Positions 1 to 64,000 of a stretch of 64,000 nucleotides of DNA are shown one piece after another. Every line of letters begins with the position of its first letter. Position 1 is the first letter of the stretch. This DNA comes from Eledone cirrhosa (lineage: Eukaryota): contig OZ024740.1 of NCBI GenBank assembly GCA_964016885.1, positions 286,440,001 to 286,504,000 on the forward strand, in the 5' to 3' direction. Below the pieces are notes generated by a model. The model ran no database searches, was not told the DNA's origin, and worked only from the letters and a program-made list of their open reading frames with translations. A program made the translations under genes and the position numbers.

Positions 1-267
1 CTCGAGTGTCTTGCAACCAAACCAGACTTGCTGGAGAAAGTAATCACCAGTGATAAGTCACGAACCTTCAAGTACACATGGTAACCAAGCACTAGAGCTA
101 TCAAGAGGGCTATGATGACAGAGCTGCAGAGAATCCTTCCAGGAATGTATTGAGGTGTAACGGAGAAGGATTGGAAAGTGCTTTAGACTGAAGGGGAAAA
201 CTTGTAGTCTGTACATTGGATTAGAAATATTTTTTTGGCAACCCCAGTTTTTTTCTGACACAGCTCG
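1..267 (+). mobile_element. Tc1/mariner transposon 3' remnant (internally deleted)
   Basis: Frame 1 reads LECLATKPDLLEKVITSDKSRTFKY, resembling the mariner 'LLxRVITGDESW' region, followed by degenerate C-terminal transposase. Ends in TIR-like TTTTCTGACACAGCTCG followed by TA. Confidence 0.6.
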
Positions 268-323
268 TAAGCTCATATATATATATATATATATCTATAT
301 ATATATATATATATATATACATA

Positions 324-1055
324 AGTAGTGGATAAATGTATTCTTTTCAGGATGAATGATAAAAAGAATAATGCCAGAATTGTGATGTGGACAATGTTTA
401 TTTTTGCAATAGCAATATTCACTTGTTGGTACATCGAACATCAAATAATAAAATCGTGACAGAAATTATCACTACGTTAAGTTGCTGACTAGCTTCTTCG
501 AGCTAGCGTAAATGCACGTATCACAGAAAATGATATAGTAAAAGTTGTGTTGTATCTTACAGTAGTACAATATGACAGGGAGATGGAAGAATAGCTAAAG
601 CGTAGCAGTAAACAAATAAAACTTACTATGTGTGTGTGTGTGTGTCTATTCTTAGTATACATTATTCTCGAAGTAGTGGTCAAATTGTCGGGCTTATATG
701 AAATGTGAGAGCATAGTAAACAGGCTGGTTTTCGTGAAGAGAAATTTCAGTGTTAGCAGAACTTTCTTCTCTTGTCTGTGTTATCACTATGTCTGCTCCC
801 TCTCTCGAAGCCATTGTATTTATAATAACGCTATAGCTAGAAGGATGTGTATATGGATTGATTTACCAGTTTTTTCTTTGTGTTTCTTCTATCTACAAGC
901 TGGGGTCACAGGTCAAGTGTTATGTATGTTTATTATACTTGTTTCTTGACAGGACAATCGTGGGAAACTCCCAACAATAGGTGGTCCCAGAGGCGAGAAC
1001 TCTTAGATTCGGTTTCAAATCTCCGCCAGGTAAAACATAGGTGAATTCTGTTACA
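324..1055 (-). repeat. 3' LTR of the Gypsy element
   Basis: Near-identical to 4376-5088; starts TGTAAC on the minus strand directly after the PPT. Confidence 0.93.
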
Positions 1056-1058
1056 GTA

Positions 1059-1071
1059 CCCCCCCCCTTCT
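1059..1071 (-). other. Polypurine tract (PPT)
   Basis: Minus strand AGAAGGGGGGGGG, 3 nt upstream of the 3' LTR. Confidence 0.88.
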
Positions 1072-1329
1072 AGTGAGAAAGCTAAAGATAGATATGGCTT
1101 TATGTGCATTGTTGAAGAAAATGCAGAAAAAAGTACATGAAGTCATTTAAAAACAGGCGAAATGACATAAAATATGCAAAGCAAAACAAATTTACAGGCA
1201 GGAAAATGTACTGGAATGCTACATAAAATTAAAAATGTACATACAAAAAGTTTGTTAATCAAAAGTTCATTTATTTCATAGAAATGAAAAAAATGTTCTT
1301 TTGTTTGTTCATGTGTATGATGCACAGAT

Positions 1330-4275
1330 TCAATTAATATGTGCAGCGTTCATAACCACAAAAATTGATCGATTCGTTGAAGTGTACAAATTAGCCGAAA
1401 TGTCGGCCGGATGGAGAATTTGTACCCGAAAAACTTGAACATATTGAACTGTTCTTCCTGATTTGGCGTGTCGGGGTTGTGCAGAATTCATAGTGTTTGT
1501 GTCGGGTAAAGTTGTTGGTGAGTCTGTTGGAGAAACGGTGGGAACTGGTGGCATATCCTGTTCCATGAATATTCTTTTTAATCGGTCGATGGAGACAGTA
1601 TTTCGTTTGTTCATTATTTTATAGGGCCTGGAATACAGTGGATGAAGTTGAGACCGGATACCGTCATTTCGGACGAAAACATGTGTCCAAGAATTGATGT
1701 CCTTGGGTATATGTGAAGTGACGTGCTGTTGTCTAGGGGCTGAAGTGGACAAATGCGACATAGATGACCGTAAACAATGTACATATTTTGCCGTGTCTGG
1801 AAGTTCCTATGGCGAAACAGGGGCGATCATTTGCCCAGGTAAAGTAAGTGCCGTGCCATAAATCAGTTCAGTCGGAATATGTCCGATTCCCTCTTTAACA
1901 GTTGAACGAATACCAAGAAGAATGAGTAGGAGGTATTCGAACCAGTTAGCGGAATCTGTGTAAGCCTTGATGGCTGCTTTTAGCTGACAGTGAAAGCATT
2001 CAACCATGCCATTAGCTGCAGGGTGATAAGCTGTAGTACGGATACGTTTACTTCCTAGATGACGAGTCAGCTCGGTAAAGAGGTGAGAATCGAACTGATG
2101 TCCTCTGTCCATAGTGATGGTCGTGAGTGTGCCGAAACGCGAAACCCAGTGAAGCACTAGCGTTTTGGTGACAGTTTCCATGGAAATATCTGTCAGGGGA
2201 AAAGCTTCTGGCCAGTGAGAAAATCGGTCAACACAGGTGAGATGAGTGTAATTGTGAGAAGGAGGCAGAGGTCCAACGATGTTTATGTGCACGTGTTGGA
2301 AACGTGCATCAGGTGTTGCAAAAAATCCGATCGGAGATTTAATGTGCCGGTGAATTTTCACCTTTTGGCACGTGATACAGTTCCTAGCCCATTCACGGGT
2401 GTTCTTGTTGATACTGGGCCACACAAAGCGGGCAGTTATCAGATTTTGTGTGGCACGGATACGAGGATGTACCATAGAATGCAATGCTGAAAAAGCGTTG
2501 CGTCAATGTTTCTGGGGCACGTATGGGCGTTCATGGCCGGTGGAGACGTTGCACCAAATATAACCTGAAGTAGAGGGCAGCGGGCATTCTTGCAATTTCG
2601 AGGATGACTTCCAGAGCTGTAGCAGTAACTTGTCATCCTGTTGATTGATCAGCTGCAATCTGCTGGAGATCGATAGTGGCAGTGGTGTGGATTACGTTAA
2701 GCTCCATGCGTGACAGGGCATCAGCTGCTGAGTTGGTCGCACCTTTAATGTGCTGAATGTCAGTTGTTTACTGGGAAATGAAGTCTAGATGTCGGACTTC
2801 CCTGGGTGAGTGACGATCAAGCTTGGCGTTGAATGTGTACACTAGTGGTTTGTGGTCGGTGTATATAGAGAAAATACGACCTTCAAACATGTGTCGAAAA
2901 TGCTTGACAGCAAGGTATGTTGCCAATAATTCGTAACCGAACGTACTGAACTTAGTCTCGGTGGGTTTCAAACACTTGAAAAAAAAGGATACAGGTTGCC
3001 AAATACCATCAGAGAGTTGTTGAAGCACTCCTCCAACTCCGGAATTGGATGCATCAGCCAATACCCACATTGGGGCGTCAGGTTTGGGGAAACTCTGCAT
3101 TGTAGCCTCGGATAACTTCTTCTCCAATTCAGTGAAAGCGGCACATTCTTTTTTGCTGAGATTGATGTTCGCGTTTTTGCTTGTACGCTGTCGCAGCAAA
3201 TCTGTGAGCGGTTGGACTGTCTCTGCACAGTGAGGTATAAATCTTCGATAGAAGTTCACCGGGCCAAGAAATTCTTGCAGTTTGCAGAGAGATGTGGGTT
3301 GTGGAAAATCCATGATGGATTTAACTTTCTCCTGAAGTATGCCATCTTTATCTATGATGTGTCCAAGAAAATGAAGGGACGCAACTCAAAACTCACTCTT
3401 GCTGGGGTTGATGATGATATTGTAATCTCGCAAACGTTGGAATAACAGGTGCAGGTGCCTCTCATGTTCAGCATCGGAGCTGCTGGCCACCAGTAAGTCG
3501 TTGCATATACAAAAGGCAGCCCTCTGGAGACTGTATCAATGAACCGTTGGAACGTCTGTGCTGCGTTGCGTAAACCGAAAGGCATATGCAGGAATTTGAA
3601 CATTCCAAAGGGTGCTGTGACAGCAGTCTTCGGAATATCAGCAGGTTCCACAGGTATCTGATTATAAGCTTGCACTAGATAGATCTTCGAAAATGTGCGA
3701 GCTCCGTGCAGCGAGCTAGAGAAGTCCTATAGATGAGGCACTGGATATGAATCAGGCACGGTGCAGTTGTTCAGTGCTCGGTAGTCACCACAGATTCGCC
3801 AGTTCTTCAATGGAGGTGGACTCCCTGGTAGACAAGTAGAAGGCAAACGCTGGAGGAAGAGTTGTTTGAAAATTTCATCTGGGAGGGTATGTTCTCCCAG
3901 AAGCTGCTTCATTCGCCGTAGGAGTTGTGTTGGCTTTTTGTCTCCTAATTCTTCCGCTATAAGGAGCTGATGTAGGCACTTTTGCTGCGACTCCGACGTC
4001 CTCTTAATTAGTGTAGCTTTGAATGTGTCATATGACACAGAGCCGGGTGGTGCTAAAATCAGGACTCGGACAACGTTCATGATTTCAGGAGACATCAAAC
4101 CTATAATGTGAGTTAGACGAGCTGCCTCGCAAACAAGCCGGTTCGATGCGAACTGTGCTTCGATGTGCGCGGACCATAGTATTGGGTCATGCACCCAGAA
4201 TGGTGGTATTCTCAACGTGATTGCTGCCTGGACTGCCATTTCTGCAGTGGATGAATCGTCGTGCATTAGAGACAT
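1330..4275 (-). pseudogene. Disrupted gag-pol of the Gypsy element
   Basis: Gag-like LRIPPFWVHDPILW...LGDKKPTQLLRRM; RT WRICGDYRALN and MPFGLRNAAQTFQRFID; RNase H LADASNSGVGG and IYTDHKPL; integrase HP..RAT..C..C, VDRFS, TTAYHPAANGMVE and a GPY-like C-terminus. Several frameshifts and stops. Confidence 0.92.
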
Positions 4276-4362
4276 TGATGAGTCGTGAAGCTTGTGTAAT
4301 GCAGTGAAGAATGTGATTCACAAGCGTTGACAGTTGAAATGAAGTCTGCGTTGCTTTAGATT

Positions 4363-4372
4363 GGGGTCACCA
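4363..4372 (-). other. Primer binding site, tRNA-Trp type
   Basis: Minus strand TGGTGACCCC, 3 nt inside the 5' LTR, complementary to the 3' end of eukaryotic tRNA-Trp (...GGGGUCACCA). Confidence 0.8.
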
Positions 4373-4375
4373 TTA

Positions 4376-5088
4376 TGTAGTGCATAAATGTATTCTTTTC
4401 AGGATGAATGATAAAAAGAATAATGCCAGAATTGTGATGTGGACAATGTTTATTTTTGCAATAACAATATTCACTTGTTGGTACATCGAACATCAAATAA
4501 TAAAATCGTGACAGAAATTATCACTACGTTAAGTTGCTGACTAGCTTCTTCGAGCAAGCGTAAATGCACGTATCACAGAAAATGATATAGTAAAAGTTGT
4601 GTTGTATCTTACAGTAGTACAATATGACAGGGAGATGGAAGAAAAGATAAAGCGTAGCAGTAAACAAATGAAACTTACTATGTGTGTGTGTCTATTCTTA
4701 GTATACATTATTCTCGAAGTAGTGGTCAAATTGTCGGGCTTATATGAAATGTGAGAGCATAGTAAACAGGCTGGTTTTCGTGAAGAGAAATTTCACAGTG
4801 TTAGCAGAACTTTCTTCTCTTGTCTGTGTTATCACTATGTCTGCTCCCTCTCTCGAAGCCATTGTATTTATAATAATGCTATAGCTAGAAGGATGTGTAT
4901 ATGGGTTGATTTATCAGTTTCTTCTTTATGTGTTTCTTCTATCTACAAGCTGGGGTCTCAGGTCAAGTGTTATGTACGTTTATCATACTTGTTTCTAACA
5001 GGACAATCGTGGGAAACTCCCAATAATAGGTGGTCCCAGAGGCAAGAACTCTTAGATTCGGTTTCAAATATAGGCAAATTCTGTTACA
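4376..5088 (-). repeat. 5' LTR of the Gypsy element
   Basis: TG...CA-bounded direct repeat of 324-1055, differing by scattered substitutions and a few indels. Confidence 0.93.
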
Positions 5089-5237
5089 CATATATAAGAT
5101 AAGGGAGTTTTCACTTTTCATTGGTAAAATCAAACTTGAGGAGTGATTATACAACTATTAATGAAGAAGTAGTTTACTAAATATTTTGCTCAACATGTAT
5201 AATTATCCTGTGATATAATATTCCAGATGTTAATCCA

Positions 5238-5921
5238 CAAATTTGAAACTTTTTGAAGCTGATCTGGAAGATTTTCTGGCATGACTTGTAACCATGGACG
5301 AGACCACGGTCCATTGCTACCAACCTGACACAAAAGAGCAGTCTGAACAGTGGAAGCAGCCATCCTCACTTACACTGAAGAAGGCAAGGTCACACCATCA
5401 GCAGGAAAGGGCATGGCTACCGTTTTCTGGGATGCCCAAGGAGTGTTGTTGGTGTATTAACTCCAAAAGGGTCACACTATCACCAGACAATGCTATTCCA
5501 GCCTACTTAGATGTCGGTGCAAAAACATCAAGAAGAGACCAGATTGCTGATGAAAGAGGTCTTGTTCCATCAGTACAATGCTCTTGCCTACACCTCGGTG
5601 CTGGCAATAGCAACAATCCGTGAGTGTGGGTTCCAACTCGTCCCTCATCCATCATACTTGCCAGACCTCACACCCTCAGACTTCCACTTGTCCCCAAACA
5701 TGAAAAAGGATATGGCTGGACAACACTAAGTGGATGATGACATCATAGATGATGTGGACACCTACCTAGAGGACCAAACTAAAGAGTTCTACTTCAGCTA
5801 AATCCAGTCACTTCAGTATCAGTGGAAGAATTGTGTGGACTCAAAGGGAGATTATGTTAAAAAATAAAACAAAATACTTGTATATGTTACCATTTCTTGG
5901 AGGTTCAAAACTTTTCAGTCA

Positions 5922-5923
<2 letters not shown>
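5238..5923 (+). mobile_element. mariner transposase 3' half (pseudogene)
   Basis: LVTMDET..HCYQPDTKEQSEQW, FHQYNA and LVPHPSYLPDLTPSDFHL match the mariner DD34D motifs (YSPDLAPSD). Ends in a TIR-like sequence before a (TA)n run. Confidence 0.85.
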
Positions 5924-5975
<52 letters not shown>

Positions 5976-6440
5976 AAGATAAACAAGCCAAAAGGTAATA
6001 AGTATGTGTATTAATCTATAAATTGATACAGATTCTTATCTTATTCTCTTTCTCTTTTTAATTTGCTAGGTCTCGAGATAGGAACAGTGCCCATGCCATT
6101 CACAGGCCCTCCAAGATCAGAGAGAATGATGTTGTTAATGTTTCCTCTAAACTGTTACAAATTGACTCTTATAAGATTGACATGAACAGGAACAGAATTC
6201 CTGAAAGCTGATGTTTTGGGCAGGAAGGATTGGGTCTGGTCGATTGCATATTTGGAATCAAAACTGCCAGATTAGAATATTTGGGAAATGTTAACAGATA
6301 TGATTACGTGATGACTTTCCAATAGCAAATTATATATTCTGAATAGTTTTAGCTGAAACAGTATCACCTCAGCCAATATGGTAGGATGTTCTATTAATTC
6401 AAAACAATATTCTTTGTAAAATTAAACATTTTTCAAGTCT

Positions 6441-6446
6441 TTTATT
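6441..6446 (-). terminator. Candidate polyadenylation signal of NR2C2AP
   Basis: AATAAA on the minus strand ~35 nt downstream of the TGA stop. Confidence 0.45.
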
Positions 6447-6479
6447 CCAACTGTTAATTCAGCTTTTTGGACATTTCTA

Positions 6480-6608
6480 TCATTTTTCTGTTAGAGGAAC
6501 TCCAATTATATCCAGTTTGTATACAATAATTCGGCCATAGAAGTCTGTACTCGTGTTAAATACTATTTTAATTAGTTGTACTGGAGGTGATTCATTAAGT
6601 GGGAAAAT
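6480..6608 (-). CDS. NR2C2AP: NR2C2AP coding exon 4 (terminal)
   Basis: Preceded by TTCCCTTAAC...CAC (U12 branch site and AC acceptor); encodes IFPLNESPPVQLIKIVFNTSTDFYGRIIVYKLDIIGVPLTEK*. Confidence 0.92.
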   Translation of the reverse strand: MFPLNESPPVQLIKIVFNTSTDFYGRIIVYKLDIIGVPLTEK

Positions 6609-9600
6609 GTGTGCATGGTTAAGGGAAAATAAATTAGCTACATCATGAAATAAAGAAACAACTGAACAGTGTTAGATAAAATAATAAAGACAAAAGACCT
6701 TAACAATACAAATAAAGCGGATAGACTTAGCAACACTTGAAACTAACTAACATGCTCAATCTCAATGTGTAAGAGCTTGGGCAAATGTTTCTACCATAGT
6801 GTCAGTTTGATCAATGTCTTATGAGTGAAATTTGGTAGATGGAAACTGCATGTGTGCGGGTGTGTAGATATATGTGTGCCTCCAGCAACCACTTGATCAC
6901 CTATAGCTCAGGTGAGTATGCTAGTCAGATAGATTTTATCCTCACCAGACGAGATAGAGTGATAGTTGTAAACAAAATCTTTTCCTGGTGAAGAATGCAC
7001 CTTCCAACATAACCTAGTAGCTAACGACTTCATAGTTAAAGCTAGACGAACTTGGAGACAGAGGATAACCTGGAGAAGGATATGGAAGTTGAAGGAGCTG
7101 GTACACCAAAGACATACTAGTACATCTCTTACCTCCCACCTCTTATGTGCCAAAGACATTCCAGTACATCTTTTAAGCCTCCTCCCCCCACCCACCTTGT
7201 GTGTCAAAGATATACAGGTACAATTTAGTTTAGTTTGTGAAGCACAAGTCCAGACAAAGTAAGTAAAGTAAATTTGATTAAAATATTACATTTTTAACAA
7301 CTTTTTGAAAAATGTAAAAAGTGAATGTACAATCTGTCTAGAGCAGTAGGATATAAAATAAAGCAGTACTGCCACAAAAAAAAATATTTATATAATCATC
7401 ATTGTTTTTACATCCATTTCTCCACACTCACAGGGGTTGGACGGGTCCTTCTCAGCACATCTCTTCACTCACCGCATTTCTTCATCATCACCTCTGTGAG
7501 TCTCAGCGATTTGAGATCAGCCCTCACCACCTCTGCCCAGATCTTCCTTAGTCTACTTCTACTGAGGCTTCCTTCTGCTGGTATTTTCTGACACATCCTC
7601 AGCCAGCAATCATCATCCATGCACATCACATGTCCATACCAATGTAGTCTTCTCTCTTGCACACCACTTTGGATTCCACTTTAACCAACTTTCTCCCTCA
7701 GTTCATCCAAGCCCTGCCCTTTCTCTCACATATATGTTGCACATCCAATGAAGCATGGCTGCTTCCTTTCTCTCCAGACTACACATGTCCTCTGCAGTCA
7801 TTGCCCATGTTTCACTAGCATCACACTTCAAACACAGGTGTCATGCAGTCGTTCTTTTGTACGTAAGGAGAAACATTTTGTCGTCAACAGTGTGAGTAGC
7901 TCTCTAAACTTTTTCCATCCTATCCTTATTGTAGCTATTATGGTCTCAGAGCACCCCTTCCACTGCTAATTAAGTCACTTAGATAGCAGAAGCTATCAAC
8001 TACTTCTATGGACCCTTCTTATGACTGGAAAAAGTGAATGTCACTGACGTTCTTCCCCTCTATAAGTTGGACCTTCAAGATTGTCATCAGATATCTTAGA
8101 CAGTTTCAAGTGGTTTAATGTGGCTGAGTGTTCCACAGATGTGTACTTTTAATATAATTCCAAAGGAGATTTAGCATGACACATTGAGTGGCAATGCTAG
8201 CCTTCTGACAAGCTTTAAAGCAGCTTCCATCTACCAAATTTCACTCTTAAAGTTCAGATTGACCTGATGCTATGGTAAAAGATGCCACATAGTAGGACTG
8301 AACCTGAATCTTTATGATTATGAAGCAAACTTAACCATTCAGACATAAATTTCCAAATAGATCACTGTAAAAAGATTGAAAGAGAACATGAACTATCATA
8401 AACATTTTTTCACGCTCAGAGTTGCTGAAGCATGGAACAAACTACCTGCATCAGTTGTTAGCTGCCGAGACACTGCATCCTTTAAGGCCTTCATGCTTCC
8501 CTAGATTCGCCAACACTACACCTAATATTCCCCCTCCATACACATACACACATGTATACCATGACTCATACACTATTCACTTCCCTGACATTTGTGTATT
8601 ATTCTATGTACTATACATACACCTTTGACAAGTTGTAGTGCACCTGAGCACTTTACACAATAATTTCATTATTATTATTATTATTATTATAATATTTACC
8701 TGATTATTGAATTGTTATCAACAGAAGTAAAACTTCCTTACAAGTTTATAGTGGAAAGGATATTTGTAATGTTGAATTATCTTCTGGATAAAATTTGCAG
8801 AGATATTTTAATTCATTAGAATTAACTGACAGAGAAGTTTCTAACCAGCAATCTTTTCCAGCAAACCCACCTTGGAAACTGAGAGCAAGCTTATTAATCT
8901 GGGCCTGAATACCTAAATCAACAAGAATCCACTGTGGTGTTCCCTGACAAAATATAAAATACAACCATGTTGTGAGTAAATACAGTATATGAATCAAAAC
9001 AGTTTCATATCAATTTTTCCATGTAGACATAAAATACAACCATGTGGTGAGCAATTATCATATATGATATCAAAATAGTTTCATATAAAAAAATAAAATA
9101 AAATAAAATAAAATAATTGTTTCTACTTTTGGCACAAGGCCAGCAATTATTCCAGTGCATTACTGGTACTTTATTTTATCGACCCTGTAAGGATGAAAGG
9201 CAAAGTTAACCTCGGTGGGATTCGAACTCATAATAGCAAGGACTGTAATTCTATGCGTCCGACCCTCTACCGATACTGCCAATCCACAAATAATAATTGT
9301 TTCTACTTTTGGCACAAGGCCAGCAATTATCCCAGTACATTACTGGTACTTTATTTTATCGACCCCGTAAGGATGAAAGGCAAAGTTAACCTCGGCGGGA
9401 TTTGAACTCAGATCATAAAGGGACGTAACTATGCTAGAAAGCATGGCGTCCGACCCTCTACCGATACTGCCAATCCACCCAGGAAGAAAAATTTGTTTTT
9501 TTTCTTCTCCAAAGCCTTCCCTACCTTGAGAATGAATGGTTAAACAAAAAACTTTTGGGAATATTAAATTGCTAAGGTAGCTTTCAGTCATTCTTCTTTT

Positions 9601-12600
9601 CTTTTATTTTGCTTTCATTCTCAATTCCCTTCTGACTTATTACATTTGTAATCTAACCCACTGCACACCTTTCTATACAAACAGACTTTTCAGTTTCATA
9701 TTCCACAATTATTCAAGCAAACTATCACACCGTATTAAATTTCATATCAAGTTTTCCAAAATCAACATTTTTGTGGTTGAATATTTTGAAACAAAACAAG
9801 TTCCTATTCAGGGTTGGTGCTAACATTACTTCAGATAGGTGCATTACGGAATTTTAAAAGATCACGATTTTATGTAAACTTATATAACTAACTTAAATAT
9901 AGAGTGGCCAATGTTAACTTGTTTTTCTTTCTCTAAGGGTCTTCACTATTTTATAAGCTATTCTATAGCACCTCATCACATGAGCATACACTCTTTATAT
10001 TAAATATATAATAATTTCATGCAATCAATATATAGCTCAATAAATATATTTGCAGCATTGTGAAAATACCCAAAGCAGTAGAAAAAGTTGTATGATGTTA
10101 TAACCTGTTATATGATTTGGTGTGGGTGAGTGTGGACTGTGTAGTGGAAAATGCAGGCTTAGTAATTTTCTAAGTCAGAATGTTGTTTCATCTGTGCCCC
10201 AGAGACAAAATGGCAAAGGTATTGCTGTGGACAATGGTCAGCAATACACACTGCAACAGCCACCCCACCTCACAGGGCTCCTTTCTCAGACGGGCTGCTG
10301 TCATTCTGATGTTATGGAGGAGATTAGCTGTAAGGGGTCTGAGGACGCCTGGGGTCTTGATGGCGACCAGCACAAAGAGGAAGAGGTCAGACATTTATTT
10401 ATTGTCCCCTGAAAGTTGATCTTGGCAGGACTTGAACTCAAGAGTGCAGGGTGATAGAAATACTAAGGCATTTAATCTGAAGCTCAAACAACTCTGCCAA
10501 TCTGACACCTTAAATAACCACTCAAAAACATTCAAAATCTGTTACATTCATTTTTCATTTATTTCATCAAATATAAGGTGGCCATACTGGTAATATGAAG
10601 AATAAATATCTAGTCTAACCTGTCAGTTGGTCATTTTTGGTGCCACAATAAAAAACACCCAGTCCACATTGTATATGTGGTTGGCATTAGGAAGAGCACC
10701 CAACCAGAAACAGTTCTGTTTGAGCAAGACATGGTCACCTGATTTGGCTTGTCTCATAATGGGACATCTCATCTAACCCATGCTAGCATGGAAAATGGAC
10801 GTGAAATGGTGATGATGATGCACCAAATTTTCATTGCACCACTATGACTTGGTCACTAGATGAAGGAATGTGACAAACATTCTGACACCTCACAAAATAA
10901 ATGTTTTTAGATGGCCAAAATAGCTATTTCACAATGTAATTATACTCACAACACACTTTATAAAAAGCTCCAGCAACAAGCATTTTAATCCTTTCATGAC
11001 TACATGCCTAATGAAATACACTCTATTGAAGAATTTTAAGGGATATACTGAAATTATTAATTATTTCATTACTAAGATAGAACTTAACATATGGTTCTTA
11101 TATAAAATTACATTGAAAGATATTAATTTAAATAAGAATCCTTCATTAGGTGGCATTTGGCAGTATCGGTAGAGGGTAAGACGCCATGCTTTCCAGCATA
11201 GTTACGTCCCTTTATGATCTGAGTTCAAAGCCCGCCGAGGTTGACTTTGCCTTTCATCCTTACGGGGTCGATAAAATAAAGTACCAGTAATGTACTGGGA
11301 TAATTGCTGGCCTTGTGCCAAAAAGTAGAAACAATTATTTCATAGAACCAGAGTCAGTTTTGGACAGGCTGGTATCAAAAGTTCTAAGGCCATTTTCCCT
11401 GCCAAAGCAGAGATTAGTCTTGCAGGCCTCACAATATGCTTCTTATTCATTATGAGGTCTTTGTGGAGGTAATCATCATCAACGTTTTACGTCTGTTCTT
11501 CCACGCTAGCATGGGTTAGACGGGTTGTCCTGTTGTGGGCAGTGCCCGGTCGGCTGACCATGCCTTGCTCATACGGAAACCGATTCTGGCTTGATTTCTA
11601 CAGCTGGATGCCCTTCCTAACACCAACCACATTTACAGTGAGTGCTGGGTGCTTTTTTCCGCCTACACGTCCACTTTTTTCCGCCTACACGTCCACTTTT
11701 TTTGCCGTGGCACCTCCACGACCACTTTGCAGTGGGGGCATATTGTCTATATGCTTCAGCTTCGGCTTGTACCAATGGAGGGTTGGGTCTTCTGTATTAT
11801 TGCGTGACGCCAGAGGTCTTGGTCGTGTGTCGTCGCCTTTGAGAGGTGTAATTGGGTAAGGTTGGCTTTTATCACCTCATCCCAGGTCTTCTTGGGTCTC
11901 CCCACTCCGCGGTTTCCATTGACTTCTAGTGCTCTGCACCTTTTTATGCAGCTGTCATCCTTCATACGCATCACATGTCCATACCAACGCAATCGCCTCT
12001 CCTGCACACAGCATTTGATTCCTCTTATGCTCAGTCTCTCTCTCAATTCCTTTATGCTTTGCCGTTCGCGTATATTACTATTACACATCCATCGGAGCAT
12101 GCAAGCTTCGTTTCTTTCTAACCTATGCAAGTCTTCCACAGACAACGCCCAGGCCCCACTACCATGTAACATTTCTGTTCATATACATGCATCATACAGT
12201 CTGGCTTTCATTTTGAGGGAAAAGCCTTTTTCAGCTAGCAGTGACAGTAGCTCCCTGAACTTCTTCCATCCCGTTCTTACCCTAGTTATTGTACTTTCCG
12301 AACACCCACCTCCACTGCTAATTCAGTCACCTAGGTAGCAGAAGCTGTCTACTGTTTCTACAAAGCCCTCCCAGAGTTTGGTGGTACTTGTTTCCTGTGG
12401 CTGTTTGCTGCTTGCTGTCCCAGCACACCTGCTACATCTGAAGCCTACATTCTTAGTTAAGCTTCCTGAGATCCCGCTACATCTCTTGTGTACCCATTGT
12501 TTGCATTTGGGGCAGAGAATGGAGTTCCTACCTACACTTTTCCTACATACTGAGCAAGGCCATTTCCCTGAGGGGATCTGGGTTCTGTTTTCTCGTCTAC

Positions 12601-15600
12601 TTACAAGGACCTTAGTCTTTGTCAGGTTGACTTTGAGACCCTTTCTTTCTAGTCCCTGCTTCCAAGTTTGGAATTTCTTCTCTAGTTCTACCATAGATTC
12701 AGCTATAAGTGCGAGGTCATCTGCATACAGGATTTCCCATGGGCATCCGGTCTTAAACTCCGCCATTATTGCCTGCAGAACTATGATGAACAGGAGAGGG
12801 CTAAGAACAGAGCCCTGGTGGACACCGACCTGTATGCTAAATTCCTCGCTATAGTCATTGTTAATCCTAACTTTGCTGACTGCTCCCCTATACATGGCTT
12901 GTACAGCTTTCACAAGCCATTCATCTACTCCTAGTTTTCTAAGATTCCACCAGATTATAGCACGGGGAACTCTATCAAAGGCTTTCTCGAGATCGACGAA
13001 TGCCAGGTAGAGCGGGTTACTTTTTGATAGGTACTTTTCCTGTAACTGCCTCAGAAGGAAGAGGGCATCAGTAGTGCCTCTTCCTGGCACAAACCCAAAT
13101 TGCATCTCAGCTAGTTTCACCCGGTCCCTAATCAACTGTGCTATAACTCTTTCTGTTACTTTCATGACCTGGTCCATCAGCTTTATACCTCTATAGTTTC
13201 CTCTATCTATTGCATCACCTTTACCTTTGTAGCAGTTGACAATGATGCTACTGCACCAATCCTTTGGTATGACACCTAGTATTACCTGGTTAACAATACG
13301 TGTGGTTATGGTGTGACCTATCGACCCAGATGCCTTCAACATCTCGGCAGCTATACCCGGTTGACCAGTTGTCTTCATATCTTTGATTGCCTTACTTACT
13401 ACACTGCTGCTGACTTGTACTGCGGGCCCCTTATTAGGGTCTCTTCTTCCCATGCATTCTCCTCATTTAGTAATCTATCATAATGGCTCTTCCACGCATC
13501 TTTCTTCTAAGCACTTGTGAGGGCAAGCTCACCTTTATCATTCTGGATACACTTCTCTCTGACACACTGCCTCGCAATCTTGAACACCTCCTGTCTCTGG
13601 CCCTCGTGTTGCAAAACATGCTTAAATTTTCTATCCTCTGCTTCCCTCCTAGCTAAGTATACTTGTTGCCTAGCTTCCCTCCTGGTCTCTATGTAATGTA
13701 CTCTGCTTCCCCCGTTCTTCCATTCTTTCCATGCCTGTCTCTTGGCCTTAACTGCCTCGTCTACCTTATTGTTCCTCCACCAAGTCACTCTCCTCCTGCC
13801 TGTGGTCTTACTCCAGCCCCAGATCTCATCCGTCTCCTTTAGTAAGTTATTATTTTTTAGGAACTCCCAGTGCTCTTCTACATTGAATGTCTCTGTCTGT
13901 TCTTCTTTACTGTCACAGGTGTTGAGTAAAATATCTTTAAATCTGTTACTGGCTGAGGGATCTTTCAGCTTCCAGAACTTTCTTCTCCAGGTTGGTCTAG
14001 TTCTGACCGTGAGGTCGCTGACAACTAAGCTATGTTGGGAGGTACATTCCTCACTAGGGAAGGCTTTTGTGTTTACGACCGTCCATCTGTCACGTCTTCT
14101 GAAGAGGATAAAATCTATCTGACAAGAATGCTCCTCTGATCTATAGGTGATCAGATGGTTGTTGGGTTTTTTGAAGTTTGTGTTACATATCGACATGTCA
14201 TTGGCGTCACAGAATTCTAGAAGCCTGATGCCTTCTTCATTTCTTGTGCCAACCCCATGGCCTCCATAGAAGCCGTCACGGTGTTTACCTATGTGTCCGT
14301 TAAAATCTCCTGCAATGATTAGGAAGTCATTGTCGTTTGTTAGAGCAGTAGTGTGCATTAGGGACTCGTAAAACATTACCTTAAGTTCGTCTGGCAACCC
14401 CGATTGGGGTGCGTAAGCAGATATTATTGTGGTAATTGTTTTATTCAGGAATAGTCTGAGTTTAATGATTCTTGCATTCACCCTGGTCACTGAGATTACC
14501 TTATCTACCCACTTGTCAGCTAGTAGGATACCTACACCACCCATCCCATCGTCATTTCCCACCCAGAAAAATTTGTAGCACCGACTTTTTCCTACAAGGA
14601 CTCTAGCAGACTCTCCTCTCGATCTAGTCTCTTGCATACAACATACATCAATTTCCTTTCGCTTTAGCATCTCTACAATTTCTCCTGCTCTTCCTTTCAT
14701 TGTGCTTACATTGATGGTTCCAACTCGGAGTTTTGGGCATTTGTCAACATTCGTGGGAAAGATAGGTAGCCATCATGGCCTATAGCATTTCAGGGCAAAA
14801 TAAACCGATACGAGTACCTATATTAGACAAGGCAAAATGTTAGGATTTCGAAGGGAGTAGATGACTTCATAGAGGCAGCGAAATGATAAATACAACAATA
14901 ATAATAATGTAAGAGAGAGAGGAAAGGAGTAGATGACTTCGTAGAGACAGTCATAGTGGCAGCATATCTTTCTTGGAACCAACCCTTTTAGTGCACTCAA
15001 AATTCATGCAAAGATATAGTACCTATTGTAATCTATGAGGGTTGGTTGAAAAGTTCATACACTGACTATGAAGGAGTGATGCTAGAGCTGTGAAATCATG
15101 CATGCATTAATTTCAATTCTTCTTATCAGTAACTGCATTGTTTCTTTCCAGGGGCTATGTTGAAAAATAAATCTGATTTGGTCATTCCATGAGAGTATCT
15201 TGGTCAGCCTTTTCAGTCGACTCTCAAACATATATATCAGCAGAGAAAAATAGACATACATACAATAATAAAAGATATAAAAGTAAATTTATTATGTTCA
15301 GCTAATATTTTACACCATACCTCACTTGAATTCCAACAAGTATCATCTCGACAGTCAAAGAGGCCACTTTTACCAAATTGTTTCACGTCACGGTTCAATA
15401 CAGAACTAACTCTAAAAGTAAAAATTTACATTGCCATAAATGTCTGCAAAACACACACAAGAAAAAAAGAAAAAAGAAATCCATTTTAAACTGTTTTATT
15501 ATTATATTTCTAATAAAAAGCACTGCCTATGATTTTCAAATCATTTTGAAAATAACTGGGAAGGATTTAGTCAAATAACTAACATTCTCATTAGTAAGTT

Positions 15601-17028
15601 GGTATTTGGAGTATAACTTAAAGATTCTTACATAAAATTGTAAAGTAGGCAGTTTGGTATATGTGAGTTCGCGTATTGCATATATATTAATATAAACGGC
15701 ATAATATTCCATACATTGCATAAATATTAATATAAATAGCTTAATGTCAGATCATCTTCTGCCTGCTAATGGTACCATGTGACCTAATACAACATACTGC
15801 ATGGTCGAGTGTTCAACAACTAAACCGGCTCAACCACCAGACCTTGGTCTGGTCATGAGAATAAATGGAACGCCAGCAGCAAAAAAAAAACAAGAGCTGT
15901 TAAAAGGGCGGATAAACTCCTAGGAGTTAACAGTAGCCTCACCAACCCGCAATTGGCCAAGCGTGGTGAATACGGCTACACCTATGACAACCAAAACCAA
16001 ACAGAAAGCGGTGGAGGTCAACAGGGACGGGATTCCTCCAACAGGAGTGAGAAGGCCATGAATTAGATTGGATTTCGAATATTCCATACGGAGTTGTTCC
16101 CCTTGATACGAAAATTTCAATACCATTTTACAGAGAAGGTAAAAGGATAAATGACAAAATGGGAAGGGTACATGATATAATATAGTTCTTTATATTACTA
16201 AAAAGACAAGATGGTCATGACAGACCTGCCATTGACCATAGGTTTATCAATCAGAGTTGACTGCGAGTATAGACAACAACCGGTGACTTATATGTAATGT
16301 CCCTTACATAAATAGCTACTAACACCTAGCTCAAGTGAGACCCACAATAGAATACTGCTCCACACTAGGAACTGTGATGCTGCTAAACACTGAAACCTAG
16401 AAATTCCTTAGCTTCAATTCAATTGCATCAAACCTATGTGAAATGAATTAAGTATATTTTATATAGCTAGTAAATATCACAAAATTTATCTACGGGAGTT
16501 ACTATTAAATGAAAAAATACACTACCAGAGCAAATAAAATTAGATAACGATCTTTGGTAAAGTGATAGACAGAATGTAAACAATGAAACTGACATTCTCC
16601 GTAACCATAAATGGGCCGTTAACTCCTGAGTCGTAAGGGACATTTCAACCACGGACTCCATCATTCTCTAGGTCTGTATACCAAAGATCGTCTATATACT
16701 CTCGATATATATTTAGACACACACACACATATATACGGCGAATGTTAATTTCATTGATTACATTCCGTCTACCACGAAATCCCATCAATTAGCTAATACT
16801 ACGCGACTTTTTATTTATATATTTTAAAATATCACTGGTCAATTGCCTTCTTCAAGACTGTTACACATGTGACGATATCGTTAGGGAGGGGGAGAATTCT
16901 AAAAAGAAAATAAAAGCTTAAAAAGTAAGAAACAATACAACAAAAATAAAATATACAGTTAATGTTGTATACTATTTCTGTAATAAAACTTACCGGGTTC
17001 GAGTTTTATCCTGAATTAATGAACACAT
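6480..17028 (-). CDS. NR2C2AP: Nuclear receptor 2C2-associated protein (TRA16), 4 coding exons: 17028-16994, 15411-15321, 8943-8764, 6608-6480; 144 aa
   Basis: Spliced translation MCSLIQDKTRTR|VSSVLNRDVKQFGKSGLFDCRDDTCWNSSE|GTPQWILVDLG...FQGGFAGK...FYPEDNSTLQ|IFPL...KIVFNTSTDFYGRIIVYKLDIIGVPLTEK* matches NR2C2AP motifs (RVSSVLNR..QFGK, TCWNS, FQGGF, FYPEDN..LQ, TDF.GR...Y.L). Exon phases join correctly. Confidence 0.95.
7400..8065 (-). mobile_element. RTE LINE 3' fragment inside the U12 intron
   Basis: QERRLHWYGHVMCMDDDCW...RKIWAEVVRADLKSL, homologous to the C-terminus of the RTE at 27-30 kb. Confidence 0.85.
8398..8692 (+). mobile_element. CR1-like LINE 3' end
   Basis: Closely matches 45930-46215 (RVAEAWNKLP region plus 3' UTR) and ends in an (ATT)n tail. 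Confidence 0.85.
8764..8943 (-). CDS. NR2C2AP: NR2C2AP coding exon 3
   Basis: TTGTCAG acceptor; 180 nt encoding GTPQW...PEDNSTLQ; followed by ATATCCTTT, a U12 donor. Confidence 0.93.
9112..9479 (-). mobile_element. Head-to-tail dimer of the ~185-bp tRNA-derived SINE
   Basis: Two copies (about 9112-9287 and 9291-9479) with A-box TGGCAGTATCGG and B-box GAGTTC(G/A)AATCC, a central GCCTTTCATCCTTAC.GGGTCGATAAAATAAAGTACC block and an ATT tail. Confidence 0.9.
10180..10410 (-). mobile_element. CRE-clade non-LTR retrotransposon C-terminal fragment
   Basis: FLFVLVAIKTPGVL...EPCEVGWLLQCVLLTIVHSNTFAIL parallels the C-terminus of the element at 54.8-55.0 kb (ESREGAWLFQRISLTITRGNAASVL). Confidence 0.7.
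11149..11340 (+). mobile_element. tRNA-derived SINE (MetaSINE-like central domain)
   Basis: Same family as 9112-9479; Pol III A and B boxes present. Confidence 0.9.
11473..14770 (-). mobile_element. Near full-length RTE-clade LINE (APE-RT-PHD), disrupted, in NR2C2AP intron 2
   Basis: APE endonuclease (DVCCMQET, ISAYAPQ, IAGDFNGH, QIDFIL, SQHSLV); RT (FVDLEKAFDRVP, GVHQGSVLSP, LYADD); C4HC3 finger; RRLRWYGHV C-terminus; (GAT)n tail at ~11473. Confidence 0.95.
15036..15226 (+). mobile_element. Internally deleted mariner (MITE-like)
   Basis: TA, then TGAGGGTTGGTTGAAAAG ... CTTTTCAGTCGACTCTCA imperfect TIRs. Contains a GYVEK* coding remnant resembling the mariner GDYVEK* transposase end. Confidence 0.7.
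15321..15411 (-). CDS. NR2C2AP: NR2C2AP coding exon 2
   Basis: TTTTAG acceptor and GTATG donor; encodes VSSVLNRDVKQFGKSGLFDCRDDTCWNSSE. Confidence 0.93.
16994..17028 (-). CDS. NR2C2AP: NR2C2AP coding exon 1
   Basis: ATG at 17028-17026, 35 nt, donor GTAAGT; phase 2 joins exon 2 to form Arg (CG|A). Confidence 0.8.
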
Positions 17029-17202
17029 GTTCGTAGAGCGAGAAAGAGATCACCGACCGGTGTTTACTAAAAATGCCCCTAGTTTGTTGATGACCAGTAA
17101 AAAAGATGTACAAAAATATGGAAATTGCAACATATGCCGCTGTAGAAAGTAACATATACATGGCATGATTGATGAGATTTCCGCTAAACAAAAATCCCCT
17201 TG

Positions 17203-17218
17203 AATTTGACGTCAAATT
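17203..17218. promoter_or_regulatory. Perfect 16-bp palindrome with CRE/ATF core upstream of NR2C2AP
   Basis: AATTTGACGTCAAATT, containing TGACGTCA, 175 bp upstream of the NR2C2AP ATG. Confidence 0.5.
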
Positions 17219-18289
17219 TTGCTATTATCTCTAAGAGCAGTTTACACATTAATTTATTACAATGTAGTAAGAGATTACAGCACGTATTCCATTCACTCAC
17301 AGCCGGCACATATATAATTTAGCGCCCTATGCTAGGCTTACAATTTACGCCCCTACTCCTAGTTATGCATCATGTTCTCCCAAGTAAAATAATTTTTACT
17401 TGGAGTTTGGCCAACAAAAGAATCTAGTTTTTGACCACACTAAGAAGATTACTAAGCTTGCCTTTTCCACTACACAGTCCATACTCAGCCTTGCCAAATC
17501 GTGTTATAAGCCATAACACCATACGGCCCTGTTATTTGGCAATTATGTTTAGTGAACTAGATTTGTCAGCTTACCAAACTGTAAGTTGAAATTATTTCAG
17601 GGTGCTAAATACCCAGGTGTTAGATCTGCTTAGCCTTCTAATGAAAAACATTGTGTAGTATCCTAATTTGAATACAACATCAATCTCCTTGTAATTTAAA
17701 ACACACATTTTGGAATTTCATAAATTTTGCAGCAGACTTAAGCCAATTAGCAATACCAGTTGATTGATTGAATGAATGTATTCTTTTTACTTGTTTCAGT
17801 CATTGAACTGCAGCACCGCATTGATTTAGTTGCTAATATTGATCCCAGTACTTATTTTTTCAAGTCTAGTATATATTTTATCAACCGCTTTTTGTTGAAC
17901 CACTAAATTATGGGACATAAACACACACACACACAATACATATATGATGAGCTTCTGCAGTTTCTGTTTGTCAAATTCCACTCGTAGGGCATTGGTCAAC
18001 AGTATGTTGGAAGGGAGGGAAATTCTTGCAAACTTCCTTAGCTATGAAACTAATGATGCGAGCTGAATTAAGTAAAGTGTCAATACATTGCAGCTTTTTC
18101 AAGCCTATTTCTTTGGTATATCTTTGTCATATCAAGTATTATGGATGCTGTTGTGGTTGTTTTTGACCAATATGTTCAGGAAAAATAGGTTACCCTTTTC
18201 GAGTTGATGCAAGTTTTAATGGTTGCTGAACAACCGAGGTAATCATGGTAGCAGCTAGTACAATAGAGCACATTCTACTGCAGTTGGAA

Positions 18290-18985
18290 TCTAAAAATAT
18301 TGTCAGTACACCCAGCATAAACTTTGGGTGCACTAGAGATGTAGCAGGATAGGCTAAGAGAGAAAAGAGATTTTGTGTGTGGTCAGTGCATAAAGATAGT
18401 TAGTAATAAGAGCACCAGCAGTTGATTGCCTTCTGTTAACTAGGTGGTCAAATTAGCTTGGAGGAAGGTGCTTCAAAACCATAGCATTGTAGCTAGATTC
18501 AGAACAGAGTAGAAAAATTGTAGAGAACTATTACTACTGCTGGCATCAAATGTTTTCTCTCTCCAATTGAAAGGTCGGTCATATAATGCCTGCATATAAA
18601 ATTCCATATTGCATGGTAGTGAGACAAGGACATTGAATGTGCGAAGGCTAGAAAGAAATGAATTGAGTATGCTCTGCTGGATGTGTAATTTTAGTGTGTA
18701 TGACTGATGAAGTACAGTTACGTTGAAAGAAAAACTGGACATAAGAGGAATCAGATGTAGTGTGCAAGCGTGAAGATATAATACATATGAATGATAATCA
18801 TTGTGGGAAGAAATAGAAAGCAGCAGCAGAAGAGGAAATAAGAAAACCCTGTACAGAAATAGCAAGAACTCATCTCAAAATGCTGAATCTCACACAGGAG
18901 ATGACAAAGGATTGTAAGTGGAAGAAAGTTGTGCTGGAGAGTACTCACTCAACTCATGCAAGCATGGAAAAGCATACATAGAAAT
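18290..18985 (+). mobile_element. Old degenerate RTE LINE 3' fragment
   Basis: Recognisable HGSET / LERNE / CWMC coding remnants, plus a CATGCAAGCATGG 3' hairpin motif. Confidence 0.75.
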
Positions 18986-20186
18986 TATGGTTGTATTTTA
19001 TAGATTAATGAAGGATAACTATTGTAGCATTATAGTTAATTTAATCAGCAATATGGTTGAAGATTAAAAAGGAGACGTTAGTAGACAGGGTCAGCTTTTG
19101 TTGATCAGTTGAGTCTGGGAATTCAGCAGGAAAATTTAGGAATGTAGTTTTCTCATGTGTCTACTATGTGATTGTGTCTAATGAAGTGTCATGAAAATGA
19201 AATGACTGGAGAATTATTTTCATTGCTATTCTATTTCACTGGAAAAAGACATGTTCTGGTTAAACTTCTGAAAATAATTGTTTCTAAGGTTTAGCTAAAT
19301 AATAAATTGCTGTGAAGAGAAATACTTGCCAAAAATCTCAGGACTGTGATGACTGAGCATTCACTGTGCTAGAAAAGAATTTCTCACAGTAACTCTAAAA
19401 GTAAATGTGGTGATTGATTGGAGACTGTGTGGAATGGAAGGGTCCCTTTTAGCCTGCAGTGAATGAGACAACCTGAGGGAATGCACTTGGTAAACCTTGA
19501 AAAGTGGCTGAAGAACAAACAATTACCATGGAGTAGAGAAAATCCCTTAATCTTGCTGAAGAGTTGACAACCTCTTTAATGGTGGTGCTATGATAAAATG
19601 CATCTAGTATACTCAGTAAAGTGGTTGGTGATTGAATGGAAACAATAAAGGATTGGGAAGGCTCTTTAATCTGGCTGAGCACATGACAACCTCTCTAGTG
19701 TTGATGCCCCAAGAGCATCCAATCATAGAAGTCATGCTAGAATAGGGAACATTTGAGTAAGACGTAGTTATCTGACTATGTCTTTTCTCAGACTGCAATG
19801 ACTTCTCCAACCCATACTAGTGTAAAGGTGTCTATTTTCATTGCATTTAGCTGCCTACCTGCCTTCAAATAAAGTATGAAATAATGCATTTGAACTGAAA
19901 GTAATAATAATGATTTTATAGCAGGATAACGTTTTGAAAAGTGGGTTCTCTCATTTGTCACTTTAGTTAAAACCAAGCAATGGGTGTGTTGTGAAAATAA
20001 AAGCCATGAATACATTTTGAAATATTGCAAAACAAAATATGGACCAAATACATATAACAGTATTTGTTTACGACTTTTGATCACTTTTTTCTGCAGATAT
20101 GCTGATTCAGCAACCTCATTTACATTGAGTACTGGGTGCTTTTTTTACTGTGGTGCCTTCACGCAATTATTCATTTTAGCATTCAT

Positions 20187-20372
20187 TGGTGAATTGGCAG
20201 TATCAGTAGAGGGTCGGACATGCTTTCTAGCATAGAGTTACGTCCCTTTACGATCTGAGTTCAAATCCCGCTGAGGTTAACTTTGCCTTTCATCCATACG
20301 GGGTCGATAAAATAAAGTACCAGTAATGTAGTGGGTAATTGCTGGCCTTGTGCCAAAAGTAGAAACAATTAT
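20187..20372 (+). mobile_element. tRNA-derived SINE
   Basis: Same family as 11149-11340. Confidence 0.88.
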
Positions 20373-22372
20373 TATTTATTAAACACATTCTAATTTCCTT
20401 CTTGTGTCCTTTTAATGGTCTTCAGATGCTTGTAACATCAATTATTCAAAATTTGTAATAAAAAAAATTAAAAAAAGTTTTTTTTCTAATTAAAAAAAAA
20501 AAAATGTTTAATCAGAAACTTAGTGTTCGAACGTTTACATCTGTTTGAAAGTATATAAAATTATTTTTTTAGCATTTAGGGTGTATAAATATATTTTATT
20601 TAGATTTGAAAGCATTTTCTAAACAGTTCCGTTTCATTAAGGATGTGAATGTAATCACAAATATAAAGAAATTTTTATACTGTTGAAATGCAAATGAAAC
20701 ATTTATATACAAAATAAAACTACTGCAGCTGTAAATCCTATAACCCTAACTATCTACGGAATAAAAAAAATAGTTAAAGATATATTTTACAAATGCTGAA
20801 CTTCTAATGTTCAAAACAAAAATTCGAAGACTGTTTTTATTATATAAAAAAGCACAATAAAAAGTTAGTGGGTGTTTAACAAAAAGGAACACTAAAATGA
20901 ACAAGTGTTTAATTTTGTACTGTGAGCTGGATTTTCAAAGATTTGTTTATAAATTATATCATTGGGTGATTCAAGTTAATTTCTTAATTGTTTATCTTTA
21001 GAACTAACATTTAAATGATTAATTTAACTTCCAAATGTGACATCATGTGACAAACTGTTGAAGACTCTGAGGCCAAGGGTAAAAGCAATGCAGAATTTAA
21101 AGAGATGTTCACTCAAGGATAGTAAAGTGGTTTCAAACATTATGAGTAAAATGAGCTTCATTAATTTTGAAGTCTCAAATTTAACTTCTAAAAGCTAGTT
21201 TGTAATTATCTGGATAGCCAATATGTCGCTATATATAAGTGCTATATTCATTTAACAGCTTTGCAATTTTATCATCATTTTAAGTCCATTTTCCCATGAT
21301 TGCATGAATTGGATGGGTCTTCTCCAGCACAGCTCTCTATTTGTTGCATTACTTTGTCATGTGAGGTTTAGTGTTTTTAGATCAGTTCTCACCAATTCTG
21401 CCAAGTTTTCCTCAATTAATAGCCATTTGACCCACTGCACAACTGATTAAGTTCTCTTTGCAAATGGTTTGGGATCCAATTTCTTGGACTAGTGTCTTCC
21501 ACTAAAACTGTGGGAAATTTGGTAGAAACTATAGAAATTTAAAGAGACCATTTCTCTTCTTGTGAGGTAGAATCAATCTGACATCTGGTTTAACACCATC
21601 ACCTGGTCCTTGAGTGCTTTTAGCTAAATCCACTCTGTTGTAAGCATTCAAGCCAGGTGTTCAGTCTTCCTCTTTTATTGCGCCTAGGCATTTTCTAAGC
21701 TATAAAACATCATGGATCCTCTATTTCTTTACATAACTTTTTAAAATGGAACTTTCCATCATAAGCACAAATAGCAATAACAAATCACTTCTAAGTGTAT
21801 TTAACAGGAATACTTCAGGTAACGCAACATTAGAAAGGAAGGGGATCCAGGCATATACAGGTTTGCAAATATATCACAATAATTTACTAATACTGCAACT
21901 GTGAGAAACCAAAGGAAAAACAAGTTTGGTGGAATTTTCATCAAAGATTGTGAAGTTAGTTAATTGTCAATGTGAAAATAATGTACAATTTCTAAAAAAA
22001 ATAATATATTGCTTTTATAAACAAATATTATAGCCAGTCTTTCTACAATAATGTAGCAAGGACTAACCACCTTCTTTTCTGTGAATAAAACTGGAATTAT
22101 CAATCTGTTTGACATAGATATGATTTCATTATCAATTGATTAAAATCTGTTCTCTCTTCCAATAATTCTAGAAGTCATCTTAAGGGTACTGTTTTTGACA
22201 ATATTCTTCCATCTTTACCAATGATATTCTGGAGAGAACAACAAAAAGTGCACTTATATGATGTGGTTTCTATAAATGATTGAAGTGGGGAACAGCAGAA
22301 TCAGAATGGTACCTTTGGTGAATCACACACTTGGGTTAGATGAGTGACTGTTACTATTAAAATAGAGGGCAA

Positions 22373-22678
22373 TGGATTGGTAGTATGGGTAGAGCGTCAG
22401 GCACAATGGTGTCAAGGTAGGAGCGTCCACGCTGCGGCCCTGGGACTATTGATAAGATACTGCTAATCCTATCACCACCACAAGCAACAGTTATAAGTGT
22501 GGGCACGATAAGAAGTCAGACACTATGTTTTGCAGCATACAGTTATGGCTCTTTACGTCCTGAGTTCAAATCCCGCCGAGGTTGGCTTGCCTTTCAGCCT
22601 TACGGGGCGATAAAATAAAGTACCAGTAATACACTAGGGTAATTGCTGGCCTTGTGCCAAAAGTAGAAACAATTATTA
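22373..22678 (+). mobile_element. tRNA-derived SINE with ~115-bp extra sequence between the A and B boxes
   Basis: Head GGATTGGTAGTATGGGTAGAG, then unrelated sequence, then B box GAGTTCAAATCC with the normal body and tail. Confidence 0.75.
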
Positions 22679-24033
22679 AAATATAGTCATATATGCTTTC
22701 TATAGAAAGAATAATTTCAGCTATAACATTATTTTAATTTGATGCAAATTAGCAGATTTATTCAGTTTTGAAAATATTTAATAAATGTCGTTTGGTGTGT
22801 AGTGGGAAGTTTAATTTCTATATTAAACCATTCCTAACAATTTACTGTAGATTCTAGTAATGTTCCTGTACTACAATTAATTGCCCACAAAATTGTTTAG
22901 TATGAGAAACCCAATTTCACCCAAAAGGTTTTCTGGGGTCGACTCGAGGTCAATGCCAAGAATTAGTTACTGGTTCTAAATTATTATTTAGCTAAGTTTT
23001 TTTTTAACCATACAGTTTAATGCATCAAATTAACAAAAAATGGTAAGATGTGATTTGGGAACGTTGTGACAACCACTTCTATCGGGTCAAGCGACTACGT
23101 AAGGTTACCGTGTTTGGCTTGTCCTATAAGATTGTTTATCACTTTGTGTGATTTGACCCTGTTGTTTACCTCCTACGTGATGTAACTCCATTTAAACATA
23201 AATTCTATCAGATTATTTCCCAATAAAGATATTAAAATTTAATGAATTTGTTTCGGGAGATTAATTAGTTAAAACGCTGAACATTTTAACTTCCAAGCAT
23301 AGAAAATTAAAGGGTTAACCTTCGTTTTAAGATCAGACAACTTCCGGTTGTTTACGTGAGTGAAATTGACACTAAAAACAAAATTATGAACATAATCGCT
23401 ATCTGTATCTTTGAAAATGTATTCCTGCAAAATACAAATTATTAAGAAAGTTATGAGGAAAGAACATCAGATGGAGGTGCTAAGTTGTAGTTTATATATA
23501 TATATATATTACTGTTGTGGTTTTAAAATTAAATTGTTCCACTCATGGAAATTATCAGTAATTGTTTGTGATATTAAAACGAAAGATTGTCAGAAACTTC
23601 ATCTTAAACCGTTTTGCCAATAAGAAACGGTTTAACAACAACGAAACAAAATACATAAAAGTGAGGAGAAACCAGTACGAGTGTTTACATGTATGCATAC
23701 ATGCACATATACAGACACACATTAACATTTATATATATGTATCAATAGTAAAAAAGAAGTAAGACGAGCGCAAATACTAGATATTTATATATTTACGATT
23801 TCAAGTTGTTAAGAGAATTCTATTGATGGTGACAAGTAAAGAAACAGTTCATATATTCTGTCCCAAAAGTATCATGAATTCTCATACTCCATGGAAACGA
23901 GAACAAGTCAAGGTGAATCTGGATGCATTTGGTATTACTCAAATCTCTCATTTTCACAATAACTTTGAACACTGCCACATCTTCAGTAGAAAGGGTCATC
24001 TTTCAATAAAATCTTCTATGGTAGTTTTGTTGG

Positions 24034-24321
24034 TTATCCACTGTTAGATAAAGAATTTACTGCTTCTAAAACATCGCCGGCTGTAAACCCAGTGAGTGGC
24101 AAACTGGATTCCCTGCCATATTCATATCGTGCGAATATCTTCGGTTGGATTCCACTACATTCTCGAATAAGAATGGGAAGATGAGGATTACTCTGCTTAA
24201 TTGTTATATAGTGCTGTTCTATAAAGTCACGTACACCTTTACTTGAGCTGCATCTCTGACATAGATGCAACCTCAATTCTTTTAAATGTTGACCGAAGCG
24301 AACAGCTTTGTAAGCAGCCAT
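24034..24321 (-). CDS. NDUFA2: NADH dehydrogenase [ubiquinone] 1 alpha subcomplex subunit 2 (CI-B8), single exon, 95 aa
   Basis: MAAYKAVRFGQHLKELRLHLCQRCSSSKGVRDFIEQHYITIKQSNPHLPILIRECSGIQPKIFARYEYGRE... contains the NDUFA2 hallmarks LHLCQ, GVRDFIE, NP.LPILIRECS and ARY..G.E. True start is AAAATGGCTGC at 24321; the longer ORF call runs into a SINE. Confidence 0.95.
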   Translation of the reverse strand: MAAYKAVRFGQHLKELRLHLCQRCSSSKGVRDFIEQHYITIKQSNPHLPILIRECSGIQPKIFARYEYGRESSLPLTGFTAGDVLEAVNSLSNSG

Positions 24322-24389
24322 TTTGACCTTCGCTTCGCAGGAGTTCTCTGCCTTGGTTTCTAAGGTAGTTCTATTATTACCTCCCTTTC

Positions 24390-24572
24390 GGTGGATTGGC
24401 AGTATCGGTAGAGGGTCGGACGTCATGCTTTGACGCATAGAGTTACGGCCCTTGCCATTCTGAGTTCAAATCCCGCCAAGGTTAACTTTGCCTTTCATCC
24501 TTACGGGGTCGATAAAATAAAGTACCAGTAATGTACTGAGTGATTGCTGGCCTTGTGCCAATAGTAGAAACA
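24390..24572 (+). mobile_element. tRNA-derived SINE with 17-bp target-site duplication
   Basis: ATTATTACCTCCCTTTC flanks both sides (24373-24389 and 24573-24589). Confidence 0.95.
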
Positions 24573-25569
24573 ATTATTACCTCCCTTTCTATGAACATAT
24601 TATCGCCCACTTTCACATACAAAATTAAAATTTTGAAATTGCATCAATACGTATTTTTCAACGTATGCGTAAATGCATGCTTATATATCTTAATAAATAT
24701 GTTTATATTAACTTCTGAGTTCAAATCTTACCATGGTCAACATTACATTTCATACTTCTGAAACAGATAAAGTTCCAGCCAAAAACTGGTTATCGACCCC
24801 CCCCCCCCCCCCCCCCCCACACACACACACATACACCTCCACAAAACACATTTTCAGACCTTGTACTTACGTTAGAAATCAATATTATTACGAAGGTATG
24901 AGAAAATGTGTAGAGTGATATAAAAAGAACCATGCATGTACATCAAAGGAATTCCAGCCATAACTATCTCACCTTTTTTCAAAACATTGTAACTGAGACA
25001 ACGTTATCTAAATGTGTCCTTCCTTTTTCAATATGTTAGGGCGGGATTCGAGAGAAGCTTGGCTGCTATTTTTTTAGCAGGGAGAACGATCGTATGGTGG
25101 TTCTAAGCTGGCTCAATAAGATTCTCTTTGCGGCTTATAAATGGATGTATACAATCATATATACACGTGTTTTCACGTGTGTTTATGTACATGTCTAAAT
25201 ACGTATATACGCACAATATATTTGACCTTACACATGTGTGTAGATACGTGTATATTTGTGTCTACATACAAAAGAAAGGAAACGAAAGTGTGATGTGAAG
25301 TAGAAAGCGATGCTTAAAGCATTATGGGATAGAAGATGTGACATACACAGAAACAAATATTTAGAAATACTGGTATAACACCGATTTTCCCACAACTTAT
25401 GGTCTGGCACCTCATTAAGCTATGAACGAACTCTTGAATGTAGTGTAAACAGCCTGGCAAGTTGTTAATGCACATTAGGAAGTTCGCATGTGGTGTTAGA
25501 TTTAGTTTTAAACATTAAATTTACATATTATAATAGTCGAGGAATAGAGAGAATGTTTCTGACTTCATA

Positions 25570-26240
25570 ATATGTTTCTAGTGAATAATCTAGTCAGATA
25601 ATCTGGTGCAGTGCTGGATCCAAGAGAGACGAAAAGTTGGGGTTATACCTATATATAATATATTTATATATAAGTGCTTTGCCAGAGCACCATGTGCTTT
25701 AGTCATGTGGCCATTGATGAATGGCTTGTAAAAGAAGTGCAAACCATGTACAGAAATGCTGTCAGCTAAGTGAAAGTTGGCAATATGTTCAGTGAAGAAT
25801 ATAGTGCATAGGTAGGTGTACATCAGGTAGGTGGTCATTATAGTTTTCCAGGCCATAACAGAGGAATTTAAGACCAGTTGTCCACAGGAACTCTTGTATG
25901 TTGATGGCCTAGTTCATATAAACTGTTCCGTGGAAGAGCTTGAGAAAAAATTCCAGATGTGGAAACTAAATCTAATATAAAAAAAAATTCAGAGTAAATT
26001 TAGCAAGGGCCAAAGTTTAGTAAGAAGGAAAGAAAACAAAACCTTGTTGCCATTAGGGAAGTTTCAGTGCTCAATATGTAGAAAAGAAATTGGCAGGAGT
26101 ACAACATAATGTCCACAATGTAAACTAGAGGTACACAAGAGGTGTGGTGAGATTATAGACAGGCAAACAGAGAAGGTAGGTAGACTATGTAAATGGCAGA
26201 TACATAAGAATCATTACCAGCAAGAACACCAATAAAATAT
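25570..26240 (+). mobile_element. Degenerate RTE RT/PHD fragment
   Basis: Remnants of VDEWLV.., VGVHQ, AITEEFKT.CP.ELLY and CSICRK...CPQC..VHKRC. Confidence 0.75.
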
Positions 26241-26283
26241 ACTCTTACAAGAGGCTATTATCATCAACCAGAAATAGCAGAAT

Positions 26284-26470
26284 GGATTGCCAGTATCGGT
26301 AGAGGGTTGGATGCCATGCTTTGCAGCATAGAGTTACGATCCTTTACAGTCTGAGTTCAAATCCCGCCGAGGTTAACTTTGCCTTTCATCCTTACGGGGT
26401 CGATAAAATAAAGTACCAGTGACGTACTGGGATAATTGCTGGCCTTGTGCCAAAAGTAGAAACAATTATC
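26284..26470 (+). mobile_element. tRNA-derived SINE
   Basis: Same family; A and B boxes and tail present. Confidence 0.88.
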
Positions 26471-26782
26471 ATCAACAAGAAAAAGCTACAAATGAATGAT
26501 AGATTGGAAATGCACGAAGTGGATTGGCTCCTATAATGGCTCCATGTCTATATAGACATATAGACCAGTTAGGGAAGATCACATTGATTGTTCATTTTTG
26601 TTTTGAACCATTTTTGTTTTACATTTGAAAAGTGGATAAAAGCCCTGAAATATGTTGAAATATACTGGATAAAACATTACTTTGTTTCGTTTTATTTTTC
26701 ATCCTCTGCCCTTTATATATTTCTACCACATTGTACCGGCTTTGTTAAACTTATCAATCATTTATTATACACACACACATTA

Positions 26783-26866
26783 TCTATACATATATATAAA
26801 ACTGTAGTTGTCTGTGTGTGTGTGTGTGAGTCCTCATTTTTGCAAAGTCTATACAAATCCACATTT
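26783..26866 (+). mobile_element. 5' end fragment of the non-autonomous Helitron family at 43234-44210
   Basis: A|TCTATACATATATATAAAACTG...GTCCTCATTTTTGCAAAGTCTATACAAATCCACATTT matches the reverse complement of 44121-44210. Confidence 0.8.
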
Positions 26867-26892
26867 AACGTTTTGGATGCTAGTCCTTCATC

Positions 26893-26935
26893 AGAAGAAA
26901 GAATGATAAATTAGATAGATTGAAGGGACGGGCAG

Positions 26936-26979
<44 letters not shown>

Positions 26980-27022
26980 CTGCCCGTCCCTTCAATCTAT
27001 CTAATTTATCATTCTTTCTTCT
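26893..27022. repeat. Perfect 130-bp palindrome centred on (TA)20
   Basis: 45-bp arms at 26893-26937 and 26978-27022 are exact reverse complements, and the spacer is itself self-complementary. Confidence 0.9.
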
Positions 27023-27039
27023 TTTTTTTTTTTTATGAC

Positions 27040-30000
27040 CATGCTGTAAAATGGAGGGGTAGAGAGGGCCCTTGAGTCTAGTAAGACATCCTCTCTAGTG
27101 CTGGTGGCACAAATAAAAGCACCCAGTCCATGCTGTAAAGTGGCGCTGGTGTTAGGAAGGGCATCCAACCAGTGTATCAATGCCAAAATGCTTATCGGCA
27201 TAGCAACAAATAGGAACAACAAAATATGAAGACGTCGCATCTCAGAGTTACAACACTTAATGTTGGCACTCTCAGAGGTAGATCTGCTGAAATAGCGGAG
27301 ATGCTGGAGAGAAGGCAGGTGGATGTGTGCTGCATGCAAGAGGTGAGATGGAGAGGTGCCTCTGCGAGACTAGTCGTAGGCAAACGTCTTAGCTATAAGC
27401 TATTCTGGGTAGGTAAGGATGATGGGTTAGGGGGAGTAGGCATTTTCCTGACTGAGAAATGGATCAATAAGACAATAGAGGTAGTTCGAGTTAGTAATCG
27501 AATAATTAAGCTTAGATTAGTTGTAGGTAGGAGACTACTTACAATCATCTCGGCCTATGCTCCCCAAGCAGGCCTAGGCAAAGATGAGAAAGACTGCTTT
27601 TGCAAACAACCGCAATGACAGAGGATGGAGACATCGTTATGCTAGCAGGAGACTTCAATGGTCATGTTGGACAGCTCCAGGATGGTTACACTGGGGTACA
27701 TGGTGGGCACGGTTACGGTTCAAGAAATGAAGAAGGAGTGAGACTTCTTGAATTTTGTGATGCAGGTACATTGACTATTTGCAATACAAACTTCCAGAAA
27801 CCTGCCAATCACCTAATAACCTACAAATCTGGTGAGCACATAAGCCAGATTGACTTCTTACTAGTTAGGCAGCGGGACAGGCAGATAGTGTCTAATACCA
27901 AGGCATACCCTGGGGAAGAATGTACCCCACAGCATCGGTTAGTTGTTAGTGATATCTCAGTAAGCAAGAGATGGAATGAGACATATAGGAAGGTGTGGAG
28001 AAGAAAGGTCTGGAAGCTAAAAGACCTTTCACTAAAATACAAATTTAGGAAAGCCCTTCAAGATGTAAATGACGAAAAAGAAGACGATTTAGAGACGTAT
28101 GACATAGATAATAACTGGAATTTCTTACGTGACAACTTGCTGAAGGCTACTGATGAAACTTGTGGCTGGAGCAGAGCTCCAACCAGACAGAGAGTGACCT
28201 GGTGGTGGAACAGCACAGTAGATAAGGCTATTAGAGACAAAAGACTAGCATGGAAGGCTTGGAAAAAGGGTGGGAGTAGGAAAGAATATACAGCCACTAA
28301 GAGAGAAGCTAGACATCAGGTGTACTTAGCACGCAGGGAGGCAGAGAGTAGGAGGTTTGCCAATGTTCTGCGACGGGAAGATCAGAGGCGTGCGGTGTTC
28401 CACATTGCAAGGCAGTGTGTCAATGCGAATCAGGATGTTGTTGGAGATAAATGTGTCCGGGATGATGCCGGTGTACTTAGTGTCACGAATGATCAGAAAA
28501 AGGAGGCCTGGAAATGTCATTATGAGAGACTGATGAATGTGGAGAACAAATGGGAGAGAGAGAAATTACCCTTGGTAGATCCGACAAGAGGGACCAGCTA
28601 TTGAGATTGACGAATATAGGGTCCAAGAGGCGATTAGGGAAATGAAAAATGGTAAGGCTGCCGGACCAGCGGGAATAGTTGCTGAGATGCTGAAGGCATC
28701 AGGGGACGTAGGCACTAAACTGGTTGCACGCATCATCAATTAGGCTATATATGGTGGTGTCATACCCAAAGACTGGTGCAGCAGTATTCTCATAAATTGC
28801 TACAAAGGTAAAGGGGATTCTTTGGAGAGGAGCAATTATAGGGGTATAAAACTGATAGATCAGGTTATGAAAGTGGCAGAAAGGATTTTAACACAACTAA
28901 TTAGAGAAAGGGTCAAACTAGATGAGATGCAGTTTGGTTTTGTGCCTGGGAAGAGTACAACAGATGCCCTCTTCTTGGTGAGACAATTGCAAGAGAGGTT
29001 CTTAGAGAAGAATAAGCCACTATACTTAGCCTTTGTTGACCCAGAGAAGGCCTTTGATAGGGTACCCCGATCTGTCATCTGGTGGTCCCTAAGGAAGCTA
29101 GGTGTTGAGGAATGGCTTGTGAGGACAGTGCAAACTTTGTACAGAGGTACTCTCAGTAAAGTCAGGGTAGGAATGGAGTTTAGTGAGGAATTCCAGATAC
29201 AAGTAGGAGTACATCAGGGTTCGGTCCTCAGCCTGCTCTTGTTCATTATAGTCCTCTAAGCCATAACAGAGGAGTTTAAGACTGGCTGTCCATGGGAACT
29301 TCTCTATGCTGACGATCTGGTTCTTATAGCAAAGGAGCTAGAGAATAAATTCTGGCTATGGAAACAGCAGTTGGAAGCAAGAGGACTGAGAGTGAATCTA
29401 GCTAAGACAAAAGTGTTGATGAGTAGAAAAGAGGACAAAACCCTGATTCCGTCAGGGAAATGGCCATGTTCGATATGCAGAAAAGGAACTGGCATAAATT
29501 CTATAAAATGCACACAATGCAGATCCTGGGTACACAAGAGATGTAGCGGGATAGCAGGCAAACTAACAGGTAGGGAGAAATATGTATGCAGTAGATGTAC
29601 AGGGAAATTAGATAGTAGAAGTCACATTGATAGACACATTTTTCAAATGCAGGAGGGTGCTATAGAAGTGGTGGATAGCTTCCGGTACCTAGGAGATCAG
29701 ATTAGCATGGGAGGAGGGTCTTCCGAGGCCATAGTATCTAGAATAAGGACGGGTTGGAAGAAGTTTAGGGAGCTGCTTCCTCTGTTGACGAAGAAGGGTT
29801 TCTCCCTGTGTATGAAAGGCCGGTTGTATGATGCCTGTGTGAGGAGCGCGATGCTGCATGGTAGTGAGACATGGGCAGCATCTGCAGAGGATATGCGACG
29901 GCTGGAGAGAAATGAGGCAAGCATGCTCCGTTGGATGTGCAGTGTAAATGTGCGTGAACGACCCAGCATAAATGTGTTGAGAGAGAAACTGTGTCTGAGA

Positions 30001-30295
30001 GGGATAGAATGTAGTGTATGGGAGAGGAGACTGAGATGGTATGGACATGTGATGCGCATGGAGGATGACCGATGGGTGAAGAAGTGCCAGGAATTGCCAG
30101 TTGAAGGAAGACGTGGTAGAGGTAGACCACGAAAAACATGGGCGGAGGTGGTGAGAACAGACCTCAGATCATTGAAGCTCACGGTGGAGATGACGAAGGA
30201 CCGTGACGAGTGGAGAGATGCTGTGCTGAATAAGACCCGTCCCACCCTTGCAAGCAGGGAAAAGCGGACGTAAAATGATGATGATGATGATGATA
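27040..30295 (+). mobile_element. Full-length RTE-clade LINE (APE-RT-PHD) with a few frameshifts and stops
   Basis: ORF pieces 27226-27618, 27600-28604, 28822-29259 and 29371-30273 give TLNVGT, GDFNGH, RT motifs, a C4HC3 finger and RRLRWYGHV. The stop is followed directly by a (GAT)n tail. Confidence 0.95.
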
Positions 30296-30413
30296 TATAA
30301 TAGAAGAACACTGGTGGGTTATATCTGAAGTAGCAGAGCACTCAGTCCATGGGACGCGTTTGGTAGCAGTAGTTCCACAACAGTTAGTTCACCATTATAT
30401 ATATATAAAGTGC

Positions 30414-30600
30414 AGTGGATTGGCAGTATTGGTAGAGTGTCGGACGCCATGCTTTGCGGCACAGAGTTATGGCCCTTTATGATCTGAGTTTAAATCCTGC
30501 TGAGGTTAACTTTGCCTTTCATCCTTACGGGGTTGATAAAATAAAGTACCAGTAATGTACTGGGGTAATTGCTGACCTTGTGCCAAAAGTAGAAACAATA
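30414..30600 (+). mobile_element. tRNA-derived SINE followed by (AG)n
   Basis: Same family; microsatellite at about 30613-30713. Confidence 0.85.
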
Positions 30601-30641
30601 ATATATATATAAAGAGAGAGAGAGAGAGAGAGTGAGGGAGG

Positions 30642-30715
<74 letters not shown>

Positions 30716-31004
30716 ATTGTAGTAATCAGTTTCCGTTAATTTATTGGTGAATTTGTGTAACATGAAATTGAAGACCGTGTCAACATAGTTGTTTTTCACT
30801 CAACATACGAATTACTTTTCATAGTTGTTCCTGTGGTGATCAACTGTAGGTACCATAAGTGATAATTCATGGAGTATTTATAGAGAAATCAATAAATTAC
30901 ATGTATACATCCAAATTCCATAATTAAAGGATCAACACATATATATATATATATATAATATATATATATATATATAATGTATAATAAACAATACAGTATA
31001 ATTA

Positions 31005-31072
31005 CCTCATTACCAGAGGTTTCCCGAATAAGACGACTACAAGAAACGTCTACATTCGTTCGTCAGACAAGG
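31005..31072 (-). ncRNA. Type I hammerhead ribozyme motif (slightly degenerate)
   Basis: Minus strand: CCTTGT-CTGACGA-A-CGAAT..AGACG..CGTCT..ATTCG-G-GAAA-CC TCT G-GTA|ATGAGG. Stem I has two G-U pairs; the stem II base pair is mismatched. Confidence 0.65.
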
Positions 31073-31200
31073 CAATTTAAAACATAGTGAAATATTTGAA
31101 AAATCTCCTCAAGAATTTAGCTCTGTAACTTACATAGAGCACTCTTCACTCCTATGACTTTTTCAATTTTCAATGGAAACTTCAATACTTATATATATAT

Positions 31201-32155
31201 CATCATCATCATCATTATCATCTTCGTTTAACGTCCATTTTCCACGCTAGCATTGGTTAGACGGGAGTTGTCCCACTTGAGGCAAGATTGGTCGGGTGAC
31301 CATGTCTCGCTCATATAGGACTATCTGGCAGGTTTTCTATGGCTGGATGCCCTTCCTAACACCAACCACATTTACAGTGTGGAACTGGGAACTTTTTACC
31401 GTGTTACCTACACGGCCACATTACAGCGTGGACTGTGTGTTTTTTTCTCGTGACATCTACACGATCTCGATCTCATTACCTCATTTATTTGGACTGGATG
31501 TTGTAGTACCAACTTTATAGAGAGAGGGTGGTGTTGGTGGGAGTGGGAGGATAGGGTAGGGGTAGTGGATTGGGGTGTATATTTGGTTAAGAGGTGCCTA
31601 CTGACTGTAGGTTTCGCTTTGTACATAGGTAAGGCGGGTCTTCTGTATTACTGCATAGCGCCAAAGATCTCGGTCCAGTGACATTGTCTTAGAGAGGTGC
31701 AAGTGTGTAAGGTCGGAATTTATCAGATCGTCCCAGGTTTTTCTGGATCTATCTACTCCGTATCTACCATCAATTTTGATCACCCTGCACTTTTTTATTC
31801 AGCTATCGTCTTTCATGCGCATCACGTGGCCATACCAACATAGTCTTCTCTCGAATAAACAGCATCTGATCCCTCTTATTCCTAATTTCTCACTTAGTTC
31901 ATTTATGCTTTGCCGTTCACGTATGTTACTATTACACATCCAATGGAGCATGCATGCTTCATTCCTTTCCAGTCTACGCAGGTCCTCTGCACGCAATGCC
32001 CATGTCTCACTGCCATGTAGCATTGCTGTTCGTATACAAGTATCATACAATCTGCCTTTCATTTTTAGAGAGAAACCTTTTGTGACCAACAGCGGTATAA
32101 GCTCTCTGAATTTTTTCCATCCCGTTCTGACTCTGGCTACTGTACTTTCAGAACA
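31201..32155 (-). mobile_element. 5'-truncated RTE LINE flanked by (TA)n
   Basis: CSESTVARVRTGWKKF...WYGHVMRMKDDS; same subfamily as 55398-57404; (GAT)n tail. Confidence 0.92.
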
Positions 32156-32252
32156 TATATATATATATATATATAACGAAGGAGTTTTGGTATGGCACCA
32201 GATGGACCATAACGCACCAGAGTACTCAATACTTAGGGTAGTAGAATGGGTA

Positions 32253-32368
32253 ATAGGAAAATGTATGACCCCGACGGCAGAGCTCAAGCCGTTTCAACGG
32301 CTATTTCTGGACTGAAATAGCCATCGAAATGGCTTGAGCTTTGCCGTCGGGCTCATACATTTTCCTAT
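32253..32368. repeat. Long inverted repeat (55-bp arms, 6-nt loop)
   Basis: 32253-32307 versus the reverse complement of 32314-32368: 5 differences, two of which are G-U compatible on the + strand. Confidence 0.9.
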
Positions 32369-32797
32369 ATATGTGCGTGTGTGTGTGTGGATCATCTAAA
32401 GCAAGAATAAGAAGGGTGGGGGTCAGAGAGTTTATTACTTTTGCTGGTAACAAAGGGTTTCTCTTGCAAAGTAAAGGGCTGACTGTATGATGCTTGTGTA
32501 TAAAATGCAATGCTGCATGGTAATGAGACATGGGTAATGAATGCAGAATGTTTGCAATTGCTAGTAAGAAATGAAACATGTTCTGCTTGATGTGTAATTT
32601 TAGTATATATGGACGACAGAATACAAATCAACTGAGAAAATAACTGGATATAATAGCAATTAGATGCAGTGTGCAAGAGAGAAGACTGTGTTGGTATGGT
32701 CATGGGATGCATGTGTAACAAGGGATAGCTATCATTTTCTCTCCATCATATCACCTTTCATTGACACCCACCAACCATCCATATCCAGTTTTGGTCT

Positions 32798-33070
32798 TTA
32801 GGGTGCTGCAGTTGTCCCGCACTCCGAGGTAGGCAACACCAGGCAATGTCTCACAGCTGCTCTCCATGAATTTCTGTCCATAGTATCGACATCAGCCAAG
32901 TTCCATTTATACAAATCACTCTTCACACACCCCAACCACGTCTTCCCTGGTCTGTCGCGATCTCTAGTGCCAGCGATTGCCAAGTGAATGATGGAGTTGA
33001 TGCATGACGTGGCTCGCTGTACATGTCCGTACCAACGAAGATGTTTGCAAAGGACAGAATTGATCTCAGC
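32798..33070 (-). mobile_element. 3' fragment of a different RTE family
   Basis: GTRDRDRPGKTWLGCVKSDL...DRNSWRAAVR, an RTE C-terminal G.R.RGRP.KTW motif. Confidence 0.75.
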
Positions 33071-33373
33071 TTCTGGGGGAGCACGGTAAAAGGGGTCACA
33101 TCTTTTAACAGTGGTGAATAAAGGTAAGGCCTGAATGGGCTGTAGCTAAGGGACAACAATATTTAAAGCCCCCTAAATTAAATTTTTTGCTATCATAATT
33201 AATTATACGATCCCTCCCCACCACTATCTTCTGATGAAATTTTCAGCCAGAGGCCCCATGAAAGCTTAATTGGTCCCTGCTCACCCCTCTCTCCTGCCAT
33301 TGCTTATCTGTTTTGTTATCCATTACTCACTCTCTTTTAACATCACCTATCTGTATTGCTCTCGTTCAAACTT

Positions 33374-33915
33374 CATCATCATCATCATTATCGTTTAACG
33401 TCCATCTTCCACGCTAGCATGAGTAGGACAGGCTATTTCTTTGTGAGGGATCAAGTTGGGGGATCATGATTTGCTCACACAGAACTGATTTTGGCATGGT
33501 TTCTACAGCTGAATGCCCTTCCTAATACCAAACTCATTTACAGTGTGTGCTGGGTGCTTTTTGTTGTGACACCTACACGACCACTTTACAGTGTGTATTG
33601 GGTGGTTTTTATCATGTCACCAACACGACCACATTACAGTGTGGACTGGGCACTCGCTTTTGTCATGACTTCTACATGACCACTATAGTGTGGGCTGGGT
33701 TCTTTTGTCATGGCTCCAGGGGATCACTGTATAGAGGAGGCTGAAAACTTGGGAAGATGCTTGGGGAAATTGGGGATGTAGGTATAAGGGAGGTTTATGG
33801 GAGGGGAGATGGTAGGGAATGACGTTGCCTACTAGGTATATGCCTCAACCTGAGAATAATTGAGGGCGGGTCTTCAGTAATACTTCATACCACCAGAGGT
33901 CATGGTCCTGTGTGT
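33374..33915 (-). mobile_element. RTE 3' UTR fragment with repeated ~48-bp modules
   Basis: (GAT)n tail, CATGCTAGCGTGG hairpin, GGAAGGGCATTCAGC motif and several CACTGTAAAGTGG modules. Confidence 0.8.
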
Positions 33916-33934
33916 AATAAGTACGTGAGGTGTA

Positions 33935-34270
33935 ATAAGTACTGGTCGCTCTCCGACAGGTTTGCAGTCGTGCCCTTGGCAGTGGAGACTTCTGGTGTCC
34001 TTGGCCCTAGGGCTACCTCCCTACTCACCACCATAGGTGCTGAGCTGGTGTGAGCCTCGCGAGATGGAATGGCTCTTCCAGTACATCTCCCTTACCATCC
34101 TCTGGGGAAACGCCTTCTCCATTCTGTCCGCCGGGACTGTGGGGCGGCCAGCACGTGGGACACCATTTGCTCACAATAAAAGAGAGGTGGGGAGGGTGAG
34201 AGAGATGGAGGCGATGACAGTGGGAGTTCGGCTCTTCAGTGTTCAGACACATTGTACCTGTCATGTGGAT
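33935..34270 (+). mobile_element. CRE-clade non-LTR C-terminal fragment
   Basis: SLSDRFAVVPLAVETSGVLGP...EPREMEWLFQYISLTILWGNAFSILSAG, homologous to the end of the 51.8-55.2 kb element. Confidence 0.78.
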
Positions 34271-35186
34271 CATGTGGTAATTTCATTTTACTACTGCGCA
34301 AGCTTGAATATCAAATTGTAGTAGACTAGATATCGTTAGATTGAGCAAAGTCAGCCCTTATTACCTCATCCAAAGTCTTCCTAGGCCTGCCTACTCCATG
34401 GCTATTGACACATTGACCTATCAAATCACGACAGCACAAACATGTAACTGCTAACTCAATCCCTATTGCATTCATCTCTACTACTCCTAGGACAGTTGTT
34501 TTGGGGCCTGTTTGTTCAGTATAGCATATGGATTATTAAGTTGGAGCACTCCTAAACGATGAATATGAACCCGCCAACCTTCTCTGCACATCCATGTGAT
34601 CGCTCTTCTCTATTTCAGACCAACACCAACTCACCCCTTACACCTCCAGACCAAGTCTTCATCTTCTCCCTGCCACTCCCTTCACTCTTGCATATTATTT
34701 CCTCCCTTGTTAACAAAGATCCCTCAACTAATTTTTAGCCTGAACCACACCCACACATGTAGCTGCCTATCACTGTTTCTCTTTCATTAACACCCACCCA
34801 ATCTTTCTGAACACCATCTTCACTGTTGTCATCCATCGAACATATGTTCATACATTTTCTTCTATTTACCCTCTTGGTCACATCTGCCTTGAATAAACAA
34901 AGTCAACCTAAAATAAAGATGATTTTTTAATTTTGCAAGAGACAAAGGAAATTTTCTAATGTTGGTGTTATGATGTAATGAACCAAGTACATTTTGTAAA
35001 GTCTTTGGTGTTAGGAAGGGGATCTAGCTATAGAAACCATTTGGTATGGTTTCTATAGCTAGATCCCCTGTATGAGTAAGACATAGGGCTTGGTCCATCT
35101 AAGAGAACAGTAACTCTGAACAGGAGTTACTCAGACCATAACAATTTATCTAATCCAAGGCAGCATGGAAAAACGAATGTAAAATT

Positions 35187-35217
35187 ATGATGATGATAAC
35201 AACGATGATGATGTTGT

Positions 35218-35308
<91 letters not shown>

Positions 35309-35343
35309 AGTGGTGGTGGTAGTGGTGGTGGTGGTGGTGATGG

Positions 35344-35375
<32 letters not shown>

Positions 35376-35385
35376 GTGATGATGT
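35187..35385. repeat. Compound (GAT)n/(GGT)n microsatellite
   Basis: Directly visible; produces the spurious poly-M, poly-V and poly-I ORFs. Confidence 0.95.
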
Positions 35386-35557
35386 TTTCCAAACTCTGTG
35401 AAGAAAGTGTTAAAATAATTTGTGAACCTTCCATGCTTTTATGTAGGATGTAATTAATTTTTAAATTGAATTATGCATTTTATTTTGTAAATTCTGTTTA
35501 TAAGATTGATTTCAGGAACAATACAATTTTTGCATACATCCAAGTCTTGTTGTTGTG

Positions 35558-35608
<51 letters not shown>

Positions 35609-37122
35609 TCACATCAATTAACAAACCTAACATTTGTGTATGTATGTTGGTGTGTGTATGTGGGTGTGTGTTTGTTGGTGTGTGTGTATTGGCAAGTGTG
35701 TTAATGTGTGCATATAATAAATGGTGAAAATTTATTACATTTGCTCTGAATATATCATTTAAAATTATATACACATTCACATACACCTGCATGAACAAAC
35801 AATGCTAACAGAGGTAAGGATGTATATATATATATATTTAGAGTACTTCAAATTAAAAACAAACATAATTATTTTAACAGTATATTAAAATGTAGTGTTT
35901 TGGGCGAGGTGTGGTTTGTGGTTGTACTTATAAAAACGATGTAAAGAGAAACACTGAATGTGTGAATGTAGAGATGCTATAGAGTAAAAGTCATAGCCTT
36001 GTGCCTGGTACAGTCACTAATTTAGTGGCTCACAGGCAGTCAGCGAAAATTGCCATTCAACTGTTGTAGCCACATCTGGTGTTGATTGTGAGGTTGACTG
36101 CCTAGGGTCTCCTCTAAAGGGGTCCCTGGTTCTTTATCAGAAGTGACCAAATACATATGAAACAAAAATATGCCATATTTTCATAAAAACAACAATAAGA
36201 CACGAATTTACTATATTAATCGTGGGCCAGATTGCTGAGAAAATATGCAATTAATATAAAAATGGTAGTAAAAGAGAGAGAATGTAGAGTTGCTAATGTG
36301 TGTTGAATTACTGGAATTGAGATCTGGCCAGGCAGAAAACATATGGAGTATAAGATAGCTGTACGTAGTTTTGAAGCCATATGTTAACATGGATTTGAAC
36401 AGTTGCGACCAATGTGTAAAGTGTAACTGTGACTGTGGGGTGTGCAGCTGCACACAGTTGTGTTGGCTAGTCCATACTTTCAAGTGGCAGTTCGTTTGTC
36501 CACCCCTTTCGCCTGCCTTTTGCTGTATGTGGTCCTAGATGTATGTATTGCCTGCTTGTGTGTTTTTTCTTTATTTTTCTCTTTCTTTTTTCCTTTCCTT
36601 TTTATTCTTCTTTAATTATTTGTAATGTTATTTATACAACTCTTTAGTAGATAAAAATATTTTATATTTAGTTGAAGGTTGAAAGAAAAGAAAAAACTCT
36701 TGCAAATCCCATGTAAAACATCCACATACAAAAGCAATGGACTTGTATTAATATGAACATTTGCTGAATTATATGGAGGTGTAAATGGACTTGTATTAAT
36801 ATGAACATTTGTTGAATTATATGGAGGTGTAAATAAAAACATAATTCAATGAAAAAATCAAAATGAAATGTATATGAAAAAGAAATAAAACATTAGAAAT
36901 ATGATGCAGTTAGGAGTTTAAAGATTTTTTAAATTTTTGTTCTTTCTTCTTGTGTGTTGTTTTCTGTGTTTTCATGCTGCTTGCTGTTATTGCTCATAGG
37001 TCAATTTTTTTTTTAAACAGCAGGAAGTTGTAGACATATCGGTTTTCTTGTTAGGAAAAACAACAAGTGAAAGCAATACGATACAGTGATGATATATATT
37101 AATTCAATGCTTGATATATTAA

Positions 37123-37342
37123 CCCTTTAGCATTTAAACCAGCTGTATCCAGCAAGAATTCTCTCACCTGTTTCTGTTCAAACTGGCTGTAACCGGCCAC
37201 TCATACTGATGTTAAGGTATTGTTCTCAAAATAAATAATATCGAAATTTCATAGATTCGATATTATGTGAGATATTATGTAAGATAAAGTCTTTACTACT
37301 AAAATACATAAGTCTATATAGAGTAATGTAAATACTAAAGGG
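37123..37342. mobile_element. piggyBac-type MITE
   Basis: TTAA|CCCTTTAGCATTTA ... TAAATACTAAAGGG|TTAA: 14-bp TIRs with 1 mismatch and TTAA target duplication. Confidence 0.85.
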
Positions 37343-38155
37343 TTAAGGAAAGAATCTTTAGGTTTCAGGCGTTAATCCTTCATCGGAAGATAGAATGAGA
37401 GAGAGAAGGAGAAATTGAAAGATAGATGAAAATAAAAAAAGAAAGAAAAAAGGTAGAACATTTTTTCAGGAGGAAAGTATGTGTAATTATTCAGTCATTT
37501 TCAAAAAGTCCAGGATTGAAAGGGACTCATAAATTAAAGAATTACAAGATAAGCATCATGGAGTTAGAATTCTTATGTGTGTGAGTGTATTTGTTTGTAA
37601 AAAGCTGTGAGAGTATTAAGGTCGTGATGTGCATTAAACCATGATGTGGTTGAAAATCTATTGTTTGTGTAGTGTTCTTTATGTGCAAGAGTGTGCAGGA
37701 GTTATAGAGGCTGACATTTTAGGTGTGCATGTAGGCATACACGAGTGTGTATGCATATCTATACATGATCACATGTGTGCTTGGTTGATGCTTTTATTTT
37801 AATTTATTTATGCATATATATATATATAATTAAAATTTTTCCACAGATCCGATGTGGTTTTTGTTATGATAACACTGGTCTGAGGCTCAGGCAGTTTTGG
37901 AATCTCGACTGGAGTGTCAACCTGAATCACGAGCAAGCTGTTTAGGAAACATTTGTAACCAGGTTTGAGCAATAAATCTCTTATGTAACACCTCCACTTT
38001 GTTCTTATTATATACACTCTGCTCTGCATTGAGTGCTGACTTTGGTACTCTCACCAGTTTCCTTCAGACATACTGGACCTTCTGCACATATATACATATA
38101 TATATAAATATATATATAAATATATATATATATATGTATATATATTATTAGATAT

Positions 38156-38490
38156 GGAGGCACATGGCTTAGTGGTTAGAGCATTGGTCTTGCAATCGAA
38201 AGGTTGTGAGTTCAATTCTCAGACCGGGTGATGTGTTGTTTCCTTGAGCAAGACACTTTGTTTCACATTGCTCCAGTTTACTCAGCTGTAGAAATGAGAT
38301 GATAGGGACTGGAGTCCATATCATTCCACTGCAAAGTGGTCGTGTAGGTGCCACGGCAAAAAAGCACCCAGCACTCACTGTAAATGAGGTTGGTGTTAGG
38401 AAGAGCATCCAGCTGTAGAAATCAAGCCAGAATCAGTTCCCGTCCCACCCTTGCAAGCAGGGAAAAAGCGGACGTAAAATGAAATGATGA
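38156..38490 (+). mobile_element. Second tRNA-derived SINE family (CORE-like body) with an RTE-derived 3' tail
   Basis: Head GGAGGCACATGGCTTAGTGG...GAGTTCAATTC; CCTTGAGCAAGACACTT block; tail CCCGTCCCACCCTTGCAAGCAGGGAAAAAGCGGACGTAAAATG nearly identical to the 3' end of RTE 27040-30295. Confidence 0.8.
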
Positions 38491-38609
38491 TTAATTCAAC
38501 AATGAAAATAATAACAACAAAATTATTTTACTTATTCATATCTATGGTACAGACCCTACCACGAAGGGTACACCACATTGAAAAAAAAAAAAAATATATA
38601 TATATATAC

Positions 38610-39163
38610 AGTATATGAAAGGCAGACTGATGCGTGCATATGAACAGCAATGTTACATGGTAGTGAGACCTGGGGGTTGTGTGCAGAAGACTTGTGTGGA
38701 TTAGAAAGAAACCTCTGGCGTTATGCAGTAATACAGAAGCTCCAAGTTCCCATGGGTATAAGCTGAAGCTGAAGCATATCGACAATATGCTCCCACTGTA
38801 AAGTGGTTGTGTAGGTGCCACGACAAAAAACACCCAGCCCACACTGTAAAGTGGTTGTGTAGGTGCCACGACAAAAAACACCCAGCCCACACTGTAAAGT
38901 GGTTGTGTAGGTGCCACGACAAAAAACACCCAGCCCACACTGTAAAGTGGTCGTGTAGGCACCACGGTAAAAAAGCACCCAGCACTCACTGTAAATGAGG
39001 TTGGTGTTAGGAAGGGCATCCAGCTGTAGAAACCGAGCCAAAATCAGTCCTGTATGAGCAAGACATGATCACTTAACCTGGCATTGCCCACAACAGGACA
39101 ACCCGTCTAACCCATGCTGGCGTGGAAACATTGACGTAAAACGGCGATGATGATGATGATGAT
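38610..39163 (+). mobile_element. Internally deleted RTE 3' end with a 48-bp tandem array at 38794-39000
   Basis: MKGRL..HGSETW..ERN coding remnant, then units CACTGTAAAGTGGTTGTGTAGGTGCCACGACAAAAAACACCCAGCCCA at 38794, 38842, 38890 and 38938, then a (GAT)n tail. Confidence 0.85.
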
Positions 39164-40746
39164 ATATATATATATATATACATAGATAAAATATTTTAAA
39201 TGTCTTCTTTGTTAAATTGTTAAATCTTTTATATTTCTTTCATTTATTATCTGCCATATTATGTTCTAATTAGGTATTGTCACTTTATGACTGTATTGTT
39301 AAGAGTTAGCTCTAGTATGGATTTTCATACCAGTTATTATTGAGCAAGTTCTGTGAACGCCAGGAACAAAATAATAGCAAAGGCTTCTACGCCCCTAGTA
39401 TTGCATCAATCTAAATTACTATTATAGTTTACTCCCAATAATTTGATTTGATCAGTTTACTTCTTTGTTGAGCCCATCATGCTACTTTGAAATTTACAGT
39501 AACTACTTGAGCAGCATACAAAAGTATCACCATTGTGATCTTTGCCTCTCTGTAGAAGATGACTTGGATTTTCAGCTGTTTGTTCAAAGGATAGCCTGCT
39601 GAGGAGATCCTGGAAGTCCTAATTGCTAATTAACAATTTCTAATACCTGTGATCAGCAATTTTTTTAGCGTGTAGCAAAAAATAGTGCTACTTTATCGTA
39701 GCGGAGTAATTTGGTCGTGCTTGGTCAGTTGCCAGTCCTTAGGGTTGGTGGAGTAGGAATACTAAGAATGACTTCCGCCCAGCAGTCGATTTTGCGCCAT
39801 ACAGTGTGACTCGCTTCCTGATTTTCTTGATCTTGCCCTCTAAAGCCGAGGGTAATCTCGATATATAACTCTGTGGAGAATTACATTTATCGTTGTACTT
39901 GATTATGCAATATGTTTGCAGCTCTTCATTCGCCTTGAACTTAAAGAAAATAAATCTTTATTATGTTTTGAAATATGCCTTCTGATCTTTTCTGCTACCA
40001 TGGAATATGAACATCATTATTACATCTCTGTTTTCCTGAAGTAGTAATCACTACTAACATACAAGTCCAACATTGAATTGCTACCTTTATGAATTGTACC
40101 GTTGTGAATCTCTCTTGAATGCTTTTCTGCTACCATTACAACAAAAGTACTTATTACTAAAGGCGAATTGAAACCATATGGTCAAGGTATTTGAAATGTA
40201 AGTTTTTTTAACATTTTCTTTGTGAAATTGTGAAATTTCTTAGATTTCTTTCATTTACTACCTGTCCGATTATGTTCTATTTGAGTATCATCTCTTCATG
40301 ACTGCATCGTTAAGAGTTAGCTCTAGTGAGGAATTTTTTAAACCTGTTATTATTCAACAAGTTCTGTGAATGTCCAAATCAAAATAATAGCTAAGGATTC
40401 TATCCATCTAACATTGTACCAATCAAAATTCCAATTATAAATTATAAATTTGGTATAAATATATATATATCGGTATTTGAGGAATTTGAGGATACAGAGT
40501 TTAGCTTTGTATAGTGAGTGCTGACACTTTTTCCCATCTACATGGGTATTTTTACCTGATTTGCTAAACTATTATTTATAGCTATCAACTGTTGTTTCAG
40601 TTATTTTCTGAACTTGGAATTCCCACAAATTTCAAATCACCAGCACTTCAATAATTCATAAGATATATATATATAGACATACATATATATATATAGAATA
40701 AGAAAATGCAAAGTAGTTTCAGATGTTAAAGTCCTTTATTGATAAT

Positions 40747-40821
40747 GCTGTGATACATATTTCAATGACGACAGTGGCCACACGATTCCGTGTACCCAGT
40801 GCCATGACATCATCAGACAGC
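40747..40821 (-). ncRNA. Type I hammerhead ribozyme motif with long stem II
   Basis: Minus strand: GCTGT-CTGATGA-[TG..ATGGCA.TGG.TACACG gaat CGTGTG.CCA.TGTCGT CA TT]-GAAA-TA TG T-ATC|ACAGC. AATAAA follows 3' of the ribozyme (40735-40740). Confidence 0.7.
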
Positions 40822-40917
40822 TTCTTACATAATAAGGTTACATTCCCGAGGCAATCCAAATTGAATCGACAAGGGAACGGACAAAGCAGTTGTTCTTGAA
40901 TTCTCTGCCCGTTCCCT

Positions 40918-40952
<35 letters not shown>

Positions 40953-41359
40953 GGTTATGTGTCATGACAGTACTGAACTGCTAGAATTGGGGAGATTAGT
41001 GTTTTGTGTGGATGTGTTGAATTTGAAGACCACAATGTTGGGATGGGCAATCCTGCTGAAGCCAAACTGCAACCCAAATTGCATAATATTTGCTGATATT
41101 AGGCAATACTCTGCTTATAACACTTTTTATAACAACTGTTATAGACAATGCTGTACAGAAATGCGATCTGGCCAGGAATTTGATATTGAAATATCATTAC
41201 CAAAACACTACCATCTTACTTACTGATTAACTATTGTGTACAATCTGACTGATAGCTTGCATTGTCTTACTTGTGAGCCTATTAACTCTTTCAGTGGCTG
41301 GAGCTCACTGAAGTAAATTCAGTGACCTTTGTAAACTGTGTGTGTGTGTGTGTGTGTGT

Positions 41360-41645
41360 ATATAGAATGTAGTGTGCGAGAGAGGAGACTGAGGTGGTAT
41401 GGACATGTGATGCACATGGAGGATTACCGATGGGTGAAGAAGTGCCAGGAAATGCCAGTTGAAGGAAGACGTGGTAGAGGTAGACCACGAAAAACATGGG
41501 CGGAGGTGGTGAGAACAGACCTCAGATTATTGAAGTTCACGGTGGAGATGACGAAGGACCGTGACAAGTGGAGAGATGCTGTGCTGAATAAGACCCGTCC
41601 CACCCTTGCAAGCAGGGAAAAGCGGACGTAAAATGATGATGATGA
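41360..41645 (+). mobile_element. Short 5'-truncated RTE 3' end
   Basis: Nearly identical to 30004-30290 (…RPTLASREKRT* plus (GAT)n); flanked by TG/TA repeats. Confidence 0.93.
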
Positions 41646-42758
41646 TATATATATACATATATATATATATACACATACATGCATATATTTACATACACAC
41701 ACATATATATACACATATATATACATACATACATATATCGCTCCACCCACACCTCTTCACACACACACACACATCCTACTAACACCTCTACTAATACACC
41801 CCCACCCCCCACATGACCCCCTCCCCACTCCACCTTTCACACCTATCCATCCTCTGCCCTGTCCACCGCACCTCCGCACACACTGACACACTGACTTTCT
41901 CCACCTGCCATTCTCCTCTACTGCTGCTATGCCTTCTCCTGCCTTGACCCTCTGACCACTTCTCCGCACACACAGACACACAGTCCTCTCCACCTGTCAT
42001 TCTCCTCTACCTTCATCCTGCCTTGACCCTCCGACCACTTCCTGTTGCATGCGCACCCCACATCTCCCCTCTTCCGACCACCACAACCAACGGATTACAC
42101 ACCACCGGCCATCGTTCCAACTATCCCCTCCATAACATGGAAAATATCCGGCACCTCTTCACATCCTCTACGGAACTACCTTAGGAACTTACCCACGGAC
42201 ATACACTCACATTTTTTTTTAATCACACCACCTACATCCACAAAATGTATAAACACCAACACACATGTGCGTAGCCCCACATATATACACACTCAGCCTC
42301 CGGAATCCTCACCCACCCACCCTTCCCCCACCCCTCTGACCCCTCCCCATCCACACGCGCACACACACCGACCTACACCCCACCCCAAACACACACCTTT
42401 TCCTGAACATGGAACCTCGTTCTTCCCCCAACTCTCACATTCACATACACACACACACACACACATGTACACCTACAAACATACACAAACACCACCTTCA
42501 ACCCCCCCCCCCCCGCTCGGACACCCCGCCTCCCTCTCCCCACTCCACCCGCCACCACCCCTACACGCCCCACACCCTTCCACCACTTGTTTATCTTCAT
42601 GTTTATTTTTATTTTTATTTGTACGCCCTTCCACCGTCCTCCCCCCTTTCTCTAAATGTCTCTCCACCACTCCCCACACCCCCTTGGAACTCTCTTCCCA
42701 CCCACTTTTCTCCTGAAGAAGGGCTTATGCCTCTCTGTTTTGTTCCCGTTCCATTTTT

Positions 42759-42798
<40 letters not shown>

Positions 42799-42873
42799 AT
42801 ATTAGGAAAATTTAATAGATGCAATTCCCTATAAAATTATGCATTGAATTATAATTATTTTACTAATGAGGAA

Positions 42874-43056
42874 AATTGTTTCTACTTTTGGCACAAGGCC
42901 AGCAATTATCCCAGTACATTACTGGTACTTTATTTTATCGACCCCGTAAGGATGGAAGGCAAAATTAACCTCGGCAGGATTTGAACTCAGTTCGTAAAGG
43001 AACGTAACTATGCTGGAAAGCATGTCCGACCCCCCATCGATACTGCCAATTCACCG
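42874..43056 (-). mobile_element. tRNA-derived SINE
   Basis: Reverse complement of the 11149-type SINE. Confidence 0.88.
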
Positions 43057-43148
43057 AATTAATAATAAAAATATAAAATTTACAGAAGTAATAATGAAAA
43101 TATAAAATGTTAGCAAACACAATTTAGCCAACTGAAACAAAGGTGAAA

Positions 43149-43182
<34 letters not shown>

Positions 43183-43233
43183 GGTGTTGGTGGTGGTGGT
43201 GGTGGTAGTACTAGTAATAGTAATGACTAAGAA

Positions 43234-44210
43234 CTAGCAGAATGGCCCGGCATTGCTCGGGCTTCTAAACATAGATTGGTATGTTTATCCCTCCTTTCTG
43301 AAACAGTACAGAGAAGTACGGAATACCTCAGCCTGGGGATCGTGTCTACATTTTGTGCTTAGGCAAATAATTTTCCATTAAGATTTTTCAAAAGCATGTA
43401 ATTGCGTTCCCTCTCTTTTTTGTTGTTGTTTTAGCTGTTGTTGGTGTGATAGCAGCCGCTGGTTGTACTACTAACACAGTCTCGTCCTTCTTCAGCCAAT
43501 CGTGTATATCCCCTTCTGCATTGTCTACCTAAACAAAGATTGTAGCACCTCCTTGTGTCAAAAGTAGTGGGACTTTTTGGGTGGCATATCGGCAGTAACA
43601 ATGATGATAAGCTGTCTGTGCTTTCGTGAAATAAATAAGTTTGTTTATATTTTGTTTTTGTGTATACAAACATATCTGTACACGAATATATAATTATATA
43701 TATATATATATATTAAAATAACAGATTAAAGTTTAAGCAAAGAATCGCTGCATTCACCCTTAACGAGATCTTCTGAAACGCAGAAGTAAATATTTCGAAA
43801 AACGTTGCAACCGAAGGAAAACAGGAAGACGATATTTTGGCTCATGAAGACGTTCCCTGACAATGAACAGAAAATAGCAATGAGAACAATTTTTGTCAAA
43901 ATGTCGTAATGTAGACAGCCAGACATACAGACAGATATTATAAGGGCGCAGCATTATAGCTATGTATCTATCTAAACAGACAGACTAAGAAAGAGAGAGA
44001 GATTGATAACCGGCGCCTAACACCCCTTTAACAACAGAAAATTGAAAAATAAAAACCTGCAGTTAATATCTTTAGACCGCAAGGAATATATAAATGGAAG
44101 TTTGAAGTCAATCGGAGTAGAAATGTGGATTTGTATAGACTTTGCAAAAATGAGGACACAGACAATTTCACACACACACAGACAATTTCAGTTTTATATA
44201 TATGTATAGA
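43234..44210 (-). mobile_element. Non-autonomous Helitron
   Basis: Minus strand starts A|TC at 44210 and ends CTAG|T at 43234. GC-rich subterminal hairpin GCCCG..CGGGC (43245-43262) lies 7 nt from the CTAG. No TSD, inserted in AT; a second 5' end occurs at 26783. Confidence 0.82.
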
Positions 44211-44529
44211 TAAGGGAATTGAAAGAAACCTAATAACAAACAGTTTTATATGTAGGCGAGAAAATTATAACTTTAATTTCATTAAACAACTGTTTTCATA
44301 AATTAATTGTTAATTAAAAAAGATTGTTATGTAACTCAATGGATACAGCATGGTCAAATAGTAGAGATATTTGCTTTTCAAACAATAGGTTCCAGGTTTG
44401 ATCCCACTGCGTGGCATCTTGTTCCAGTTTTGTTTACTACATCAGGTTAATCCAAGTCTGTGAATGAAATTGAGTAGAGTGAAACTATTTGGAAGCTTAT
44501 TAGATGAATTGTACATCATTTTCACTATT

Positions 44530-46215
44530 GAAGACTATTGAAGACCAGAGTGTACTGTCTCCACCACCTATGACACCGGATTCTATTACAACTATGGAAT
44601 TTACACCTGCAATGCTACAATGTCACCTTAAAAATAAACGCAACCATGCCTCTTCTGGTCTTGATGGTGTTATGTACCTGCTTCTCAAACGTGGTGGGTA
44701 CTTCCTGCTGCACCAGCTATCATGCTTCTTCCAATTCTGTCTGAACAACGGTGCTACTCCAGAACAGTGGAAAACTGCCAGTATCATTCCTCTGTTCAAA
44801 AAGAGTGACCGCACATCACCTGTGAACTATCGTCCAGTCAGTCTTACTAGCTGCATTGCCAAACTGATGGAATCCTGTGTCAGAGAAACACTTTGGAACT
44901 TCTGGAACTCTCACAGTCTTATCCGGCCCTCGCAATTTAGATTTATCCTTAACTCCAGCTGCTGTGATCAACTTATCAAGTTTCCTGAAGACATCACCCG
45001 GATCACTGATGGCGGCTCATGGGTGGATGTTGTTTACATCTTTTGCTAAAGCTTTCAATTCTGTGCCACACAAAAGGCTTATGGCAAAACTCTCTGCAAT
45101 GGGTGTGAAGGATGATCTTTTTAACTGGTTGAAGTCCTTCATTTTCAGTCGAAGAGAGGTAGTCACGGTTCCAGGACAGCATTCCTCACCATATGAAATG
45201 TCATCTGGTGTACCATAGGGATCTGTTCTTGGCCCCCTTTTGTTTGTGGCATATATTAATGACATAGATGCCAACTTAAAGAATGCCACAGTACTGAAAT
45301 ATGCAGATGACATCAAGCTGTACCTTGAGATAAAAAGGACAGATCCTGAACACTATAGATCTTGCCAGCAATCTGACCTGGACACAATGCAACAATGGAT
45401 CACAGACTGGCAACTCAAGCTAGCTGTGGACAAGTGCACCACCATGCATTTTGGGAGTAAAAACTCAGCGTCCGCATACTCCCTCCACAACACTAATATC
45501 AAGAAGTCTTCTTGTGAACGTATCAAGAAGGCCGAGGGTGTCTTAGCATCACTCAGCAAGACCTTTGTCAGCCGCTCTCCAGCTATCTATTTAAAGCTGT
45601 ACATAGCTATGGTGCGGCCACACTTAGAATTTGCATCACCTGTCCGGAACCCCTATTTTGCTCAGAACATTGACCGCCTGGAAACTGTTCAGAGACGTGC
45701 AACCAAGCGAATACCCTCCATCAGGCATCTACCATACTCTGAACGCCTTGCTTCCCTGGGCATGGATACATTGAAGCTCCGACGTCTGGCAACTGACTTG
45801 GTAGACACCAGCGAAATTATTAACCATCTTGCCAACAACAACCCTGAGCATCTTTTTGATTTCCATGTGTCTAACACACGTGGACATGTCCACAAAGTCA
45901 GAAAGCAGCACAGTTCCCATGACTTTCAGAAACATTTTTTAATGTTCAGAGTTGCTGAAGCATGGAACAAACTACCTGCATCAGTTGTTAGCTGTCGAAA
46001 CACTGCATCCTTTTAAAACCTCCATGCTTCCTGAGATTCACCAACACTAGACCTAATATTCCCCCTCCATACACACACACACATGTATATCATGACTCAT
46101 ACACTATTCACTTCCCTGACATTTGTATATTATTCTATGTACTATACATGCACCTTTGATGAGTTGTAGTGCACCTGAGCACTTTACACAATAATTTCAT
46201 TATTATTTCATTATT
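44530..46215 (+). mobile_element. 5'-truncated CR1-like LINE
   Basis: SSGLDG, WKTASIIPLFKK, NYRPVSLTS, AKAFNSVPH, SGVP.GSVLGP, KYADDIKL, VRPHLEFAS, TRGHVHK and AWNKLP; ATT-rich tail. Confidence 0.92.
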
Positions 46216-46219
46216 ATCA

Positions 46220-47870
46220 TCACCCTCACCATTTTTAGTAGTATATTTGTCCATGCTCACATGAGTTAGATGAGTTCTTTCCAGTACAACCTCTTTCCAC
46301 TTGTTCTTTCATTTGTCATATCCTTATTGACGTTCAGTTTCTTGGGACCAGCTTTCTCCATTTCTGTCCATATCTTTCTTAGTCTCTCTTTTCCATAGTT
46401 TCTGTCCAATTGGAACTCCTGGTTTTCTTTCATGTGCAATAATGTTACAAATCCAATGGAATAATTTTGATATTTTTCTCCCCAGCATCCACATATCCTC
46501 TGCATTTACTGCCTATGTATCACAGCCATGCAACATTGAGCTTTTCACACAGATATCACACAATCTACCTTTTGCTCAAAAGTTCAGAAGTTTACTGAAC
46601 TTTTTCTACCCTGTCTTATTTTAGTTACTATTTTTTCAGAGCAACCCCTCCACTGCTAATTAGATCACCTAAGCAACCGATGCTATCAACTACTATAGAA
46701 CCTTCTCTGGATTGGAAAAAGTTTATTTCACTGGTGCACCTATTACAGACTACCCCTGTGCATTTGCTACATACAAAGCCTACCTTCTCTGTTAGCATGC
46801 CTGCAACTCCAGTACACCTCTTGCGTATCCATATTTTATATTGAGTACAACATGCAGAATTCCTACACACGCTTTCTGCATATGGGATTTCCCTGATAGT
46901 TTTTATATTCACTTTTCTTTCCATATTGACATAGGTTGGAGAAAGGTCTTCTTCAGCTGGATGTACTTCTTAATGCCAACCCTCAGATATTTTGAAGTAT
47001 GATATACACACAATGGGCTTCAGCACGTATCATACATGTATCATACAATCTGCCCTTTATTTTGAGGGAAAAGCCTTTTGTAGCTAGCAGTGGTAGTAGC
47101 TCCCTGAACTTCTTCCATCCCATTCTCACTCTGGCTTCTGAACTTTCGAAACATTCGCCTCGGCTGCTAATTTGGCCTCCCAGGTAGCAGAAGCTGTCTA
47201 CTGCTTCTACCAAACCTTCCCAGAATTTGATAGCACTTGTTCCTTGTGGTCACTTGCTGCTTACTGCCTTGGTGCAATGGCCACATGTAAAACCTATGTT
47301 CTTAGCTAAACTATCTGAGATCCCACTATATCTCTTGTGTACCCATAGTTTGCATTTAGGACAGAGGATGGAATTTCTACCTATACCTTTCCTACACACC
47401 AAGTAAGGCCATTTCCCTGAGGTGGCCAGGGCTCTGTTTTCCCATTTAATTACTAGGACCTTAGTCTTTTCAGGTTGACTTTGTTTCTAGGCCATGCTTC
47501 CTGGTTTGGAATTCTTCTCTAATTCTGCCATAGATTTGGCTATGAGTGTAAGATCATCTGCATACAGGAGTTCCCATGGGCAGCCAGTCTTAAACTCCTC
47601 TGTTATAGCGGTGCAGAATGATAATAAACAGAAAAGGGCTAAGAACAGAGCCCTTGTGGACACCAACCTGTACGCTAAAGTCCTCACTATAGTTGTTAAT
47701 CCTAACTTTGCTGACTGATCCCCTATACGTGGCTTGTACAGCCTTCACAAGCTATTCATCTACTCCTAATTTTCTAAGCGCCCACCAGATTATGGTACAG
47801 GGGGCTCTGTTAAAAGCTTTCCCTAGATCAACAAATGCCAAGAAGTGGCAATGATGCTGCTGCACCAATC
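46220..47870 (-). mobile_element. Stacked degenerate RTE fragments
   Basis: EAVDSFCYLG..RVRMGWKKFRELLPLL, AITEEFKTGCPWELLYADD and PHD remnants. Confidence 0.85.
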
Positions 47871-48636
47871 ATTTAGTATGAGACCAAAGTGGTTGGTGAT
47901 AGGAAGGGAATCAAGACATAGAAATGTTTCCAAACAAAGGGTTGGGGCACTGTCAGTTGTGTCAAAGACATGACAACCCCTCCTGTACACTCGGTGGTAT
48001 GTGAAGCCATACATAAATAAGACACAGGTTCCTGGTCTGTCCTGGAGATCAGTAGCTCTGCTTCAGTACTGACTTGGTCTATATAGACCCATCCAACCCT
48101 TGCTAACAGAGAAAGCAGACGTTAAAATGATGATATGTGTGTGTGGGGTGGGGTGGGTGTATTGGTTGCTGATATATTAAGGTCGCATTTGGAAGATAAC
48201 TAAACAAAAGATTCTTAAATAAATCTTTGAGTGAATTTATGTTTCAAAACTACTCTAATTGCTAGTAAATACACAGCATTGGGACATTTGTATTTTATTT
48301 ATTTATTTATGCATTTTTTATAACCCTTTTCAAATTTTGAAATTTGTTCATTTCTTGGATCAATGCAAAAGCTTTCAATACTATTTCTACATCAAGTCTT
48401 ATTTCTATTTTGCAAAAATAAACAATATTGTTATTTTGTTTTCAGTATATCCAGTAGATTGCGCTATTTCTAGTCTAAATAAACTATCTAAATTAACCTA
48501 TTTTAAACCTTTAGAAATGTAATCAATTCAATCTCATTTTATTTTGGATTATTTTATAAACAAAATATTTTCTTTTAAATGTTTGTTCTAGTTCTTCACA
48601 AAGGGACGCAACTCTTATTCGTTCTGAGTTCCAGCC

Positions 48637-50570
48637 CTAAGGGGTCGCTACAAGTTCCAAGACATCGTTTTCGAAGGGTAGCAATGCTGGGTTACTTGGA
48701 GGGTTATTATAAGTTTTAAACCCAAATTTATCCTGTTTGTTGTTCGCTTTTTCCTGGTTATCGAAATAAAAGGCACGCCAATGCAACCTTTTAAGGAACA
48801 AATCCGTTTTCTGTATCAGAAGTTTTAGGTAAGTCTTCCTGCTAGGTACGGGTATGTTCTTTGTAAAAATATTCAGGTGTTGTTTCTGCATGATGAATAT
48901 AAGTCAATAGAGTGCTCACCCTTAACGGGATCTTCTGAAACTAAAAAAATCAATCTGTTAACGCAGAAGTAAATATTTCGAAAAACGTTGCAACTGAAGG
49001 AAAACAAAAAGACGATACTTTGGTTCGTGAAGACGTTCCCTGGCAATGAACGGAAAAAAGCGAAGAAAATACGTCGTTATGTGGATCGGTAAGAACAAAT
49101 ACACGCAAACACAAAACCACATTTATGGTATAAATGAAGTCGTAGACTAATATTCTATTTAGGAAACAGAATGATTCTCGGCTTCAGAGTTAAGAATAAT
49201 GTAAATAAATTAGTAGAACGGAAATGACAGAGGTTATTAAAATCAATAATAATTAAATATATACATACACGTATCTATATAAGTACATACACGTGCGTAC
49301 GCGGAAACACCCGCCATGCATGCATATACATGCACGACCACATAAATACGCGCACACATACATAAACCCACGCGACACATGTACCTGCACACATAAAAAC
49401 GTATACACCAAATACAGATAAAAATGTATATATGTGTGTGTGTGTGTGTGTGTATACACATAATTATATAAACGTATATAAATATACACACATAAATACG
49501 TATAGAGCGCATGCACACACATACCTACAGGTAAAAACACATATGTTCACAAACGTATGTCAACCAAAACACGATACACACATATACACACCTACATACA
49601 TGCAAACACGCATACATGCATACACACACAAACACAAAATACACATATACACATAACTATATACACATATATCAGTATATATAATATAATATATACACCT
49701 AAACAAATACAAGCATATATACGTACGAGAAAGTATACGAACCTTCACAAAACATACGTGTAAGATATACTTACCTATACAAATAAGTAATGGTATAAAC
49801 TTAAAATATACTTAGCTACCACATCAAGACGTAAATTATCCGTGTATTGTTCGTACTATCCGTTAGGGTATAATGTGGGGCTGTAATACAGGAAAGTGTA
49901 TTGCAATTTGTGTTTACAAGCAGAAATTGCTCAGATTTTTTGTTTAAGATATGGTCATTGGCATAGAGTATTTCCAGGGCTTCAGCGGCACAAAGATCGC
50001 ATGGTCTTTTATTTCCGTTATACGATCTAGTTTTAGCTAGGATCTCCCAGTGTAACCTATATTGGGTGTGGTTGTCTTTTAGACTCCAGATATAAGCTGA
50101 AAGTGACGTCATATTCCTTCTTAAAGGGTTAAGAAAAGAATGGGTGTGCATGTAAAGACGCTGCTTGAATCTATTGCCGGTTAACCCTATGTATGCCCCA
50201 CGGGACGTGGGTATTTCGACCTTACATTTGTAGACAATGTTACTGGAGAGGCATTTCTCGGATAGAGGGCAGTCAACCCGATTCCTACAATTACAGTTAG
50301 TACTTGCTACCGGGTTGCACGTGTTCTTACGGCTAGGTAATTTAGCTAAATTTGAAGCAATGATGTTATGTGCAAAGTTAGGGGTCGTAGAGTAAGATAT
50401 TTTAAAGGTATTTCTATTAAAAATGTTATTATATTTATGTGCTGAGGGGAAATGCTTCTTAATAAGGGAGAGAAAGATCTTAGCTAATGGTGTGGCCACC
50501 TCCATTTTATATGGTGGGTTATACCATGTAATGTGTCGGGATCTATTTTTCCTTGGTCTATGCTCACACT
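48637..50570 (-). mobile_element. Penelope-like element (PLE), partial tandem: C-terminal GIY-YIG portion followed by the ORF N-terminus
   Basis: 49816-50570 encodes ITWYNPPY, IFNRNTFKISYS, CNCR..CPL..C, VYKC..YIGLT..FKQR..H, LSAYIW.LK and C.LC..E..I..LN (GIY-YIG). 48637-48891 encodes KNIPVPS..YLKLLI.K...FLKRLHWRA..FGFK..PP..FENDV, a typical PLE ORF start. Confidence 0.85.
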
Positions 50571-50574
50571 TAGT

Positions 50575-50755
50575 TCATCATCATCATCATCATCATCATT
50601 TTTACGTCGGCTTTTCCCTGCTTGCAAGGGTGGGACGGGAACTGATTCTGGCTTGATTTCTACAGCTGGATGCCCTTCCTAACACCAACCTCATTTACAG
50701 TGAGTGCTGGGTGCTTTTTTGCCGTGGCACCTCCACGACCACTTTGCAGTGGAAT
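50575..50755 (-). mobile_element. 5'-truncated copy of the 38156-type SINE tail
   Basis: Reverse complement of about 38320-38485, with a (GAT)n tail; abuts the PLE 5' side. Confidence 0.85.
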
Positions 50756-51779
50756 ATGCTACCTTATCGACAAATCCACTCCGAGCAAGAGCTTCATTGT
50801 AATATGTGGAATGGTCGGTGAACAACCGTTATTATTTCTTACTGATGTCCCTCTGTGTTTGATGTGAAATACATGTTCATTAATATATGTATCTGTATAT
50901 ATACATATATGTATGTGTGCGCACTTTCTTGTGATTGGAAAAATTTTCTGGACCTGCAAATTCAACACCAAACGAGGTAAACATTTTCAACTTTTCCCTT
51001 TTTTCGCATAAGTGCGTGCTTTATCTGAGACAACTTGAAAGTATTCTTCAAAGAACTGGATTTTACCATTCCGTTGGATCACTTAACTCCCAGGGACATT
51101 CAAACGGATTTTACCATTTACAATCTGCGGAGAGGAATAACAGATCTTCAGAAGAAAAAATAAAAAATTTAAAAGGATTGGTTGTGGCAACAACGCATGG
51201 AACCAACCTAGAGTAATTGTATCACACAATTATACATTCCTCCTTAACGTACACTTACAATTTTTCACACACCCCCCCCCCCCCTCCAAAAAAAAATTAT
51301 TATAAATGGCGAGGAAGAGATTACACATGGCACCATCCCATCTCCCTCTTGAAATAACCTGAATCTATTTATAGACAGGTGTATCTGAAAGGCCAAGTCA
51401 TACTTCCATTCTATTTCACAGAATTAGAAGCTTTGACCACTTGATAGAATTCAGGACCAGTAATGTAATCACTCAGTAATTGTAAACATCTTGTATCACT
51501 ATCATTCAGGCTTTGACTTTACTGCAGCCTTGCCCATGCGGATTTTTACACAAACTCACAGTTTCTGATTTTACTGCGGATTTACCCATGCGAAATATTA
51601 CACAAACTCACATTTTGTACTTCTAACGTTTTTATTTTCCTTCTCTTTGCATGTTCATTGCTCTTTCTCTCCCACTGTATTTACCTGCCTCTCACATGAC
51701 CACACTCATCTCCACGCACTCGTAATCTTCTCTCCCCTTCTCCACTTTCTATCCCTCCCTCTGCTCACCCCTTACTTCG

Positions 51780-54700
51780 TCCTCATGCACAGCCCACCTA
51801 TGTCTTCGTTCAACCCGTCGGTGGCCCAATGTTTCGATCGAACTATCACCGGCAATTGCGGATTGATAAAGTTGCCACCACTTTAACCTAGTCCATTCTA
51901 AGTGGCGGTGGCATGCGTCGAATGACTAAGAGACCTGCTTGGTGAAACGACTATGTGACAACCGGTCAGCCTTCGACCTCTCTTTCTCCACCAACTTCGG
52001 CACGCACAAGAGGAGCTAACTTGTCCGCACCTACCCCCTCCTCCTCTTCACCGCAGATTCCGAGCAAATTCAACCCAGCCAACCCCACCACCCAACCTCC
52101 ACTCTAGTCCCACCATTAGAACCACTGCTGCCTCCTTTACCAATCGTATTCCAATGCTGGCCCTCTACTGCCAGCTGCTGCAAGCCCACCACCTGATTGT
52201 GCTCTCTGTGCTCGCACTAGCCAGTACTTAAAGACAATTAAATGTTACCTATGCCACACAAGCTACCACAGAAGCTGTGTCGGCATCACCAAAGCTCAAG
52301 CCGAAAGGCTTCAATACTGGACCTGTAATCAGTGCCACTTCAGCTCCGACGTATTCTGTGGGGATGCCCCATGCTTCGATGACCAACTCTCTACCGAGGA
52401 CTTTTCCACAGCCCTCCAGGGTTTCTCCAAATCAAAGCTTGTTAACCAGATCCCTAAGGGAGCTCGGAATAGCTTTGCCCGTGCCCTCTCTAATTTATTG
52501 AAAAACGTTTGCTCGTCCAACAATAGGTCTGACTGGCAGACATTGTTTTTGTTTCCTCTCATCTCTCCTCATGTGCACAATACGAATTCGGGTTCCCTCA
52601 CGTCCTCTCTCAAACGGCAGTTCCAGCTGTTTGAGTCTACCCCATCCACATCTCACCTCAGTTCGACATCGAGCCCGGTGTCCACCAACAGACAACCGGT
52701 AGACCTCAAGCGAGAGGTCAATGCCAAATTCAGCAAATTTGACATTTAAGGGGCTGTCCGTCTCGTCTCTTCTCTGTCCTCCCTTGCTCCGTCCAACTCT
52801 GATTCTCTTGAGCGACTGAAAGAGAAGCACCCATCGGCACCCCCAGATGATCAGCTACACTGGTTCGAGCCACCAGAATACTCAAGACCGGTTTACACCA
52901 CCGATATCATCAGAAAGGCGATTTCATCCTTCCCCGCTGGGTCAGGCGCAGGAATTGACTGCCTTCGTCCTCAACACCTCAAGGATGGTATCTCCTTATC
53001 GGCCGGTGACGCCGGACTCGAGCTCTTTGAGAGTCTGACTCGGTTTGTGAATCAGTTCTCTTCAGTGAACGTTCTCCCGTTCATCCGCCCACTGTTCTTC
53101 GGTGGGAAGCTATTTGGTCTCACCAAGCCCAACGGAGACCTGCGGCCCATTGCAGTTGGTTGGCTGCACCCTTCGCCGCCTCACTGCAAAGGCGTGTTTG
53201 CTGTTGGTCTCTGACTCACTGGCGGAGGAATTCTCCCTCATCCAGCTGGAGGTGGGCACCAAGTTGGGATGTGAGGCTGCTGTCCACGCTACCAGAGCCT
53301 TTACCAACTTGCACTCCTCGTCCCCCAAGGTCATCCTCAAACTTGACCTCAGGAACGCCTTTAACTCCGTCATCCGCGATGTCGTCCTCGGCTCAGTAAG
53401 AGAGAGGGTTCCACAACTCTATCCCTTTGATTGGCAGGCTTATCGGGAGCCCTCCTACCTCTCTTTCGGTAACCAAATCATCACCTCTGCCTCAGGAGTC
53501 CAACAGGGTGACCCACTTGGGCCCGCTCTGTTTGCACTGGGCATTGATGACATCACCAAGATGGGGGTTGAGTTGGACCTCAATGTTTGGTACCTCGACA
53601 ATGCTTGTTTGGGAGGAACTCCGGTTATGGTTCTCACCACTGCTAACAAAATGGTCGAGGAGCTTGGCCGCTGGGGTCTCCAGGTCAATAGCCCCAAATG
53701 TGAGTTCTGGATCCTCAACCACCCGGCTTCTCAACACCAACAGCTAATTGACCTGTTCGCAGAGTCCTTCTCTTCCATCGCGGTGCCTCCCCTGTTGGCT
53801 TGGTCCTCATTAGGAGCCCCAATCACAGACCTTGCCTTCGAGTCAATCTTCCAATCAAAGATGGCTGGCCTTGAGCAGCTGCTGAAGAATATTGAAGTTA
53901 TCGAACCTCATCAAGGTTTCTTCATACTCAGGAACTACCTGTCTATTCCTAAGCTTCTGTATCTGCTCAGGGTCAGCCCCTCTCACAGATTTCCGTCCTG
54001 CCTCCAACGCTTCGACGACATAATCTTTGAGAGACTCGAGTGCCTGGTCAATGTTAGACTCTCTCCAGAGTCCCGCGATCAGGCTGCATTGCCCAAGCGA
54101 TTTGGGGGTCTTGGTCTTCGTAAGTGTTCGTCCCTCTCTCTCCCCTGCTTCCTTCCCTCCACCCACGCTTGCTCCACCATGGCGAGCAGCATCCTCTCCT
54201 CTCCAACATGGACTAGTTCCAACAGGGAGTTGGGTGAAGCTCTCCAGCAATGAAGTGAGTTGGGCTTGTCTCTTCCTGTTAAGGTGGAGGGCAGTCGAAG
54301 TCAGAGAACTTGGGACAGCATAAGTTCGAAGGGCACCTTCGACTCCCTCTTCATCCAGTCAGATCAGTTTGCAAGATGCCGCTTACTATCTGCCTTACTA
54401 AATACTCAGACGACTGGGTTGATGTCCTACCCGTGGCCAGCTCAGCCTGGACGAACTTCGTGTCTCCATCGCCCTCAGAGTGGGAGCTGACATCTGCATG
54501 GATTTTAGGTGCCAATACGGCAAACTCCTTGACTCCACGGTCTTTCTTGCCGCCTGAATGCCGGCCACTTCGCGCGTCACACGGAGCTAAACCTCATTCT
54601 GAAGAGAGCTTTGGCCCAGGCGAACATCCCCTCAATCTTAGAACCATCTGGGTTGTCCAGAAGTGACGGCAAAGGACCTGATGGCCTTACCCTGTGCCTC

Positions 54701-55200
54701 TGGTCGAGAAGCAGGTGCCTTGTCTGGGATGTCACTGTTAGTGACTCTTTTGCTCTTTCCCACATCCTAGATGTTGCGGTTAGGATGATAGCCACAGCTT
54801 CCGCAGCCGAGTGGAGTAAGACCCTCAAATAGTGTGATCTGTTGGCCAGCAACATTTTTCATCTTGTGTCTTTCAAGACGTTTGGGGGATTCGGGCGTGC
54901 GAGGTTCCTCTCTTCACTGGCGGTTCGCCTAATAGAGGTAACTGGCGAATCTCGCGAGGGCGCTTGGTTGTTCCAGCGCATTAGCCTCACTATCACCCGA
55001 GGCAACGCTGCGAGTGTGCTGGCTTGCCTAAAAAATCATTAGAGAGGTTGCCCGGTACTCCTCGCGACGTTGCTGTCTTTTGCTCTGGTGTTGGCTCGGT
55101 TGTTCACCCCTTCCTTTACATTTTCTTTAATATTGTAACATTAAAAGAAAATATCTTTCTGAACGAATTGCGAACAATTTATAATGTTATCTAAGCATTT
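51780..55200 (+). mobile_element. CRE-clade non-LTR retrotransposon (PHD-RT-restriction-like endonuclease), disrupted
   Basis: RT: TKPNGDLRPIAVG, LRRL, GCEAAVHA, LKLDLRNAFNSV, GVQQGDPLGP, WYLDN, LPKRFGGLG. RLE: RH..LN..LKRAL, LEPSGLSRSDGKGPDGLTL..W...LVWDVTV, WLFQRISL..RGNA. N-terminal C4HC3 finger at 52198-52335. Confidence 0.88.
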
Positions 55201-55315
55201 GTAATGTTATTTATATATATATTTAAAACATATTTGTTATGTTATTCTACTGTAAATTTATTTATATGCTTTATACATAAAGTTGTATTCCTATAATAAA
55301 ATATATATATATATG

Positions 55316-55397
<82 letters not shown>

Positions 55398-55400
<3 letters not shown>

Positions 55401-57400
55401 ACGGGTAAGGCGGCTGGGCCTTCGGAAATAGTTGCTGAAATGCTGAAACCATCTGGAACGGTGGGACACACTATGGTCACCCGGATAGTAAACCAAGTCA
55501 TACAGAATGGGGTCGTTCGAAGGACTGGCGTAGCAGCATCATCATTAACTGCTACAAGGGTAAAGGAGATGCTCTAGATAGGGCTAACTATAGAGGCATT
55601 AAATTAATCGACCAGGTCATGAAGGTCACAGAAAAAGTAATAGCGCAACTAATCAGAGAGCGAATTGATCTAGATGAAATGCAGTTCGGGTTTGTGTCAG
55701 GTAAAAGTACCACAGACGCTCTTTTCATTGTACGACAACTACAGGAGAAGTACCTAGCTAAAAGTAAACCCCTATACTTAGCTTTTGTTGACTTGGAGAA
55801 AGCCTTTGACAGAGTCCCCCGCTACATTATCTGGTGGGCTCTTAGAAAACTAGGTGTTGATGAATGGCTTGTGAGAGCTATACAAGCCATGTATAAAGAA
55901 ACAGCCAGCAAGGTTAGAATTAACAACGAATATAGTGAAGAGTTTAGCATAAAAGTTGGTGTTCATCAGGGCTCCGTCCTTAGCCCCCTCCTATTTATTA
56001 TTGCTCTTCATGCTATAACAGAGGAGTTCAAGACCGGCTGCCCATGGGAACTCCTATACGCAGATGATCTAATGCTCATAGCTGAATCAAAGGCTGAACT
56101 AGAGGAGAAATTCCAAATATGGAAGCATAGCCTAGAATCAAAAGGCCTTAAAATTAACCTGTCTAAGACTAAAGTTCTAGTTTGTAGGAAGGAAAATAGG
56201 GCACCAGTCCCATCTGGGAAATGGCCATGCTCAGTGTGTAGGAAAGGAGTAAGCAGAAACTCCATTTTATGTCCCAAATTCAAAGTATGGGCACATAAAA
56301 GATGTAGTGGGATCACAGGTAAGCTAACTAAGAATATAGATTTTATATGTGGCCGGTGCTCTGGTGCAATAAGTAGCAGCAAGTGCCCACAGAATACTAG
56401 CTCATTCCATTGCACAGATGGTTCTATAGAAATAGTGGACACCTTCCGTTACTTGGGTGACAAAATCAGCAGTGGTGGAGGGTGCTCTGAAAGTACAGTA
56501 GCTAGAGTCAGAACGAGATGGAAAAAGTTCAGAGAGCTTATACGACTATTGGCCGCTAAAGGGTTCTCTCTAAAAATGAAAGGCAGGCTGTATGATGCCT
56601 GCATACGAACAGCAATGTTGCATGGCAGTGAGACCTGGGCATTGTGTGCAGAGGATATACGCAGACTGGAGAGGAACGAAGCTTGCATGCTCCACTGGAT
56701 GTGTAATAGCAATATACGTGAACGGCAAAGCATAAACGAACTAAGGGAGAAATTAGGTATAAGAGGGATCAGATGCTGTTTACTCGAGGGAAGACTACGT
56801 TGGTACGGTCACGTGATGCGCATGAAAGACGACAGCAGTATAAAAACGTGCAGGGCGATAAAAATAGACGGTAGCCATGGAGTAGGCAGACCCAGAGAAA
56901 CCTCGGACGACTTGATAAATTCCGACCTCACACACTTACACCTCTCCAAGACAATGTCACTGGACCGAGATCTTTGGCGCTACACAGTAATACAGAAGAC
57001 CCGCCTTGCCTAAGTACAAAGCGAAACCTACAGTCAGTAGGCACCTCTAACAAAAATACATCCCCGTCCCACTACCCCCACCCCATCCATACCACCCCTT
57101 CCAATGTAATGTTATGTTGGTACCACAACATCCAGTCCGAAACAAATGAGGTCATGTAGGTGTCATGACAAAAAAACACACAGTCCACGCTGTAATGTGG
57201 CCGTATAGGTAACACGGTAAAAACCTCCCAGTCCACACTGTAAACGTGGTTGGTGTTAGGAAGGGCATCCAGCCATAGAAAACTCGCCAGACAGTCCTAT
57301 ACGAGCAAGACAACCAATCTTGCCTCAAGTGGGAAAATTCCCGTCCAAACCCATGCTAGCGTGGAAGATGGACGTTAAACGATGATGATGATGATGATGA

Positions 57401-57404
<4 letters not shown>
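55398..57404 (+). mobile_element. 5'-truncated RTE LINE with open RT-PHD-C-terminal ORF, flanked by (TA)n
   Basis: ORF 55619-57013 (464 aa) is uninterrupted; long 3' UTR; (GAT)n tail; (TA)n on both sides. Confidence 0.95.
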
Positions 57405-57445
<41 letters not shown>

Positions 57446-57515
57446 CGCAACAAGTAAACATTAAACAATCTTTTAAATAAATTAAAATACGATTTAAAAA
57501 TTCACCTGCTCTAGT

Positions 57516-57595
57516 GCTGTGACCGACGGTTTCACTTATCAAAAGATTGGAAATTCAGAGAATTTCCAATGGAAAGAATCAGCTCTTCAGACAGC
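57516..57595 (-). ncRNA. Type I hammerhead ribozyme, copy 1
   Basis: GCUGU-CUGAAGA-GCU..[AUUGGAAAUUC ucu GAAUUUCCAAU]..AGU-GAAA-CCG U CG-GUC|ACAGC. Predicted cleavage between 57521 and 57520. Confidence 0.88.
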
Positions 57596-57983
57596 TATTT
57601 CCAAACCACAGGGCACAAAGCCTCATGGCTAGTAAATATATCGCTTTCTGCCCAATGCATGAGGTCAGGCCGTTAAAGTGACACACACATAAATAGGCCG
57701 TAAGAAAAAGCGGGAATTATAGACTAGTTGATATTTCATGTTACTAGAAATAGCAGCACGATACAACATTTTTTTCCTCTACATAGAAGGAGAATACAAA
57801 TAAATGATATAAATATTACAGTAGGTACTAAGTACCCACGGAAATATACATGGTGTCTATAAGAGTTGTTGTTCAATGGTACTAATTTGAGATACCAGAA
57901 CTTTTAAAATGAGCGCAACAAGTAAATATTAAACAATCTTTTAAATAAATTAAAATACGATTTAAAAATTCACCTGCTCTAGT

Positions 57984-58061
57984 GCTGTGACCGATGGTTT
58001 CGCTTATCAAAAGATTGGAAATTCAGAATTTCCAATGGAAAGAATCAGCTCTTCAGACAGC
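57984..58061 (-). ncRNA. Type I hammerhead ribozyme, copy 2
   Basis: GCUGU-CUGAAGA-GCU..[AUUGGAAAUUC u GAAUUUCCAAU]..AGC-GAAA-CC AUC G-GUC|ACAGC. All core nucleotides are canonical. Predicted cleavage between 57989 and 57988. Confidence 0.9.
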
Positions 58062-59289
58062 TATTTCCAAACCACAGGGCACAAAGCCTCATGGCTAGTA
58101 AATATATCGCTTTCTAGATCTGTTTCATGTATTTATGTTTTCTGGTGTTTGAGGATTGGGGTGGGTTGAATATGGGTGGAGGTAATTCACCAAGGAGTTA
58201 TAAAGAACTGGGATTCTTTGAAAAATATTTTTGGCATCATTGGGTTATTAACACCTGTCAAATCCATTAGTGGTGATGATAGTGACATTAGTAGCAGCAG
58301 CAGCAGTTGGGACCCCTGTGGTAGTGGCAAGTACAGCCACAACATTAGTATTTATGGTGGACACCACCATCATCATCATACATACGTATGTATGCACACA
58401 GACACTCACATATACATATTTAGAAATAAGTATTTTAGAATATGTTTAATAGAGGATATATATAGATATGTGTTGAGAATGTATGTATTTGTGTATTATA
58501 TCACAGAAGTCACCATTGAAGATGTTAAAAGCAATGTTGTGGTTAAATAGCATCATACGACGTTATAATGTTTTTATATATAATTTATTTACAAACCAAT
58601 TACAAAGGTTTAGCTGGCATGCCATAAGAAAGGAATAAACAAATTAAGAGTTTAAGGAGATACGGTCAACTGGCTGAAGCGTTAGCCAGTCCCGTAGTGA
58701 TATTTGTTGCTACATAGAGATGTTTACCTTAACGATGTCGAGCTGCAAGAGAGAGTTTATCGAAAAGAAGCAAGAATTTTTCCCTCTGGGCGGAAGTTGA
58801 GATACATCTTCCTATGCTGGTAGTGATTGGCTGAACTGAGCCAAACAACGTACGGAGAATGTATCCATGCGCCCTCGGAATGTATGTCGCTACAATACCC
58901 CCTATTTAGCCTGGAAGGCGATACATAAGATTGAATTAGCAGGAAAACGCTGAAAGAGAGCCCATCAATGAAAAAATTGAACAAAAGAATGCATGCAAGA
59001 AGAAAAATTGTAAGTGAGACGCTAAGGCTTGTTGAGCCGCTGTGTCAAAGGACTAGCTGTTTTACTATTTATGCATGACCACCCGGGGTCTAACAGAAAA
59101 CGGATAAAGTCTGACATGGGCAAAGTTGATGTTCTTGCATTAAATGTTAATTATGGTAATTGTTTTACCAGAGCTGTGTAGCTGTTATGGTAAGTGTTGT
59201 AACAGAGCTGTTATCAATGATGATGCTGTTCATGTTCTACCAGAGCTGTATAGTTGTTATGGCAGGAGATGATGGGTAGGCGAGAAATT

Positions 59290-62010
59290 GTCAGCAGCTG
59301 CCACCTGCGAAGTGCTGGATGGTGCCCACTTCTATAGCGGATAAGGTGGGTGAGATCAGCCTTGTCTATAGCGTTTTCGACTCTCTCGTCCGGCGGTTTG
59401 CTGAAGGTTTGGATAGTTCTCTCGTGGGTGAAGGGTGCTGGTCTACACTCCCTTTTGATGAGAGATTGTCTCGTGGCATGGTCAGCAGGCGTGTTAGGTT
59501 GTGGAAGTGAGGAGCCCTGCTTTGCGAGTTTGTCTGCTAGTTCATTCCCTTGTAGATTACAGTGACCAGGGACCCATACAACAGTTAGGTTTTTGTCTTC
59601 TCCGAGGTTGTTAACTGCTGCCTGGAGTTCTGTTATAGTGGGATCTTTGGGAGCAGATTTGTCGACTGCCTGAACTAGAGATTTACAGTCGCAGATGATG
59701 GTCGCCGAAGTCCATTTTGCGTTATTGGTTTGTAACCAGTGGATGGCTTCTCTAAGCACAGCTTTTTCTGAGTGAAAGGAGCTACTTCTAGCGCCTGTTG
59801 CTGTACGCCACTCATGGACGACCTCACCATCTTTCATGATGACCATACCAGCTCCGCCATTGGTAGTACCTTCTTTTGTAGACCCATCGGTGTAGATTTG
59901 AACATCTGACGGGGCGAGGGTTGATATGGTGTCTAAGGCTGCCGTCAGTTGTTGGTTTGCGTTTTGAGACTTTGAGGTATTGGTGTAGATTACATGTATC
60001 GGGGGTGGGGTTAGCCATGGGGGAGGTTCTGGGTCTTTGGGTAGGGGTGTCGAGGGGATAAGATGTAGTTGTGCCAGGTTCTTGGATTGGGTGCCTCTCC
60101 AGTCTGTCTTTTTGAGGCTTTTTCGGCAGCTGGTATTGAAAACTTCGTCCGTCTTTGGTAGGTTTGCCCAGTGATCAGCTTTAAGCAGTGTAAATGTCGA
60201 GAATCTGAAGGAGAGCGTAGGTAACTGGGATTCTGCTAGCACAGTGTCGGTCGGCATGGTTCTGACTTGGCCAGTGATGGCTCGAGCCACGTCTCGTTGT
60301 ACTCTTTCGAGCTTGCCGATGTTGGTGGCAGACAACCAGGGTGTCAACGCTGGGACCGCATATTCTGCGATGCTTCGTTGTACGGCAGTGTAGATTTGAC
60401 CAAGATCCGCCTTCTTCCAGGCCCACGTCGTTCCTGCTACAGTTTTTAGTAGGTTCGTTCTCGATTGGATAGTTCGACATACCTTCTCGACATGTTCCTC
60501 AAAGGTTAACTGCCGATCGTATGTGATGCCCAGGAATTTTGGGAAAGGGTTGCAAGAAAGTTGCTTCCCGGCTATTGCGATACTGGGCTGCCACTTTGCC
60601 TCTGCTCCATCAAGACAGAAAAATGCTGTCTCGCATTTATTAATATTGAGCTGCAGTCTAGCTTCCTTGCTCCATTCAGCTACCTTGTCAACCTCTTTTT
60701 GTAGTAGGACGGCTACTTCATCTTTATTCCTTCCGTTACACGCGATCGCCAGATCATCTGCGTAGGCGCTGACGTGGGTAGATTCTTCAAATCCATCTAG
60801 GAGTCTGTTTATGTAGACCATGAAGAGGATTGGAGACAGGACGGCCCCTTGTGGAATGCCTTCTTTAAACACTCTGCTCCTACCTGTCGTTGAGTTAAGA
60901 TGGACTCTTGCGGTGCGGTTCACGAACCATGTCGACAACCATTCAACAAAAGGTAGGGGAACACCAAGCCTGAGCATGCTCTGCAGTAGTCCGGTTCTCC
61001 AGATACGATCGTACGCCCTGCTAAAGTCGAAAAAGGGTGGCTAGGGTGCGTTTGCGCTGCGACGACTGGAACCCATCCGAGATGAATTGGGAGAGTCGGA
61101 GGCATTGATCGGTTGTACTGCGTCCTTTCCTGAAACCCGCCTGCCAGGGACTGAGAATCGAATGCTCCTCGAGCCACCATGACAGACGGGTAGCAATCAG
61201 TCTTTCAAGTAGTTTTCCTATTGTTGAGGTCAGTGATATTGGGCAGTAGCTCCCTACTTCTGCTGGATCTTTGCCTTTTTTGTGGAAATGTATGATTGTC
61301 GCCGTCCGCCATGACTGAGGGCACCAATTTTTCGTCCAACTATGGTTTAAAATTTGCAAAAGTTCAATTTGAATAGATTTGGTTAGGTGTTTGAGAAGGT
61401 CTGGCGCTATTTCATCTGGACCTGCTGTTTTACGTGCTTTGATCTTTTTAATTGCAGCGTTGAGTTCATCCAGGGTGAAATCGGCTTCTATCCTTTGCCT
61501 AGGGGAAAGGAGCAGGTCTTTCATTTCTCTTTTCAATAGTCTTCCTGTCCTTCTTGATTCTTTGTCGCTCTTTCTTCCACTTATAGTGGCATACTCTCGT
61601 ACAAAAGCGGCAGCCTTCCCCCGGTCGCTGGCGTAGACAGTACCTTCATATGTCAAAGATTTCCCAGTTGACTTTGAAGCTTTGCCACATAATGACTTTA
61701 CCATGGCCCATGCCTGCTTGGTATCTTTCGTGTCTGAGATTTTTGTAAGTGATTTCGACACGCTTCCCTTTTTCCTTCTTCTGTGAGTCTTGCAATTCCT
61801 TTGCAGGTCTCCATCCATTCAGCACGGTTTCTTCCCATGTCACGCCGCAGTTTGTTACATTTACGGATTAAGCTTTTTAGTTCTGGATTCATCCAGGGTG
61901 TCTCCCGTGGACGGACGACTTTAAGTGGCACCGCTTTGTCCTCCGCCTTTTTTAGGAGAACGGATAGGTCAACCAACTTGTCGGAATGGGAAGTTTGTTC
62001 AGTTACCTGA
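59290..62010 (-). mobile_element. I-group (Ingi/Nimb-like) LINE with RT and RNase H, disrupted
   Basis: RT: KTAGPDEI, SYCPISLTS, QAGFRKGRST, GIPQGAVLSP, AYADD, KFLGITYD. RNase H: IYTDGS, SSFHSE, ICDCKS, WVPGHCNLQGNELADKLAK. No APE domain or C-terminal CCHC is seen. Confidence 0.88.
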
Positions 62011-64000
62011 GATACTCCTTTATTGAAACACTTCTTGTTGTTGCTGCTATCGAAGCGAAGTCACAGCAAATCTTCAGTAGAATCGAAGTCGAGCGTTGAA
62101 GAGCCTAGAGTCACCAATATGCAAGTCACGTCTGACGCCATAGTGTGGTGAGAAAGGCAATGAGTTCGAATCATGTCGGACGTTAGAAACATCGATGAAT
62201 CGTGAAGTTTTGTACAGCAGTGAAGATTTGCAAGCGTCGAATTCACCATTATGTGGTGAGAAGGCTGTTGTTGTTTTAATTCTCGAGTCACTGTTGTAGC
62301 GAGAAGGCTGTTGTTGTTTTAACTTGGATTACTGTTTGTAGTGAGAAGGTTGTTGTTGTTTCGATTCTCGAGTCACTGTTGTAGCAGACAGTGAGAAGTT
62401 GTAGTGGTTATAATATGACAAATGGTTATAATATGACAAAGACGATAAAATAGGTGAAGCATAGAAGTAAACAATATGATGTGTGGTGGTTTGCATTGGT
62501 AGGACTATAAAGGTACCACATCGTTGTTCCCTGTTTATGGTTAGTGGGTAACCAATGTTGTCGCTGCTGCTGATGATGATTTTGTTGATGTTGCAGGTAG
62601 CCATGTTGAAAAAAAAATTTTTCATGCTATAATTTTTTAAAAGACAGCTAATTTTTCCCCTCCCCAAATCACTTCCCTTGTGCCTAAAGTAGAAACAATT
62701 ATTTACTTATTAAACTGAGCCACTGAACAACTTAAATATAACAGTCTTGTATACAATTGTAGGTGGCAAATTAACAGAGTTGTTAGAGCATAGGAAAAAC
62801 TGCCTTGTGCACTGAGTTTGAATCCTACTGAAATCAACTTTGCCTTTCTTCTTGTCAGCATTGATAAAATAAAGTACCATTTCAGTGTGGTGGTTTAGCA
62901 GAATTGTTAGTGTTGGGTGAGATACCATGCAGTGGATGTTCTAGCTCTTTTCACCCTGGGTTCAAATTCTGCAGTGGCCTACTTAAGTACCTTTACTGGA
63001 GTCCACTCTGTTACTAGCATTCAGACTAAGTATTCAGTTTAAAGGTACCTTACCTTTTTCCGACCACTAGTCTTGAAGGCCCGGAAAAGTATGACTGGCA
63101 CTGCCTTTCCATTCCTGACTAATCAGTAAAGAAAAATAATGTCTTAAACATTTTTTGAAGTCACCGGCTATATTAATTAAATATTTTTCAGCATTGTTGA
63201 TTACTTCTGATGAAGGCAAAGTTCATTTATTTAGGAATGGAGTGAGGTAGTGTAATATTTATTTTGCTTCAAACTATTCAGGGAACAGTAATTTAATATA
63301 TTATTAACTCCATGCAGTTTTTGTGTACACATAATTAATTGATAATTAATGTTTGCTTACATTTATAGTATCAATGTTTATATATTATTTCAACTGTGTA
63401 TGAAATTTTCTTGGCTGATTTGTTGATATGAAAGGTAGTCTTGAATTAATTAAAAGTCTACTGAGCTGGATGATTTATGGAAGCAAGAGATATGTAATGA
63501 ACATGGGGCAGCAGAGAGGACTGGAAAGAATGGAAATAAAAATGGTTTTGTGGATGAGCAGAGTATCACTCATAGAGGAAGACAAACAATGACTTACAGA
63601 AGATGATGGGAATAAAGCTAGTGATGAATGTTGTGAAGAGTAATAATTGAATGAGAGAGTTGAGTCCTGTGTTAAAGAAGAATGAAAATGATGTAGTGAG
63701 AAGAGTGATAGAAATAAATGTGGAAGATCAATAAAGGACATAGCTAAAGATGATGGAGGAGGACACGAAAGTCATGGATTTAGTGCATGAGGATGCAGAC
63801 AATAAGGAAAATTGTTAAGATTGTTATGGGGTCTGCAAGACTAATCACTACTATAGTAGGAAAAATGAATTTAATATACATGTTGCTATACTTAGCTGGA
63901 AAACATTTGCAATAAAGAAGAGATAATCTGCACTTCCTTTTATAGCTACAAGCCTCATAATGAGCACCAGTAGAATAGAGTACTTTGTTCTATCTGTAAT

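Follow-up and report, generated by a model that had tools for sequence, protein, structure and literature searches.

Animal non-LTR retrozymes, in the published descriptions (PMC7229834; bioRxiv 10.64898/2026.07.22.740005), are non-coding head-to-tail repeats of a few hundred nucleotides with low GC content and one type I hammerhead ribozyme per unit; they have no LTR, PBS or PPT, they co-occur with Penelope-like elements (PLEs), and their helix III is weak and palindromic. PLEs were named as their likely movers in Cervera 2020 (PMC7229834) and in a 2020 review. Li 2026 (bioRxiv 10.64898/2026.07.22.740005) argues for a PLE origin from co-occurrence and from similarity to PLE pseudo-LTRs (pLTRs); in Xenopus, 24 of 57 retrozyme families were found to have pLTR homology.

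Insertions of PLEs are characterized by partial tandems, an inverted truncated copy, a tail of 30–40 bp on one end and a bias toward microsatellites, according to Craig 2021 (PMC8557442) and Arkhipova 2013 (PMC3846280). In vitro, the tail corresponds to the segment that separates two internal reverse-transcription starts within a stem-loop, and both strands of the target are cleaved by a protein that is predicted to dimerize (Frangieh 2024, PMC11167929). Non-autonomous Chlamys elements such as MRC1 (PMC8557442) are described as non-coding elements with pLTRs and head-to-tail insertions that are moved by PLE enzymes, that resemble their partners at the 3′ end and that belong to a clade mostly without hammerheads. 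As for the ribozymes, Perreault 2011 (PMC3088659) reports loop-loop pseudoknots in about 40% of hammerheads and a tolerated U10.1-U11.1 pair.

The repeat family described here was found through one insertion in a 64-kb window (the whole stretch of DNA analysed) of the 3.0-Gb assembly of Eledone cirrhosa. It has all of the animal non-LTR retrozyme features listed above. As far as the sources consulted allow comparison, it is unlike the described animal retrozymes in that its copies are mostly dispersed, 5′-truncated and inverted, end at two fixed internal points and sit in TA targets, and in having a bipartite stem II of about 52 nt with a predicted, covarying Watson–Crick loop-loop helix. With endonuclease-positive PLEs (Poseidon of Anolis, PMC11167929; Naiad and Neptune, PMC8557442; Adineta Penelope, PMC3846280) it shares partial tandems, an inverted 5′-truncated copy, a one-end tail, microsatellite targets, a ribozyme in the terminal repeat, an intron-like segment and putative starts beside a stem-loop; unlike them, it has no ORF, its tail is 105–113 nt rather than 30–40, and its unit is a self-closing monomer. 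It is like the Chlamys elements in being non-coding and inserted head to tail, but no sequence-sharing partner was found. Its ribozyme, like the hammerheads of Perreault 2011, has predicted Watson–Crick pairing between the loops of stems I and II, but it is a repetitive animal type I ribozyme with an extra 11-bp helix past the contact and no match to an Rfam model.

Results

The insertion in the window

Between the direct repeats at 57441–57649 (209 nt) and 57909–58115 (207 nt) there are 3 substitutions and one 2-nt indel, in agreement with an earlier note on this DNA, which had described two near-identical repeats of about 208 bp. On the minus strand, each repeat reads GCUGU-CUGAAGA-GCU...AG(C/U)-GAAA-CC(G/A)UCG-GUC-ACAGC. 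A descriptor-type search for type I hammerheads on both strands of the 64-kb window yielded exactly these two matches, which confirmed the tandem type I hammerheads 468 nt apart on the minus strand; cleavage is predicted after 57989 and 57521. The 259-nt spacer had been called unique, but it was found to be the remainder of a family monomer.

The whole insertion (57441–58115, minus strand) is a single copy of 1.44 monomers (monomer positions 340–468, 1–468 and 1–80). It is 5′-truncated, and its 3′ end, the short fixed end of the family, is joined to a target run of (TA)n followed by (CAT)n at 57380–57440, with no discernible target-site duplication. Three rare variants are present in both of its repeats. 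The 468-nt monomer (57521–57988, minus) spans the two predicted cleavage sites and has no ORF longer than 35 aa.

In the 5′ hammerhead (copy 2; 57984–58068, minus), the loop I strand GGAAA lies at 58068–58064 and stem I is formed by 58061–58057 with 57988–57984; the core consists of CUGAAGA (58056–58050), GAAA (58001–57998) and GUC (57991–57989), and loop III carries a G-to-A change. The 3′ hammerhead (copy 1; 57516–57602, minus) has GGAAA at 57602–57598, stem I at 57595–57591 with 57520–57516, CUGAAGA at 57590–57584, UUUCC at 57575–57571, GUC at 57523–57521 and a G10.1-U11.1 pair. A Watson–Crick helix between loops I and II is predicted at 58037–58068 (minus), where GGAAA (58068–58064) would pair with UUUCC (58041–58037).

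A long AU-rich hairpin (57916–57979, minus), predicted in all four subfamilies, lies directly 5′ of the short fixed end, which within the full monomer falls at 57909 (+80, minus) and is the putative reverse-transcription start 1. From there a "tail" of about 105 nt (57803–57908, minus) extends to the long fixed end (about +187, putative start 2), before which a hairpin GUGGGUAC-UUA-GUACCUAC is located (57839–57821, minus). An intron-like segment occupies 57779–57973 (minus), from AG/GUGAAU to pyrimidines followed by UGUAG; the alignment has similar motifs in the same places in all four subfamilies.

The window also contains LINE-type reverse transcriptase fragments at 55439–57013 (plus), 59214–61818 (minus), 52120–54253, 44504–46016, 27588–30273 and 12323–14772, several with PHD fingers and one with RNase H, and an integrase fragment (H2C2 and rve) of an LTR-type element at 1807–2502 (minus).

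A dispersed family of four subfamilies

The genome-wide copy check proposed in the earlier note showed a dispersed family, with 119 matches from the 40 scored of 2612 first-look candidates; first-look candidates should not be read as copies. Genome-wide, an exact 24-base core pattern matched 192 times, and its reversed control had no match. The copies fall into four subfamilies, Y, O, D and E. The window insertion belongs to Y, to which O is 85%, D 69% and E 52% identical. Subfamilies D and E were found through chance neighbours in fetched loci and gave 923 and 1634 first-look candidates, respectively. In all four, the monomers (461–487 nt) close on themselves. That the monomer size is atypical, as had been suggested, holds against the range of 150–450 nt in PMC7229834 but not against the 51–972 nt in Li 2026. 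No Met-to-stop frame longer than 78 aa was found in 8 monomers, and no PLE ORF is continuous with the element in any fetched copy. When four monomers were folded as circles, their predicted energies were 23–34 kcal/mol below the mean of 12 shuffles each.

A 13-kb tandem array with 28 ribozyme matches was also found (G000:C3, about 162.363–162.376 Mb; L142:1013 to L143:4342). It begins in (TA)n and stops at +80, the short end, before (TA)n; its 24 whole units average 91% identity, and their divergence is mostly star-like with some shared core deletions. The array could be a rolling-circle concatemer that was later expanded locally. The tandem joint was also present in contigs, of unspecified kind, from three runs of one sample, which are silent on RNA and cannot show circles. 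The family combines non-coding head-to-tail units, a type I hammerhead in each, multiple copies and PLEs in the same genome, and at the level of sequence it corresponds to an animal non-LTR retrozyme.

Other hammerhead families (L091, L092, L103; L094–L101, L107–L110) were encountered, many of them adjoining TA runs; one has a long stem II and a palindromic CCCWWGGG loop III, and L110 adjoins histone H2A/H2B frames.

The hammerhead core, its helices and their folding

The core C3 U4 G5 A6 N7 G8 A9 / G12 A13 A14 A15 / U16 H17, three helices and an open helix I were found, as in type I hammerheads. Core and helices were tallied in 136 copies preselected for an intact core (35 Y, 38 O, 33 D and 30 E) and registered by motifs, with a one-base register offset applied to O. 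Stem I occurs in four versions (GCUGU/ACAGC, GCUAU/AUGGC, GCUUU/AAAGC and GCCUU/AAGGC), each paired over 5 bp, the weakest column being pair 2 in subfamily D (22 of 33 paired). Stem IIa has 7 positions, fully paired in E beyond a U-U and with mismatches in Y, O and D; the U-U at 10.1-11.1 in D and E is as in axolotl HHR_Amex2. Beyond it, compensated changes occur in D within an apical helix of about 11 bp. A further helix, of 5–6 bp, can form between the internal loop of stem II and the strand on the 5′ side of stem I; it reads GGAAA/UUUCC in Y, O and D and GAGAA/UUCUC in E, and shifted registers pair more poorly.

A simple alignment of 33 copies, in which O was out of register, gave 92% paired cells and 47 double changes for stem I and the loop helix; none of 500 shuffles reached this, and slid controls gave 44–56%. 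Double changes occurred at 5 of 11 pairs, and the independent events are few because there are only four, related subfamilies. Stems I and II and the loop I–loop II helix covary between subfamilies, as the earlier note's check for covariation had required. The Rfam hammerhead models, also named there as a check, matched neither the window region nor four related loci, probably because of the long stem II.

Each repeat had been said to fold as a complete hammerhead. The core and helices stand, but the minimum-energy fold of longer fragments is a different one: a constrained hammerhead fold lies 3–11 kcal/mol above the minimum in 6 of 6 copies (10–11 in the window copies), in a calculation that has no pseudoknot term. 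Folding z-scores of −1.7 to −2.5 give weak support on their own. A proposed extension of stem I (UUUGG/CUAGA) was rejected, as 19 of 35 copies of the same subfamily have UAUGG and the pairs adjoining stem I are mismatched.

Loop III is self-complementary in all four subfamilies, with calculated self-dimer energies of −11.3 to −16.6 kcal/mol, which points to dimeric cleavage; the palindromic or weak helix III would fit the dimeric mode of Cervera 2014 and Cervera 2020 (PMC7229834). The differences between the window copies had been thought to fall in loops or to keep pairing, but not all are neutral: G10.1-U11.1 replaces G-C in copy 1, and the G-to-A change in copy 2 lowers loop III self-pairing from −11.3 to −3.9 kcal/mol; copy 2 also has a 2-nt deletion at the apical loop. 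Because each window ribozyme has a CpG-type lesion and their heterodimer is predicted at −8.3 kcal/mol, the window locus may be impaired.

The pairing of GGAAA with UUUCC could also be read as a nested hairpin that masks the CUGAAGA core and holds the ribozyme off, rather than as an activating pseudoknot. Such a hairpin does form at minimum energy in each of the three subfamily Y copies folded. In contrast, the minimum-energy folds of O, D and E retain stems I and II and leave the loop II strand largely free, although in E the loop I strand can pair locally instead; in all four subfamilies the helix begins right past the seventh stem II position, as expected of a loop-loop contact, and the frequency of pseudoknots of this kind given in Perreault 2011 (PMC3088659) also speaks for the pseudoknot. 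We therefore regard the masking hairpin as doubtful, though a real possibility.

Fixed ends, TA targets and inverted pairs

Alignment was used to class 132 distinct loci, of which 73 belong to Y/O, 29 to D and 30 to E, each locus being counted once; intact copies are over-represented because the loci are the best-scoring or first-listed ones and not a random sample. Copies comprise 0.2–1.9 monomers, and their 5′ ends are spread along the monomer (variable truncation). The 3′ ends are fixed: among the 86 single copies, the short end (about +80 in Y) accounts for 76 and the long end (about +187) for 8, which leaves 2 that end elsewhere. For the 52 Y/O singles these numbers were 45 (about +80–85), 5 (+180–195) and 2, with a TA run at the 3′ end in 47 and at the 5′ end in 33. 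The two fixed ends are 105–113 nt apart, and each is just 3′ of a predicted hairpin.

At 46 loci two copies lie head to head, and where both ends could be classed, one copy almost always ends short and the other long: 35 loci were short+long, 1 short+short and none long+long, with one end unclassified at 10, several of which lay just beyond the cut-offs. By subfamily, short+long made up 15 of 21 loci in Y/O (no short+short, no long+long), 15 of 16 in E and 5 of 9 in D, which also had the one short+short. Motif-based end calls for D and E (6 short+short, 3 long+long) were dropped in favour of alignment, as the motifs also match inside monomers.

The family therefore displays 5′ truncation, partial tandems, an inverted copy, a one-end tail and a microsatellite target, the features of a non-autonomous PLE. 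In view of the PLE traits in Craig 2021 and Arkhipova 2013 and the internal starts of Frangieh 2024, the two fixed ends are interpreted as reverse-transcription start sites.

Different TA-targeting elements were repeatedly seen back to back in one TA run (L121, L139, L148, L216).

PLEs in the genome and a possible partner

A 5′-truncated PLE, a separate element of the family that we call A, is present in the window at 48653–50574 (minus), with a GIY-YIG C-terminus (frame 49816–50574) and CxC..C linker, a pLTR and the next ORF start. We call it Neptune-type by its linker, as described in Craig 2021 (PMC8557442), with Nematis as the alternative. Its pLTR runs into the ORF start at ...AAGG/GTGAGC, unlike other copies; a spliced junction was considered and rejected, as full-length copies have no AG acceptor there, and the junction is probably a microhomology deletion. 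Family A also has a hammerhead-like CAGAAGA-UCCC/GGGU-GAAA motif with one core position changed.

Three PLE families, A, B and C, are abundant (74607, 59673 and 47492 overlapping first-look candidates), with open frames of 745, 785 and 714 aa, respectively. Pfam and PDB sequence searches with the PLE ORFs returned nothing useful; the nearest atlas clusters of the family B protein have HTH_animal and GIY-YIG. Family B is probably recently active, as many of its copies (L292, L145–L174) are 97–100% alike in the queried endonuclease part and several have 785-aa open frames. The autonomous family A has TA-run ends at two sites 92 nt apart, and 6 of its 6 pairs are short+long. Family B has two TA-joined ends 113 nt apart, with 1 short+long and 2 long+long pairs as provisional calls of a motif scan.

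The PLE at 48.6–50.6 kb had been put forward as a candidate partner, but it has no nucleotide similarity to the element beyond chance. Nor was a partner with a shared pLTR found in families A, B and C (30 loci each), where only short AT-rich chance words matched the monomer. A short-stem-II pattern gave 20 cores that belong to other families or are deletion variants, none shown to be continuous with a PLE ORF. The ribozyme of family C (L182, L194, L204), with CUGAAGA, a 7-bp stem II, a CC-NNN-GG stem III and a 5-bp stem I, has the layout closest to that of the retrozyme, without sequence similarity.

The intron-like segment

All four subfamilies have a donor-like GURA(A/G)U about 13–17 nt past the cleavage site (damaged in 2 of the 8 monomers aligned) and a pyrimidine-rich acceptor-like site near +210, and both fixed ends fall between them. 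No spliced genomic copies were found in subfamilies Y and O, a result that is uninformative as to whether the intron is real; the segment is a putative intron and a lead only.

Discussion

We are confident that the family is a non-coding hammerhead-bearing repeat, likely a non-autonomous PLE (an animal non-LTR retrozyme), and likely copied in trans by a Neptune-type reverse transcriptase-endonuclease that targets TA. This was in essence the earlier retrozyme or non-autonomous Penelope reading, which is now supported by the dispersed copies, the tandem array, covariation in four subfamilies and the PLE integration signature. Several points weigh against it: none of the three PLE families examined provided an autonomous element with this pLTR, the hammerhead fold lies above the minimum in all copies folded, the motif scan of family B provisionally gave 1 short+long and 2 long+long arrangements, cleavage occurred in only 1 of 9 predicted dimers in Li 2026 (bioRxiv 10.64898/2026.07.22.740005), and the 5′ ends at the cleavage site (5 of 15 loci, see below) hint weakly at a partly cleaved linear template over a circle. 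An autonomous PLE was rejected, as no ORF with reverse transcriptase and GIY-YIG is present in the fetched copies or monomers. So was a plant LTR retrozyme, which has type III hammerheads in true LTRs around unique sequence and 4-bp duplications; here the hammerheads are type I and the repeats are a tandem overlap.

A cycle can be proposed in which a multimeric minus-strand transcript would be made and then cleaved by two of its ribozymes acting as a dimer, joined through their self-complementary loops III, with the monomer perhaps being circularised. A PLE protein would then nick (TA)n DNA and start reverse transcription at +80 or about +187, internal positions immediately 3′ of a hairpin in the RNA, where the ends are observed. 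The cDNA would be copied back over an intact ribozyme junction, giving the observed 0.2–1.9 monomers with variable stops, and use of both DNA strands, with one cDNA per site, could produce the head-to-head short+long pairs.

The putative start sites are only 80–187 nt from the 5′ end of a cleaved monomer, and a linear monomer cut at both ends would give copies of only 80 or 187 nt; most copies cross an intact ribozyme, which implies that the template was either circular or retained at least one ribozyme uncut. We rate the chances of a circle as about even. We give somewhat lower odds to a linear multimer that stems from a tandem source, for instance the 13-kb array, and is left uncut or only partly cut, with circles having no role in spread. 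Unprocessed RNA was the main in vitro substrate of Frangieh 2024 (PMC11167929), where ribozyme mutants had no effect on insertion, and a tandem array does exist. Of the 15 loci whose 5′ end is joined to TA close to the ribozyme, 5 begin at +1, the cleavage site, and 1 at about −2, and four such copies extend from about +1 over one full monomer and on to the following short end; however, +1 starts with AT, which merges into a TA run, and the excess is not significant because other AT sites drew 2–3 loci. The duplicated parts of a copy also argue against a multimer, as they differ by 4.8% within a locus but by 7.8% from the median locus elsewhere, a pattern seen at 30 of 33 loci, with the nearest other locus usually closer (2.6%). 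Common polymorphisms make up only 23 of 269 discordant sites, and the array units are only about 91% alike. This within-locus likeness, which was absent in subfamily E (2 of 5 direct loci), is consistent with a single template that was copied twice and also with a homogeneous dimer.

It is quite improbable that the copies are 5′-truncated pseudo-LTRs of an autonomous PLE that has escaped our searches, even though PLE insertions are mostly short truncated 3′ ends, family C has a similar ribozyme layout, and the ribozyme has the PLE-type shape of Cervera 2014 (helix I of 5 bp, helix II of about 7 positions, palindromic helix III). Upstream of each ribozyme, among the loci examined, there is a preceding monomer head to tail and never an ORF; whole monomers of 461–487 nt close on themselves in each subfamily; and the array holds 28 ribozymes. 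A satellite spread by duplication or recombination of DNA, with an inert ribozyme-like motif, is largely refuted and the least probable of the explanations weighed here. The shared deletions of the array and one unit pair 99.6% alike do indicate local amplification within it. On many contigs, however, the copies carry footprints of retrotransposition, namely 3′ ends at fixed points, 5′ ends at variable ones, TA targets and inverted pairs that are asymmetric; the array itself has TA-run boundaries and stops at the short end, and the helices covary.

Our literature search, which was partial in coverage, found no account of the present family, and none of a retrozyme with two fixed ends; the supplementary lists of Cervera 2020 and Li 2026 may hold related motifs. 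The retrozyme class and the one-sided tail are already known. Relative to the earlier arguments from co-occurrence, ribozyme type and pLTRs, as given in those papers, what is new are footprints at the level of the insertion: internal ends at fixed points, an asymmetric tail, TA targets and truncation. The 35-to-1 count of short+long pairs in a non-coding passenger constrains the mechanism of PLEs and fits the two internal starts and predicted dimer of Frangieh 2024 (PMC11167929), and the four subfamilies provide natural compensatory changes for a hammerhead form that Rfam misses.

A bolder reading, which we put forward as speculation and think unlikely to hold in full, is that the copies preserve in the genome the traces of Penelope chemistry acting on a non-coding circular RNA. 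A dimeric Neptune-type enzyme would make two cDNAs on one ribozyme-made circle, from two hairpin-marked sites about 110 nt apart and one per nicked (TA)n strand, which would give the near-strict short+long pattern; as the sites would be intronic, only unspliced RNA would be copied, and the ribozyme would be a new pseudoknotted, dimer-acting type I form missed by databases. If this were true, a non-coding RNA of 470 nt would offer a minimal natural substrate with which to study how PLEs transpose and for what reason their introns are kept.
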